A stretch of 63,128 bases of DNA, the filler included, from Folioceros fuciformis (taxonomy: Eukaryota), in the NCBI GenBank assembly GCA_049999805.1. It is 4 parts of 4 records of this genome, joined end to end, with 100 filler letters (N's around TTAATTAATTAA, not from the genome) between each part and the next. Parts side by side here need not be neighbours in the genome. Positions count along the whole stretch, not along the records: positions 28,340 to 55,399 come from JBNGIO010006034.1; 3 more parts are not named here. One strand, given 5' to 3'. The notes below the pieces were generated by a model that worked only from the letters and a program-made list of their open reading frames with translations, was not told where the DNA came from and searched no databases. Both the position numbers and the translations under genes were made by a program. This document shows positions 1 to 63,128 of the stretch, one piece after another. How positions within the stretch are numbered: the stretch's first letter is position 1; every line of letters begins with the position of its first letter.

Positions 1-150
<150 letters not shown>

Positions 151-175
151 ACTGTGTCTCGAGGTCTCCGTAAAT

Positions 176-191
176 GGTGTATTTTTACACC
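176..191 (+). promoter_or_regulatory. Histone-type 3' UTR stem-loop (GGTGTA-TTTT-TACACC)
   Basis: Perfect 6-bp stem with 4-nt U-rich loop, 25 nt after the H3 stop, flanked by AAAT and ACC; second copy at 13048-13063. Hairpin is seen; function is inferred. Confidence 0.7.
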
Positions 192-419
192 ACCTGTCCA
201 AGGAACATCTGTCAGCTCGAACACTGAATTTTGAATGTCTTTCAGTTTCGCGATGCAAGCAGATGTCACAACCCTACCCTTTCCTGCTCCATCTTAAATT
301 TGGGACCCTCGGGGTTTTGTTTCGGTTTGTCGATTTGAATTGTCCATTTTCATGGCGTTTGCACTTTTTTCTCGAGTCACACACATGCAACTTGAATGTA
401 TGTGCTTGTAGCAGGGCAA

Positions 420-800
420 CCAATCTGGTGTCCCCTTCACCAAATGACTTCTAAAGCAGAGGGTAGGCTGGATTTGCAGGTTGTCATGCTCCCGGACGAA
501 CCTTCCCAACGGTTCCTTTTATTGTTCTTGTCCGAGACATTTCCGCAGGTCCGTCAAATTCAAGCTAGATGTTAACGTGCCCTTGGCTTCTGGCAACTAA
601 CTTCTCTGCAGATGGATATTAAACTGTCCGCTTTCAAAATTCCGATATGGTTATAACCAGTCAGAAAAAATGCCCAATGGATGGAGTGAGGACGAGGTAG
701 GACTGAATGTCGCTCGTCGACCATATTTGAGTCAGTTGCTACTGGTGCTGCAACACGATTGAGGGCCTGGGCAAGACCATTTCTGCAACCACTGCCATTC
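420..800 (-). pseudogene. Decayed duplicate of the last two exons of the TTM-like gene
   Basis: 713-800 aligns with 13924-14012 (ctcgtcgaccatatttgagtcagttgc...); 450-610 aligns with the terminal exon 13650-13830 but has stops/indels; boundaries approximate. Confidence 0.75.
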
Positions 801-849
801 CTATCAACAATTCTTCAACATTTACTGCAATAGCTGCCTCATGACCTCT

Positions 850-2990
850 AGTTTAGTTTTCTGTGATTGCTTTGTCTGATAAGGATGTAGATCATCCATG
901 TTATAACCTCGTATTGTTTATGAAACCTCAAAAACCTTATAAAGTAATAATAAAAATAAAGCATATTGAAAGTTAAAAGTAGAAAAGTAAAAATTAGGTT
1001 CAGAAATATCTTGATGAAGAAGGAAGTATGTTATCAAAAACAAAGGCTCTTGATAAGAAAATTATATTGATAAGTAGTATCTTGAGATGAGTAGTATATA
1101 TGATTTCCCACTTTAGTAAAGCAAAAGCTCTTGATAAGGAAATTGTATTGATAACTAGTATCTTGAGATGAGTGGTGTATATGGTTCCCCACTTTAGTAG
1201 TGGCCTAATTGTAGAGTATATAAATGCTAGGGCTAAGGTTTTAAGACACGTATGAAGACAAAAAGAAGCCTAGTGTGGAGTGAATAAATGAGATTTGAGG
1301 CTATAGCTTTTTTTTACACTGTCAGTAGAAAGGGGGTATTACTTAGTTAGTATGAGAGCGAGGTTTATTCCTCCAAGATGGTTAAGTGCCAAAGGATTCC
1401 TCCAAGATAGATGGGCACCAAAGGATGCAAATATGGGGGGTTTCTCCTAATCCCTCGTCTCAACAACTTGAAGAGAATCAAATCGAGGAGATGCACCTAG
1501 CGATTAGGCAGACCATTCGAAGAAAAATATGAAGCTTGGAAGATACAGAGGATGCTTGCTTTACGACAAATTCTTCCCAAACTTCTCCAAGATTTTGGGA
1601 AAAAGGCAAGAAGGATCTAAAGCCTACAACTCTATGAAATAAGGATGTTGAAAACAATCAAGGTTCTTCTCACATCTTCAACGTAGTTCCGAGAGCAAAT
1701 CTAAAGTTGGCTATGCCAAATAAGTATGAGGGAGTAAGAGGTCTACAAGCTATTGATTCCTAGATTTGCTTTATTGGAAGCTATCTTGCCTCGTCTCGTC
1801 TTGAGCCTAAGCACTACTTAGGTATTGTTGGCAACTTCCTAAGAGGATACGCTTTGGTGTAGTGGCGAAGTTACTATACTAATGTAGCCTAGGGTAATTG
1901 AGCACATACCATCACAAATTAGGCATCTTTTAAAAGAAGCCTTGAAGCATTTCCAACCTGCAAAGGCTTCGTTTGAGCCAACAACTACTTGCTAATATAA
2001 AGCAAACAAGGAGTGCATGAGAATATGTAAGTACCTTCAGTGAAGCTATTATGCATTGTACTTTAATGAGTGAAGTTGACAAACTACGCTCTTCATGGTT
2101 GGTTTGAAGTCTACAGTCAAGATGAGTAGTCTATATGATTCCTAGATTTAACAGTGGCTTAGCAGCCCTACCCAACCATGAAGCAATGTAGTTTGTCAAC
2201 TTCACTCATTAAAGTACAATGCATAACAACTTCATTGAAAATTGAAAGCACTTACATATTCTCTTATAGTATCGTATCTATCTGCTTTATATTGTTAAGT
2301 ATTTATATTGTCAAGTAGTTGTTAGCTCAAATTACTTCTTCAAGGCTGCTTAAAAGATGCCCAATCTGTGATGGTGTATGCTCGATTACCCTAAGCTACA
2401 TTAGTCTAATAACTTTGCCACCACACCAAAGGGTATGCTTTTTAGGAAGTTGCCAATAGAACTTCCTAAAAAGCCAAATGAGGGCAAGATAGCTTCATTT
2501 GGCTAGAGCCTAAGCGGTGCTTAGGCTCTAGGCCAAATGAGGGCAAGATAGCTTTCAATAGAGTAAATCTAGGAATCAATAGCTTGTATATCCCTTACTC
2601 CCTTATACTTATCTGGCATGACCAACTTTAGATTTGCTCTCGGACTACTTCGAAGATATGAGAAGGACTTTGTCTTCAACATCATCATTTCGTAGAGCTA
2701 TAGGCTTTAGATCCTTCTTTGTCTCTTTCCTAAATGCTATCAAATCTTGGAGAACTTCACACAATACTTTTGGAAGAATTTTGCAATCATTGCTATTCCT
2801 ATTAGCAATCCTTAAATATTTACCACAATAACTGACTAGCAATCTCTATTTTAGATCTTTAGTGTTGTTTCATGTTATGAAGATGTAGATCATCCTCTCT
2901 ATCAACCTCCTCACATGGCTTCCATGTTATAATCTTATTTTTTTTGATGAAACTTTAAAAACCCTGATACGACACAAAAGTTTAGACATA
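850..2990. mobile_element. Degenerate Ty3/gypsy-like LTR retroelement remnant with gag fragment duplicated in inverted orientation
   Basis: Stop-ridden gag-like peptide (MPNKYEG...GNFLRGYAL..W...EYVSTFSEAIMHCTLMSEVDKL) at ~1710-2110; inverted copy 2174-2785; similar direct repeats near 884-940 and 2882-2970. Confidence 0.65.
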
Positions 2991-3276
2991 ATTGCGGTAA
3001 AACCCTGGTACGACACAAAAGTTTAGACACCAGAACAGTTGTGGTGAATTTCTAAATGTAGCACACCCAAGGCCTTGGTTAGCAACTACGATTATAGTTT
3101 GCAGGAATAAATTAAAGGTAGAAAGAAATAAAATAGTTCTGTAACACGGTAGTCTCGTCTTTCTAGAAGAGTTGTGATATGATTAATCCGCTGTTTAATC
3201 CGTGAGACATCATTAATGGAACAATCCCTCAGTTAAATCGCTTATTTTCGGCATCTTTTGCTGTCCTGACTAGGAG

Positions 3277-4039
3277 TTACAAGGCAGTCGCCCCGGATAA
3301 CTGAGAGACGCAGTCCTCCCCTCCAGAATTAATTTTCATCCACACTTCATTCTGTTGCCCAGTGACCTCCCACGGATCGTTGTACTGCGCAATGATATAC
3401 TCGTCATCGCTGTTGGCCGCTAGAGAGGCGGCCCACTTTGAGGCCTTCAGGGCATCCGCCAGTCTAGAAGCCTCACGCGCGACGTTTGCATCATCAGCGA
3501 ACCCTGAGAAGCTTCTCACTGCAAAGCACTGCTTCTCCCACCGCTCGACCCCGAGGTGAAGGTCGGGCTGTGGGGCAGGCGGACCAGACTGGAAGTCCCT
3601 AGGAACAAAGAAGAGAATTGTGAAAGCTGTGGCGCAGAAAGGGCCGTCGGATGGCTTGATCCCTGTCAGGACTGGAACCGTCATCGGGATTTCGTAGTGG
3701 CCGGCGTTCTCTCCCTGGATGTACTGCACCAGCCTGAAATGCGACACCGGAGACAGCTTGTTGAGGATGCAAAGCAGATAGCGATGAAGAGCTTAATTCA
3801 GAAGACAATGCAGGTTGACAGGTTTCTCACTTTTCCATCCCAAAGGAGGTGGCCCGCACGAATGACACGTCCTCCAAGGCCGAGGTTGATATCCACACGG
3901 ATTCCTGGTATCTCCGAATCTCCAGCGCGCCATCGCCCTGAGAGCTTACAACTGTGTAAGAGGGAGCCTCTAGAGATAAAGCCGGGCAGGCCTGAAAGAG
4001 CGGCAAGAGCGCGATAAGTGCAACGCCGATGGACAACAT
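3277..4039 (-). CDS. SOUL haem-binding protein, 2 exons (4039-3831, 3733-3277), N-terminal signal peptide
   Basis: Motifs LEAPSYTVV, EIRRY, LVQYIQGEN...IPMTVPV, FAVRSFSGF, AQYNDPW...NEVW; GT-AG intron 3830-3734 restores frame. Confidence 0.9.
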
Positions 4040-4200
4040 CTTGGCGATGGCAGCATCGAGCAGGTAAGACCAAGAAGCGGAGGCGAGATGGAGGAAGGTG
4101 GACAAACCTGGACGGGTGGCGTGACTAAGGAGGAGCTCACGTGGCGCAGTGGAGTCCGAACAGCTATTATCCCTCGGAATCAATTTCATATGGAGAAACG

Positions 4201-7200
4201 CTACCTTATTTTTGCGCTAAGAAGACTCACTAGCTCTTTCAGCCGGGCCGCCTGGACGTGCCTTGCATCCTCTACCAGAAATGTGTGGACATGTTGGGCA
4301 TGCTCGATCCAGCTTCGGCCAGGCTCCTTCCAAGAAACCGCATGGTGTCTCAAGCTATCTATCTGCTCTGCATAGTCCGGCATACCAGCATCAGCGTAAA
4401 TGCTTGACATGAGTCCATAAGCAGAAGCGTGGTCAGGTTCTAAGGCCCAAGCAGCGTCGAAGGCTCTCCTTCCTAAAGACACATTGTTATGCTTCCTGCA
4501 GGCGCTTAACACGCACAGCCACATCGGCAGGTTGGGCTGCATGGGCATCTGCGCAAGAAGGTCTTCTGTCTTATCGAACAATCCTGCCCGCGCGACAAGG
4601 TCTATCACACATGCAAAGTGCTCCAGCTCCGGGAGGATGGTAAGGTCCCTGGTCATGGTTTCAAAGTACTCCAGGCCCCTGTCCACCATGCCAGCATGAC
4701 TGCATGCGGATATTAATGCGAGGAATGTCACTCCATCCGGTTGGACGCCTGCCACTAGCATTTTTTCGTAGCATTGCATAGTACGTTCCCAATTTCCGAG
4801 TCGGGAATAAGAAGCTATCAGCGCGTTCCATGCCATAACGTTGTGGCAAAGGAGAGAGTCGAACACACTTTGAGCATCCACCATGCTTCCACATTTCCCA
4901 TATGCGTGGATGAGACTAGTTGCCATGCAAAGAGTGCACTCCACTCCAGTGTCAACAATACTCTGGTGGGTCTGCAGACAGTTGTTAAGAGCTCCTGTCG
5001 AGCTGCATGCCTTCAGCACGGAAACGTAGGTGGCCTCATCGGGACTCACGCCTTCGGCCTGCATCTGAGCAAACAGTTGCACAGCTGTGTCTCCATGACC
5101 CTGCTCGACATGTGCCGCAATCATGCCAGTCCATGACACCACATTACGGTGCGACAAACTATCGAACACCTGCTGTGCATCCTTGATGCTGCCACACCTT
5201 GCATACGTGTTTACTAGTGTACTACCGACAAATGTATCAGTATCACAATCCCTGCTCACAGCTTCAGCATGTATTTTCCTCACCTGTTGGAGTAAACCTG
5301 CCTTAACAACCTGGCCATCAACGAAGACAGTTTTCTCCTTTTCAGCTATCAAACTGAGGGCTTGGAGAACACAAACAAAGGTTCGAGCATCTGGGACGAC
5401 CTTTTCCTCACGCATCTGTTGGTAAAGCTTTAAAGCTTCATCTCCTTGATCCTGTTTCGTGTACGCGGAAATCATGGCAGTCCATGACACCACATTGCGG
5501 TGAGGAAGTCTCTCAAACATGTCTTTCGCATCCTTGATGCTTCCACATTTTGCGTATATACTCACTACGGTGCTACCAACAAATACGTCTAATGCCAAAC
5601 CCTGCTCCGAAGCATCAGCATGTAACCTCTTTCCCAAATGCAAGGCCTCTTCTTTCACATGTTTTCCATCTTTACTTTCTTCTTTATCTGCGAGGCTCCC
5701 ACATGCTTGGAGTGCACACACTATGGTCCGGGTATCTGGCCTTATCCCTGCCTCTCGCATCTGTTGATAGAGCTGCAGGGCCTTATCTCCTTGGGTCTGA
5801 TCAGAATACGCTGTCATCATAGCATTCCAAGAAACGATATCACGGTGGTGCAAGCTGCTGAATACTTGGGCTGCATTGCCTATGCTGCCACACTTTGCGT
5901 ACATCGTAATCATAGAGTTGCAGACAAATCTGTCAGACAGGAAACCAGTTTGGTGGGCTGCAGCAAGGACCTCTTGCCCTTTATGCAAGGACTTTATTTT
6001 CACATTTTGTCCATCAACAACTATACTTTCCTCCTTGACAGCGATGCTGCCACATGCTTGGAGAGCACTGACAAAGGTGCGGGCCCCAGGCAGGAAACCC
6101 GCCTCTTGCATTTGACTGTAGATCTCCAAGGCCCTTTCTCCTTGGTCCTGCTGTGCATACGCTGCAATCATGGCAGTCCACGACACCACATCCTTCTGCA
6201 ACATGCCAAACACTTGTTCGGCATCCCTCATGCTCCCACACTTACCATACGTACTGACCAATGTGCTACCAAGAAACGAATCAGACTGTAAACCCCTAAC
6301 CGTAGCCATAGCATGTATTTGCCTCACTTCTCGCAAGCAATCCACTTTCACATTTCCGCCATCCACAGAAGCACATTCCTCCTGATCTGCAAGGTTGCCA
6401 CATGCCTGTAATGCACTGACAAGAGTTCGACATTCCGGCATGACCCCTAGCGCTTCCATCTGCCAGAACACGTCCAGCGCCTTCTCACATTCGTTCTGCT
6501 GGACGAGTGCGGCTATCATCACAGTCCAAGACACCACATCGCGCCAGGATAATTTCTGGAAAACATCCTCGGCCTCCTCAATACTACCACACTTCGCATA
6601 CATGCTAACCAAGGTGTTCCCAACAAAGATGTCAGAATCACACCCCATGCTTACAGCTCTAGCATGTATCTTTCTGCCCAGCTTCAGAGCCTCAACCTTC
6701 ACATTTCGGCCATCAACTAGCGTTCTTTCCTCGCTTTCTGCAAGGTTACCACAGGCTTGCAGACAGCTGACAAAGGTCCGTGCATTTGGGGCAACCCCTT
6801 CTTCTTGCATTTGGCGGTAGATCTGCAAGGCTGTTTCTCCTTGGTCTTGCTGGGCGTAAGCTGAAAGCATTGCGTTCCACAAAACCACATTTCGTTGAGG
6901 CAATTCATCAAACACTTGCTGAGCCTCCCGTGTGTTCCCGCACTTGGCATACATTGTGACCAAAGCACTCCTCACAAATAGGTCTGATGCACATCCATGC
7001 CTGCAAGCATCAGCATGTAAGCGCTTGCCTGTGTCCAAGTCCCTTAACCTGGAGCATGCTTTCAGCAAACTAACAAACGTGTAGTTATTGGGTTTGACTC
7101 TTTCCCGGAGCATTCGATCATAGCAGGACACAGCCTCTTGCCACTGTCCAGCATTGCAATACCCTGAAATTATCGCTGTCCAAGAGAACACTGTTCGTCG

Positions 7201-7473
7201 GGATAACTTTTGAAAGACTTGTAGCCCATCCTCAAAACCCCCACACTTGACTAGAGTGGTCACCAGGAGATCGCTAAGAAAGCTGTTGGATTCCAATCCA
7301 TGCTTCAACAAATCAGCATAAACGAACTTGGCTTCAGCAAGGTCCCTCCTTTGCATGCATGCCTGCAACAAGTCCTTGAAAATGTGCACAGGAGGCACAG
7401 TTCCCTGCTGAATCATGTTAGCCTTGATGAAAGGCATGCTTACTTGATCGAAATGACGTGTGGTCTGCCACAT
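4201..7473 (-). CDS. PLS-class PPR protein with long LL motifs; E1-E2-E+ (PG box, no catalytic DYW)
   Basis: Repeated P-L-S units (MYAKCGSIEEA, VVSWTAMI); L motifs with ~13-aa inserts; ends KEPGRSWIE...HTFLVED; first in-frame ATG 7473 (ORF open from 7533). Confidence 0.93.
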   Translation of the reverse strand: MWQTTRHFDQVSMPFIKANMIQQGTVPPVHIFKDLLQACMQRRDLAEAKFVYADLLKHGLESNSFLSDLLVTTLVKCGGFEDGLQVFQKLSRRTVFSWTAIISGYCNAGQWQEAVSCYDRMLRERVKPNNYTFVSLLKACSRLRDLDTGKRLHADACRHGCASDLFVRSALVTMYAKCGNTREAQQVFDELPQRNVVLWNAMLSAYAQQDQGETALQIYRQMQEEGVAPNARTFVSCLQACGNLAESEERTLVDGRNVKVEALKLGRKIHARAVSMGCDSDIFVGNTLVSMYAKCGSIEEAEDVFQKLSWRDVVSWTVMIAALVQQNECEKALDVFWQMEALGVMPECRTLVSALQACGNLADQEECASVDGGNVKVDCLREVRQIHAMATVRGLQSDSFLGSTLVSTYGKCGSMRDAEQVFGMLQKDVVSWTAMIAAYAQQDQGERALEIYSQMQEAGFLPGARTFVSALQACGSIAVKEESIVVDGQNVKIKSLHKGQEVLAAAHQTGFLSDRFVCNSMITMYAKCGSIGNAAQVFSSLHHRDIVSWNAMMTAYSDQTQGDKALQLYQQMREAGIRPDTRTIVCALQACGSLADKEESKDGKHVKEEALHLGKRLHADASEQGLALDVFVGSTVVSIYAKCGSIKDAKDMFERLPHRNVVSWTAMISAYTKQDQGDEALKLYQQMREEKVVPDARTFVCVLQALSLIAEKEKTVFVDGQVVKAGLLQQVRKIHAEAVSRDCDTDTFVGSTLVNTYARCGSIKDAQQVFDSLSHRNVVSWTGMIAAHVEQGHGDTAVQLFAQMQAEGVSPDEATYVSVLKACSSTGALNNCLQTHQSIVDTGVECTLCMATSLIHAYGKCGSMVDAQSVFDSLLCHNVMAWNALIASYSRLGNWERTMQCYEKMLVAGVQPDGVTFLALISACSHAGMVDRGLEYFETMTRDLTILPELEHFACVIDLVARAGLFDKTEDLLAQMPMQPNLPMWLCVLSACRKHNNVSLGRRAFDAAWALEPDHASAYGLMSSIYADAGMPDYAEQIDSLRHHAVSWKEPGRSWIEHAQHVHTFLVEDARHVQAARLKELVSLLSAKIR

Positions 7474-7633
7474 TCCATTCAAGTACGTGACCTCACCATC
7501 ACCGTTTGTCCTGAGTGGTGGATCGCATCGCAATCCTCCACCACAGGTAGATAATGGTTCTCATCATCCAAAACCATCCAGTTTGCCAAAAGCATTGCGC
7601 GAGGTCGTCACTTGCGCTGCGGCTCCAGGCACG

Positions 7634-10600
7634 CTACTGTGCTCGCTTCTCGCCGACGCCCACAGGAACATGGCTCTCCGCGTCTTCTGCGATTGCCTCC
7701 ATGAGGATCCCCAGCTGCGCATAAATCTCTTTTCTATCACAATGCCTCTCGTCCTCCACGACGAATGTGTGCACCTTTGAATCATACTCCATCCAAGTGC
7801 GACCGGGTTCCTTCTTTGCGCCTGCCCTGAGCATTCTCCTCCTCAGTTCTGCTTCTTCTCGGTAATTGCCAGCTGAAGCATACGTTTCTGCCATAAGCAC
7901 GTGCGCGGCAGCATTTGCGGCATCCAACCTCACGATGGCCTCGAATGCACGTCTACCCAATTCTACACTTCCATATGTGCGGCAGGCACCAAGCAAAGAC
8001 ATCCACACGACAATGTCAGGCTCTGCTGGCAGCTGTTTAATAAACTTCTCCCCTTCATCTAAGCACCCAGAGCGGCAAAGCAGATCTACCATGCGCACAT
8101 AATGCTCTACCTCGGGGGTTTGGGGCATAGATCTGAACAGGAGTAGTCCGTCTTCCAGTAAACCAGCATAGCTGCACGCAGATAGTAACGATAGAAAAGT
8201 GACATCATCTGGATGCATCCCCTCTCTTCGCATCAGCTGAAAGAGGTCCAGCGCCTCTCGACCACGGCCATGTTGAGCGTAGCCTGCTATCATGGCGTTC
8301 CAGGACACCAAATCTCGCCTCTCAGCTCCATCAAATACTTTCCTAGCACACTCCAGGCTCCCGCATTTCGCATACATATCCACAAGACTGTTGACGACAG
8401 TCACATCTGATTGCAAGCCCTGTTTCAGTGCCTGAGCATGAACAATTTTACCCTGACTCAGTGCTGCCACACTTGAGCATGCCTTCAGGATGCTCAATAA
8501 GGTAACCTTATCAGGAAGCATGCCCTCATGCTGCATGTCCCGAAAGATTTTGAAGGCCTCCTGGCCATCCCCCTGTTGCGCATATCCTGCAACCATAGCC
8601 GTCCAGGTAACCAGAGGCCTTGTTGACAACCTGTCAAACAACTTACGGGCATCCTCCATGTTCCCACATTTACCGTACATATCAATGAGGGTGCTGGCAA
8701 CAAAAGTATCCAGTTCCAAATTAGCATCCACAGTCTGAGAATGGAACCACTTGCCTTGCTCTAAAGCAGATGTGGTAGAACAGGCTTTCAGGCAGCCGAC
8801 AAAAGTGTAATTATCTGGCTGCAGCCCCTCTTGTTGTATTCCATTGAAGAGACGACACGCCTCATCACAATCGCCATCCTGTGCATAACCTAAAATCATC
8901 GTATTCCAAGACGCCAAATTTCGAACAGGCATTCTGTCAAACACCGTGCGGGCATCCTTCATGCTCTCACACTTGCAGTACATGAAGATCAGAGTGTTTC
9001 CGACAAGCACATCGAGCTCCAACCCATTGGCAATGATGTAGTCATGAATTACCTTACCCTGGTCAAGGGCTTCACTGCTAGTGCATGCCTTCAGTAAGCT
9101 CACCAGAGTGAGCTTGCTAGGATATGTGCCCTCAGATTGCATGCGGTTGAACAGATGGAGAGCCTCCTCACCATTTCTGTCTTGAACATATCCAGCAATC
9201 ATTGTAGTCCACGTAATCTGTTCCCTTTCCTGCAACGTATCGAACACCGCACGTGCATTCTCCAGGCTATCACATCTTGCATACATATCAATGAGACTGT
9301 TACCAACAACTAAATCTGAGTCCAGACCACTCTGAAGAATCTTGGCATGAAGAATCTTTCCTTGATCCAGTCCCGAACATGCTTTCAACATGCTTACGCA
9401 CGTAAACTGGTTTGGGTGCAGCCCTTCCTTTTCCATTTGATGAAAGAGAGTCAGTGCATCCTCACCACGGCCAAGCTGGGCATAGCCTGCAATCATCGCA
9501 TTCCATGTCACCAGGTCCCTTCTAGGCAATGCGTCAAACACTCTACGACCACCATCCACATTTCCACACTTGGAATACAAGTCAATAAGTGAACTGGCAA
9601 CAAACAGATCTGACTCTGCACCCAATTTCCTCACGTGTGCATGAACCACCATGACCTGAGCTAGAACTGCTGAAACGGAACATGCTTTTAGGACTTGCAC
9701 AATTGTCACGTTGTTTGGCTGCAAACCCTCCTGCTCTAGTTGTAGGAAAAGTTCCATAGCCTCAGAACCACATCCAAGCTCAGCATATCCTGCAATCATT
9801 TCATTCCAGGAAACCAGATTCTTCACTGCCAAAGAATCGAACACTTGTCGGGCATCCCCAACACTCCCACATTTTGCATACAAACAAATAAGTCTAGTGC
9901 CGACATCTACATCTACCAAGAAACCGTTCTGGACAAAGTGATGATGAATCAGCTTCCCCTGATCAAGTGCTGCTAAGCTAGACCCAGCCCTCAAGATGCT
10001 CAAAAATGTCACCTTGTCTGGATGGAAGCCACTCTCCTGCATTGCATAGAAGAGCTGAATCGCATCCCACCCATGTCCATGCTGGGCATATCCTGCAATC
10101 ATGGCATTCCACGTTGCCACATCTCTTTTCGGCAGCCCATCAAATATTTGTCTTGCATCTTCAAGTCTTTCACATTTTGAGTAAATGCCAATGAGGGCAG
10201 TGGCGATGAACAAATCTGACTCCAGACCAGTTTCCACAGCATGCGCATGAAGCCTCGTGATCTGACCAAGGACTTCGAAACCAGCACTGGAACATGCTTT
10301 GAAGACACTCAGAAGAGTGATTCTGTTCGGTTCAACGCCCTTGTCAAGCATCTGGTCGTAAAGTGCTAGGGCCTCGTGGGAGTTCCTGTCTTGGGCATAT
10401 CCGCCCATCATTGCATTCCATGTGACAAGGTCCTTCTCTGACAATCGATCAAACAGAGAGCGAGCATCAACTAAGCTTGAACATTTCATGTACATCTCAA
10501 TAAGAGCGCTGGCAACAAATACATTCAATTCAAGACCTCGTTGCATGATATCTGTGTGGATCAATCTGCCGGCTGTCAGTGCTGCACTCCTTGCACAGGC

Positions 10601-11281
10601 TTTGATAACAGCTACATAGGTATAGCCATCAGGTTGTAAGCCTGAATCTTGCATTTTGAAGTACATATTCAGTGCCTGCCCAACTTGATCATGCCTGCTG
10701 CAGGCTGCAATAATCGCCACCCAAGCAAACTTGTCCGGTGCGAGCAGCTTATTGAACACACCCTGCGCTTCGAGCAGACTGCCACAAGCAGAATACAACT
10801 GAATAAGGTGGTACCCAAAAAATGTGTCAGATTCAAGCCCCTTCTTGGTGATTAGAGAATGAACCTGCCTTCCTGTGACCCCATCCTGCTCCTTAGTACA
10901 CCTAAGCAACAGATCGTGCAATAAACGGGTCACATCAGAACCACTTTGAGCGAGATCACTAACAGTCCTGAAGGCATCTTCCAGGGGTCCAAGCTTGCAC
11001 AATCTGATCAAGTTTGCACGATTGAGAATTCTGCTCCGAGCAGATCGTTGTGAAGCGGGGGTGTTATCAGCGTGAGACGTTGTACCCTCCTCTCGTTGCC
11101 AAGCTACAGACTTTTCTTCATGGCTCGTCGCTTTGGTGCCAAGGTGGCCCCTCAGATGAAAATCACGAATTACTGAAGGATTCAAACGCCAATTGGAAGG
11201 ATACCGTATACGAAGAACGAAATGTGTCTCCAGAACAAGCCTTGTTGCTTTCAACTTGACCAAACAGGTTAAAAATAGCAT
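7634..11281 (-). CDS. PLS-class PPR protein, E1-E2-E+ (PG box, no catalytic DYW)
   Basis: Long intronless PLS array; C-terminus KKEPGRTWME...HTFVVED with no HxE/CxxC; first in-frame ATG 11281, start uncertain. Confidence 0.93.
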   Translation of the reverse strand: MLFLTCLVKLKATRLVLETHFVLRIRYPSNWRLNPSVIRDFHLRGHLGTKATSHEEKSVAWQREEGTTSHADNTPASQRSARSRILNRANLIRLCKLGPLEDAFRTVSDLAQSGSDVTRLLHDLLLRCTKEQDGVTGRQVHSLITKKGLESDTFFGYHLIQLYSACGSLLEAQGVFNKLLAPDKFAWVAIIAACSRHDQVGQALNMYFKMQDSGLQPDGYTYVAVIKACARSAALTAGRLIHTDIMQRGLELNVFVASALIEMYMKCSSLVDARSLFDRLSEKDLVTWNAMMGGYAQDRNSHEALALYDQMLDKGVEPNRITLLSVFKACSSAGFEVLGQITRLHAHAVETGLESDLFIATALIGIYSKCERLEDARQIFDGLPKRDVATWNAMIAGYAQHGHGWDAIQLFYAMQESGFHPDKVTFLSILRAGSSLAALDQGKLIHHHFVQNGFLVDVDVGTRLICLYAKCGSVGDARQVFDSLAVKNLVSWNEMIAGYAELGCGSEAMELFLQLEQEGLQPNNVTIVQVLKACSVSAVLAQVMVVHAHVRKLGAESDLFVASSLIDLYSKCGNVDGGRRVFDALPRRDLVTWNAMIAGYAQLGRGEDALTLFHQMEKEGLHPNQFTCVSMLKACSGLDQGKILHAKILQSGLDSDLVVGNSLIDMYARCDSLENARAVFDTLQEREQITWTTMIAGYVQDRNGEEALHLFNRMQSEGTYPSKLTLVSLLKACTSSEALDQGKVIHDYIIANGLELDVLVGNTLIFMYCKCESMKDARTVFDRMPVRNLASWNTMILGYAQDGDCDEACRLFNGIQQEGLQPDNYTFVGCLKACSTTSALEQGKWFHSQTVDANLELDTFVASTLIDMYGKCGNMEDARKLFDRLSTRPLVTWTAMVAGYAQQGDGQEAFKIFRDMQHEGMLPDKVTLLSILKACSSVAALSQGKIVHAQALKQGLQSDVTVVNSLVDMYAKCGSLECARKVFDGAERRDLVSWNAMIAGYAQHGRGREALDLFQLMRREGMHPDDVTFLSLLSACSYAGLLEDGLLLFRSMPQTPEVEHYVRMVDLLCRSGCLDEGEKFIKQLPAEPDIVVWMSLLGACRTYGSVELGRRAFEAIVRLDAANAAAHVLMAETYASAGNYREEAELRRRMLRAGAKKEPGRTWMEYDSKVHTFVVEDERHCDRKEIYAQLGILMEAIAEDAESHVPVGVGEKRAQ

Positions 11282-11629
11282 GGTGACAACAACATTGGAG
11301 CCTGTTGCTATGTCCTGGTGAACCAGATCTCCAAAGGAGGTGACCGTTAACAGCACCAGATGGACAAAAACACTCCAATTTCATCACTGCTGAACGATGA
11401 GCCCTGAACGGGTCACAGTCATGGAACAGTCAGATGTCACAACCCTGCCAATGAAGCTGCCCAGATTCCTCTTCGGATAGACCACAAATCAACCTCACTA
11501 AATCTTCGCTCCTAGATCTCTACCTACAAAGTCCTAGTCACGCCGAGGGCCCCAAGCTTGATTCCCTTGACCTGACAAACTTCAGAGCACTACAGTCTTC
11601 AACTTGAAACCCTAGCGACCTCAGAAACT

Positions 11630-11979
11630 CTACTTTCCTGCCCGCTTGGAAGCTCGTTTACCGTGCCCCTTCTTCGGGGGACCCTTCCCTCTACGCCGCA
11701 ATCTCTCCAGCTTCAGAACTCGTCTGCAGAAAATCAGACTGCCTTCGTCAATTCCCCTCAATGTAACAAATTTCCAGCCAGCTCATCCAACAATTACCTT
11801 CTCTCGTTGGGATCCTCGAACATAGGATCCAGCTTCTGCATGGGCGTGGGATACCACGACGCAATCTTTGACCCTACCAGAGGTTGCCGCAGGACCTTGT
11901 GCCCCGACCTCAGTCCGTTTCCTAGAACATGGCCGAAGATCCGAGCTGCCGCCTCCTTGACTCCTTGCAGAACGCTCAT
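11630..11979 (-). CDS. MRPS33: Mitochondrial ribosomal protein mS33-like, 2 exons (11979-11798, 11723-11630)
   Basis: ARIFGHVLGNGLRSGHKVLRQPLVG..IASWYP spliced (GT-AG) to RVLKLERLRRRGKGPPKKGHGKRASKR. Confidence 0.88.
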
Positions 11980-12188
11980 TGTGCATGACCGTGCGCTCTC
12001 GTCGCCCAGCGATTTTGCGAAAGTCAGTCACACTCTAGCGGTCCGTTGCAAGACCACAAGTAGTTGCAGGCTTTTTAGTTTATGACGTTTACGAGATTCG
12101 ATCTCGAGACGACCTGGCCACCAGGCGCTTACCTCTACCAACAGGATAAATGTAAACAAATCACAGTTCTTAACTATGAGTGCGTCTA

Positions 12189-12358
12189 TTTCCCGCCCAA
12201 CGATTTGAACGCTTCTCATTTGAACTGCGACCACGCAAGACCTTCCTGGAATCCTACTGCCTGGAAACAAGATAGCAGGCGGGGCGCCCTTTTCACTAAC
12301 GGCGACTGCATTATAACTCCGTCGCATCTTTGAGAGCAGAAGTCCCGCCCGCGGGAAA
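12189..12358. promoter_or_regulatory. Two E2F consensus sites (TTTCCCGC at 12189-12196 on +, 12351-12358 on -) in the H3/mS33 divergent promoter
   Basis: Exact matches to the plant E2F site; TATA-like CATAAAAAGG near 12414; binding not demonstrated. Confidence 0.55.
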
Positions 12359-12525
12359 GTTAAAAACTTGCTGGTTTTGAATGTGGTCCTGGCTTCCCTC
12401 CTCTCCTCTGGCCCATAAAAAGGAGTGCCTGCCCCTTCCTAAGTCCCGTAGCAAGTTTGCGCGTCGTGCTGTATTCCTCGTTGTGTCTTACCTCAAGCCC
12501 TTGTTCATTGACGTGCGATTGGTGA

Positions 12526-13017
<492 letters not shown>

Positions 13018-13047
13018 GCAGAACCGTAGGATTCAGCTTCCGTAAAT

Positions 13048-13063
13048 GGTGTATTTCTACACC
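13048..13063 (+). promoter_or_regulatory. Histone-type 3' UTR stem-loop (GGTGTA-TTTC-TACACC)
   Basis: Perfect 6-bp stem, UUUC loop, 30 nt after the H3 stop, AAAT/ACC flanks. Confidence 0.72.
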
Positions 13064-13129
13064 ACCTCTCCGAGTAAAATCTGTCTGCTCAATGCTAAGT
13101 CGTGATGCAGGTCCGCGAGGATACAGAGG

Positions 13130-13290
13130 CAGATGCCTGTGTAATTGCTGCATTCCCAAGCAAGATGCCTGTGTAAGTGCTGCATCCCCAAGCAAGATGC
13201 CTGTGTAAGTGCTGCATCCCCAAGCAAGATGCCTGTGTAATTGCTGCATCCCCAAGCAAGATCCCTGTGTAATTGCTCCATCCCCAAGCA
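13130..13290. repeat. 32-bp minisatellite, about 5 copies
   Basis: Head-to-tail unit aagatgcctgtgtaa(g/t)tgctgcatccccaagc. Confidence 0.95.
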
Positions 13291-13579
13291 AAGCCTATTG
13301 GGTTCGAATGCGTGAGAGTACTACTCCATAGTAGAGACAATCAACAATGTTTTCATCCTAAATTGGACAGCAGTATTACCCGACCTTGAATGGTAACTAC
13401 TGGAAGGGTAGTTATGACTGTTAAAAATCTGACGATATTCTCCCAAGACGACTACTTCTTGCATAGAAAACAATTGCAGTCATGTGCATGTGACCAAAGA
13501 ATGTAATATTGTAAGACAACAAACTGAAGAACACATCCTTTTCGGACATGTGCGGATCATATTGCTGAAAAAGCCTGTT

Positions 13580-16500
13580 TCAATCGCTCTTCTTTAGTGC
13601 CTGCGCCACCACCAAGGCAACCACACTAATCATTCCTACGCCACACACCACAGTTGCAGTAGCAAGGCCAGAATTGGTCGTTTTCATGCTCCCAACCAAA
13701 CATTCCCAACGACCCCTTTCATTTTTCTTCTGCAAGTTAGGATGTGTAAGATTATCCCGCAGTATGGAACTTAAAAGATCAAGCTGGGTGGTTATGTGCC
13801 GCTGGCCCCTGGCAATTATCCTAACCTGCAGACGGATTGAAAAGAATGTCCAGATCTTAGTGAGTAAAAGATGACCAGCGAGAAGGAACGAATAATGGAA
13901 AGCGGTAAGGGGGGGGAGTAGACCTCGTCGACCATATTTGAGTCAGTTGCAGGTGGTGCTGCAGCATTATTGAGGGCCAGTGCATGACCATTTGTGCAAC
14001 CATTGCCATTCCCATTACCATAATGAGAACCACCACTGCTCCCAAATGAGCCAACAGCAACCCCTGAAACATTTGCTCCAGTAGGTGCCTGACGACCTGT
14101 ATTCGAGAGACCTGTTATCTTGCCTTCCAGTTCAGAAACTCGCGACAGAAGCTCATCCATTCTTTCACTTAGACCAGCTAGCTGATCACACATCCGCAGA
14201 TACCCCTAAAACACCTCACACCAATCAGAACAAAACCTGCCATCCCTCCACTTCCTTCCCAAGTCATCTATACAGCGGTGAGGGTGATTATGCGGAACCA
14301 GCAGGTACCTGGTCACTTAAGGCTGGGGCAGGAGAATCAGGAAAGGCTCGATCATCGAATCGTTTAGATAAAGGAGTAGGTGTCCATAAAGGAGTAGGTG
14401 TCACTCCCTTTCTCTGCGTCCTTCGATCTCCAGGAGCATCACTGTTCAACATATACAGTGTGTTAACTTGTCAAAATTGACCAACATAAGCAGAGTGCCA
14501 ATCACGAAACAATGAATTCATGCCTGCGGTAGTTCCAGTCATAAGAACTGGAAATACCTGTCGCTCTTGCTCTCGTTCCGGGACCAGCTGAAGCAGGTAA
14601 GGGTAACCAAGTGAGCACTACAGGCCTATGCATTAGCTGACTGCCAAAAGTCAAGAGGATAGCAATACCTTTTGCTGTACAAGTTTCTTATTCCAGGCTT
14701 TGTCTCTGAGAGCCAAGAAAATGACGGAAGTGGGCTGGATACAAGGTTGTCGGGCATGCTCAGTTTGGTTTTCAAGTCTTCCGGCAGGGCCTATGCACAA
14801 AAACAGGTATGATGGAGCCATGATAAGCATGCAGCAGGACCAGCAGGAAAGCACCATACACGGGCAGACCTCAAGAGCAGACGAAAATTTACAGATTGTA
14901 CTTACCGTAATTTCTTTTGTCAGCTTTTCCAACTGAATCTGCTCGATGTATGATCGAGGAATATACGTGCCATCGAGACCCAATTTTTTCGCAACGTCAG
15001 CAACAACTGCTCGGTCCTTGCCTTGCACCTGCACAAGGCAAACAATACTTAGCACCAACAATACCGTCACGTTAAAGGAGGAGAAAGTGCAGCCCTTGAC
15101 AGATGGACACACCTGTATGTACTTGCGTTGCAACTGCTCCAGCTGGTCAATCTTCACACTAACCCTCTCGTCTGAAAATAGATGACTGTTGCGCTTGAGA
15201 ATGGTTGCCATTGAGTATCCCAGAGCCATTAAGCCCCCCAGGAGGCGGACGCTGACCTCAAAAGTTATCCGAGGGGAAATAATAAATGCATTATCAGTAA
15301 CCCATTCCTGGCCAACAAAAAGACAAATTAGATCCGAACTTACATCATGCAATGCAGATTCGATGTAGAACAGATAAATTTGTGTGTTTACCTCAAACAT
15401 CAGGCTGTACTTGCCTTCACGATTGCGCATTCTCAAATAAGACTGACAGGTCTCTGGATCTTCACCAGGTGGCAGCAAGTAAATGTCGTAGGTTGCCTCA
15501 GTGGTCTCTGTGTGATCAGGACCCAAGACCTCCTTAATCTGCTCTTCAGACACACATCTTGAGGACTGCACATCAGCAAGCAGGAAGGAAGTATGAGGAC
15601 GACATGATGCAACAGCAACTCCTGATCAGAAGTTTTCTCTTGACTGACGACACTGCACCAAATTGCGCATAACATCGACAGAAAACGAAAGTCACCTTGA
15701 GAATGTAAGTAGCAGTTTGAAATCCAGAAAACGGGTTGAACTTATTGACAATCTTTATGTGCGCAGTCTCTAAATCTGGCTCAATGAAAGCTTTGTACAT
15801 GGGATAGACCTGCCAGAGAGGCACAACAGTTAGCATTCCCGTCCACTTCAGTACGACAGAAATTAAATATACCCACAGCACAAATTTGACCAACAAAGTG
15901 ATTAGTTAAAATGAAGCTCAAGTCCCTTGGACAAAACGCACAGTTTCTGATATCTGATGGATAATATCCTCAGGAGCTTGCCCAGATCGATCGATGTCAC
16001 GAAGTACCCTCTTAACAAGATCAAAGTGCACCCCTCCAGTGACTGAAACACGTAAATCTAGAAGTGGACGGAGCTTTTCACTAAGCGCGTAAATACCCTC
16101 CACAATTACAATGCGAGACGATGGCACATCCAAGTGGCTGCAAGATAGAGTGCTGTTAATGCACCGTCCTTTCCTTTCAACACAAGATAGCATGCATGGC
16201 AACAGAAAATATGCCAGGCATCAGACCACCATGCTAACACGACGAGACCTCTTCAAGGTGGCCGGACCTGTATCCAACGCGTCGACTCTGCTTAAAGTCG
16301 TATATGGGAACTTCCACGGACCTGCCCGCCTTGAGATTCTCGAGATTATCCAGAAGAGTGTCATAATCTGTGAGGCGGGGATCTGCAAATCAAAACCCGT
16401 TCCCCAGCACACATGAGACAGATATCCCAGTCCTACTTTGCTAAAAAGCAATACGACTGAGCCTCAGGATACTAAAACAAGTCTCCAAAGCACTGTGGCC

Positions 16501-16989
16501 GCACCAGACACCAAAATTCGTCACACACATGAATCACAGAACCCTAGAAACAGCACGGGACTGCCGACCCGGGATCGCAGAATGGCACAACAAGGATAAC
16601 GAAAGGAAGAAAGCACGTGAATCCAGCAACCAACCGTCATAATTGCCGTCGATGACACGACTGGCGTCGTTGTAATTATCCATAGAAATCATGGCAATGC
16701 CGGGCATGAATGCGCTCACTTTTTCGGTGAAGACGGTCTTCCCGGCCCCCGATGGCCCTGCCAGCCCCACCACCACCACTCCATCCGTCTCCTGCGTCAG
16801 GAGCTGCACAGCTCGTATGAAGAGGAAGAACCCCTTCTCGAAGGAAAGAGTATCCTCTATGGGCGCAATTTCGTAGCGGTCGCAATCGGGCCTTTTCACG
16901 AGCCTGAGTTGGTGCTTGAGCAGCCCCGAGCGCTTCCCGAATTTCCCGGGGCGAGATTCCGCCCTCCCCATGCCGTCCTCCTGAGACAT
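13580..16989 (-). CDS. TTM: Triphosphate tunnel metalloenzyme TTM1/2-like (uridine-kinase-like + CYTH domain + C-terminal membrane anchor), multi-exon
   Basis: LSFEKGFF, P-loop GLAGPSGAGKT, IVIVEGIYAL, YPMYKAFIEPDL, TYDIYLLPPGEDPETCQSYLRMRNREGKY, ARGQRHITTQLD and hydrophobic tail ending ALKKSD*; some internal exon limits not resolved. Confidence 0.92.
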
Positions 16990-18392
16990 GTGAGAGGCAG
17001 GAGCAAGGGACAACGGCAACCGAAAGCACGACTCCGATCCCGATTCCACTCCAGCAGCCTAGCGCCAGGCGCGCAGTTCCATATAATTTGAAGGCTGGCG
17101 GACGAGATTCTCTTTTTCCTTCTCTTGTCTTGTGTCGTCTCGTCCGCAGTCCTGCTCTTCCCGGCTGCCAGTGCACGCGGAGGGTGCAGGAGCAGGCCAG
17201 GCCTCGTCTCCTCCGAGAGCAGCCAGCAACCAAGGGCCAGCCAATTCCCCCGGCGTCACAAGGCCCTCCTCCCGGCCCCGGTGCATCTGGGGGACGGGGT
17301 CCGCTCCTGCGAGGACCGTCGGCCACAGGCCCCGCGATCCGCCTCCCACGCCCTCACGACGTGCCCCGGAAGCGCACACCACATCACGGCAGCACCGAGA
17401 GCGCACCAATTCGCCGAGCAGGAAGCTTCTCCTTGCTAGCAAGGCAAACGCAAAGGCAAAGCTAGCAAGCGACGAGGGAGGGAATTCAGTCCGTTCCCCA
17501 GCCTGCCTTGTGCGGAGCCGAGTGATCACCTCGGTTCCGCAAACAGCCAAAAATCCCCTCCCCTTCCCTGGCCTCTTCTTGCTCCCCTAGCCAGCAGGGA
17601 TCCGAGTCCCGACACGACCGACAACGCAGAAGGCAAGCGGCCTTTTATACGGTCCAACAGGCCGCCTACTAGAGGAGTGGTACGGCGCAGCGCGGCGCCC
17701 TCCTTTCACAGAGGGGCCCCCAGGCTTCCTATAACGAGGCAGGGCGCAAACCAAGGGCGTGCATGTAGCCAGAAGGCTGTCAGTAATGCCAGGCCTCTCC
17801 CCTCAAGTACGGGCCCGGTTATAGCCAACCGCGGTTTCGCGGAGCCCGAGGTGTTGAGCAGTTAGCCGGAATCGAACCCCGGCCACTCGCTTGCCACCGC
17901 GTGTGTACACCCCACTGGCTACTATCGGCGGCAAGTGTGACAAGGGATGAACTGGAGCTCGCACAGATGTGCTAATGCACTCACGTGCGACCCGACGCGG
18001 CCCGGCTGTATTGTACGTCACCTTAACCACTCGGCGCATACAGGCCATCGCATGTACTCGTACACAACCTACATCATGTACTGTATGAACATACTATATA
18101 TTTATGTACAGACTACAGTATTTGGGGAGGAGGCAGCGGCAAGTCCACTTGAGACCTGGATGCTGGAACGCGACGCGGCGCGCTGGAAATCTGGAGCGTG
18201 ATGTGTCCTTGATTCGCTGCTTGCTTCATGTTCCCGTCACATGCGGTGCGGCTCGCTCCATGTACCGGCGGAGCCATCGGACAAGCCGGGCACTCTCCTT
18301 CTGCGAAGGTTCCGTGGTATTCGCCGTAAATGCGGCTATGCAGCCCATTGGCTGAAAATGTACGGGCTGGCACGGAACCAAAACCACGTACT

Positions 18393-18473
18393 CGTCAACA
18401 GCAGGGTTCGAACCTGCGCGGGCGAACCCAACAGATTTCAAGTCTGTCGCCTTAACCACTCGGCCATATTGAC
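18393..18473 (-). tRNA. trnS-UGA: tRNA-Ser (anticodon UGA)
   Basis: GTCAATATGGCCGAGTGGTTAAGGCGACAGAC-TTGAAA-TCTGT, long variable arm, GGTTCGAACCC, G discriminator, downstream T run. Confidence 0.96.
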
Positions 18474-19479
18474 TTTCTTACCAAAAACTGTACAGCATAA
18501 AGATAATATACCAATTAAATCTTACTAGACTAACCCACTATCACTCAGCAGGCACATAACTTAGTGCACAGCTTCCTGCTTACTGCACTTCCTTAGTCCG
18601 GACAGAACGTGCTATCACTAACGATCACTCCATCTTACAGCTTCCTGCGCCTAGAACTTCGAAGACCGGTAAGCCGAAGATGCATCTAGAATTTCATAGT
18701 CCTGGATAATCCAAAGATGCACCTACGTAAAATTTCCTACTGCTGGATACTCCGAAGATGCACCACCTACGATTTCATAGTCCCGGGTAATCCGAAGATG
18801 CACCTCCGATTCCGTAATCCGGGATAAGCCGAAGATTGCCGCCGCTTGCCCTGCGGATTCAGCGTCACACAAATCCGACCGTGTGCAGTGCATCGCGAAG
18901 CGGCGTGGAATCGTCAGGCATCGCACAAAGTGTGCGGTGTTGTATAGTACCAATTGCGCACACGCGTCCTGCAGGAGAAGGAGAGACGTCACGGAATCGA
19001 TCTCGTCTCCACTGACAAATGGAGGAGGTACTGTAGTAACACTATGCACTTCGACGCGAAGGCGTGGAGGCTGCTTTACAGCCAAGTACACGCTGCGTGT
19101 CAGACACAAGGACTGGAGAGCGAAGTAAGAGCAGTGATTGAAGCCGCGGAGAATTCCAATAAATGAGAGTCGCCGGATAAATTACACAACTACCCGAAGG
19201 GAGTGTTTGGCACAGCTTGCCTTCGACAGAGCAAGAAAGCTTCCTCAAACGAAGTGAGGGCTGCAGCTGCCGGTGGTTCCAGTGCTAACACACCGGATAT
19301 CAAAACAGTTTTCTATGATTCGGAAATATCAGTGAACGCTGTGCGCACCTTCTGCAATGACACATCTGCCAGGGCTTGCAGACTGTCCAACCAGAATGGT
19401 AACCGAACTCACAATTTATCATCGACGGCAGTGTCTTTTGCCGTACCGTTCTGTTTCTTCCTCGCTCCTTCGGCTGTAC

Positions 19480-20440
19480 TGGCCCAACCTCGTAGCTTGT
19501 GGCCGAATCAAGCGCACGTAGGCGCAATGCAACGTAAGTGATGTTTGACACCTTCACAGCTGCTGATACCGAACACCATAGTCACCAGAATGATCGTAAG
19601 TAGTCGGTCTTTATCACCAGTTCCAAAACAAAAAGGGCCTTTGTCTCCTGGACCAACAACAACAACTGTCAGAATACCCTTGCGGCCAGCCTGCGACGAA
19701 TACTCTTCTCAATTCAAGAAAGCACCAGGGCACTACCTCAAACAAGCACTTCGCTGACTTCACCAATACCCCCCATGCTCTCCTCACCCTTCCCAGCTTC
19801 GATCATGCCAGGAGTCAACACTGCTTCCAAATCAAGGATGCTCATCTTCAGCCAGTGCAGCGGCACAGCTCGCGAGCCATCCAACGGCTGCATTGAGGTT
19901 TCTGGTATACTTAACTTCTTTCCAGGTTTCTGGTACACTCCGGCAGCTTTGGCTACCAAAGACCCTGCTGCTTTTGAGGGTAAATTTTGCTGGCCTGCCT
20001 CCGCCACAGAGTCCTTCACACCAGTTGCTGCTGTCAGGATAGCTGTAGTAGATTTATTAAATTTTCATCACTGGACTCTACAGGGATTGAGCTCACGTCT
20101 TGCAAGTGAACAGGCTACCTTTCAGATATTTGGAAACCATTGACAGTTCCCAGGTCAGTTTGCAACTTCGGTCCACTACCACAAATGTCACCCAATTTGT
20201 TTTCCTGCGCCTCGAAGGGCGTTTCGTTATCCGTGATTTCCTTGGCGGGCAGCGAGGAATATGAACTTTCACCAACTTCTGTACGATCCGCTCGCAGATT
20301 GCGTTGATCCTCCGATTCAGGTTCTATCACCTGCTTGCCAATTGACTGCTCCATCAAAGAACCTGAAATTGACATCATATTCATTTTTGACAGCGTCCTT
20401 CTCTCCAGCATTGAGATCCTGGCTCTTGCTTTCATGCAGA
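19480..20440 (-). pseudogene. MBD9-like C-terminal region remnant, copy 1
   Basis: WLKMSILDLEAVL...VKSAKCLFE and SAAVKVSNITYVALRLRALDSATSYE resemble the plant MBD9 C-terminus (from memory); frameshifts and stops. Confidence 0.55.
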
Positions 20441-21319
20441 TGTGGAACCAAAGTTATATACAGCCCACCCTGTATAAAGGATTAGCCTCGAGTGGAAAGA
20501 TATCAAACACATGGTTCCACACAAAGGAGTCAAGCAAGTAGTACGCTGGCAGGGATATGTGGCCACCATTGGGTAGAAAGTATTGATCGTCAGCTGTTCT
20601 ATCGGGTTCTGTAGTCTCGACGAAGGCTGCCACATTGGCTAACCCGGCGGAGGGAAGGTCTTGACAAAGCCTGGTTATTCCAGGAAGGCCTGAAACTCCA
20701 ATTGCCAACAGGGAAGCCATCATCCCTTAGAGGCTATGACAGTATCAAACTCCATTGCCCCGCAGCTTCTCCAAATCCTTCTCTAACAGTCACTTGTCAA
20801 CAAACCCGATGCTGTAGCCATGCAGAACATACCGGCGACCGTGTGTTCGGATATAAAGTCGGAGTTTATTAGCCCCTCGGCAACAGCTCCTTTCATAAGC
20901 GCAAAGCCTATCATGCCGAAACCATTGTTCAGAAACAGCGCGAGCGGTATCCTCCTACTCGTCAACAGCTACACCTGCGCATGGCAACACAAGAAAGGAA
21001 ACATGCATCTGATCTCACAATCCTGCAGCTGATGGTAGAGAGAATGCACCCCTCCATCACGGAGCAGGCCGATCAAATGACCAGTGCCCTCGGGGAGGCT
21101 TCCTGAACATATCTCAAATCCTCGCCTTCAAAGAAGCTTCCCAGACGCAATGGCCGAGTCCACCAACCCCGCCCTGTAATCGCAAGCAGCAAACCAACAT
21201 GCACACATCTCCAGCACACACCTTCAGCACACACCTCCAGCACACACCTCCAGCACACACCTCCAGCACGATGCCATCCGTATGCACCACTGTGCACACT
21301 CGCTTCTTCGGCTGGACTG

Positions 21320-22270
21320 GCCCAACCTCGTAGATTGTGGCTGAATCAAGCGTACATAAGAGCAATGCAAAGGCAAGTGATGTTTGATACCTTCACGGCC
21401 GCCGATAGTGAATACCAGTGTCTCCAGAATGATCGCAGGAAGTCGGTCTTTATCACCAATTCCAAAACAAAAAGGGCCTGAGTCCCCTCGACCAACAGCA
21501 ACAACTGTCAGATACCCTTGCGGCCAGCCTGTCCCAAATGCTGTACTCAATTCAAGAAAGCACCAAGGAACTACCTCAAACAAGCACTTCGCTGACTTCA
21601 CCAATGCCCGCCATGTCCGCCGGCTGCTCTCCTCACCCTTCCCAGCTTCCAGCATGCCAGGAGTCAACACTGCTTCCACATCAAGGATACTCATCTTCAG
21701 CCATGTCGGTAGCACAGCTCGCGAGCCATCCAGCGGCTTCATTGAGGTTTCTGGTATACTTAACTTCTTCCCAGGTTCCTGAGGCACTCCGGCAGTTTTG
21801 GCTACCAAAGACCCTGCTGCTTTTGAGGGCATATCTTGCTGACCTGCCTCCGCTACAGAGTCCTTCACACCAGTTGTTGCTGTCAGTTAGCTGTGGTAGA
21901 TCCATAAACTATCTCAGACTTTTCAACAGGGATTGAACTCACATATAGTACATGAACAGGTTGCCTTTCAGATATCTGGAAACCGTTGACAGTTCGCAGG
22001 TCAGTTTGCAACTTCGGTCCACCATCACAAATTTCACCCAATTTGTTGGCACCCAATTTGTTTTCCTGCGCCTCAAAAGAAGTCTCGTCACCAGTGATCA
22101 CCATGGGGGTAGCGCGGAAGACAAACTTTCACCAAGCAGACTGCACTGGTCCGGAGGTTCAGGCTCCATCACGTGCTTGCCAATCGACTGCTCCAACAAA
22201 GGACTTGAGACTGGTATGCAAACATCACATTCATCTTTAACAGCGTCCTTCTCTCCAGATCCTCGCACCT
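21320..22270 (-). pseudogene. MBD9-like C-terminal region remnant, copy 2
   Basis: Direct duplicate of 19480-20440 (WLKMSILDVEAVL...RRTWRALVKSAKCLFE). Confidence 0.55.
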
Positions 22271-22444
22271 GCTTTGATGCACAAAAACCTGTTCACAGAA
22301 TCCAGCCTGGGGCCCTGGCGGCGTATCACTTGCTTGATTACACTGTGTGGAACCATCTGTGGGCACTCCTTAGTGTGGAACTCTGTTGTGCCCACCATAG
22401 GAGCAAGGTAGTTCATAGGCTGCTACAGTGTCAACAGGCCTCAG

Positions 22445-22810
22445 GGAGGGAGTACAGTCCGTTTCCCGTCCTGCCTTGAGCTGAGTGATCGCCTCAGTTC
22501 CGCAAACAGCCAAAAATGCCATCCCCTTCCCTGGCCTCTTCTCGGTCCCCTAACCAGCAGGGACCCGAGGTCCGACACTATCGACAACGCTGAAGGCAAG
22601 CGGCCTTCTATACCCTACACGACGCCGCCTACTAAAGGAGTGGCACGACGCAGAGGGAAAGGGGGCCCCACAGGCTTGCTATGAAGCCGCCGGGCGCGAC
22701 CGAAGGGAGTGCATGTAGCCAGAAGCCGGTCAGTAGAGCCAGGCCTCTTCTTTCCTCTCATGTATTATGGGCCCACGTTACAGTTTCACCTCCGTTTCCC
22801 CAAGCCCGAA
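22445..22810 (-). repeat. Duplicated copy of the TTM promoter/5' leader region (~17475-17850)
   Basis: gagtgatc.cctc.gttccgcaaacagccaaaaat...gaaggcaagcggcctt.tatac shared between both loci. Confidence 0.85.
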
Positions 22811-23406
22811 GTCTTGAGGAAACAAACATATGAAATACTTCAAACCCCAATCATTGGCCCACGCCGGCCTCGTATTTTGATATGTTTGGTCGGCCGCGTA
22901 ATTGGTGGTTATACGGGGTTACAAGTAGTAAACAAAGGGGGTTATGAGTAGTAACCAAAGGAAGAAGATTTCATGGAAGCAAGGAAATGTTCGTCACACT
23001 CAGGAACCCTGCAACGCCGAGGGTCAAGGCCTAGAGGGAAAGCCGGGAAAAGGGTTGCGTGCGGGAGGGGCAGTGCCAATCGCTGAACACGGTTGTCCTT
23101 GGGTCACAGTGCGTGGTGATATTCATCACATACGACACATAGATTTATCGAGATACAAGTTCTAGCCTGCTCGCAAAGCACTCGCCAAAAGCCAAGGACA
23201 AGTGGTCCTATATATACGTGTGTTGGCATGCAATGTATGCACATAGAGCTAGTAGTTGTTGCCGTGGGCCGGTACTAACGTGCTCCTACGGCGGAATCCA
23301 AAGGACGTCCCTACACGCACCTGGAATTGCTTCTGCGCATGCCAGCGCTCCAACGAAAGGACGACATCGTGCGGCACTTAGGATCACTCCCACGCGCGCA
23401 TGCGTC

Positions 23407-24249
23407 ATGTCGGGCCCGACTGATGAGGAGATGCATGACCCGCGCGACGTGGCCGTCGCAGCCAAGACGAGCCGGACGAGGACCATGGTGCGGTATGTGT
23501 ATAAAGACACGCCCACGGGATTAGCATTGGTCGACGCTGACGAGGATGCGTGCGCACTTCGAAGAGAGCATCCATCAGGGGTGATACCCAAGCTAGTCAA
23601 CGTGGTGGCAAGCACCACGCTTCATGTGCGATTCAACTTGACTCACTTGGCTCTCCACCTTCCCATTGCGGAGTACCATCCTGAGCAAAACGCTGGAGCC
23701 ATGGCAACGGTGAGGGTGCGACTTAGCGGGTCCTCGGGGCCTTACTTGACACTACGTGTGTTTAGGACAGGGCGTGTGGTCGTGCTAAGACCAGCATGGC
23801 GCGAGCAGCAAAATGGTGCTTGCGAGAAGCTTGTCGCGAGGGTGAAGAGGCTGGAGTACGATGCACGCTTTGATCCCAACGACCTCAAGGTCACCGATAT
23901 TGTGGTGCATGCCGCACTGCTTGACGACGATGCGGATGCGGACGCAATCGACTTGGCAGGGCTTCACGCAACCCTAGATGAGGGCATGAGCTCGCTCAAG
24001 TTGAAATGAGTGAGCTTGGATTCACCGGCATTGAGAGGGTTCACTGGGTTGATAGCGAAGTTCGAGGGCAGCACCGAGATATCCGTCACAATCTTCCATT
24101 CAGGACGCCTCCACATTGCTGCCGAAGAAGGCACCATGGCACTGCTCTACAACTTGTTTAAGCAGCTGCATCCCATCATGATGGCACACCAAATGAAGAG
24201 GAGGGTGCTAGCAAACCCCAGCGCCTCGTGCAAGAGAAAGCGATCGTAG
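23407..24249 (+). pseudogene. Divergent intronless TATA-binding-protein-like gene with one in-frame TGA (24007-24009)
   Basis: HPSGVIPKLVNVVAST, AEYHPEQ, RVFRTGRVVV, LKVTDIV, FTGLIAKF, TIFHSGRL, FKQLHPIM follow both TBP repeats in order; frame continues past the stop. Confidence 0.85.
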
Positions 24250-24860
24250 GCTAGGCTAGGGGCAGTGAGTTAGTTACGACCTGCGCGGCCCGCCAATGTA
24301 ATCATGCCGATTGCGATAGAGCATGCATGGCCCACATCGGCCTCGCATTTTGATCCGTTTGGTCGGCTGCATAATTGGTGGTTGTACGGGGTTATGAGTA
24401 GTAAACAAAAGAAGGAAGAAGATTTCATGGAAGGAACAAAACGTTCGTCACACTTGGGAACCCTACAGCACCGAGGGTCAGGGCCTAGAGGGAAAGCCGG
24501 GAAAAGGGTTGTGCGCGGGAGGGGCAGTGCCAATCGCTGAACACGGTTGTCCTTGGGTCACAGTGTGTGGTGATATTCATCACGTACGACACGTAGATTT
24601 ATCGAGATACAAGTTCTAGCCTGCTCGCAAAGCACTCGCCAAAGGCCAAGGACGAGTGGTCCTATATATACGTGTGGTGGCGTGCAATGTTTGCACATAG
24701 AGCTAGTAGTTGTTGCCGTGGGCCGGTATTAACGTGCTCCTACGGCGGAATCCAAAGGACGTCCCTACACGCACCTGGAATCGCTTCTGCGCGTGCCAGC
24801 GCTCCAACGAAAGGACGACGTCGTGCGGCACTTGGGATCACTCCCGTGCGCGTGTGCGTC

Positions 24861-25349
24861 ATGTCGGGCCCGACCGATAAGGAGATGCATGACGTGCGAC
24901 GTGGCCACCGCAGCCGAGACGAGCTGGACGAGGACCATGGCGCGGTACGTGTGTAAAGAAACGCCCACAGGATTAGCAATGGTCGACGCTGACGAGGACG
25001 CATGCGCACTTCAAAGAGAGCATCCATCGGGGGTGATACCCAAGCTAGTCAACGTGGTGGCAAGCACCACGCTTCATGTGCGATTCAACTTGACTCACTT
25101 GGCTCTCCACCTTCCCAACGCGGAGTACCATCCTGAACAAAATTGTGGAGACATGGCAACAATGAGGGTGCAACTCAGCGGGTCCTCGGGGCCTTACCTG
25201 ATGCTGCGCGTGTTTAGGACAGGGCGTGTGGTCGTGCTAGGACCAGCATCGCACGAGCAGTAGAATGGTGCTTGCGAAAAGCTTGTCGCGATGGTGAAGA
25301 GGCTGGGGTATGATGCACGCTTTGATCCCAACAACCTCAAGGTCACCTC
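24861..25349 (+). pseudogene. Second TBP-like copy: frameshifted, TAG at 25261, truncated by Copia
   Basis: Tandem duplicate (unit starts ~22884 and ~24358); homology stops abruptly at ~25349. Confidence 0.85.
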
Positions 25350-27830
25350 AATGGAGTCGCGGAGCAGAAGATACAAAGCCTTTTGGAAGCAGCCAAGTGC
25401 ATGTTGTTTCACAGTGGCTTGCAGGTCAACTTTTGGGGAGAGGCTGTCATGACAACAACCTATGTGTTGAATAGAGTTCCGACAAAGGCCGTACCTAGTA
25501 TGACACCAGAGGAAGCTTGGTCTGGTATAAAACCTGATATCCAACATTTGAGGGTTTTTGGTTCCGTGGTCTACGCTCGTATCCCGAAGGAGAGCCGGAC
25601 CAAATGGGATGCTAATGCAACGAAGTGTCTCGTGCTTGGCTATTCAGATGCAGTGTAAGGCTATAGGCTATACAATCTTACTACGAAGAAGGTCTTTTTT
25701 AGCAGGGACGTTGTTTTTAGGAGGTTGTCGAGTTGATGCCTGGAGTGGGCCCTTCAGATGTTCCATCTGCCAGAGATAGCGGTGTGCCTTCTCCAACTAG
25801 CCGCCACCTTGACCTGCCTGATCCGATGCCTGACGACTCTTCTCAACCTTGTGACATAGGGGGGGAAGGGGGAGACACTCCTAATGTCCCTACGGTTGAA
25901 GACGTTGTTGGAGCCTTACCTCTAGCTGCAGATGTAGATTGCGACATCGAGGGGGGCAGGAGTGAAGCTTCCGATGTTTCTGAAGAAGGAGCAGACTATC
26001 CTGTTATAGCACCACAATCGGAATTACGTAGATCCACCAGGTCGCGTAAGCCTTCTCAAAGGCTTATAGACTCCATCAATGGATGTGTACAAGAGGAGCT
26101 AGCATGTTTTACAGATGTTGAAGAACCCCAAAGCCTAACAGAAGCGTTACAAGGTCCAAAAGCAAAGGAATGGAGAAAAGCTGTAGATAGTGAGTACAAC
26201 TCACTCATCAAAAATAAAACATGGACAATAACTCCTCTACCTTCTAGAAGGAAAAGTATAGGGTCTAAATGGACCTTCAAGATCAAGCGAAAGGCCGACG
26301 GTAGCATAGAACAATACAAGGCGAGGTTAGTAGGGAAAGGGTATACGCAAGTCCTCGATGTGGACTATACTGACACTTTCTCTCTTGTTGCTAAGATAGC
26401 ATCTATCCGAGCCCTTCTCACTATCGCAGCTGCCTTCAATATGGAGATACATCATATGGATGTTCAAACCGCTTTTTTTAATGGTGATCTAGATGAAGAA
26501 ATATATATGGAACAACCAGAAGGGTTTGAGGTACCAGGACAAGAAGGCGAAGTTTGTAAGCTGCAAAAGGCTCTTTACGGTCTCAAACAATCAGCCCTTG
26601 CTTGGTATCGTAAGCTCTATAATCACTTACAGTCTAAAGATTTCAAGAGAACTAGCGCTGATTGGAATATATATGTGAAGCAAGTGCAAGACATGGGCAA
26701 GCTCCATTATTTCTTAGGAATAAAGGTAGCAAGACAAAGGATCAACAGGGTAATCTCCTTAAGTCAGCAAACATATGTGGAGAACATACTGGAGCGTTTT
26801 GGAATGCAAGATTGTAAACCGATAAGAACGCCCATGATCCTCAACAAGAAACTGTCAAAGGAAGCAAATCCTACAAATGAAAACATGACAGAAAAAAGTA
26901 GACAAAAATCTTTACCAGCGTACTGTTGGCTGTCTCACCTATTTGGCAACAAGCACAAGGTCAGACATCACAGAGGCATTGGGGGTTGTGAGCCAATTCT
27001 TGGTCAATCCTCAAGAACAGCATTATCAAGCAGTCAAGAGAATTTTCAGGTATCTACAGGGTACAAAGCACTGGAAATTGACTTACCTAAATCAAAAAGA
27101 AGAAGCCTAGGTTGTCGGATTTTGCAATTCAGATTGGGCAGGAGATATCGATACCCGCAAGTCTACCACTGGATATGCCTTCATGCTATTCGGAGAAGCC
27201 ATCTCGTGGAGCAGTAGACATCAACCCAGTGGGAGTGTTAAGCATGATTTATGTTGAGATTAATTAGTGCTAATCTAGCTTATTGAGTTTGTACTAATTA
27301 GTAGTAAGAGTGATTAAGGTTATGATTAATATATATAGCTTATTAGACTTTGTTATGTTAGGCAGAAAAGGTATTTTAGGGTTTGGGGTCATTTATCCCA
27401 TATTGGGCACGAAATGAGAGTGCCACCTATAGGTCCATAAAAGAAGGGATGAACCCACCTAGTATTTGTTGTCTAACTCCCTCTTCACTTGTATTGTGTT
27501 GTTTCTTGTAATTCTCCTTTTATTTGAGTTTAAGAGTTTAAGAGCCTTGTTATAGTGCTCTTATTTTTGCGATTCTGCATCTTGCTTCAACTAACTTGTT
27601 CTAACCTCTTTCGAGTGGCGGGGGTGACATCTCAACAAGTAGCACTATCCTCTACAGACGCAGAGTACATGGCAACCTCAGGTGACATCTCAACAAGTAG
27701 CACTATCCTCTACAGAAGCAGAGTACATGGCAACCTCAGCTGCAACAGTGGAAGCCATATGGCTTCGTAGATTGCTCGAAGAGATGGGATTCAAGCGGAA
27801 GGGAGCGACCCTCATCTTCAACGACAACGA
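25350..27830 (+). mobile_element. Ty1/copia pol fragment (integrase end, RT, RNase H), degenerate
   Basis: FWGEAVMTTTYVLNRVPT, KARLVGKGYTQ, HMDVQTAFFNGDLDEEIYMEQPEG, LYGLKQ, VALSSTEAEYMA; YVDD region deleted. Confidence 0.95.
27252..27637. mobile_element. Solo-LTR-like insertion inside the Copia RNase H
   Basis: TGTTGAGAT...ATCTCAACA terminal inverted repeat interrupting the coding sequence; left end may be 27236. Confidence 0.65.
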
Positions 27831-27949
27831 GTTGGGAGTGCCATATATATATATATATCACTTATATATATTATGCTTAAAATAACATGGATAATATAGA
27901 TATTTAACTTATCCAATCACAATGTAGGACTTGGATGGGCCCAAGGCAA

Positions 27950-28239
27950 GAAAAGGAGGAGGGAGCAAGGGGGCAAGGAGCAAGAGGAAGCGAAGGGAGG
28001 AAGGAGAGAGCGAGGAGCAAGAGGAAGCAAGGGAGGAAGGAGAGGGGGCAAGGAGCAAGAGGAAGCGAAGGGAGGAAGGAGAGAGCGAGGAGCAAGAGGA
28101 AGCAAGGGAGGAAGGAGAGGGGGCAAGGAGCAAGAGGAAGCGAAGGGAGGAAGGAGAGAGCGAGGAGCAAGAGGAAGCAAGGGAGGAAGGAGAGGGGGCA
28201 AGGAGCAAGAGGAAGCGAAGGGAGGAAGGAGAGAGCGAG
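27950..28239. repeat. 75-bp G/A-rich tandem repeat, about 4 copies, running into a gap
   Basis: Exact head-to-tail units; no T on the + strand. Confidence 0.95.
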
Positions 28240-28339
28240 NNNNNNNNNNNNNNNNNNNNNNNNNNNNNNNNNNNNNNNNNNNNTTAATTAATTAANNNNN
28301 NNNNNNNNNNNNNNNNNNNNNNNNNNNNNNNNNNNNNNN
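28240..28339. other. Artificial scaffolding linker (N44-TTAATTAATTAA-N44); also at 55400-55499 and 61320-61419
   Basis: Same 100-nt linker three times. Confidence 0.97.
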
Positions 28340-30036
28340 CCCTAATCCGGTCTAGTTGACATGACCTAGGGAGCTGCTAAACCCTGGATTATGTCAAACG
28401 TTCAGTCACACCTCGTGGCACAGCCCACCCTAAGAGAAGCCAACGGCAGCCGGCGGATGGTGGACCCTCCCATGTCTCCCACGCTCTGCGGGGTCTGCCA
28501 TCATCTTCCCTATGTCCGGCTGCAAACTTGGGCTACAGCTTGTACTCAGGGTCCCGTGTGCCCAACCCAAAGCCGCTCCTGATCAAATTGCGGGCTCCTG
28601 GCGCCGGCCTCGCCTCAGTCCCCTTATCCGCATTCTGCTCGCGGGTCCAGTTTGTCGTCGTTGTCGTGAGAGCATTTAGGTTATTGACTGCCTCCATGGT
28701 CACTTAGTCTGGTACCAAAATGGTTGTCACGATGTAGCGGGAGTTGCGCAGCGCGCTCCACAAGCACAAGCTGACTTTCTGGAGCTGAGGAGGCGGATCC
28801 TACTATCGCTCTTTTCAACCTCCCGAGGTACCAACATTTTGGCCCCCATCTTCTTCTTCTTCTTAAGAGTATGGAGAGGGGCGGTTTGATAGATGACGGC
28901 CCCAGTGTGTCACAGCAGCAGGGCCTTGTCAGCAATGTCAGTATCCTCAAAGTTTGGAGATGCATGATTGCCTCACGAGGGTAGGCATGAGGCATTCTGC
29001 AGCTGACAATCCCCCTTGTGGTGGTTTCGCAGCTTACAGCGAGCTAGTCGGCCACGTCGGAAGCTGATAATGGTCGACAGTCTTTGGTGGGAATGGTGAA
29101 GTACGATAACACCGTGGAGTGTGGCGTGAAGGAACGTGTGGGAACATTCATATACCGGAGAATCAGCCTGCAGTGCAGAGGGTTGCAGACCGAATGGTGG
29201 GGAGGAGGATGAGAGGTCTGAGTCCTTCTAGGAGAGCAGCATCAGCACCAGAAGTAGTTTTAAGATAACAGGTTGAGATAGTCAGGTGTCAGGACCGTGG
29301 TCACAAAGTGTCTAGGCAGCTATGTATGGCGGAAGATTCACGGCACTATGCACAGTTGGGAGGAGCTCTATCTTCATCAGGTCGTTCAGTACGGACTGGA
29401 TTGTGGTGAAGACTAGGTTTGCCCTGCCTCTTGGAGCGTGCTGCATGCAGTTTGGTCAGTTTGTGTTGGTTGCCAGGAGCTGGGGACTGGCTAGGGTGCC
29501 GCTCTTCTTATCTGGTGGTGGCTCATGGGTCGGAAACTGCAAGCTTGCAGAATTTCTTGCGCATGGCCAGCCTATTCGCCGACCATGCGCACTGGTTAAC
29601 TTGTTTCGTGGTATGCAACCCTCAGACTAGTCTCGGCATCGAACGAACGAGGTGTCGGCATTCGAATATCTCTGCTACTTATTCTTCTTGGAGCAGTTTA
29701 TCCTGGTAGCTTCCCAACCTCGTTGACCAGAATTCCCTTGTACTCTCCCCCTGTTTCCTCCTTTTTTTTCTTTCTCTCTCTGTTGGCATCTCTGCCCTGC
29801 CTCCTGTCCCCAGAGGTACTCTTTGTTTTGCTCCAAGTTACGAACCATCAAGCTGCTGTCTCCCCGGAGCACGGCAAGTAAGCACCTACAATCTGCTTCT
29901 TGGATGGTTTCTTCGTCAGCTGTTGCAGTGCTCAGCCACAGTCATGCCACTGTGAGTTAGTGATTGGGCGGTGTCCCAAAGAATCTCTGTTTGGATAGAA
30001 ACTACTACCTATAGCTTGGCGGGGATAGAAAATTTC

Positions 30037-31755
30037 ATGGAGTCAGGCGGTCATGGCTTAAGCAAAGCAGATGCACAGCGAGAGTCAGGTGACCGCAGTT
30101 CAGAGAGTGGGTTGGCAACGCAGCAGTTGGGACAGCAGTATCATCCACAACAGCAAGAATCTCAGTCGAGGGCCCTTTCGGGGTATGGAGCACCCTCAGG
30201 TTCGGCAATATTAGAGCAGCAACAACAGCACCAGCAACTCCATTCTCACCAACATTCCCTCCAGCAGCAGCAACAGCAGAGCCCAGGGCCTCACATATCG
30301 GGGGGTACCCTTGCGCAGGCAATGGCAGCCATGGGCGGTGCAGGTGACCCACCTCTAGGGATGTCTAACATCGGGCAGGAGTACTCACAGGAGCAGTCCG
30401 GTGGAGGCATGTCTGGCTTGGGTGGGCTTTCCATGTCTCGAGGTAATCAGCAAGAAATATCGAGTGGAGCAGCAGGAAGTGGAGCAGTCCAGGGTCCTCA
30501 GGATCAGGGTCAAACCCCTCCTAAGAAGCCTGCACCCAAGAGATCCTCCACGAAGGATAGGCATACCAAAGTGGATGGTAGGGGTCGCCGCATTCGAATG
30601 CCGGCCACCTGTGCAGCTAGGATTTTCCAGCTTACCAGAGAGCTGGGTCACAAGTCCGACGGCGAAACGATCGAGTGGTTGCTACAGCAGGCCGAGCCAG
30701 CCATTATTGCTGCCACTGGAACGGGTACGGTACCGGCTTTGAGTAGTACATCTATGCAAGGGCGCATGAGCCAGCAGGCCAGCATGTCGGCTGGGGCCGC
30801 CCGTCACCCTACGCTCCATTCAGGCATGGGGATCGGAGGGATTGGACCTTCAGAAGCCGACCGGATGCAGGAGCATGTACGTCGAGGCGAGTGGGAGCCC
30901 GATGACCACCGCGTACTGGAGGTGAACCGCGCCATGGAGGCGAACAGGAGGATCGCCGCTATCAGTCACGGGGACTCTGGACTTAGTCCCCACGAAGTCA
31001 TGTTCCAGCACGAAGGCTTAATTAGCTCCGACGCTGGAGAAGCGTTAGGGCTGGGAGAGTCGTCCGACAGCAGGTTCAAGAAACGACACAGGGGCGGGGG
31101 CCCGCTCGCGCGTCTTAAAGACGACCCGGAGCCTGTCCGGCCCGTGCGGTCGCAGGCCAGGCCTGGAGTCCCTGGCGGGATATCGCAGCCGGGCTCTACA
31201 GGCATCATGTCTGCCATGTGGGCGGCGATGGGCCCTGCGAGTAGCGGATCCATGCCTGGAACCATCTGGATGTTGCCTGTGAGTGCCGGCTCCAACACAC
31301 CAGCCGTCATGTCCGGCCCCTCGGAGCAGCAACTCTGGACGGCGTACCCCCCAGGAGCCTCTGGCGGCGCCATGTATAGAATGGCAGCTCCTGCTGGGAC
31401 ACAGATTCAGCTGGGGTCTGGCGGGAGCGGGCAGTCGAATCTGAATTCACCCAGTAGCCTGATAATGCCGCTGACAGCGTTGCCCAGTGGGATGCCCAGA
31501 ATCAGCATTTCCGGGACTTCGGGCCTGGAGCTACAAGGTGGACACCAAGGTCACCATCCCCTGGGCAATATGCTGCTACAGCAGGGTTCGCAGCAGCTTT
31601 CCGGGGCTGGGTTGGGACTGGCAGGTGACGGTCATCTGGGTATGCTGGCTGCGTTGAATGCCTACACCCGAAACCTCAACCCCGACCACCAACAACATAT
31701 GAGCTCTGCGCATCAGCAGGGGGATAGCGGCGACGATAACACCAGCTCGCAATAA
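30037..31755 (+). CDS. TCP: Class I (PCF-type) TCP transcription factor, intronless
   Basis: [59 protein letters not shown]; first ATG 30037. Confidence 0.97.
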
Positions 31756-32564
31756 TTTACAAGTGGGTGATTTGAGTAATTAAATTTGTGCATAACCATC
31801 GGGTGGCTTGTATGGCTTGAGGATGGTTTAGCGATAGGATACGACGTGCGTTTGAGCTACATGGTGAAGGCTGGATCTGCCCTCCTTCCATCCTTGCCTT
31901 GGTGGGGCAGCTATGGCCTGACCCATCATGGTGCTGTCGAGTAGTAAGAGTTATCCATAGTAGCAGGTGCATGTATGTGTCGGGCGCTCTTCATTCCCTG
32001 GAGGACGGTTACCCTAGGTATTCCGCTTATGTAGCGAGTGCCCTTTGGTACATGCTTGTAGTCCTATTATGTAGGCCATTTTTTTCACCGTGCAAGGTAA
32101 TAAAGTTTCCCTAATACAGAACTCTGCGTTGTGGGGTGAGGGTAGTGGGAAAACAACAACTTGTATTCAAATTAACTAACCACGGATTTGTATAAGTCAT
32201 CCCAACCTTGCCCCATTCGGTCGTGCTCTATCCCCGAATTGCACTTTGTTTCATTCACGTGTTTAAGCTAATTGGGCGGAGTTAGGGCTAAGCCTCATAT
32301 AGCTTGGTCATCTTTGGTGGTTTGTCTCACCTATTTTGGGCTAGCAGTTAGCTTAGGGTAGTTTGATTACCTTCGGTGGTTTGTTGCACCTCTTTTGGGC
32401 TAGCCTCGGGTAGTTCAATCACCTTTGGTGGTTTATCTTAACTCTTTTGGGCTAGCCTTAGGTAGCTCGATCACCTTTCGTGGTTTGTCTCAACTAGCTT
32501 GAGGTAGCTCGATCACCTTTGGTAATTTGTTTCACTCCTTTTAGGCTAGGCTCGAGTACCTTGG

Positions 32565-32908
32565 TGTCACAGACCGCATCGGAGGGTCGTGAGTCTGGAC
32601 TTGTTCTGTGGGGAAACTGACCGTCTTTCTGGGCGCGTGTGGGCGTACTTGTACAAGTGTTTCGAATCAGGCCAAGAAGGCCCCCGTCCTGGCCGTTGCC
32701 GAGAACGGGCCGATGCCGAGAACGGGACGTTGCCGGGAATAGGCTGGCACCGTGTCTTGGCCGTAGTCCCGGATGGGCTGTTGTCGTGAACGGACAGCAC
32801 AAACGTTTATTCATAGGTTTATCCTAGAATTATCCTGAAGTGGTATTAGATTAACGAGTCGAACTGTCGGTGATGGATCGCTTTCACACTAGCGTCACGG
32901 TTGTGACA
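32565..32908. mobile_element. Solo LTR with 5-bp target-site duplication
   Basis: TGTCACA...TGTGACA ends, flanked by CTTGG on both sides. Confidence 0.88.
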
Positions 32909-33494
32909 CTTGGTCACCTTTGGTGATTTGTCCCACCTCTTTTGGGCTAGCCTCGAGCACCTTTGGTGGTTTGTCTCACCTCTTTTGGGCTAGCCTTAAG
33001 TACCTTGGTCATCTTTGGTGGTTTGTCTCACCTCTTTTGGACTAGCCTCAAGTAGTTAAATGACCACTTTTGGGCTAGCCTTAAGTAGTTGAATGACCTC
33101 TTTTGGGCTAGCCTCAAATAGTTGAATGACCTCTTTTGGGCTAGCCTCAAGGAGTTGAATGACCTCTTTTGGGCTAGCCTCAAGTAGTTGAATGACCTCG
33201 TTTGGGCTAGCCTCAAGTAGTTTAATTACCTCTTTAGGGCTAGCCTCAAGTAGTTTAATCACCTTATTTGTCTCACCTCTCTTGGACCAACTTTGGTGAT
33301 TTGTCTCACCTCTCTTAGGATCACCTTTGGTGATTTGTCTCACCTCTCTTGGGGATCACCTTTGGTGATTTATCTCACCTCTTTTGGGCCAACCTCAGGT
33401 AGTTTAATCAAAGTTGTCTCACCTCTTTTGGGCTAGCCTCAAGTAGTTTAATCAAAGTTGTCTCACCTCTTTTAGGCTAGTCTCAGGTAGTTTA

Positions 33495-34808
33495 TGTTGA
33501 GCTATCGAGCTCTATATGAGCTAAACTCATGTGGTGTTAGTTATCCCAGTTGGGTTCATACTAGACTAGTTCTAGTTATTAGTGAACTTAGGATAGTGTA
33601 GATTATCCCATATTGAACTTGGAAGTTGTGTAGCCCTAAATGTACTACTTAAATGGAGACCTCGGACCTCCATAGTAAGACAGTGGTGATGTGTATTGTT
33701 TTCATGGTTGTGATCACCAATACCACCCTCTCTTCTCTCCTCTCCTCTCCTACACTTGCACGTAGACTGGAGTCGATCCTATTGACATGGTATCAGAGCC
33801 CGGTGCAGGCGATCTTGCTCGGCGTAGGAGGTGCTGCAAGAGGCAGCAAGAGTGCACACCAGAAGCTAGAGCAGCTACGAGAAGTTGGAGCAGCTTGGAG
33901 GGAGATCGGCAGCAAGCGTCCCGGCAGCTAACTCTCATATCGGTGTGTGTAGGAAGTGAGGAGAAGGGCGACAAGGCCCTGTCAGCTTACTAGACTAGCT
34001 GTTGATCCCCAGAGCTCTGTGGAAGGGCTGACAAGTGGAGGCAACAACTGCAATAGCCTCAGCAGCTGCAAGAAAGTGTGCTAACCCTAGCTTGGCAGCA
34101 GGGAAGGAATTGACAGGAAATCTCACGGGAGCTTTGTGGGCAGACAGTCAAGAGTCTGTAAGGACACGGAGCTTGAGACAATCTGGTTCACGCAAGGCAG
34201 CGTGATTCCGCACCAGATTGCTCTTAGGAAGAAGAGACTTAAGGTCTTGTGAGTAAAACTCCAGTCAGAAGCAGTCTGGTTCTTTCAGACATTTATCAGG
34301 TGTGAGTACTCAAGAAAGGATTGAGTGTCAACCTTGAGTGGTGGCAAGAATGGCCAGTGACAGTATTAACCAGATCGTACAGGAGAAGCTGGACAAAAAC
34401 AACTTCCATGCCTGGAAGTTTCGTTTTACAAACTTTCTTATGGGAAAGGGTTATTGGGACTACATTGATGGGGAGCATGAAAAACCCCCTGTAGTACTTG
34501 AACGGAATGCAACAGCGGAGCAGATTAAGGCGCTGAAGGATTGGAGTCAAGGATCTCGGAAGGTCATGTATTGGCTGTCAATCAGCATTCATGACACCAT
34601 GATTGGGCACATATAGGATGCAGAGTCGCCCAAAGAAGCATGGGATGAGTTGGTAAAACTCTATGAGACTAACACGAAGGCGAGAAAACTGCAGTTGAAG
34701 AATGACTTTCAACACAGTTATGAAGAAGAACTTATCAATCAATGAGTACGCNNNNNNNNNNTCTCCTCTCCTACACTTGCACGTAGACTGGAGTCGATCC
34801 TATTGACA
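33495..34808 (+). mobile_element. Ty1/copia element: 5' LTR 33495-33787, PBS, gag start, gap, 3' LTR end
   Basis: TG...CA LTR; tRNA-iMet PBS TGGTATCAGAGC 33788-33799; gag KLDKNNFHAWKFR..GYWDYIDG; identical LTR 3' end 34762-34808; TSD GTTTA. Confidence 0.93.
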
Positions 34809-36965
34809 GTTTAATCAAATTTGTTTCACCTTTTTTGGGCTAGCCTCAAGTAGTTTAATCAAATTTGTCTTACCTAAGGAGCACCTTTTTTGGGCTAGCC
34901 TCAAGTAGTTTAATCAAATTTGTCTTACCTCCTTAGGGCCAGCCTCAGTAGCTCAGCTGCCTAACGATTTCCCATCTGGTTTTCTTATGTAAGGAGTATT
35001 TTGATCTCCGTCATTCAATGAAAAGTTCAAACTAAACATGTGCTCTATCATTCAATCAACATTCAAACTAAACAATTACTATATCACTAATCAATAATGT
35101 CAATAAAAATGCATAAATGAGAGTTAAACACTCATAATTTATCCCATGAAAGAAAATCACTTGACTTGCAACATGGCCAACTTTCAAACCAAGTAACTTC
35201 TCCTCCTTAATCCTCTATTTCCATAGTGTAAGGTGCTTGGTGTTACATGCTTAAGTTATCCATAACAAAACCTCAACTTCATAAACTCAAGTTGATCATC
35301 CATGGACAGAAAAGTAAAGAGCAATATGTATTATCTGCTAGAGAATTCTTTTAGAGCTCAAAGCCTCTAGCAACAACCACATCAAGCTTCAACCTCACAA
35401 CACCTTTTATTGCAGCTATAAGGGTTGTAAAAATCATTGTATATTATGAGATATATAATATAATATATAATATTATAATCATATAAAATCAAGAGAATAA
35501 ACATATAATTGGATGTGTGGTTGCGGCTATAGCACACATTAGTCAACTGTAGTTGTAAGATGTAGTCAGCTATGTCAACTTGTAGTTGTAAGCTTGTAAC
35601 TTTCGCTCTTGTAATCCAATTGAGTTGTGGATGTCCAAGTGTATGTTGTTGTTGTAAGCTTGTGATTGTTGCTCTTGTCATGGAATTGAGTTGTGAATAT
35701 TTCAATTTAGATGTGCATATGCAGGATTACGTGACTTTGGTTTTCTTGGTTTTGGATATGTGAAGCCTTGTTACAACTTTGAGAAGTGTGGATGCACATA
35801 GATTTGTAGATGTGGCAAATCTTTTGAAGCGTATTGCTTGTTGACTCGGGTGAGTGGCACTTGTGTAGGTTATCAATAGAGCAAGTACGTAATGGACATG
35901 GTAGTCTCCTCTGCATTGCAAGATAGAGCAGTCACCATGAAGGAAGAAAAGTTAGTTGAAGTACAAGTAAAGCATGAAGATTGGCTAGAGTTAAAGTAGT
36001 GTGTTGTGAGCAAAGAATTGACTATCAAGTGGCAACAATAAATGGAATGGGTCATCTTAGAATGCCACACGTATGGTGGCACCGATTAAGAAGAAGCTAG
36101 GCTATATTAGGCGATCATTGTAGCTAAGAACTCTATTTATTTTGTCTACAACGAATCTAAGAGGACGTGTCATTGGAAGATTGATTTTGCCTAAACCATA
36201 AAGTGACAAATTATCCAGTCCTTATTAATTAAAGATGTAGTTAGATTGATGATTGTATATTATGTTTAGAAACAATGTGAAAGTTTGAATTCTTAGAGAA
36301 TTGTAGTAATTTTGTAGCAAATATGTGCTGCCCAAATATAATGCTGTAGCAAATATATGACAATTGCAAGAGGCAAGATGTGATGCCCAAACCATAACAA
36401 TCACAAGAGACAAGATGTGATGCCTGAACCATACAATCAGGAAGGACCGACTAACTCGCAACCCCCAAAGTGACAAATGTAAATTGGTTGGGGCAAAGGT
36501 GGACTGCGAAGTTAGAAAGCAATGCTTAGACAAGGAGGTTTAGGAATGCTTCCAAACAGTGATAGACACACCCGGGCGTGGCTTCTCCATAGCCCGTAGC
36601 CTACCTGCCCCTAGAGATACATCCCCCAACCCCTATGGATAGGGTGATCTCACTCGTGACCACCCCTTTGCGTAAGGACTCTCACTCACCTTTCCACCGC
36701 TACCGTGAAAATGAAGCTTCGAGGAACCGCTGAAAGATCCATGATCGAAACGAACAGTACGTAAAGAAGAATTTAATTGTCGTTCGGGTGCAGATAAGTG
36801 GACTTTTGTTCAGGAATTTAGGAGTCTAGTGGGGGTCTTACATACCCTGCAGGGTCTAAGTTCGGACAAGCGTTCGGTAGAGTAAGCACTCTTACCCCTC
36901 CGCACGAGAAAACGTCAGGTTATCTGGTGTTCACACTTGCGGGCACTGGCGAGTTGTTTTTCTTC

Positions 36966-39875
36966 TCACGGTCGACCCTTGCAAGTGCAACAACCATTGG
37001 CAAATCGATGGACACGGTACCCATCCCTGACAACAATGTCCCTCCGCTCAAGCCTGGACATAATTTCCGTGGAACTATGACAGTCACTGCACATGCGTAG
37101 ATTCTTCGTTACCATCAGAGGTGTCCCACTTGGAGTGTTCAAGAGACCAAATGCCAGAGCTAGTTTCTCAGCATGCCCACAAAGCACCTCTTCCTTGTCT
37201 TTTTCAGTCAGTGGCTTCAACACCAACCTTGTGTGAGGTGAATGGCCTCCTTCCTGCTTCACACGTGCATTTGTGCTCTCAGCCTTCACCCCAACGTCGT
37301 CTCTCCTTTCTCCCACCACGAATCTATGCAACTGCTTATTCACCTCGATGGTCGCCACTGCAGGTTTTTTATTAGCTCCTGCTGCCATCCTTCGTCTTTC
37401 GACCCTATCCACATCAGCCCACCTTCCTGCAGCTGCGTACGCAGTGGCCATGAGCACATAAGCGGGCGCCTCCTGGGGGTCCAACCTAATAATGGCGTCG
37501 AAACACCACGTCGCCCTCTCCAGATCCCCATGACTTTTGCACGCATTCAACAACGACGTCAAGCCCACAACATTACTTTCGACCTCGCATGACACAAGCA
37601 TATTCGTTGCCTCCTCTAGATGGCCTGCACGCCCAAGAAGATCAATCATGCAGGTGCAATGCTCGATAGTTGGTTTGATGCCATGCTCTTCAGCCATTGA
37701 ATGAAAGTGCTTTCGACCCTCGTGGACTAGGCCCCCATGACTGCATGCAGCTAGAAGGCAGGTAAAGGTAGCATCATCAGGCTGAACTCCGGCAACCAAC
37801 ATCTCCTCGAAACAAGCTAGTGCTCTCTGACCATCATCGCAAGTACCATACCCAGAGATTAGGGCATTCCATGTCACCACATTTTTTGTCTTCATGCCAT
37901 CAAAAACCCGCCGTGCATCTTCCACTTCACCACATTTTGCATACATGTCCACCAGGCAGGTGCCCAACACCACGTAATCGAGCAGTCCTCTTTCTACGAT
38001 GTGCGAGTGCAGCTGCTTGCCCTTCTGTAAAGCACCAGTGCTCCCACAGGCCTTCACAAGGCAAGCAAGAGTAACATTGTCAGCCAGAATAAGACCTCCT
38101 TGCTCCATTTGCTCATACACTACAAGTGCCTCTTGGCCGAGGCCTTGCTGTGCATACCCAGCAATCAGCGCCGTCCATGTAACCACATTCTTTGTGGCCA
38201 AGCTGTCAAAGACCTGGCGTGCGTCTTTCAGCTCACCACATTTTGCATACATGTCCACCAGGCAGGTGCCTAACACCACATTATCCAACAGTCTTCTTTC
38301 CACGATCTGTGAGTGCAGCTGCCTTCCCTGTTTTAAGGCACCACTACCTGCACAGGCCTTCAGAAGGCAAGCAAAAGTGACATGGTCAGCCAAAACGAGG
38401 CCCTCCTGCTCCATCTGTCCGTACACGAGAAGGGCCTCATGTCCAAGCCCTTGCAAGGAATACCCAGCAATCAGGGCCGTCCACGTCACCACATCCTTCG
38501 TCGACAAGCTTTCAAATACCATGCGTGCATCTTCTAGTTCGCCACATTTCGCATACATGTCTACCAGGCAGCTGCCCAACATTTTGTCATGAAGGAGTCT
38601 TCTTTCGACGATCTGTGAGTGCAGCTGCCTGCCCTTCTGTAAAGCACCAGTGCTTCCGCAGGCGTTCAGAAGGCAAGCAAAAGTGACATGGTCAGCCAAA
38701 ATCATGTCCTCTTCCTCCATTTGATCATACAAAACTAGCGCCTCTTGGCTTAGGCCCTGCCGTGCATACCCAGCAATCAGGGTGGTCCATGTCACTACAT
38801 CCTTCTTGGCCAAACTTTCAAAAACCTGGCGTGCATCTTCCATTTCGCCACATTTGGCGTACATGTTCACCAGGCAGGTGCCAACCAACAAGTCAGGAGG
38901 AATGCCACTGTGCAACACATCACAGTGTACTTTCCTGCCACATTCCAAGTCGGTCGCTAGTGCGCAAGCTTGGAGGGCAGCCACAAAGACCTGACAATTC
39001 GCCTTCACTCCTGACCTATGCATCTCATGATACAGTTGTACGGCCTCCTTAGGTTTCCCTTGCTTTGCATGTGCTGAGATTATGGAAGACCACATGAAGG
39101 CATTCGGTATGGCCACCCGGGTGAACACATCCATGGCCTCCTGTAGCCTACCTCCGCACGCATACATGCGCAAGGTATGGTTCCCCAAGTATGCATCCGA
39201 CTCGTACCCAAGTTTGACGATGAGGTCATGAACTCGTCGTCCCAGAACCAGATCCTTCTTCGCGGTACACTGTTTCAGCAAAATGCAGAACATAGACTGG
39301 CAAACGGGAGAGTCTGTCAGCGTCAGAGATTCTAGGCATCCAACGGCCTCGGAAAGTTTCCCCTGTTTACATAGCGTAACCACGGTTCCGGCCGTTGCAA
39401 CTCCCATTTCCGATCCTGCGTGCCTGTGACGTTCAGGCTCATCCGACGATGTGGACTTAGAAGGAGAGGCACGATGACCCATTTGCATATCCATGGAAAC
39501 AAGCCTCTCCTCGACCCAAGCTGGCTTGAACAGGTTGCTCAGCCACAATCCTTCGCCGGACCCCATACGCCTGAAGTCCGGCGAACGGGAGCTCTTCTTG
39601 TCTCTCCTGTTGTCCCACCACATGGTAGGCTCTAGAAAAAATTGTTGCCACAAGTGTTCCTGCTCCTGCTCCTGGCGACGACCAGCCTTGACAGATCCGT
39701 CCCCGCACATGCTTCTGGGCATTGGACGCGTTGGGCTCCTTGCAGTGCTGCATCGCGAGGCAGCGTCATTTGCGTCGTGTGGATTCCAGAAGATGACATG
39801 AGACTGAGCTCCTTTACTGAGACCAGGCGCAATTTGCTGGATCCAGGACGATTCCGGTACCCAGACTGTGGTCAT
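36966..39875 (-). CDS. PLS-PPR-DYW:KP (GRP-type) editing factor with N-terminal PDF motif
   Basis: KKPAVATIEV in place of PG box, HAEKLA...CSDC, terminal GRP; N-terminal LWQQFFLEPTMWWDNRRDKKSSRSPDFRR..GEGLWL. Confidence 0.95.
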   Translation of the reverse strand: MTTVWVPESSWIQQIAPGLSKGAQSHVIFWNPHDANDAASRCSTARSPTRPMPRSMCGDGSVKAGRRQEQEQEHLWQQFFLEPTMWWDNRRDKKSSRSPDFRRMGSGEGLWLSNLFKPAWVEERLVSMDMQMGHRASPSKSTSSDEPERHRHAGSEMGVATAGTVVTLCKQGKLSEAVGCLESLTLTDSPVCQSMFCILLKQCTAKKDLVLGRRVHDLIVKLGYESDAYLGNHTLRMYACGGRLQEAMDVFTRVAIPNAFMWSSIISAHAKQGKPKEAVQLYHEMHRSGVKANCQVFVAALQACALATDLECGRKVHCDVLHSGIPPDLLVGTCLVNMYAKCGEMEDARQVFESLAKKDVVTWTTLIAGYARQGLSQEALVLYDQMEEEDMILADHVTFACLLNACGSTGALQKGRQLHSQIVERRLLHDKMLGSCLVDMYAKCGELEDARMVFESLSTKDVVTWTALIAGYSLQGLGHEALLVYGQMEQEGLVLADHVTFACLLKACAGSGALKQGRQLHSQIVERRLLDNVVLGTCLVDMYAKCGELKDARQVFDSLATKNVVTWTALIAGYAQQGLGQEALVVYEQMEQGGLILADNVTLACLVKACGSTGALQKGKQLHSHIVERGLLDYVVLGTCLVDMYAKCGEVEDARRVFDGMKTKNVVTWNALISGYGTCDDGQRALACFEEMLVAGVQPDDATFTCLLAACSHGGLVHEGRKHFHSMAEEHGIKPTIEHCTCMIDLLGRAGHLEEATNMLVSCEVESNVVGLTSLLNACKSHGDLERATWCFDAIIRLDPQEAPAYVLMATAYAAAGRWADVDRVERRRMAAGANKKPAVATIEVNKQLHRFVVGERRDDVGVKAESTNARVKQEGGHSPHTRLVLKPLTEKDKEEVLCGHAEKLALAFGLLNTPSGTPLMVTKNLRMCSDCHSSTEIMSRLERRDIVVRDGYRVHRFANGCCTCKGRP

Positions 39876-40244
39876 GGCTCAGAGATCACAGTCTGACAAT
39901 GCGAGTCTGAACAATAGACCTTGGCACAAGGTCTCATGTCCTCTCTTGTGCATCACTTGCTTGAGGGATGGTGATAGTGCAGTGCAGTGGGTACCCTGAA
40001 GTTGGTTTGCCTTCGTTTCGGACAGAAACCTGTTGAACAAGTTAGCTACGGGCCTCTTCGTGACGGGCTCAAAAAACCTGCTGTACACTACTCCGGAGAG
40101 AGATCCGGTCGATCCTGATGTTAGGATGAGTGTTGGCCGCCCAGGTCCTCCACATGTCTTAACAATAGTCAGGGATGGAGCTCATGAAGCACTGTGCTCT
40201 GGCGACCGCGCTTGACCAGAGTTGCCCTCGTGGGCATGATTTTC

Positions 40245-40880
40245 TCAGGGCTGACCCTTACAGCTGCAAGGGCCAGCGGCGAATCGGTGTACACGGTACC
40301 CATGCATCCCTTACTGTGCACAAACAATGTCCCTCCCTCTGTTCAAGCCTTAACACCATCCCCGTGGGGGCTATCTATGGCATTCACTGCACATAGTACC
40401 AAAGGTGTTGGAACCAGCTGGAGTGTTCAAGACACCGGACGCCAGAGCCAGACAAAAGTTTCTTTGCATGCCCACAAAGCACATGTCCCTTTCCCCTCTC
40501 ACACAATGGCCTCGACATCTACATTGTGTGAGAGGAACGTGCCCCCCTTCCTGCTTCAAACGCGAATTCGCGCTCTCTACCCGTAGGGCAATTATCCTCT
40601 TTTGGGCTGGGCTGGGACGGGCCGGGCCTGGCCGGCCCGGGAAAGAGAGGCACCACACTAGTACAGTTACTACCCATCTCCATGTGCGTATCCAAGGACA
40701 CGAGCACGTGCTGCCCATCAGCCCAAGCTGCGACCAACATGTTGTTCAAAGTCAGGACATCGTCGAACCCCTCACGCCGAAAGTCAGCCGAACGGGAGCT
40801 CTTCCTTTCTCGTCTCGTCTGTCGGCCACACTGCGGTCTCTCAACTCGTCTCGCCCGACAACACAACAGGGTCCCCAACC
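40245..40880 (-). pseudogene. Remnant joining a PDF motif almost directly to a GRP-type DYW tail
   Basis: RKSSRSADFRREG..LTLNNMLVAAW, then VESANSRLKQEGGHVP...GVLNTPAGS...GYRVHRFAAGPCSCKGQP*. Confidence 0.8.
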
Positions 40881-41462
40881 ACAGGCTGCGTTGAAATTGG
40901 AAGTGCTGGGCTGGCATCCCTTCCCTACACTGCTGCACCTGCCGGCTCCCTCAAGTGACGGGAGTGTAAGTGAGGGGGGTTGGGGGGGGGGGGGGCTCCT
41001 GATAGGATCCCTGTCCTCACCCTTTTTTGCTTTGTACAGAACGGGTTCCGTGGCCACTGTGTGCCTATGTTCAGAGACTGCAGTTGGAAACTGTCTCACA
41101 ACAAACAGACTAGGACGAGATCGAGGTGCAGGGGTACGGTACCGTCGATGGCTACGCTACCGGAGGGAAGGGACGTGCAGGGCGTATTCTTCCTTCCCGT
41201 GCTTTCCAAAGCAAGCACGTTGTGGTTCGAAGTTGTCATACACAAACTGATCTTCAGTAACGCATAAGTGGAGTTCTAGAGACTATATCCTCCCGGGATC
41301 CTTCCGGGGATGCCTTGGAATTCCCACACATCTGTGTTACAACGAGATGTGAATCTCCGTTGGCCATCCTTGTCCATGCCTCAGTTTGAACAGGACACAC
41401 TTGGCAAAACACCATCACCCAGGAACTAAAGCAATGACCTTGCCGTACAAGCTTCGTTCTTC

Positions 41463-41970
41463 TCACGGTCGACCCTCACAGCTGCAAGAACCACCTGCCG
41501 AATCGACGCAGGCGCAGGCGCAAGCGCTACCCATCTTTTCCAACAATGTCTCTGTTCAAACGTTGACATGATCTCAGTGGAACTGTGGCACCAATTCCAC
41601 ATGCGTAGCTTCATCGTTACCTCCAGGGGAGTGCTCAAACGCCCGAGCTACTTGCTCAGCATGCCCACAAAGCAAACCGTCTTCTAACTTCTCATACACT
41701 GGCCTCCATATCAAACTTGTGTGCGGTGAGCGGCCTTCCTTCCTTCCTTCCTTCCTCCCTTAAACGTGCATCCCAGCTCTCAGCCTTACGCGCGATACCC
41801 ACCCTTCTTTCTCCCAAATCAAACGCATGTACCTGCTCCTTCACCTCAATGGTCGCCACCGCAGGTTTCTTGTTAGCTACCGCTACTTTCTCTGGGTCTC
41901 AATCCTTTCTACGTCGGTCCACCTCCTCCCTGCATCTCCGTAGACATTGGCCACGAGCACATACGCAGAA
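41463..41970 (-). pseudogene. E2-DYW:KP (GRP) fragment
   Basis: ANKKPAVATIEVKEQVHAF...CHSSTEIMS...GSCSCEGRP* with frameshifts. Confidence 0.85.
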
Positions 41971-41975
41971 CCAGG

Positions 41976-42130
41976 ATCAGACGTGGCAACAGGTTTTCAG
42001 GACCTCCCCGTGGGATGGGACAGCAAACGAGCTCACAGGGGATTTCGATCGCCTCACTTCCGACCTAACGGATACGGCCAGGTCGTGTGGCTAAACAGCT
42101 TGCAGCTAGTGTCCTTGGATATGCACGAGG
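41976..42130 (+). pseudogene. Decayed PDF-motif fragment upstream of the 42203 gene
   Basis: DQTWQQVF/QDLPVGWDSKRAHRGFRSPHFRPNGYGQVVWLN..LVSLDM. Confidence 0.7.
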
Positions 42131-42202
42131 GCCGTGGTCCCTCTCCTTCTGATCCGAGCACATGGGATTAAGCCTGAATCTGTCAGGCGTGCAGAATCGC
42201 GA

Positions 42203-45200
42203 ATGGCCTCCATGTGTAGCGCTATACGAGGCCCATCACTTCCACTTCCGATACGACGCATGGGGGTGAATGACATATCCAGCGGCGATGGTCGTCGCCA
42301 GGAGGAGCAAGAGTGGTGGCAACACGTCATTCTGGACCCTACCCTGTGGCAAGATCACATACGGGGGAAGAAGAGCTCCCGTTCGCCTGACTTCCGACGC
42401 AAGGGCTCTGGTGAGTTTCTGTGGTTGAGCAACCTGTTCAAGCCAGCTTGGGTTGATGAGCAGCCCGTTTCCTTGGATGTGCTCATAGTCTATGGTGCCT
42501 CTCCCTCCAAGTTTTCCTATCCAGACAAGCATGAACCTGGCAGGCGTGCACGATTCCAAATGGCTTCAACCGTCGGCATGTTATGTCAGCAGGGAAAGCT
42601 TGCTGAGGCTGTCCAAACCCTGGAATCGCTGGCGCAATCAGACTCTGCAATTTCTCTGTCGCTGTTTCACACTGTTCTGAAACTGTGCATAGCCAACAAG
42701 GATATGGTTGTGGGTCGACGAGTACATCACCTCACTCTTAAACTCGGGTATGAGTGGAATGCATGCTTGGGGAACCTAATCTTACGCATGTATGCTTGTC
42801 TAGGTCGACTAGAGGACGCAATGGACGTGTTCACCAGGGTGGGAAAACTAGATGTCTTCATGTGGCATTCCATAATCTCCGCACACACCAAGCATGGCAA
42901 ATCTAAGGAGGCTATACAACTGTACCACGAGATGCGAAGGTCAGGAGTCAGGCCAAATGGTCACGTCTTTGTAGCTGCCCTTCAAGCTTGCGGATCTGCA
43001 GCCGACTTGGAATCTGGCAGGAAAGTGCATTGTGATATTTTTCACAGTGGCATTCCCACTAACCTGTTCGTGGGTAACTGCCTGGTTGACATGTATGCAA
43101 AATGTGGCGAACTGATGGATGCACGCCAGGTTTTCGACAGTATGGCCACGAAGGATGTAGTGACATGGAATACCATGATATCTGGGTATGCGAAATGCGG
43201 TGAAATGAAAGATGCACACCAGGTTTTTGACAGAATGAACTCAAAGAGTGTGGTGACATGGAATGCCCTCATATCTGGATATGCCGAGCAAGGGCTAGGA
43301 CATCATGCTCTTGCTCTGTATCGGCAGATGGAGGAGGATGGGCTGATTTCGGGTAACCATATTACATTCGCTAGCCTTCTGAAGGCGTGTGCAGCGGCGG
43401 GTGCCTTACAGAGGGGCAGGCAGTTGCACGCGCTGATCGTTGAAAGAGGGCTAATGGATGGAGCAGTGCTGGGCACGTGTCTGGTGGACATGTATGCAAA
43501 ATGTGGTGAACTGGATGATGCACGACATGTTTTTGACAGCTTGGCCACAAAGGATGTGGTGACATGGAATGCCCTAATTTCTGGGTATGCTGACCAAGGG
43601 CTCGGACATGAGGCGTTTGCTGTCTATGCACTAATGGAGCAGGAGGGCATCAGTTCGGCTGATCATGTCACGTTTACTTGCCTGCTGAAGAGCTGTACAA
43701 GCAGTGGGGACTTGCACAAGGGCGGGGCCCTGCACTCACTGATTGTTGAAAGGGGACTGTCGGATAATGTAGTGGTGGGCAACTGCCTGGTGGGCATGTA
43801 TGCAAGATGTGGTGAAGTGAGAGATGCACGCAAGGTTTTTGACAGCTTGACCACAAAGGATGTGGTGACATGGAATGCCTTAATTGCAGGGTATGCACAG
43901 CAAGGTCTTGGCCAAGAGGCACTTGGTGTGTATGAACACATGGAACAAGAGGGCCTCACTTTGGCTGATGATGTGACTTTTTCTTGCCTTCTGAAGGCCT
44001 GTGGAAGCACCGGTGCGTTACAGAAGGGCAGGCAGCTGCACTCACTGATTGTCGAAAGAGGCCTGCTGGATAACGTAGTGCTGGGCAACTGCCTGGTGGA
44101 CATGTATACAAAATGCGGTGAAGTGGAACATGCACGCCGAGTCTTTGACAGAATGGCCGCAAAGGATGTGGTGACATGGACGGCGCTGATTGCTGGGTAT
44201 GCACAGCAAGGTCTGGGAATTGAGGGGCTTGTTTTGTATGGACAAATGGGGCAGGAGGGCCCCGTCATAGCCAATCATGTTACTTTTGCTTGCCTTCTCA
44301 ATGCCTGTGCGAGCACTGGCGCCTTAGAGATGGGCAGGCAGCTGCACTCGGAGATGGTGAAAATTGGTGTACTGGAAAATGTGGTGTTGGGCAACTGCCT
44401 GGTGGACATGTATGCAAAATGCGGTGAATTGGAAAACGCACAGCAGGTGTTTGACAGCTTGGCCATGAAGGATGTGGTGACATGGAATGCCCTGATTGCC
44501 GGGTACGCTCAGCAAGGTCTCGGACTTGAGGCGCTTATTGTGTACGGCCGAATGGAGCAGGAGGGCCTTATTTTGGCTGACCATGTCACTTTCTGCTGCC
44601 TTCTGAAGGCCTGTGGAAGCACTGGTGCCTTGCAAAAGGGCAGGCAGCTGCACTCACAGATCTTGGAAAAGGGACTCCTGGACGTGGTAGTGTTGGGCAA
44701 CTGCCTGGTGGACATGTATGCCAAATGTGGTGAACTGGAAGACGCACGCCAGGTTTTTGACAGCATGAACACCAAGACTGTGGTGACTTGGAATGCCATG
44801 ATATGTGGGTATGGTGTATGTGATGATGGCCGTAGGGCGCTGAGCTGTTTTGACGAGATGTTAGAAGCCGGTGTCCAACCCGATGGGGCTACTTTTTCTT
44901 GCCTTCTAGTGGCTTGCAGTCACGGTGGTCTAGTTTACGAGGGTCGCAACCACTTCGCTTCTATGTCTCATCTGTATGGCATCGTACCTACGGTTGAGCA
45001 CTTCAATTGCATGATTGACCTTCTTGGGCGTGCGGGTCATCTGGATGAGGCTGAGAAGTTGCTCTTGTCACTCGAGGGTCAGAGGAATGTTGTGGGCTTG
45101 AGGTCCTTGTTGCATGCCTGCAAAAGTCACGGGGATTTGGAGAGGGCGACGTGGTGTTTTGAAAGTATTGTCAGCCTGGAACCTATGGAGGCATCCGCCT

Positions 45201-45694
45201 ATGTGCTCATGGCCAATGCCTACGCAGATGCAGGTAGGTGGACCGATGTACACAGGGTTGAAACATTGAGAAGGGCAGCAGGAGCTGGCAAAAAACCCGC
45301 AACGGCTAGTGTGGAGGTGAATAAGGAAGTGCACACATTTCTGGTGGGGGAAAGGAGAGAGGATGTTGCAGTGAAAGCGGAAAGTACAAGTGCACGGCTG
45401 AAACATGAAGGAGGGTATGTTCCTCACACAAACCTGGTGTTGAAGCCAGTGTGTGAGAAGGAAAAAGAAGACGCGCTTTGTGGTCATGCGGAAAAGCTAG
45501 CTCTCGCGTTTGGTCTCTTGAACACTCCGAGTGGCACACCTCTGGTGGTAACCAAGAATCTACGCATGTGCAGTGACTGCCACAGTTCCACACAGATCAT
45601 GTCAAGACTCGAACACAGAGACATTGTTGTGAGGGATGGATACCGAGTGCATCGATTCGAAGCTGGTGCTTGCAGTTGTGAGGGTCGGCCGTGA
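42203..45694 (+). CDS. PLS-PPR-DYW:KP (GRP-type) editing factor with N-terminal PDF motif
   Basis: WWQHVILDPTLWQDHIRGKKSSRSPDFRRKGSGEFLWL; PLS array; KKPATASVEV, HAEKLA, CSDC, terminal EGRP; first ATG 42203. Confidence 0.95.
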   Translation: MASMCSAIRGPSLPLPIRRMGVNDISSGDGRRQEEQEWWQHVILDPTLWQDHIRGKKSSRSPDFRRKGSGEFLWLSNLFKPAWVDEQPVSLDVLIVYGASPSKFSYPDKHEPGRRARFQMASTVGMLCQQGKLAEAVQTLESLAQSDSAISLSLFHTVLKLCIANKDMVVGRRVHHLTLKLGYEWNACLGNLILRMYACLGRLEDAMDVFTRVGKLDVFMWHSIISAHTKHGKSKEAIQLYHEMRRSGVRPNGHVFVAALQACGSAADLESGRKVHCDIFHSGIPTNLFVGNCLVDMYAKCGELMDARQVFDSMATKDVVTWNTMISGYAKCGEMKDAHQVFDRMNSKSVVTWNALISGYAEQGLGHHALALYRQMEEDGLISGNHITFASLLKACAAAGALQRGRQLHALIVERGLMDGAVLGTCLVDMYAKCGELDDARHVFDSLATKDVVTWNALISGYADQGLGHEAFAVYALMEQEGISSADHVTFTCLLKSCTSSGDLHKGGALHSLIVERGLSDNVVVGNCLVGMYARCGEVRDARKVFDSLTTKDVVTWNALIAGYAQQGLGQEALGVYEHMEQEGLTLADDVTFSCLLKACGSTGALQKGRQLHSLIVERGLLDNVVLGNCLVDMYTKCGEVEHARRVFDRMAAKDVVTWTALIAGYAQQGLGIEGLVLYGQMGQEGPVIANHVTFACLLNACASTGALEMGRQLHSEMVKIGVLENVVLGNCLVDMYAKCGELENAQQVFDSLAMKDVVTWNALIAGYAQQGLGLEALIVYGRMEQEGLILADHVTFCCLLKACGSTGALQKGRQLHSQILEKGLLDVVVLGNCLVDMYAKCGELEDARQVFDSMNTKTVVTWNAMICGYGVCDDGRRALSCFDEMLEAGVQPDGATFSCLLVACSHGGLVYEGRNHFASMSHLYGIVPTVEHFNCMIDLLGRAGHLDEAEKLLLSLEGQRNVVGLRSLLHACKSHGDLERATWCFESIVSLEPMEASAYVLMANAYADAGRWTDVHRVETLRRAAGAGKKPATASVEVNKEVHTFLVGERREDVAVKAESTSARLKHEGGYVPHTNLVLKPVCEKEKEDALCGHAEKLALAFGLLNTPSGTPLVVTKNLRMCSDCHSSTQIMSRLEHRDIVVRDGYRVHRFEAGACSCEGRP

Positions 45695-46643
45695 GCCTGG
45701 CTGGTGAAGTCGTTGTTTGGGATGGATGATGCGGTGTGCATGGAATAGCAAATTGGTTGCAGCAGTTGTTGGGAGGCCACCTGGATCGTGACACTGAGTG
45801 ATGATAAATACAATACACCCATAACTGACGACGTGGAGATGGTATTGCCCTTGACCTGTCCCTGGAGGTTTAGGCGGTAGCACCATTAAGACGGGTAGAT
45901 GAGTACGGTGGGACAGACAGTACAAACTCTTGACTTGCTAATCACATCCGCATGTATCTACTCTTTTCTTCAATCCCTTGTTCGGGTATGTATGTTCGTT
46001 CTCCTGAAAAGAAATTTGTCCATTCCAAACCCCTTCGCAAGGCAGCGAACAACATGTCGTGTCGTCTGCAGGTCCCTTCCCTAGGCAAGGCAAGCTCAAC
46101 CAAAGCTCTCCTCCACAGGCTGCATTTCCTGTCCTTTCCTTGCGTCGACGGCTCAAGCATTCCTCGAAAAGTCCCCTGCCCTGCCGGGAAGTCCCGAGTG
46201 ATACCTCCTGAACCCTGCCTACCGGTTAAGATAACCAGGGTCAGCCTATCGCGTGCTACCGTGTGCTAACGTGCCAGTTCGCTCTGCCGGGAAGGCTGCA
46301 CGAGCGACTACCAGCAGTCTTAGGAGCCGACATGCCTCGCCAAGACTTGTAGAAAACCTACTTTTCTACCGGACTTTTCTGTGGCCACCAAAATGGCTGC
46401 GGGCTGTGGCGGCAGGATCACTACGGTTTGCACAGACAAACATGTCTTTTGGGTATGTCACGCGACAGGATGAGGCTAGCGGCTAATCCAGACAGCAGCT
46501 GCCAGTGTACGCAGGTAGACGTGGCGGTATATGGATAGTCATGCTTGGCCCAATATATGTACGGTATACGGTTGTGGCTGACAAGATGACTTGACAATGA
46601 AAACCTAGGAATTTCCGTGGTAGGTACGCGACAGCGCTAACTA

Positions 46644-47369
46644 CAGACCCTCTAATTGGGAACAATTGGGAGTAGCAAAATCCTCCCATTTAGAAAGGTT
46701 CTCATTTTGGTATTTTTATTTTTAAAAAATAAAAAAAATAATAAAAATTTTGAAAGAGCTTAAAAGTTTTCAAAAAATCCAAAATGCTCCTTCATACAAC
46801 ATAGATGCCAACCTAATTCTAGTTTGTCGGATTAAAATAGTTTAGGGTTGCATGCTTGTGCGGCAGCTTGGGTGACATTGTTCCTACACATCAAAGAGAA
46901 CGGGTAAGGAACACACACAAAATATCTCACAGCAAGACAACAACTTACAATACCATAAGACAACTTACAACACCATAAGACAACTTGTACAATGAAACAA
47001 CTTATGTACTAGGAACAACGCTTCTGATCACAAAGCATAGTGTACAGAACTACTACATATATAGGCTCAATCTCAATGACTGTCTATGTTTTATGATATA
47101 ATCTTGATAGCCTTTAACTTGACATAATCTCAATAACTCATGATTTAATCTTGATAAGATCATTTTCTCAACTTTTTTTTATTTTTTTGAATATATATTT
47201 TCCCTTTTACAGAGGTGTACTTACATTAAATGTTTGGGAGACATGTTCCCATTTACAAATTAGAGGGGTTTTCCATTTAGCATGTAGCACATTCAAGGGA
47301 GTAAGCCCGGGCGTTCCATCTAAGGGGGAATTCCCATTTATAGGGGTCCCACTTAGAGGGGTCTGACTG
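46644..47369. mobile_element. Probable non-autonomous TIR element (MITE-like)
   Basis: cagaccctctaattggg ... cccacttagaggggtctg imperfect terminal inverted repeats; AT-rich non-coding interior; TA-containing flanks. Confidence 0.6.
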
Positions 47370-47517
47370 TAGCTAGCTAGCTGTGCAGTGCAGCACAAAT
47401 GATTTTATCATCAGATACCTCCAGTGGTGAAAGAATCCGTACCTGATCCTACTTGTCATCCTCTCGGCAGTCAGCCTTGTCGTGCTCTTGTTATGCTTCT
47501 CGTGCCCCACCATAAAA

Positions 47518-50500
47518 CTATGAACCACTCCGTCCACATCTGCCCACTAGCTCTGACCGGGGTTGCTTCCATGCCCTCATCCGTATTCTCCTCTCCTGGA
47601 TATTCTGTGCTTGCATCCACATCCCAGCACCTCTGTATATGTTTGAAATCAAGACATAGGCTGTGGCATCTCTCTTATCTAGATTTACTGCTTCGTGGAA
47701 AGCATGGTGTCCCACCTCCACGCTGCTCCATTTTCCACAAGCGCCCAATAGGGTGTGCCAAACAGCAGCAGTAGGCACCATAGGCATTGTCCTTACCAAC
47801 GTCAGTGCGTCATTTAGCTGCCCTGCACGACACAGGAGATCCACCATACATGTGTAGTGGGCCTCCGTGGGAACAATGCTGCAGTGTCCGGTCAAGGCCT
47901 CAAAGTACTCAAACCCCTCCTTCACCAAACCCAAATGACTGCAAGCTATTAGGACACTGAGCAGCGTGATGGCGTCTGGCTGTATGCCATCCTCTTGCAT
48001 TCTCTGGACCAGTTCAAACACCATTTCACTGTCCCCCTGACAGCTGTAGCCTCCAACCAAGGCATTCCAGGCAACAACATCTCTTTCGGGGAGCGCGTCA
48101 AACACAAGTTGTGCATCAGCCGTACTGCCTGATTTTCCATACATGTTTATCAAACTGCCAGCTACAAGCGTATCAGCCTCCAGGCCCCGTTCTAAAGCCT
48201 GCGCATGTAGCTGTCGTCCTAGAAATAAGGCCGCCACATTTGCACATGCCTGGAGGAGGCAAACAAAAGTCACAGAATTTGGTGCCGCCAGGCCTTCCTC
48301 TTGCATACATCTGTAGAGCTCAAGCGCCTGCTGGCCCATGCCCTGCTGAGAGTAACCTGCTATCATCACGGTCCATGTCACCACATCTTTTTCACCAAGT
48401 GCATCGAACACCCTCTGCGCATTTGCCAAGCTACCACACTTTGCATACATGTTCAGCAAGCTGCTCACTACAAGGACATCGGTATCCTTCCCCTGCTCTC
48501 TGATCTGCATATGCAGATGCATTCCCCTCTCCAATCCAACGGTTCCCATGCTTGCACATGCCTGCAGGAGGGTCACATACGTCACAGAGTCGGCTACAGA
48601 AATGCCCTCCTGTTGCATAGTGCTGTAAACATGAAGGGCTTCCTGGCCCAACCCCTGCTGAGAATATCCTGCTATCATAGCATTCCAGATCACCACATTT
48701 TTTTCAGAGAGTTCATTGAACAGTCTCCGAGCCTCCTCCAAGCTGCCACACTTTGCATACATGTCCACTAAACTGCTAGCTACAAACAGATCGGCTTGGT
48801 GTCCTCCTTCCCTTATTTGCGCATGCAGAAGCTGACCCTTCTCCAATGCTGGGGCGCCCACACTTGCACATGCTTGCAGAAGGCACACAAATGTCGTGGG
48901 GTCAGGCACATCCATGCCACCTTCTTGCATGGCACTATACACACCAAGGGCTTCCTGGCCCATGCCCTGCTGGGAATATCCTGCTATCATGGCAGTCCAC
49001 ATTACCAAATCCTTTTGAACCAGACCATCAAACACTAGCTGAGCATCGTCCAAGATACCGCACTGTGCATACATGTTTACCAGGCTGCTTGCTATAAAGA
49101 CATCAGCCTCATGTCCTTGTTGTCGAATCTGCTCATGAATATGCCTTCCTTTCTCCAATGCCGGAACGCCCACACTTGCGCACCCCTGCAGGAGGCAGGC
49201 AAATGTCACTGCATCAGGTGCGACAATGCCCTCTTCTTGCATGCAATCAAAAAGGCGAAGGGCTTCCTCGCCCCTGCCCCGCTGAGAATATCCTGCTATC
49301 AAGGCGTTCCACGTCACTACACTCTTCTGAACGAGTCCATCAAACACCCTCTGAGCGGCCTCTAAGCTGCCACACTTTGAATACATGTCTACCAAAGTAC
49401 TCGCTATTGACACATCAGATTCATGTCCTCCTTCCGTAATTTGTGCATGAAGATGCCTGCCCTTATGCAACGCTGGGGCGCCCATACTTGCACACGTCTG
49501 CAGGAGGCACACAAAGGTATTTGCATCGGGTACACCCATGCCTTCACCTTGCATGGAATTGTAGAGATGGAGGGCTTCCTCGACCATACCTCGCTGAGAA
49601 TATCCTGCTATCATGGCAGCCCAAGTTAATACATTTTTCTGATCAAGTTCATCAAACAGTCTCCGAGCGTCCTCCAAGCTGCCACATTTTGCGTACATGT
49701 GTACCAAACTGTTGGCAAGAGACACATCAACTTGAAGCCCTCCGTCTCGAATCTGCATGTGAAGATACTGCCCCTCCTCCAACGCTAGCGTGCCAACACT
49801 TGCACATGCTTGCAAGAGGCACAAAAAAGTCACAGAATCGGGGACAAGGCCGCCTTCTAGTCGCATGGCCCGGTAAAGACGAAGGGCTTCCAAGCCCACG
49901 CCCTGCTTCGAATAGCCTGCTATCATAGCGTTCCATGTTACAACATTTTTTACACAAAGGTTATCAAACACACTCCTTGCATCCTCCAGGCTGCCACACT
50001 TTGCGTACATGTCCACCAAACTGCTGGCTACAAACACATCATCCTGATATCCCCGTTCTCTGATTTGCACATGAAGACTTTTCCCCTTCTCCAATGCCAA
50101 GGTGCCAACGCTTGCACATGCTTTCAAAAGGCATACAAATGTCACAGAATTGGGTACAGTCATGCCTTCATCTTCCATACGACTGTACAGCCTAAGGGCC
50201 TCCTGCCCCATGCCCTGCTGGGAATATCCTGCAATCATACAAGTCCAGGTCACCACATTTTTTTGGCGGAGTTTGTCAAACACTGCTCGAGCGCCCTCCA
50301 ACCTGCCGCACTTTGCATACATGGCCACCAGGCAGTTACAAACAAACGCATCCTGCTCAATGCCACTCGCCAACACATGGACATGCACTTGCTGGCCAAA
50401 TTTCAAGTCCGCACTCCTTGCACACGCCTGAAGGGCTGCCACAAATACATGGCCATCTGGTTTCACACTGGACCTGCCCATCCGGAGATACAATTGGATG

Positions 50501-50919
50501 GCCTGGGTGTCCTTTCCGTGTTTGACATGGGCAGAAATTATGGAGGACCACATGTAGACATCTGGTTTGGCAACGGCGTCAAACACATTGACCGCGTCCT
50601 GCAACCTACCATGGGTGGCATACATTCGCAGGATGTGGTTGCACAGGAAGGCATCCGACTGATACCCCTTCTGCACCGTAAGATCGTGGACACGGCTACC
50701 CAGAACAAGATCCTCCTGAGATACGCATTCCTTCAGCACAGTAAAGAAGAGACATTTGGAAATCCCACGGCCTGTCTGCACCAAAACTTCCAAAGCGTCA
50801 ACAGCCTCCGTGAGACGGCCTGCATGACATAGCCTCCTCACCTCTTCAGCCGTTGCGCCCTTACTACCTCGTGCAGGCCTGAGAGGAGGATCCAGATCAT
50901 GTAGTAACCTCCCCCCCAT
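47518..50919 (-). CDS. PLS-PPR of the WW lineage with disrupted E+ tail (possible pseudogene)
   Basis: Intact PLS array and E domains; removing one C after KQP gives GQS*WADVDGVVHSFMVG; upstream N-terminal region also broken. Confidence 0.88.
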   Translation of the reverse strand: MGGRLLHDLDPPLRPARGSKGATAEEVRRLCHAGRLTEAVDALEVLVQTGRGISKCLFFTVLKECVSQEDLVLGSRVHDLTVQKGYQSDAFLCNHILRMYATHGRLQDAVNVFDAVAKPDVYMWSSIISAHVKHGKDTQAIQLYLRMGRSSVKPDGHVFVAALQACARSADLKFGQQVHVHVLASGIEQDAFVCNCLVAMYAKCGRLEGARAVFDKLRQKNVVTWTCMIAGYSQQGMGQEALRLYSRMEDEGMTVPNSVTFVCLLKACASVGTLALEKGKSLHVQIRERGYQDDVFVASSLVDMYAKCGSLEDARSVFDNLCVKNVVTWNAMIAGYSKQGVGLEALRLYRAMRLEGGLVPDSVTFLCLLQACASVGTLALEEGQYLHMQIRDGGLQVDVSLANSLVHMYAKCGSLEDARRLFDELDQKNVLTWAAMIAGYSQRGMVEEALHLYNSMQGEGMGVPDANTFVCLLQTCASMGAPALHKGRHLHAQITEGGHESDVSIASTLVDMYSKCGSLEAAQRVFDGLVQKSVVTWNALIAGYSQRGRGEEALRLFDCMQEEGIVAPDAVTFACLLQGCASVGVPALEKGRHIHEQIRQQGHEADVFIASSLVNMYAQCGILDDAQLVFDGLVQKDLVMWTAMIAGYSQQGMGQEALGVYSAMQEGGMDVPDPTTFVCLLQACASVGAPALEKGQLLHAQIREGGHQADLFVASSLVDMYAKCGSLEEARRLFNELSEKNVVIWNAMIAGYSQQGLGQEALHVYSTMQQEGISVADSVTYVTLLQACASMGTVGLERGMHLHMQIREQGKDTDVLVVSSLLNMYAKCGSLANAQRVFDALGEKDVVTWTVMIAGYSQQGMGQQALELYRCMQEEGLAAPNSVTFVCLLQACANVAALFLGRQLHAQALERGLEADTLVAGSLINMYGKSGSTADAQLVFDALPERDVVAWNALVGGYSCQGDSEMVFELVQRMQEDGIQPDAITLLSVLIACSHLGLVKEGFEYFEALTGHCSIVPTEAHYTCMVDLLCRAGQLNDALTLVRTMPMVPTAAVWHTLLGACGKWSSVEVGHHAFHEAVNLDKRDATAYVLISNIYRGAGMWMQAQNIQERRIRMRAWKQPRSELVGRCGRSGS

Positions 50920-50939
50920 GTCCCAAGGCAGCAAGCTGC

Positions 50940-51110
50940 GTGTGCACCAAGTATGGCGCGAAAAAGTCGTTCAAGCAGAAGACCTGGTGAGATTGCATGT
51001 GCTGTAAGTCGGGGGGAACTGAGGCTCGATTTCTATGGCCTATTGTCACGCCAAAGGGTAGGGTCTTGAGATACAAGAGTCACCTCAATGTCTCCTGGCG
51101 ACGATCCCCG
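50940..51110 (-). pseudogene. Decayed PDF motif upstream of the WW-type PPR ORF
   Basis: GDRRQE...QDPTLWRDNRP*KSSLSS/PDLQHMQSHQVFCLNDFFAPYLV with one stop and frameshifts. Confidence 0.7.
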
Positions 51111-52343
51111 CTGCAAGCTTAATTCGTGCACGGCCAGACGTCCTTTTGGAAGGGCTGGCTCCGTTGCAATAGTGTAGCACCTCTAGACATGGACTTGGTT
51201 GTGCGCCCACGGTTGGCAAGAAGCTCTTCAAAGAAGAGAAATCACCCAACCACCAGCCATTTCTTACACGCACGAAGGCGTTGAGAGAACAGGTGCAAGC
51301 CACGCAAGCAGCTACCATGGTTGAGGGCTCAGCCGGACCAAGAACAACCTGCAGCTCACCAGAGGCACCTGTTCTAGTGTCCAACTTCATCAGCGGCGCC
51401 TCTAATGGTTTCTAGTCGTTATCACGTGCAGAGACAGGCAAGCACATGGCAACGCGACCCAAAACAAATCCTCGGATGAACGCACACTTGTCCGTGTACC
51501 AAACCTGCCAGGGCCCCGACTTAAGGAGGTCACGGAGGCCAAAAATGGGGTACCATGCGAGGATACCAGTCCTCGTCCTCCTGGCAGACAGCAATTCTTC
51601 GTCCCCAAGAAAACATCAAGGAAGCAGACCAAGGTGTGATGCTGCAAATCGCGTCGATGAAGCAAGCGACGATAGGCATGGCGTCTGCTGACTTGCTTAC
51701 GTCCAGGCAACCATAGAAAAGGCGTTGTGGTTTGGTATATCAGTCTTCAGGATTGCAAACCATACTCTACTAACAGTTGTTTAAGCTAGTAACTGTACTA
51801 CAATAAACCCTAAACCTTAAAAAACAAAAGAAGTTACAAACAATTATCATAATCGTTTGTATATTATGTTATATAATGTAACAAATCATTTCTCTTCTTA
51901 CCCTAAACCCAAGAAAACCACTTTTCCTATGCACTACCACACCACTCGTTATGTTGCGCACAATAAAATACCACTAAACTTGAGTGTTGGAGTCTTTTTG
52001 ACTCCTCTACAGTTGATTGAGCTTCACCTTTGGCTATTATTAAAGCCTTCACAAGATGCTTGTTCTCATCTGTTGAACTTCCTTCATTCACCTTATCTAG
52101 CTAATACGTAAGCTTAAACGCCCTCTCTCGTACAAGCTTTGATCCTCCGCACCATTATCTTTTTCTTCTCTTTCTCATCATCTCTTCAACTTCGGTTTTG
52201 CCACGGCTTGGTAGTACACACAATCCTCATGCCTGAAGTTGGAGGAGCGACCCGTGGGCAAGTTGACAGAGACTCGGGCACGCATATCACCGACTTGCTG
52301 ATGAGCCGAGAGTGCTTAAGTTCGATACGGCATCGCGACATGC

Positions 52344-55085
52344 ATGGGGTGTACGGTAGAGCGGGCTCTCAGGCTCAAGCTCGAGCCCAGGGGTTCCGTG
52401 TGTGTGTGTGCGATTCATGGCGGTTCTGCGCTTTGCATTTCATCCATTTGCCCGAAGAAGGAAACGGTAGGCTGGGGGAAGATTATGTCTGGTTGTTGGA
52501 GGGATGACACTCAATATGAAAAGAGGTCTAGTTCGTCTGCCTCAAGTTGGGCTGCGGCATCCAAGTGGAGCCCACGACGCATGCTCGCAGGAGGCTCCGA
52601 AGAACTAACGACTGCTGAAACCGTGAGGACATTATGTCGGCAGGGGCAGCTCGCAGAGGCTGTCGAAGCCCTGGGACGAGTGTTACACACAGACTGCGGA
52701 ACATCCAAGACTCTTTTCTACACTGTGCTCAAAAGATGTCTCGTTAACCAGGATCTTGTTCTGGGACGCCGTTTGCATGCACTCCTTGTGAAATTAGGTT
52801 ATGAATCCGACACATTCCTGTGCAACCACATCCTGCGAATGTACTCTTCTCACTCCAGGTTGCAAGAAGCAATGGATGTGTTCACCGTGGTGACCGAGCC
52901 GGATGCTTTCACCTGGTCTGCCGTGATTTCTGCGTGTGCTCAACATGGACAAGCTAGGCGGGCCTTACGTCTATATCACCAGATGCGCAGGTCGAGAGCC
53001 AAGCCAGATAGGCATGTGTTTGTTGCAGCCCTGCAGGCCTGTGCAAGGGCTGCCGACCTGGCAACTGGGCAGCAGGTGCATGCTGATTTGTTGGCTAGCG
53101 GCCTGCTTGACACTGACTCGTCTGTCTGTAGTTGCTTGGTGGACATGTATGCCAAATGCGGAAGCTTGGTAGACGCCCAAAGGGTGTTTGACGGACTGAG
53201 TCAGAAAAATTCTGCCACCTGGAATGCCGTCATATCGGGCTATTCCAAGCAGGGCTTGGGTCTGAAAGCCCTTCACCTTTACAGCGCCATGCAACAAGAT
53301 CCCACCTCCGCACCTACTCACGTCACATTTGTGTGCGTCTTGCAGGCTTGTGCAAGTGTGGGTACTTTGGCCCTGGAAAGAGGTAGGCAGCTGCATGCAG
53401 AGATTGTAGAAGCGGGCCTTGAGGCGGATGTGGTGGTAGGTTGCAGCTTGGTGAACATGTATGTTAAGTGCGGCAGTTTGAATGACGCTCAGGGTGTGTT
53501 TAATGGGCTCAGTCACAAGAGTGTGGTGACGTGGACAGCTCTGATTGCAGGATATTCCCAGCACAAGGGCATGGGTGAGGAAGCCTTACGCCTTTACAGT
53601 GCTATGCAAGAAGAAGGCATTGCCGCACCTGATTCTGTGACCTTTGTATGCCTGCTGCAGGCATGCGCAAGTGTGGGGGCTCCGGCTTTGGAGAAGGGGA
53701 AGGCACTTCATGCACAGATTCGCAAGCGAGACCTTGAGGCTGATGTGGTTGTCGGTTGCAGCTTGGTGAACATGTACTCAAAGTGTGGCAGCTTGGAAGA
53801 CGCTCATCGAGTGTTTGACAGGCTTCCTCGAAAGGATGTAGTAACGTGGACGGCTCTCATAGCAGGATACTCTCAGCAGGGCAGGGGTCTGGAAGCGCTT
53901 CGCATTTACAGTGCTATGCAACAACAAGGCATTGCGGTACCTGACTCTGTCACGTTTGTTTGCCTCCTACATGCATGTGCGAGTGTTGGCATCCCAGCGA
54001 TGGAGACCGGGAAGCAGCTTAGTTGGCAGATTAGAGAACGGGGACTTCATGCTGATGGTGTTTTGGGTAGTAGTTTGGTAAACATGTATGCCAAGTGTGG
54101 CAGCGTAGAGGATGCTCAGGCCGTGTTCCAGGGTCTCAGTCAAAAAACAGTGGCGACGTGGAATTCCATGATAGCGGGATACTCCCAACAGGGGATGGGA
54201 CAGGCAGCCCTTCTTCTTTACAGGACGATGCGGCAAGAAGGCCGCCTTGCACCCGATTACGTGACATATGTTTGCCTCCTCCAGGCATGTGCAAATGTGG
54301 CGGCATTACATTTGGGAAGGCAGCTTCATGCAGAGATTGAAGAGCAGGGGCTTCAAGCTGACGTGCCTGTAGCCATCGGTCTGATAAACATGTATGCAAA
54401 GTCAGGGAGCATGGTTGATGCGCAGCGGATATTCGAGGCCTTGTCTGAAAGGGGTTTTGCTGCCTGGAATACACTGATTGCAGGCTACACCCGTCAAGGA
54501 GACTGTGATAGGGTGTTTGACTTGTTTCACAAAATGAGAGAAAATTGTGTAGAGCCAGCTGGTATCACATTCCTTAGCGTTCTCACGGCATGCAGCCATG
54601 CAGGTCTGGTGGACAAGGGGCGTGAGTACTTTCAGACAATGAGCAGACAGTACGGACTCGCTCCCACTACGGAGCACTACACATGCATGGTGGATCTGCT
54701 GGGTCGTGCCGGTCAGGTGGAGGAGGCATTAGCTTTGGTAAGGACGATGCCGGTACTGCCTGATGCTGCAGTGTGGCGGACTCTTTTGAGTGCTTGTCGA
54801 AAGTGGAGTAGCGTGGAGGTGGCATGCCATGCTTACCATGAAGCATTGAAGCTGGACAGAAAAGATCCCTCGGCGTATGTGTTGATGTCAAACATTTACG
54901 TTGCGGCCCAGATGTGGGAGAAGGCACACGGGGTGCAGCGGAGGAGAGAGGGAGCGGGAGCATGGAAGCAGCCCGGCCAGAGCTGGTGGACTGACTTGGA
55001 CGGACTGGCACATAGTTTCTCGGTTGGGGATGAAACAGATCCCGAAAGTGATGCTACATATACAGACATGTGTCTGCAAGTCTGA
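52344..55085 (+). CDS. PLS-PPR, E1-E2-E+ of WW type (no catalytic DYW)
   Basis: PLS array; ends AWKQPGQSWWTDLDGLAHSFSVGD. Confidence 0.93.
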   Translation: MGCTVERALRLKLEPRGSVCVCAIHGGSALCISSICPKKETVGWGKIMSGCWRDDTQYEKRSSSSASSWAAASKWSPRRMLAGGSEELTTAETVRTLCRQGQLAEAVEALGRVLHTDCGTSKTLFYTVLKRCLVNQDLVLGRRLHALLVKLGYESDTFLCNHILRMYSSHSRLQEAMDVFTVVTEPDAFTWSAVISACAQHGQARRALRLYHQMRRSRAKPDRHVFVAALQACARAADLATGQQVHADLLASGLLDTDSSVCSCLVDMYAKCGSLVDAQRVFDGLSQKNSATWNAVISGYSKQGLGLKALHLYSAMQQDPTSAPTHVTFVCVLQACASVGTLALERGRQLHAEIVEAGLEADVVVGCSLVNMYVKCGSLNDAQGVFNGLSHKSVVTWTALIAGYSQHKGMGEEALRLYSAMQEEGIAAPDSVTFVCLLQACASVGAPALEKGKALHAQIRKRDLEADVVVGCSLVNMYSKCGSLEDAHRVFDRLPRKDVVTWTALIAGYSQQGRGLEALRIYSAMQQQGIAVPDSVTFVCLLHACASVGIPAMETGKQLSWQIRERGLHADGVLGSSLVNMYAKCGSVEDAQAVFQGLSQKTVATWNSMIAGYSQQGMGQAALLLYRTMRQEGRLAPDYVTYVCLLQACANVAALHLGRQLHAEIEEQGLQADVPVAIGLINMYAKSGSMVDAQRIFEALSERGFAAWNTLIAGYTRQGDCDRVFDLFHKMRENCVEPAGITFLSVLTACSHAGLVDKGREYFQTMSRQYGLAPTTEHYTCMVDLLGRAGQVEEALALVRTMPVLPDAAVWRTLLSACRKWSSVEVACHAYHEALKLDRKDPSAYVLMSNIYVAAQMWEKAHGVQRRREGAGAWKQPGQSWWTDLDGLAHSFSVGDETDPESDATYTDMCLQV

Positions 55086-55129
55086 CGCCAAGTTTACTCC
55101 AGGTCCTAAGAAAGAAGGGTATGCAGCAG

Positions 55130-55399
55130 GGAGTGCGGTGCACATCATCTAGTGGATGTCTGAGCGATTAAAAGTGTCGGTCGGTGCACATCCACTAGTG
55201 TGTCGGTCGGTGCACATCAACTAGTGGATGTCTGAGCGGTTAAAAGTGTCGGTCGGTGCACATCTAGTTGGGATGGATGTCGGGGTCGGTGCACATTGGC
55301 ATGGATGTACATCTAGTTGGGATGGATGTACATCTAGTTGGGATGGATGTCGGGGTCGGTGCACATTGGCATGGATGTACATCTAGTTGGGATGGATGT
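55130..55399. repeat. Compound short tandem repeats running into a gap
   Basis: Repeated gtcggtgcacat and acatctagttgggatggatgt units. Confidence 0.85.
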
Positions 55400-55768
55400 N
55401 NNNNNNNNNNNNNNNNNNNNNNNNNNNNNNNNNNNNNNNNNNNTTAATTAATTAANNNNNNNNNNNNNNNNNNNNNNNNNNNNNNNNNNNNNNNNNNNNG
55501 GAGTTCCCCCCTCAAAGCAACGTACCGAGGCTCCTCCCTCTCGAAACATCCTACTCGGACTTCAAAACAATTGACGTACACAAAGTCTCGCGGCAGGGCA
55601 GCCAAGAAGATGGACAGATAAAGACAGTTGGTACACTCAACACCAAATCAAACACAGAGCGGAGGCAAATAATCACACACAAACCGACAAAGCGTGCCTC
55701 ATGGATCCCAGTCCAGTCCAGTCCACTCCTCTCCAGTCCAGTCCACTATCCTACCCTATCTTCCCCTT

Positions 55769-56371
55769 TCACGAATCCCTCAGGTCGTAGTAGAACACGT
55801 GCGAGACGACGAGCAAATTGAAGCCACGCACCACCTCGCCGACGGTGGAGAAGTCGACCCAGCCTCTGGCCAGCCGGAACTTGCCAGTCCCGCCGACGAT
55901 GGAGAGCTCCCGCACGGGTACGGCCATCTCCGAGTAGCCCTGGTAGCTGATGCTGCTGCCGGCGCCGAAGCCGCTGGCGTCGTTGAAGATGGCGGTGGAC
56001 ACGAACTCCAGGCCTGGCCCGTTGTCGTTGTTGTTGTCGAAGATGAAGAAGCCCTTGACGCTGCCCAGGACGGAGGAGTCGGGGTCCGGGCCCGAGGTGA
56101 TGAAGCCGTCCAACACAAATGCTGAGCCGAAGAGGGTGACGTTCTCGGGGGACGGCTGAATGGACGGATCGTCCAGGGGAGGCAACAAGCCGAAAGTGTT
56201 GAAGCCGATGGTGGTGTTCAAGTAGAAGGTGATCTCTGAATACCTCTCTAGCTTTCCTTTCAACTTGTGTTTGGAACTCTTCCCCGCCGCGGGGACTGCA
56301 AGAAGCGTCCCGACAACCAAGGCCACCACAAGAACAGAGGCTGCATTGTGGAGAGCTCTGCTACGCTCCAT
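55769..56371 (-). CDS. Dirigent (DIR) family protein with signal peptide, intronless
   Basis: ITFYL, FGSAFVLDGFITSGPDPDSSVLGSVKG, RELSIVGGTGKFRLARGW. Confidence 0.93.
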   Translation of the reverse strand: MERSRALHNAASVLVVALVVGTLLAVPAAGKSSKHKLKGKLERYSEITFYLNTTIGFNTFGLLPPLDDPSIQPSPENVTLFGSAFVLDGFITSGPDPDSSVLGSVKGFFIFDNNNDNGPGLEFVSTAIFNDASGFGAGSSISYQGYSEMAVPVRELSIVGGTGKFRLARGWVDFSTVGEVVRGFNLLVVSHVFYYDLRDS

Positions 56372-57079
56372 TTGGATCGGTCACTTCACGCCCACACGGT
56401 CCACGGCTAGCTCCAGTTTATCAATCCCTCCTTCTGCCATGGCCTGTGAAGACAGGGAAGCAGAGGGATTGGTCTGAAGAGGACGCTTTATGAAAGCGTT
56501 CCTAAAAGACTCCATCAAATCTTCCCACAGTAAAGCGGATGAGCTTTCTGCAGTGCGCTGACACATGACGCAAGAATCAAGAGCAATTGGCCAATCTGGG
56601 GTCCGTGTGCTTGAGCATGCAGGCACTTGGTGGTTCACGTGGCGCAGGAGCATTAAAGTTTTTGACTATTATATACATAATCTATAATAATAAATATAGT
56701 CCGAAACATCGGTGCGTTAAGCCAGTTCAATTTAAAATTTGAGAAACAAACCAGCTATGTACACATTTCATCAGGAGCTGAATCCCTGAGGGAGTGGGCA
56801 TTCTTGATTGTTAAACTTCATCCATTGGCCCTTCTTTCAGCTTTGTCTGAAGTTTCTCCACCAGCAAACAAGTGCACCAAAACATATTTGTTACTATAAT
56901 GTGCAGTCCCTGAAACTAACCAAGCCTTGATGCAACCACTCCAAAGTACAACATTAAGGCTCATTCTTAGAACAATCTCAAGTGCTCATCACTCTTTTTA
57001 TTAAATGCCTCATCGTGTTCTAAAAACACACAAAGACTCTAGACTAGAGTCCCTTTTTACACCATCTCGTGGATGGCCT

Positions 57080-57553
57080 CTATGTCTTCTTGTTGTTGGG
57101 CTCAGAGTCACTGGGTTTGTCTGTTTTCTCACTACACTCGGTGGATGAATGACTGTCAGTAAGGACCATTGTTGGGTGCATTTGTATGGTATGGTTAAAG
57201 GTATCTTCCACATCCATCTTCGTGCCGTCACTTGAGCTATCTTGTAGGTTTATATGTGCTCCATTGCTTGTGCTGGTATCTTCTAGATCCATGTGTGCCC
57301 CATTGCATGTGTTGGTATCTTCTGCATCTGTATCTTGCCCATCGCTTAAGGTATCTTCTACACACATACATGCCCCATCACTTGCCGTATCTCCTAAATC
57401 CACATGTGTTCCATTGCTTGATGTATGTTTTGAATCTTGCTCCATTTCCTCTGCACGTTGTCTACAAAATTTGGCAAATCTGTTGATAAAGGCACGAACT
57501 AGAGCAGGATCTGGTACCTCGTCCAAACATCTTTCATCACTTTTTCTTTTCAT
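57080..57553 (-). other. Acidic low-complexity ORF made of ~12-13-aa degenerate repeats; coding status uncertain
   Basis: Repeated (S/T)xxG(T/A)HxD(L/V)EDT units. Confidence 0.35.
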
Positions 57554-58706
57554 GATTGCTATGAAGGATAAGAATAAGTTTCCTTAATTAAACTTTGAAT
57601 CACAAAACGCTAGAGTTAGAGTTAGTACGAAACAAAGTAGAAATTAAAAAAACAGAAATTTAAAGCATGAGTAGAAAACTAAAAAACAACACAACTTACA
57701 AAATGAGCCTAAAAAAGAAAATTTTTACCCAAATGAAAATAAATTTCCGAGATCTAGACTGATGTGTACTTGTAAGAATCAATGGCGGGATTCAACTTGA
57801 GAGCTGAAGTCAAAATCATTTATAAGGGTGCAAGCACTCAACATACATATTTTATAGGAGATCGAGCAAATCCACAATACTGGTTAGATTTGGACTCTTC
57901 TAAAATTGAAACTTACTTATATTCATAAAATACCACAATCTAAAAGTACCAAAATATATTTAGATTTTTTAATAATTAATATCTTATAAATATTATCATA
58001 TTCAATAAAAAAATAATGCACTTATGAAAGATATAAACACAGTCTTAAAAATACCAAAACATACTTATATACATTACATGAGATTTCCATAATAAGACCC
58101 TCTTTAGATGTAGTTTGATTAATATGACCTTTTTCTTCAACCTTGGTTTTAGTAGTGGGGTCTTCCTCTTTTACCTCCTTTGAGTTTCAGCATGAGGAAT
58201 TACCTACTTAGGGTTAATATCTGCCCTAGAATTTCTTTGTTTAGTAGTATGACCTAGTTATCTTAAGAGTATGACCTAGCTCATTTTAACATTAGTTTCA
58301 ACTTTTAATATCTTGATTCACAAAGGTGATTGGTCTTTCACTGGATAACTTCATTTCATCATTATGCATATATGACACATTAATATTCTTTTTAACCCCT
58401 TGATCACAGCAATCTAGTAAAATATCTATTAACATGCATATGTACTCTTGTTGGGAAGACTTGATTGGATTCCCATAAATTCGCTGTAGAGTCTCTATGC
58501 TCCAAGAATCTGGGCTTCCCTGTTGAGAACCATGTTCTAAGTTGGAATACATTCTATAAATGCCCTTCAATTACTTACCTATCTTTCAATATACTGACTT
58601 ACATTTTCAGCTAAAAAACATTTATCCAAATATGCGTTAAAATATACAATAAATTTACTGAACTGTCAGGATAAATAAAGGTAATAGATTAAAAAATGGT
58701 TTAGGG

Positions 58707-60465
58707 TTAACTCACACCGTACTTCTCCGATTCGCCTGCTAACAGAAGGTACAGTGCAGCTTTTGTTTTCCGATTTTCTATGGCCTGCATCAAAACTTTC
58801 AACGGACGCAACGCACACCCACGCTCTTCCATCCATTTACACGCCTCCAGATTGTGAAACGCCCTTGCTGCCATGTAAGGGGTAACACCCTCTGCGTCTG
58901 TCAAATCATTCCCACAGCACTAGGCCATCACCGTACTGTCACCGTCTTGCGATCGGGGGTCGTCCAAATGTGAAGTGCATCAGACAAATCCCATCGGGTA
59001 GTGAGAAGCATTAGGCAATGTCACCATCGAGTCGTAGAAAGCACGTAGGCACTTGTCACAATGACGCTCAACAAGAAGAAACGATGCATCACAGATGTGC
59101 TCACCTTCCTCGTCGAGTGATGCGCCGTGTCGGCTCATGTAATCAAGAAGGGTAGAGTCGCCCGCTTTCGCTGCCTCCACCACGCAAAGTCTCCCGTGGC
59201 TGTCTTTCATGTTCAGCGATTCCACGAAGTTGATGGCTTCCTTTGCTACCTCCGGATCTTGGACGCCGCAGCACGCATCGAGGAGTGAGTCCCAGATGTC
59301 CACCCCCGTACTCAGCTGTGGCCACGCGTACTCAGCTAGATTCGGCATGTATAGCCTCATTCCTTCATACAAGCCATCCAGCTCGAAGAATCTCGGCCGA
59401 TGATACTCTTTCACAGCGACATTCCAAAGTGGATCCCTGCCCTCCGGTCCCAACTCCGATCTCGTTTCCGAATCCCTTTCATACACCTTCACAGTACCGT
59501 CAAACTCCCCAAACCTCGCAGGATCCCACGCATAGATCCCGACCACAGTTTCCGCAGCGCCGGCTTCCACCATCCCCCTGCACTTCCTATCGATGTCTGT
59601 AGGATCATCCACCAGCGTCATTTCCTCCAACGCCAGCAGCATCGGCGCATCATAGTACACCAGAACCTCGCTTCCCGCTCCCTGCGGTTTACTGTATACA
59701 GTCGAAGTCGCCTCGCCATGCATGACAGCAATGTCCGCGCAGAACTGCTTCTTCCGCTCCCGGAATGCGTACAGCGTCCGTCGGCTGGGCCGTGTCCATG
59801 TCTGCCCCAGCCCGAACCGCGCCTGTGCGGCGGCCAGCTGCCAGATGACGAAGCTTGAAACGCTGTAAGGGCTAGGCTCCTCCGGAATGCGCTCCCGGAC
59901 CACCAGCCGCTTGTTCTCCAAGATCGGCACGAAGCACAGGTGNNNNNNNNNNNNNNNNNNNNNNNNNNNNNNNNNNNNNNNNNNNNNNNNNNNNNNNNNN
60001 NNNNNNNNNNNNNNNNNNNNNNNNNNNNNNNNNNNNNNNNNNGCTTAAATCCCGTTCCCGGATCTTGAACACGAATCTCAGCGTCTTCGATTTGATGAAA
60101 TGGCGCGGGGCAGCGGTTGTGCCGTACGCGCGGGTGCTATTCCTTTTCCCCCTCACGGGTGGCCTGTGCTGGACGGCGAAGCTCCGTTCCTGGATCAGAT
60201 CTGGCGGCTGCTGGCGCTCGCCGAGTCCATCTTTGATCCTCACCGGTGCCTGCGACTGCTGGCCCTCGCCGCTCCGTTGCTGGATCAGGACCGATACCTG
60301 CGGCTGCTGGCCATCGACACTCCCGTCCTGGATCCGCGGCAGTTCCTGCAGCTGCTGCCCTTCGCCGCTATCTTCCTGGATGCGGACGTACGGCTCCTGC
60401 TGGTGCTGGTCCTCCTGCCTGAAGAATGGCTGGAGGGGAAGACATTGGCCGCAAACATTGCCCAT
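58707..60465 (-). pseudogene. Unknown protein with Q-rich N-terminal repeats and degenerate ankyrin-like C-terminus; spans a gap
   Basis: CVVEAAKAGDSTLLDYMSRHGASLD and DAEGVTPYMAARAFHNLEACKWMEERG are ankyrin-like; in-frame stops or an intron at ~58905-58982. Confidence 0.5.
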
Positions 60466-61723
60466 GGCGTCAAGCGCTTTGGAACATGAAATTTCCTCGG
60501 CCTCGGTATTACAAAGGTCCGGCAGAACGAGACAAGTCTCCTGGAATCGGAGGAGTCTCGATAGAGTTGCAGGCTAATGCTTGCCTTTGTGGTAGGATTG
60601 GAAAGGAAACAAACATTCTGAACATTGGGAGAGCTGCCAAGACTTTTCAAAAAGACTTGCCGGATGTGTCTTCAGCTTCCGGGGAAGTCGAGTGGCCTCA
60701 GGCGTGCGTGTATATCTTGCATGATATTTCGTAGATGATTAGAAGATGCGAGCGGATTTCCTCCTGCCTCCACTAGGATTCTCACACCAGGATGTGGAAT
60801 GTCAAAGCATCCATCGCTGGAACGGCTATTTAACGTATGTCATGGCTTCTGCTCGTCCCCTCGGCGTATCTCCCCTTGGAGACGCGAGAGGGAAGGGTCT
60901 GGATACCAAGAGTCACGCCCTTGGAGACTGACTATAAAACATGTTGCAACCAACAAGGAATCCTTTCCACTTCCTCGGCCACAAGAGCGCGCACCGGGAT
61001 AATCCTGTAGAAAATTAATCCCCATGTATCGGAGGCCACGGCTTGGTAGATATGCTCTCCCGTGGGAATGCAGCCTCGGTGAAGTAAAGATTCGACACGC
61101 TTGATGTCTGTGGGCAGGCAAAGTGGCAGCGATTTCCATCGCTGGATGGAAATCGCTGCCACTTCATCGCTACTTCATCAGACTGGTGAAATCTTTATTT
61201 AATGCAGAAAGGAATGTGTGCGACGTTGCAGCACCACTCAAAGTACCTACCCACGCATTCCTGGGAAACATTGGAGTTCCCCCCTCAAAGCAACGTACCG
61301 AGGCTCCTCCCTCTCGAAANNNNNNNNNNNNNNNNNNNNNNNNNNNNNNNNNNNNNNNNNNNNTTAATTAATTAANNNNNNNNNNNNNNNNNNNNNNNNN
61401 NNNNNNNNNNNNNNNNNNNTCCTCTTTGGGCAATGATCACAACCTACCCATAGTAGGTGTGGGTTCTGTTGTCTTCATGTGTGATTTAGGGCAGGTTCTT
61501 CATCTTCATCAAGCTCTCCATGTTCCTTCAATGTGCAAGAATTTAGTTTTAGTCACAAGCCTTTGTCAAGAACATTCTCTACATGTGATCCTTTTTGTAG
61601 ATTAGATGTCTCATCTTTTAGATAAGTGATAGAGACTATATGATCTCCACATGCACTTTAGATGACGGTCTTTATAGATTATCAATTTAAGTGGGAGCAA
61701 CCCATTTCGCTAGTATTGCCGGA

Positions 61724-61942
61724 CTGTGTGGGCATGCTGAGAAATCAGCTCTGGTATTTGGTCTGTTGAACACTCCGAGTGGGACACGTATGGTGGTGAC
61801 GAAGAATCTACGCTTGTGCAGTGACTGCCATAGTTCTACGGAGATCATGTCAAGACTTGAACAGAGAGACGTTGCTGTAAGGGGTGGCTACCGTTTGCAT
61901 CGCTTCGCAGCTGGTTGCTGCAGTTGTGAGGGTCGACCGTGA
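61724..61942 (+). pseudogene. Isolated GRP-type DYW catalytic-end fragment
   Basis: LCGHAEKSALVFGLLNTPSGT..KNLRLCSDCHSSTEIMS...CSCEGRP*; no upstream PPR sequence in this contig. Confidence 0.85.
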
Positions 61943-62269
61943 GAATAATGAAGGCTTGCCTAGCTATGGTGTCGCTGCGTGGGCTAGAAAATAGGCACTG
62001 CTTTCAGGGTTCTTGTTGTTGCCATTGCTGAGAAGCAGAAGCGTGAACACAACGTCGCTGGCAAACACGGCTGCTTCTCGTCACGAAACAAAGCAATGTA
62101 TGTGGTCACATTTGTGAAAGAAGTTTTTTGGTCCATGTGACCTGAGGCCAGGGACAAGCAACGCATCAGATTCTGTTTCTGACCAAAACCGTGGACATAA
62201 GTAGCTGTTTGTCCATTTTCTGGCCCCCACATCATGGCGAAATCCGTCTACTTGTGTTGTGGTCACAGA

Positions 62270-62565
62270 CACGATGTCAGGAGCAGCAGTGGCAACAAAT
62301 TTTCCCTGGACCCCGCAACCGGTGGGACAATCGAGGAGATAACATGAGCTCCTGCTCGCCTGTCTTCCGGCAAAGGCGCTATGGGTAATAGAAGAACATG
62401 TTGAAGTGAGCAGCATCTTTCCTTCCATGTGCAGATGGGTCATGGTGGGGAAGCCTGAACAGCCTGGCCCTGGAGTATCTGGCACAGACAGTCTCAGCCA
62501 TTTCTGGGTATGTGTTTTGCAGTGAATGTGGTGAAACTGTGTACAGTTGTGAGGGTCGACCGTGA
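62270..62565 (+). pseudogene. PDF motif joined to a CEGRP* tail (PPR array absent)
   Basis: QEQQWQQIF..RWDNRGDNMSSCSPVFR, linker patch QMGHG, then agttgtgagggtcgaccgtga. Confidence 0.75.
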
Positions 62566-63128
62566 ATGAGTATGCCAATTTCTCACGTGTGTTGGTTTCT
62601 CACGTCATCGCGCAAGACGCTGGAGCCCAATTTACTGTCAACCAGGATCTCACTCGCCTATCACTCGGATCTGTCAGGCAATTAACGTCGTTCTCCCCGG
62701 TCTCTCTCATTGGGCGCTCAAACACAGACCCCGACATTGAGGACTTGCCCATACCCCTGCCACCTTGGTCACCAGCTGTCTCTGCCCGTGCCCATGACTT
62801 TTTGCCCTGCGCCGTCCAGATGGCCTCTCTTTTCAGTCTGGTGTTCATGTAACCCAGGCCTGAACGTCTCTCCCTTCCCACGACAATCAGTTCCATTTTT
62901 GTCTCTCTTGGCCATCCATTCTAACCAAAAGGCGGCACTGCTTTAAGGATACAAGATTTGATTGGGTACGTAGCGTAGTCACCAAGAGAAGCAGTTGGAC
63001 TCATTCTCAAAAAAGTTGTGAATCACCCTAGACCCTGAACAGGTCGCAGCTACATCACTCACGAGTGTGGAAAGAGAACAGTAACCGAACCGACTCAGTT
63101 TATGTACAAGTTATGCTGTCCTCCATTG

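Follow-up and report, generated by a model that had tools for sequence, protein, structure and literature searches.

Both histone H3 genes in the stretch of Folioceros fuciformis DNA analysed here are followed, shortly past the stop codon, by a hairpin that is rare, that is placed as histone stem-loops are, and that is probably a histone 3' stem-loop of the algal type. The reading that we favour, and to which we assign a probability of around 0.55, is that these replication-type H3 genes carry the green-algal version of the histone mRNA 3' stem-loop, and that the hairpin acts as a working 3' end signal of the SLBP type. The stretch (hereafter the window) is 63,128 nt long and consists of four record parts of assembly GCA_049999805.1 joined with filler. 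The first part, positions 1-28,239 (JBNGIO010006030.1), contains both genes.

The H3 genes and the conserved island in their 3' flanks

The two genes and the elements in their vicinity are:

1-150, plus strand: 3' part of H3 copy 1, truncated at the window start; stop codon at 148-150; protein identical to the corresponding part of copy 2
167-218, plus strand: 52-nt 3' UTR island of copy 1, a direct repeat that is 88% (46/52) identical to 13039-13090
175-192, plus strand: copy-1 hairpin, U-GGUGUA-UUUU-UACACC-A, with its 6-bp core at 176-191
193-218, plus strand: post-hairpin conserved stretch of copy 1
713-809 and 13924-14020, minus strand: duplicated exon, 86% identity between the two copies
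12607-13017, plus strand: H3 copy 2, complete and intronless, 136 codons plus stop by translation; stop codon at 13015-13017
13039-13090, plus strand: 52-nt 3' UTR island of copy 2, the counterpart of 167-218
13047-13064, plus strand: copy-2 hairpin, U-GGUGUA-UUUC-UACACC-A, with its 6-bp core at 13048-13063
13065-13090, plus strand: post-hairpin conserved stretch of copy 2 (CCU, a purine-rich run and AUCUGUC-N-GCUC), delimited by the conservation between the paralogues and an unalignable flank beyond

A segmental duplication includes both H3 genes, which are paralogues, as the first-pass annotation had cautioned. Where the coding sequences overlap (1-150 of copy 1 versus 12868-13017 of copy 2) they are 94% identical, and the nine differences within the 150 nt are all synonymous, affecting 8 of 49 third positions and 4 of 25 four-fold sites. 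The copy-2 protein is 96-99% identical to the H3 genes of contigs with canonical stem-loops. A screen of the window for Lys/Arg-rich ORFs recovered H3 as the sole histone genes; the other histone classes were not found in it. The minus-strand exon, which was duplicated along with H3 and converges on it, contains Gly/Asn-rich and coiled-coil-like stretches; its two copies are located at 572-814 and 13816-14205 (both minus strand).

When 600 nt of 3' flank from each copy were aligned locally, the 52-nt island was the single alignment obtained. The spacers that separate stop and island on the plus strand (16 nt in copy 1 versus 21 nt in copy 2) are unrelated, and the remaining 3' flank, about 500 nt in copy 1 and about 830 nt in copy 2, is unalignable up to the duplicated minus-strand exon. 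Within the island, the first 30 nt, which comprise the hairpin and its flanks, are identical at 29 of 30 positions, the sole change being located at loop position 4, while the following 22 nt are identical at 17 positions and thus show five differences. The first-pass annotation had described a block that varies at loop position 4 alone, that is preceded by unrelated sequence and that ends at ACCT. The first two statements hold true, the former for these 30 nt, and the third has to be revised given that the conservation extends over 52 nt.

The diverged spacer sets the island apart from the coding sequence, a pattern that favours selection acting on the island over a gene conversion spreading from the coding sequence. 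The latter is an unlikely source of the similarity, since such a conversion would not skip the spacer. Some caution is in place: given the change rate at four-fold sites (4/25, about 16%), we calculate by hand that 30 nt would show a single change with a probability of about 0.04. Moreover, the two copies are non-independent paralogues and are worth one observation and a half, not two. The stretch that follows the hairpin (193-218 and 13065-13090) is, judged by its conservation, a candidate second processing element.

Starting 68 nt past the copy-2 hairpin there are five tandem units of 32 nt (13131-13290), which are 94-97% alike and each contain TGTAA(T/G). Nothing resembling these units was found in the 3' flank of copy 1.

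Structure, rarity and position of the hairpins

The stem starts 25 nt past the stop codon in copy 1 and 30 nt past it in copy 2. Both stems count 6 bp, open with two G-C pairs and carry a loop of 4 nt with U at positions 1 and 3 (UUUU and UUUC, respectively). The 3' flank reads ACC in both copies; on the 5' side, a U at -1 directly precedes the stem and positions -4 to -2 are AAA. The description of the hairpins in the first-pass annotation proved accurate, including the caveat that the pair closing the loop is A-U in both copies and not U-A. According to ViennaRNA, both stems reach 7 bp through an extra U-A pair (175/192 and 13047/13064). The predicted fold has an energy of -8.9 kcal/mol in copy 1 (z -2.98) and -8.0 kcal/mol in copy 2 (z -3.58), and 0 of 200 and 2 of 200 shuffled sequences, respectively, folded equally well. 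The hairpin is kept in the minimum-energy fold of the 100-nt contexts, although neither context taken in full is exceptionally stable (z -1.72 and -0.83).

Within the window the element is rare. When up to two mismatches were allowed, GGTGTATTTYTACACC had exactly two matches, versus 0.03 expected, and none of 100 shuffles reached two. Perfect hairpins with a 6-bp stem and a 4-nt loop occur at 15 positions per strand, and among these a GG start together with a CC end is found in the H3 pair only. Likewise, the H3 hairpins are the only ones on the plus strand that combine the GG/CC base with U at loop positions 1 and 3, AC on the 3' side and at least three A in the preceding 5 nt. The window background for any perfect 6-bp/4-nt hairpin amounts to 2.4e-4 per nt, which equals 0.024 per 100-nt flank.

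Comparison with animal-type stem-loops

In metazoans, the stem-loop of replication-dependent histone mRNAs works together with SLBP, the U7 snRNP and 3'hExo. The window hairpins have in common with the metazoan stem-loop as described by Rfam family RF00032 (Histone3) the 6-bp stem, the two G-C opening pairs, the UUUC/UUUU loop, an A followed by CC on the 3' side and a location 21-50 nt past the stop. Their 5' flank is A-rich as well, but not directly at the stem, which is preceded by a U that is able to pair. In contrast to the metazoan form, they have U-G-U-A instead of pyrimidines at stem positions 3-6, and their top pair is inverted. The search with the Histone3 model that had been proposed as a check left both H3 hairpins unmatched: RF00032 gave no match in the window at the gathering score and, with E-values up to 10, none on 12900-13300, 1-400 and 13026-13086, where it should be considered that Rfam E-values are multiplied by 4227 families, so that a weak match would go unlisted.

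To obtain reference loci, a prokaryote genome collection and a viral collection were searched with the H3 protein and the eukaryotic contigs were taken. Of the 80 loci recovered, 63 included the H3 C-terminus and stop, and 59 of these had a flank of at least 70 nt. A GG-opened perfect 6-bp/4-nt hairpin was present 21-50 nt past the stop in 54 of the 59, a range that includes the distances observed in the window. The five loci that lacked such a hairpin were L047, L068, L069, L077 and L079, where L047 and L068 have stem-loops with a loop of 3 nt and 5 nt, respectively, instead. No H3 locus recovered from the two collections resembled a land plant. Many of the assemblies behind L015-L094 are labelled as bacteria or archaea although histone contigs of eukaryotes are present in them, in some cases with as many as six H3 repeats in tandem and canonical stem-loops; these contigs are contamination by the host or by co-sampled eukaryotes.

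The 24 distinct reference stem-loops compare to the window hairpins as follows:

Base of the stem: GG/CC in 24/24; window GG/CC
Top pair: U-A in 22, C-G in 2, A-U in 0; window A-U
Base preceding the stem: C in 21, U in 2, A in 1; window U
Loop: UUUC in 12, UUUA in 6, UUUU in 4, other in 2; window UUUU and UUUC
3' of the stem: ACC in 11, ACA in 7, other in 6; window ACC

There were 25 distinct stretches of hairpin plus flank, and 23 of them, mostly animal-type H3 stem-loops, were used to make model R1; L086 was left out as a hold-out, and the first, non-GG hairpin of L068 was omitted too. On the window R1 placed copy 2 third of seven matches (9.6 bits, E 3.8) and did not list copy 1. Judged by this animal-type model alone the hairpin would thus be indistinguishable from background, and it is the location that makes it stand out.

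Similarity to a green-algal form of the signal

A closer counterpart was found on contig L068, which carries a divergent H4-H3 gene pair with both genes followed by U-GGUGUU-UAUUA-AACACC-ACCA. Considering one neighbouring gene, a coproporphyrinogen oxidase fragment whose best named matches are chlorophyte (Parachlorella and Chlamydomonas, 77%; then Volvox, Gonium and others), L068 is probably a green-algal contig. Arms of the L068 type follow an H4 gene on L147, and GGUGUU-UUUC-AACACC follows an H3 gene on L086. What we call the green-algal form is defined by the hairpins of these three contigs (U-GGUGU-N/N-ACACC-ACC) and not by a published Chlamydomonas sequence, although a histone 3' palindrome is cited in the literature for Chlamydomonas and Volvox. 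The form on these contigs has in common with the window hairpins the U before the stem, the GGUGU 5' arm, the ACACC 3' arm, the ACC that comes after it and the distance of 25-30 nt from the stop. The differences concern the top pair, which is U-A in the algal form and A-U in the window, and the loop, which measures 5 nt on L068 and L147 versus 4 nt on L086 and in the window. Within the stem, the two-sided change of the top pair from U-A to A-U, by which pairing is kept, is the sole difference between the window and the algal arms.

On L068, the hairpins of H3 and H4 have a CUUGGAA sequence 13-16 nt downstream (1285-1310, plus strand, and 1-15, minus strand, in L068 coordinates), which may be a second processing element. 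The copy-1 hairpin is followed by AAGGAAC at a comparable spacing.

Four histone-linked hairpins (H3 and H4 of L068, L147 and L086) were used to construct covariance model R2, from which the window was excluded. Applied unfiltered to the whole window, R2 returned eight matches, with copy 2 ranked first (17.9 bits, E 0.043), copy 1 second (16.1 bits, E 0.12) and the next match at 10.9 bits; given that the model is based on four sequences, these E-values are rough. Animal stem-loops score 15.8-22.4 bits under R2, and the window hairpins fall within that range. The model also assigns 20.9-28.2 bits to unrelated bacterial palindromes that were fetched by the window's own motif (L001, L005, L007, L008, L010, L012, L013 and L014), and therefore likeness in sequence counts only jointly with the histone context. 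Similarly, a metagenome scan with AATGGTGTATTTNTACACCA identified 14 loci, none of which (0/14) adjoined a histone gene; several of them are located just upstream of short ORFs and are presumed to be bacterial operators.

We regard the hairpin as a strong histone mRNA 3' stem-loop candidate, and more specifically as one of the green-algal rather than of the animal form. The suggestion in the first-pass annotation that the lineage may retain a stem-loop/SLBP pathway for histone 3' ends is partly supported. The two top ranks under R2 and the distance from the stop agree with this suggestion; the lack of a match to RF00032, the background-level score under R1 and the A-U top pair do not.

Relation to published work on land plants

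A recent survey (Genome Biol, March 2026; PMC13130582) was based on nanopore reads of 20 species. It reports tail-less histone mRNAs for Chlamydomonas, the moss Physcomitrium patens, the fern Adiantum capillus-veneris and the cycad Cycas debaoensis, and in the moss, the fern and the cycad they are accompanied by stem-loops and SLBP. The paper further states that RF00032 matches 33 of the 51 genes with poly(A)-less histone mRNAs, that SLBP was kept in the Chlamydomonas, moss, fern and cycad lineages and is absent from Selaginella and angiosperms, and that separate losses of the pathway are proposed for Selaginella and the flowering plants. The species set lacks hornworts and liverworts and has Selaginella as its sole lycophyte. 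The premise of the first-pass annotation that land-plant histone mRNAs are described as polyadenylated is therefore outdated. Since PMC13130582 documents histone stem-loops in non-flowering land plants, the present case is a further example and not the first; the divergent top pair is its single unusual trait.

The genes described in PMC13130582 share with the window genes their occurrence in a land plant, the intronless H3 and a 6-bp/4-nt hairpin near the stop. There the system was shown by RNA and SLBP; the window hairpins were read from DNA. The histone mRNAs of angiosperms and Selaginella are also products of land-plant genes, but these are reported in the same paper to be polyadenylated, with SLBP absent, and a conserved hairpin would be unexpected there. 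A full-text literature search with the two hairpin 16-mers, in DNA and RNA spelling, gave no occurrence; the supplementary stem-loop table of PMC13130582 may contain the same stem.

With respect to recognition, PMC10388802 specifies that SLBP binding needs a guanine as the second base of the stem, which makes the sole base-specific contact, and that the minimal SLBP-binding RNA measures 20 nt and includes two adenines on the 5' side and one on the 3' side. A preprint (10.64898/2026.10.14.759114, October 2026) reports that a stem G-C pair and a loop uridine are kept in bryophytes and gymnosperms. The detection as outlined there accepted any 6-bp/4-nt hairpin, with one mismatch allowed, within 300 nt. 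We estimate from the window background (2.4e-4 per nt) that such settings result in about one chance match per flank before the folding filter, and consequently the plant counts of the preprint deserve caution.

A model for 3' end formation and its alternatives

If the favoured reading is correct, the nascent H3 transcript would form a hairpin of 6-7 bp with a 4-nt loop 25-30 nt past the stop, to which the SLBP of the plant would bind via the second-position G, the flanks and the U-rich loop. Cleavage of the transcript would then follow a few nt past the stem, possibly aided by the conserved stretch of ~22 nt downstream. The resulting message would lack a poly(A) tail, and its stability and translation would track DNA replication. 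To our knowledge, a U7-like guide that reads a second processing signal has not been demonstrated in any land plant. A more far-reaching version, which we regard as unlikely, would have a divergent stem-loop, with the inverted A-U top and a possible seventh pair, end the histone mRNAs in a lineage outside the 2026 survey, where the specificity of SLBP has shifted and the ~22-nt stretch is read by a guide of that kind.

Two further observations bear on the 3' end. No AATAAA is present within 600 nt past either stop, and the first classical variant in copy 1 is an ATTAAA at 468 nt past the stop. Plant poly(A) signals are loose, and hence the lack of AATAAA constitutes weak evidence. Furthermore, one sequencing run, guessed to be RNA, contains 0.90 of the sampled words of 12450-13450; runs X4-X20 contain 0.05-0.12 of the sampled words and were given no weight. 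If the former is indeed RNA, transcripts reach several hundred nt past the hairpin, and these could derive from the minus-strand gene that converges on H3 or from read-through H3 mRNA. We take this coverage as mild evidence against a clean end at the stem-loop.

The alternative that deserves most attention, although we judge it somewhat unlikely, is that the hairpin, though derived from a histone stem-loop, has ceased to define the 3' end, so that the H3 mRNAs are polyadenylated downstream and the hairpin serves as an internal element for stability or translation, or is used in a fraction of the transcripts only. PMC13130582 offers precedents, in that moss, fern and cycad genes give both forms of mRNA and that Cycas panzhihuaensis kept its SLBP gene while its histone mRNAs are fully polyadenylated. 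The presence of 0.90 of the words out to 13450 in the supposed RNA run points in the same direction. Nevertheless, that the run is RNA is a guess and there is a convergent gene further downstream, AATAAA is absent from the 600 nt past either stop, and the island ends 27 nt past the stem, as would be predicted if processing took place there.

It is less probable still that the element has nothing to do with the histone stem-loop and is a regulatory feature specific to these two H3 paralogues, be it a palindrome that functions at the DNA level, a component of a poly(A) signal or a site bound by some other RNA-binding protein. The failure of RF00032 and R1 to pick out the hairpin is compatible with such an origin, as is the occurrence of an identical palindrome core in bacteria as presumed operators, by which the sequence alone is not diagnostic. 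In addition, the block contains UGUA and U-rich runs, and UGUA is among the plant far-upstream poly(A) motifs mentioned in PMC13130582. A poly(A) enhancer, however, does not need a perfect 7-bp stem, and the combination of a GG/CC base, a UUUY loop, an ACC flank and the canonical distance from an H3 stop is unique in the window, where the hairpin is also the top match of R2, an independent model of histone hairpins. Finally, it is hard to maintain that the block is functionless, common to both copies through recent duplication or gene conversion and with a hairpin that arose by chance. The genes are paralogues in a segmental duplication, and the low synonymous divergence of their coding sequences (8/49) makes 30 nt with one change mildly unusual. 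Yet the spacer and the flank beyond the island are unalignable, which indicates that neutral sequence has already diverged, and a chance hairpin is expected at 0.024 per 100-nt flank even if none of its additional features is demanded.

Other features of the window

Besides the H3 genes, the following features were annotated:

4201-11356, 36966-39875, 42134-45694, 47518-50934 and 52344-55085: six PPR genes, recognized by long ORFs and domain matches
18393-18473, minus strand: tRNA-Ser (UGA)
25733-27217, plus strand: copia-type reverse transcriptase fragment (RVT_2)
29971-31755, plus strand: TCP transcription factor ORF

The six PPR genes are intronless, belong to the PLS class and all have an E motif; two contain a DYW deaminase domain and four do not. 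For one PPR protein the best named matches are from Diphasiastrum (a lycophyte), Adiantum and Ceratopteris (ferns), with at most 46% identity, and unnamed matches reach up to 57%. In a protein atlas the nearest clusters are located in Streptophyta. The earlier assignment of the sequence to a land plant is borne out by these clusters, by the six E/DYW PPR genes and by the TCP gene.

A possible 5' UTR intron of H3 copy 2 is predicted from the sequence within 12522-12602; its donor would be the GTGAG near 12522-12531 and its acceptor the TCGCAG (12596-12601) directly before the ATG. The window has two exact TTTCCCGC sites, at 12189-12196 (plus strand) and 12351-12358 (minus strand), 418 and 256 nt ahead of the H3 start codon, and the second is embedded in the palindrome TCCCGCCCGCGGGAAA. 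We take these sites to resemble E2F sites, and as such they would suit S-phase expression. The looser TTTSSCGS pattern is not enriched over the whole window (13 found versus 12.2 expected).

The window contains 374 N in total. Six runs of 44 N, arranged in three pairs 12 bases apart (28240-28339, 55400-55499 and 61320-61419), represent the filler between the parts, and a run of 10 (34752-34761) and a run of 100 (59943-60042) are masked or unresolved repeats.

Implications

Given that the general point is already in print, the gain is incremental. If the favoured reading is confirmed, RF00032 misses the form of the signal that is found in the green lineage, and surveys based on that family undercount. 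The inverted top pair would also make it possible to probe, in a naturally occurring variant, how the upper end of the stem is recognized by SLBP. Moreover, upon confirmation, Folioceros would add one more land-plant lineage that keeps the ancestral, tail-less ending of the histone message, which would help to date the loss of the pathway.

Follow-up and report, generated by a model that had tools for sequence, protein, structure and literature searches.

An OSB-type PDF domain at the N terminus of PLS-class PPR proteins of non-seed plants, a candidate accessory binder of single-stranded nucleic acid

Introduction

The usual description of PLS-class PPR proteins comprises a targeting leader, then a PPR array, and E/DYW domains at the C-terminal end; among PPR proteins at large, PPR-SMR proteins and PRORP are examples that bear an accessory domain. 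RRM-PPR, MORF-PPR and OZ fusions (PMC13386178) provide further cases in which a helical-repeat RNA reader and a second nucleic-acid-related module share one polypeptide. Hornwort-type DYW:KP editing factors of the GRP subgroup are recognized, according to the available sections of PMC9478123, by KP in place of PG, HAE in place of HSE, absence of the xHP triplet and a GRP end. Those sections demonstrate U-to-C activity for designer GRP-type proteins only, and the designs concerned (KP2/KP3) edit U to C without a PDF motif.

The PDF motif itself is described from plant OSB proteins, in which an N-terminal SSB/OB-like domain is followed by PDFs at the C-terminal end. The portions of three reviews available to us (PMC6963530, PMC4166229, PMC6451138) present this motif as responsible or sufficient for ssDNA binding; within them, AtOSB1/2 are stated to bind ssDNA in preference to RNA (PMC4166229), and AtOSB2 is reported as a tetramer (PMC6963530). 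Here we describe PDF domains that stand in front of a PPR array in two genes of Folioceros fuciformis, and we follow this arrangement through related proteins of other land plants.

Two GRP-type genes carry an N-terminal PDF domain

The window under study is a 63,128-nucleotide stretch, filler included, joined from four parts of assembly GCA_049999805.1. An earlier note on this DNA had quoted a module at 39501-39653, and translation of the minus strand returned exactly that sequence, which corresponds to aa 75-125 of the gene A ORF and lies inside the PDF delimited by our family HMM; the second copy, placed by the same note at ~42313-42460, falls within the interval that the HMM assigns to the PDF of gene B (Table 1). 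Each protein has one such N-terminal module of ~60 aa. In gene A, an acid-poor presequence is followed by the PDF, a low-complexity linker of ~30-40 aa, the PLS PPR array, the E motif (Pfam E_motif, aa 782-844), a DYW:KP domain and a terminal GRP, and gene B has the same architecture. Pfam models PF01535, PF20431 and PF14432 matched gene A at E-values of 5.7e-82, 9e-14 and 4e-32, and gene B at 2.3e-127, 9.2e-13 and 5.5e-33, respectively.

Both proteins thus combine the features of a PLS-class editing factor (PPR repeats, E motif, C-terminal DYW domain and HxE...CxxC), and their translations read as members of the GRP subgroup, with 'KKPA...IEV', 'GHAEKLA', a terminal 'GRP' and no HP after 'VVGERR'. 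The claimed fusion, in which one ORF joins a PDF, a PPR array and a DYW domain of the KP type (GRP, HAE), is therefore real in both genes. The PLS array, E motif, HAE, CxDCH, KP for PG and GRP end are common to them and to the hornwort-type factors, whose descriptions and designs, in the accessible parts of PMC9478123 and PMC13386178, cover the PLS array and C-terminal domains but mention no N-terminal PDF. With OSB proteins they share the PDF motif, its variable copy number and a presumably organellar location; unlike in OSBs, the PDF stands at the N-terminal end, ahead of a PPR array and a DYW domain. Because a Pfam scan at E<=1 found no match to the SSB domain (PF00436) in either protein, and because PPR repeats follow the PDF, genes A and B do not encode OSB proteins, and the PDF domain is all that the two families have in common. 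Relative to the RRM-PPR, MORF-PPR and OZ fusions, the difference lies in the partner domain, here a PDF. When A and B are aligned, in-frame Met codons directly follow the PDF in both genes, so that a PDF-less isoform is conceivable.

Table 1. Positions of PDF-bearing genes, their domains and PDF relics in the window
Feature	Position	Strand	Protein position	Description
Gene A	36966-39875	minus	969 aa	Single uninterrupted ORF; PLS-class PPR-E-DYW; ends GRP
Gene A DYW deaminase-fold domain	36975-37247	minus	aa 877-967	PF14432 (DYW_deaminase), E 4e-32; HAE active site, CSDCH, GRP end
PDF of gene A	39477-39677	minus	aa ~67-133	Family HMM envelope, iE 4.5e-29 (seed includes this copy)
PDF relic, weak	40705-40818	minus		Decayed; tblastn 1.6e-08; HMM iE 0.012
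PDF-like relic, weak	42016-42102	plus		Out of frame; tblastn 1.2e-06; HMM iE 0.028
Gene B	42203-45694	plus	1163 aa	Single ORF; architecture as gene A; ends GRP
PDF of gene B	42293-42478	plus	aa ~31-92	Family HMM iE 1.4e-22 (seed includes this copy)
Gene B DYW_deaminase	45413-45685	plus	aa 1071-1161	Pfam PF14432
PDF relic, weak	50924-51068	minus		In-frame stop; tblastn 1.8e-04; HMM iE 0.046, 0.07
PDF relic	62269-62382	plus		N-terminal two thirds of the motif; tblastn 2.2e-06; HMM iE 1.3e-5

No RNA set is listed among the sequencing sets that share words with this DNA. The best of those listed, X1 (0.67 of the words), spans three intergenic stretches (39634-40135, 40435-40934 and 41050-42180) at a depth of 6-14 with no differences and therefore behaves as DNA. 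Sets X2 and X6 match short PPR-repeat pieces only, 90-95% alike.

The module is homologous to the PDF motif of OSB proteins

Because both window copies sit in the seed of the family HMM, their HMM scores are inflated, and seed-independent support comes from a single-sequence phmmer search with the 72-aa module of gene A (aa 64-135) against 1.84 billion representatives. At E<=1e-3 this search returned 591 proteins, of which 147 reached E<=1e-10 and 15 reached E<=1e-30; among the 591 are proteins that their source annotations name OSB1/2/3 or organellar single-stranded DNA binding protein. E-values ranged from 1e-13 to 1e-39 against named OSBs (for example 5.7e-39 for P0014, 1.2e-29 for P0019 and 2.4e-19 for P0057) and reached 1e-79 against multi-PDF proteins. 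Among the best 150 of the 591 matches, 44 had a Pfam SSB domain upstream of the PDF match, 35 of these with at least the gathering score, and nine were PPR proteins. A profile search yielded 687 matches, and 40 of the 120 listed were named OSB1/2/3 or organellar ssDNA-binding protein; in the same database a less sensitive word-index search with the single module gave 12 candidates, none of which scored. With named OSB proteins and SSB-domain proteins among the matches, and similarity far beyond chance, the equation of the module with the OSB PDF motif made in the earlier note stands.

The two window copies are 65% identical to each other (tblastn) and 40-50% identical to angiosperm OSB PDFs. 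The family consensus, LW..F..NP..WWDNR..K.NP..PDFKHK.TGEALW...P.WV, contains nine columns invariant in 41 sequences (W23, D25, K30, P36, D37, F38, L47, W48 and W57), all of which both window copies retain, and the modules display the Pro-Asp-Phe signature with flanking W, WWDNR and ALW elements over ~50 aa that characterizes the motif. These comparisons identify the window module as a bona fide PDF domain of ~50-60 aa and a true homologue of the OSB PDF. The same motif family also occurs in proteins that consist of tandem PDFs alone, with neither PPR nor SSB: P0003 (nine stretches), P0153 (many) and P0013 (from Sanguina aurantia, a green alga).

Pfam holds no model for the PDF, and 41 PDF instances searched at E<=10 gave two stray single-member matches, which is why the domain escapes Pfam-based fusion surveys. 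'OSB' and 'PDF' have 0 occurrences in the main text of the 2026 domain-fusion survey (PMC13386178), and in the literature that our searches covered we found no report of a PDF/OSB-PPR fusion.

Predicted fold, selection and a possible docking role

An AF2 model of the gene A PDF (pLDDT 93.0, pTM 0.79; elements H2-18, E23-25, E38-40 and H57-70) predicts that the domain folds independently, as a helix, a small beta-sheet and a second helix, and its conserved positions include aromatic and basic residues. A Foldseek search of the PDB returned nothing at E<=1e-3 (lowest E 5.9), and the highest Z from VIA-align, run over 48,161 chains, was 4.5, so that none reached 5. No solved fold thus matches the PDF, from which fold novelty does not follow. 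PDB sequence matches to the CP29 N-terminus were rejected as chance (E 0.42-1.1), as was the best ESM Atlas match, to phage gp49 clusters, whose score of 0.82 lies below the level reached by shuffled sequences.

Between paralogues A and B, the PDF is under purifying selection. Its dN/dS of 0.13, a rough value because dS is near saturation and only 52 codons are compared, stands beside 0.22 for the PPR array, 0.16 for E+DYW, and 0.42 and 0.49 for the flanks.

The module might serve protein-protein docking or oligomerization, recruiting the editing factor to OSB, PDF-bearing or nucleoid proteins and leaving nucleic acid untouched. The reported AtOSB2 tetramer (PMC6963530, as far as the consulted portion goes) would fit such a role, as would the weak fold matches, mostly to helical scaffolds, and the copy numbers: one to three tandem PDFs on PPR proteins and, in repeat-only proteins, as many as 13 matched stretches form a typical avidity-module pattern. 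Yet the sole function reported for the motif in the available parts of the reviews cited above (PMC6963530, PMC4166229, PMC6451138) is ssDNA binding, and base stacking and phosphate contacts would account at least equally well for the conserved Trp, Phe, Arg and Lys; we consider docking unlikely. The fold searches also offered no indication of any nucleic-acid-binding fold already known, an observation that speaks against reading the PDF as a binder.

PDF-PPR proteins extend across non-seed land plants

We took the 120 PPR homologues closest to gene A and scored them for an N-terminal PDF, which is present in 38 and absent from 82. These 38 include 28 from Diphasiastrum complanatum, two strong and two weak cases from Adiantum capillus-veneris, one weak case from Ceratopteris richardii and one from Calypogeia fissa. 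PPR proteins carry one to three copies, and among the profile-search matches listed, at least eight Diphasiastrum 'hypothetical proteins' have two or three. The first PDF precedes the PPR array in 48/48 collected PDF-PPR proteins. Ahead of it lies a leader that, in 41 proteins and by composition only, has a median of 63 aa with 6% D+E, 11% R+K and 24% S+T+A, and thus appears acid-poor and transit-peptide-like.

On a 152-row tree, the labels PPR and SSB require 5 changes, against a mean of 49.5 when shuffled. An AU test did not reject a single clade of PPR-borne PDFs (p 0.851), and the tree constrained to one clade was 35.3 lnL better than a quick free tree. An earlier, poorly resolved 263-row tree, superseded by the 152-row tree, needed 8 changes for the PPR label and placed the window copies in a starred set of seven PPR rows and one short unclassified protein. 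These results are compatible with a single ancient PDF-PPR fusion followed by duplication and frequent loss. Judged from the protein sequences sampled, the combination is lineage-wide in a PLS-PPR clade of non-seed land plants and extends beyond the two GRP genes.

Such loss can be seen within the window. The four other long PPR ORFs have no intact PDF by tblastn or family HMM, and decayed relics exist (Table 1). The relic at 62269-62382 lies near the window end with no intact ORF behind it. That at 40705-40818 belongs to a truncated pseudogene (~40371-40917) in which DYW-like remnants come almost immediately after what is left of the PDF, the PPR array being missing, and that at 42016-42102, ~100 nt upstream of the gene B start, may be a decayed second repeat of gene B. 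The fourth sits directly upstream of, and out of frame with, an E-type PPR ORF (47518-50919). Four relics in one window indicate that the PDF is readily lost.

Could the intact copies, too, be decaying remnants of an ancient fusion, or belong to the import leader and be cleaved off with it, in both cases playing no role in the mature factor? The relics, the 82 of 120 homologues without a PDF, and the shortness of the leader (~30 aa in gene B, 66 aa in gene A) that separates the domain from the N-terminus speak for this idea. Against it, lycophyte PDFs are preceded by leaders of 80-190 aa, the PDF has a dN/dS as low as that of the catalytic domain, every invariant column is intact in both copies, identity to angiosperm OSB PDFs persists at 40-50%, and the domain, confidently folded in the AF2 model, differs from a transit peptide in its abundance of Trp and acidic residues. 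A functionless leftover is accordingly quite improbable.

The PDF is not confined to DYW:KP proteins

The earlier note had associated the PDF with the KP subtype, an association that the wider sample does not sustain. Among the 120 homologues, the PDF occurs on 3/17 proteins of the HAE (KP) type, 12/26 of the HSE type (PG, mostly ...DYW), 0/11 of the HCE/HVE type and 23/66 that lack DYW (20 strong, 3 weak); three or more of the KP models seem to be truncated at the N-terminus. The association is also weakened inside the window, where an E-type paralogue is preceded by a decayed PDF relic. A functional tie between the PDF and DYW:KP (U-to-C) chemistry, or a role in enabling action on ssDNA, might be read from the two intact window copies, both on GRP-type KP proteins, from P0254, P0300 and P0306 (two GRP, one DRH), the KP homologues that also bear a PDF, and from the ssDNA preference of OSB PDFs stated in the consulted part of PMC4166229. 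The subtype counts argue against the tie, as do designer KP2/KP3 proteins, which, in the available sections of PMC9478123, edit U to C without a PDF; the module is therefore unnecessary for catalysis and dispensable for editing as such. We regard this tie as very improbable.

A proposed accessory role in single-strand binding

We favour, at a probability of roughly 60%, the reading that the module is a bona fide PDF in a non-seed PLS-PPR clade, compatible with a single fusion, and acts as an accessory binder of single-stranded nucleic acid. The PDF would bind without sequence specificity, tethered to the PPR array by a linker of variable, low-complexity sequence, and would stand outside the catalytic mechanism, being not specific to U-to-C editing. 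Its absence from 14/17 close KP-type and 14/26 PG-type homologues counts against this explanation.

PPR arrays bind RNA with their N-to-C direction along 5′-to-3′, so that an N-terminal PDF would come to lie 5′ of the stretch that the array covers. If RNA is the ligand, the PDF could add affinity or keep the 5′ flank single-stranded, a possibility that we hold tentatively; the preference of AtOSB1/2 for ssDNA over RNA (PMC4166229, in the portion available) speaks against it. If ssDNA is the ligand, the PDF could anchor the factor to the nucleoid's single-stranded DNA and thereby couple editing to transcription, which seems to us somewhat doubtful. An extended proposal would have PDF-PPR proteins held on the displaced ssDNA of transcribing or replicating nucleoids, with C-to-U and U-to-C editing physically coupled to transcription in hornworts, lycophytes, ferns and liverworts, and the PDF a portable affinity module raising the efficiency of designer editors; this would be an unlikely outcome.

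A conserved, apparently folded and selected N-terminal domain drawn from the organellar ssDNA-binding machinery adds a part to the picture of PLS-PPR proteins in lineages that edit heavily: hornwort-like sequences, lycophytes, ferns and a single liverwort. It offers a testable handle on the coupling of editing to nucleoids or transcription and on the limits to affinity, and is relevant to designer U-to-C and C-to-U editors, which could be compared with and without the module. Public copies of PDF-PPR proteins are filed as 'hypothetical protein'.

An OSB-type PDF motif heads two GRP editing factors

Genes A and B both encode many PPR repeats followed by an E motif and a full DYW_deaminase domain (Pfam PF14432, E 4e-32 and 5.5e-33). 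Both proteins end in GRP and have an HAE rather than HSE active site, with CSDCH present and 'KKPA' at the position of the canonical PG box. In the available text of PMC9478123, a GRP end, HAE and KP in place of PG are marks of the DYW:KP class, GRP being one of its two hornwort subgroups. A hornwort is therefore the probable source of the window. The first ~160 residues of either protein gave no Pfam match at E<=1. An earlier note had quoted a peptide from this region of gene A and a second copy in gene B, and proposed that an OSB (organellar ssDNA-binding) PDF motif is fused there to a PPR array and a DYW:KP-type domain. Minus-strand translation returned the identical gene A peptide, the same module lies close to the gene B N-terminus, and with PF14432 and HAE/KKPA/GRP in both ORFs the proposed architecture holds.

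A phmmer search of 1.84 billion representative proteins, with the 72-aa gene A module (P0001) as the only query, matched 591 proteins at E<=1e-3, 147 at E<=1e-10 and 15 at E<=1e-30, many of them in several stretches (up to 13). OSB-named proteins were already reached by this single sequence: P0014 (5.7e-39), P0019 (1.2e-29), P0020 (2.1e-29), P0042 (2.6e-22), P0052 (2.2e-20), P0057 (2.4e-19) and P0094 (3.4e-13). Among the 150 matches listed of the 591, 44 have Pfam SSB ahead of the PDF match (35 at or above the gathering score, 9 below); PPR proteins account for nine, and a single kinesin fusion is apparently the product of merged gene models. Searched against the named database, a profile from an alignment of 41 instances (A1) matched 687 proteins; for 40 of the 120 matches listed of these, the source gives the name OSB1, OSB2, OSB3 or organellar single-stranded DNA binding protein. 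The consensus, LW..F..NP..WWDNR..K.NP..PDFKHK.TGEALW...P.WV, is the pattern that the earlier note had given, and its nine invariant columns (41 instances) are all kept in both window copies. By sequence, then, the module is the PDF motif. As described in the accessible parts of PMC6963530, PMC4166229 and PMC6451138, this 50-aa unit, present in one to four copies behind the OB-like domain of OSBs, is responsible or sufficient for their ssDNA binding and prefers ssDNA over dsDNA and RNA.

Six proteins of 500-900 aa (P0003, P0153, P0006, P0007, P0011 and P0013, the last from the green alga Sanguina aurantia) consist almost entirely of tandem PDFs (5-11 matched stretches) without SSB or PPR, so the motif family is broader than OSBs and PPR proteins. 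PDF repeats adjoin a kinesin motor domain in P0045 (Coptis chinensis, 1526 aa) and, in P0039 (Striga hermonthica, 1063 aa), a protein named 'Interactor of constitutive active ROPs'; both are probably merged neighbouring gene models, not real fusions.

Predicted fold and conservation

With A1 as alignment, AlphaFold2 modelled the PDF with confidence (mean pLDDT 93.0, pTM 0.79; all five models 89-93), predicting a helix (2-18), short strands (23-25 and 38-40), a bridge near 46-47 and a second helix (57-70). No convincing solved structure emerged from Foldseek with this model (best E 5.9) or from VIA-align over 48,161 chains (best Z 4.5); the A1 profile matched nothing in PDB sequences below E 0.4, and Pfam gave no meaningful family match to the 41 instances. 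A weak likeness of the profile's C-terminal half (…GeaLWl…P.WV…) to the N-terminus of the green-algal antenna protein CP29 (6kac_R, 8bd3_R, 9hd7_R; E 0.42-1.1) is not significant and probably due to chance.

Between genes A and B, dN/dS is 0.13 for the PDF (52 codons), 0.22 for the PPR array and 0.16 for E+DYW, against 0.42 for the leader and 0.49 for the linker that flank the PDF; dS is near saturation, so the PDF value is rough, yet the contrast with its flanks is clear. Across the 48 PDF-PPR proteins collected, the first PDF always precedes the PPR array, with one copy in 35, two in six and three in seven. A median of 63 aa lies before it, and where this leader has at least 15 residues (41 proteins) its acid-poor composition (6% D+E, 11% R+K, 24% S+T+A) is what would be expected of an organellar leader. 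A shorter, PDF-less isoform would be possible, since genes A and B both have in-frame Met codons immediately after the PDF. No RNA was among the sequencing runs listed as matches, and the best-matching one has the character of DNA. That the PDF is a vestigial or cleaved segment seems quite improbable.

Distribution, and no support for a link to the KP subtype

Scanning the best 120 PPR homologues of full-length gene A with the PDF profile identified an N-terminal PDF in 38 (35 at domain E<1e-10, three weak). The association with DYW:KP suggested by the earlier note did not hold up: the PDF occurs in 3 of 17 HAE (KP) homologues (two GRP, one DRH), as against 12 of 26 HSE homologues (PG, almost all ending DYW), 0 of 11 with HCE/HVE, and 23 of 66 without a DYW domain (20 strong, three weak). 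At least three PDF-less KP models begin inside the first PPR region and are thus truncated and uninformative. Because PG-type and DYW-less proteins carry the PDF too, a link to the KP subtype is unsupported. A KP-specific or DNA-editing role is very improbable.

The 38 come from Diphasiastrum complanatum (28), Adiantum capillus-veneris (four, two weak), Ceratopteris richardii (one, weak), the liverwort Calypogeia fissa (one) and other assemblies (four); gymnosperm and remaining homologues among the 120 had no PDF. Among the matches listed for the A1 search, eight Diphasiastrum 'hypothetical proteins' place two or three tandem PDFs ahead of the PPR array, one of which (P0183) has a canonical PG-type end, ...CGDYW. 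In P0198 (D. complanatum, 1362 aa) a PDF stands at residue ~140 and again at ~678, and behind both the PPR part starts in nearly the same way; the protein looks like the product of two tandem PDF-PPR genes joined in a single model.

Origin and loss

A tree was computed from PDF instances on PPR proteins (66, from 47 proteins) and on SSB-bearing proteins (86); each protein contributed its first and last repeat, and middle repeats and proteins with neither PPR nor SSB were left out. The PPR and SSB labels required five changes versus a shuffled mean of 49.5, and starred branches forced only one. A single clade of PPR-borne PDFs was not rejected (AU test, p 0.851), the constrained tree lying 35.3 log-likelihood units above a quick free search; with 63 columns, this is compatibility with one clade, not proof. 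In the window itself, decayed PDF copies (Table) show loss in progress. The simplest history would be one old fusion in a PLS-PPR lineage, which spread as genes were duplicated, with repeats added locally in lycophytes and with several losses.

Six long PLS-class PPR ORFs occupy the 63 kb (4201-11281 and 36966-55085): the two GRP/DYW:KP genes and four E-type ORFs, which have an E motif without a Pfam DYW match and contain no intact module copy. Of the six, the four at 36966-55085 have similar array starts (…LC..G.L.EAV..LE.L…), suggesting a family that arose by local duplication. Antisense ORFs of ~200 aa within the PPR genes were rejected as genes; being repetitive in a way that mirrors the PPR repeats, they are by-products of repeat structure.

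A proposed role at the RNA flank

The identity, position, fold confidence, conservation and spread of the PDF are shown by the data above; beyond these, we infer that on PPR factors it binds single-stranded nucleic acid as in OSBs. The N-to-C order of a PPR array runs along the RNA from 5′ to 3′, and the DYW domain works immediately 3′ of the final PPR repeat. Being N-terminal and separated from the array by about 30-40 aa of variable linker, the PDF would extend to the stretch 5′ of the PPR footprint. In the likelier of two versions (probability about 35%), an unspecific PDF grip on this RNA flank would raise affinity and keep the flank unfolded, a version favoured by covalent attachment to an RNA reader. 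The PDF might instead grip nucleoid ssDNA and so place the factor where transcripts emerge; the ssDNA preference of OSB1/2, as given in the accessible part of PMC4166229, favours this second version, which we consider somewhat less likely. A docking or oligomerisation module is improbable. For catalysis the PDF is not required: designer GRP proteins that lack it reach about 22-26% U-to-C conversion (available text of PMC9478123), and it is missing from many natural relatives.

Full-text literature searching found no report of a PDF/OSB-PPR fusion, though Gutmann 2020 or Gerke 2020 could still mention one, and no paper on organellar ssDNA-binding proteins with DYW or on an N-terminal domain in hornwort or lycophyte editing factors. 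'PDF motif' and pentatricopeptide met only in a DNA-replication review, unrelated there, and OSB, DYW and PPR only in an unrelated table. OSB and PDF are absent from the main text, as available, of a kingdom-wide survey from 2026 that covers domain fusions in editing factors (PMC13386178); with no matching Pfam family or solved structure, domain-based surveys do not pick up the fusion. As far as this evidence goes, the fusion, a combination of two known parts, is unreported.

Other features of the window

Table. Features of the window
Feature	Position	Strand	Remarks
Gene A	36966-39875	-	Uninterrupted ORF, 969 aa
PDF peptide of the earlier note, gene A	39501-39653	-	Residues 75-125 of the ORF
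Gene B	42203-45694	+	ORF, 1163 aa; module near N-terminus
Pseudogene between genes A and B	40371-40917	-	Truncated, frameshifts; decayed PDF, then almost directly DYW-like remnants (…LKQEGGHVPLTQ… …NTPAGSNTF…CSECH…); whole PPR array absent
PDF relic within the pseudogene	40705-40818		
Weak PDF relic	42016-42102		Just upstream of gene B, out of frame
Stop-containing PDF relic			Just upstream of E-type ORF 47518-50919, out of frame
Partial PDF relic	62269-62382		iE 1.3e-5
Antisense ORF	37999-38592	+	One of several
Antisense ORF	43663-44268	-	One of several
Copia-type reverse transcriptase	25736-27217	+	493-aa ORF; PF07727 RVT_2, E 8.4e-59; retrotransposon fragment
TCP transcription-factor domain	30037-31755	+	572-aa ORF; PF03634, E 1.1e-29; long Gln-rich tracts
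N runs	28240-28339, 34752-34761, 55400-55499, 59943-60042, 61320-61419		374 bases in total

Three of the N runs are pairs of 44-N blocks with 12 bases between them; the runs resemble masked or withheld sequence more than ordinary assembly gaps.
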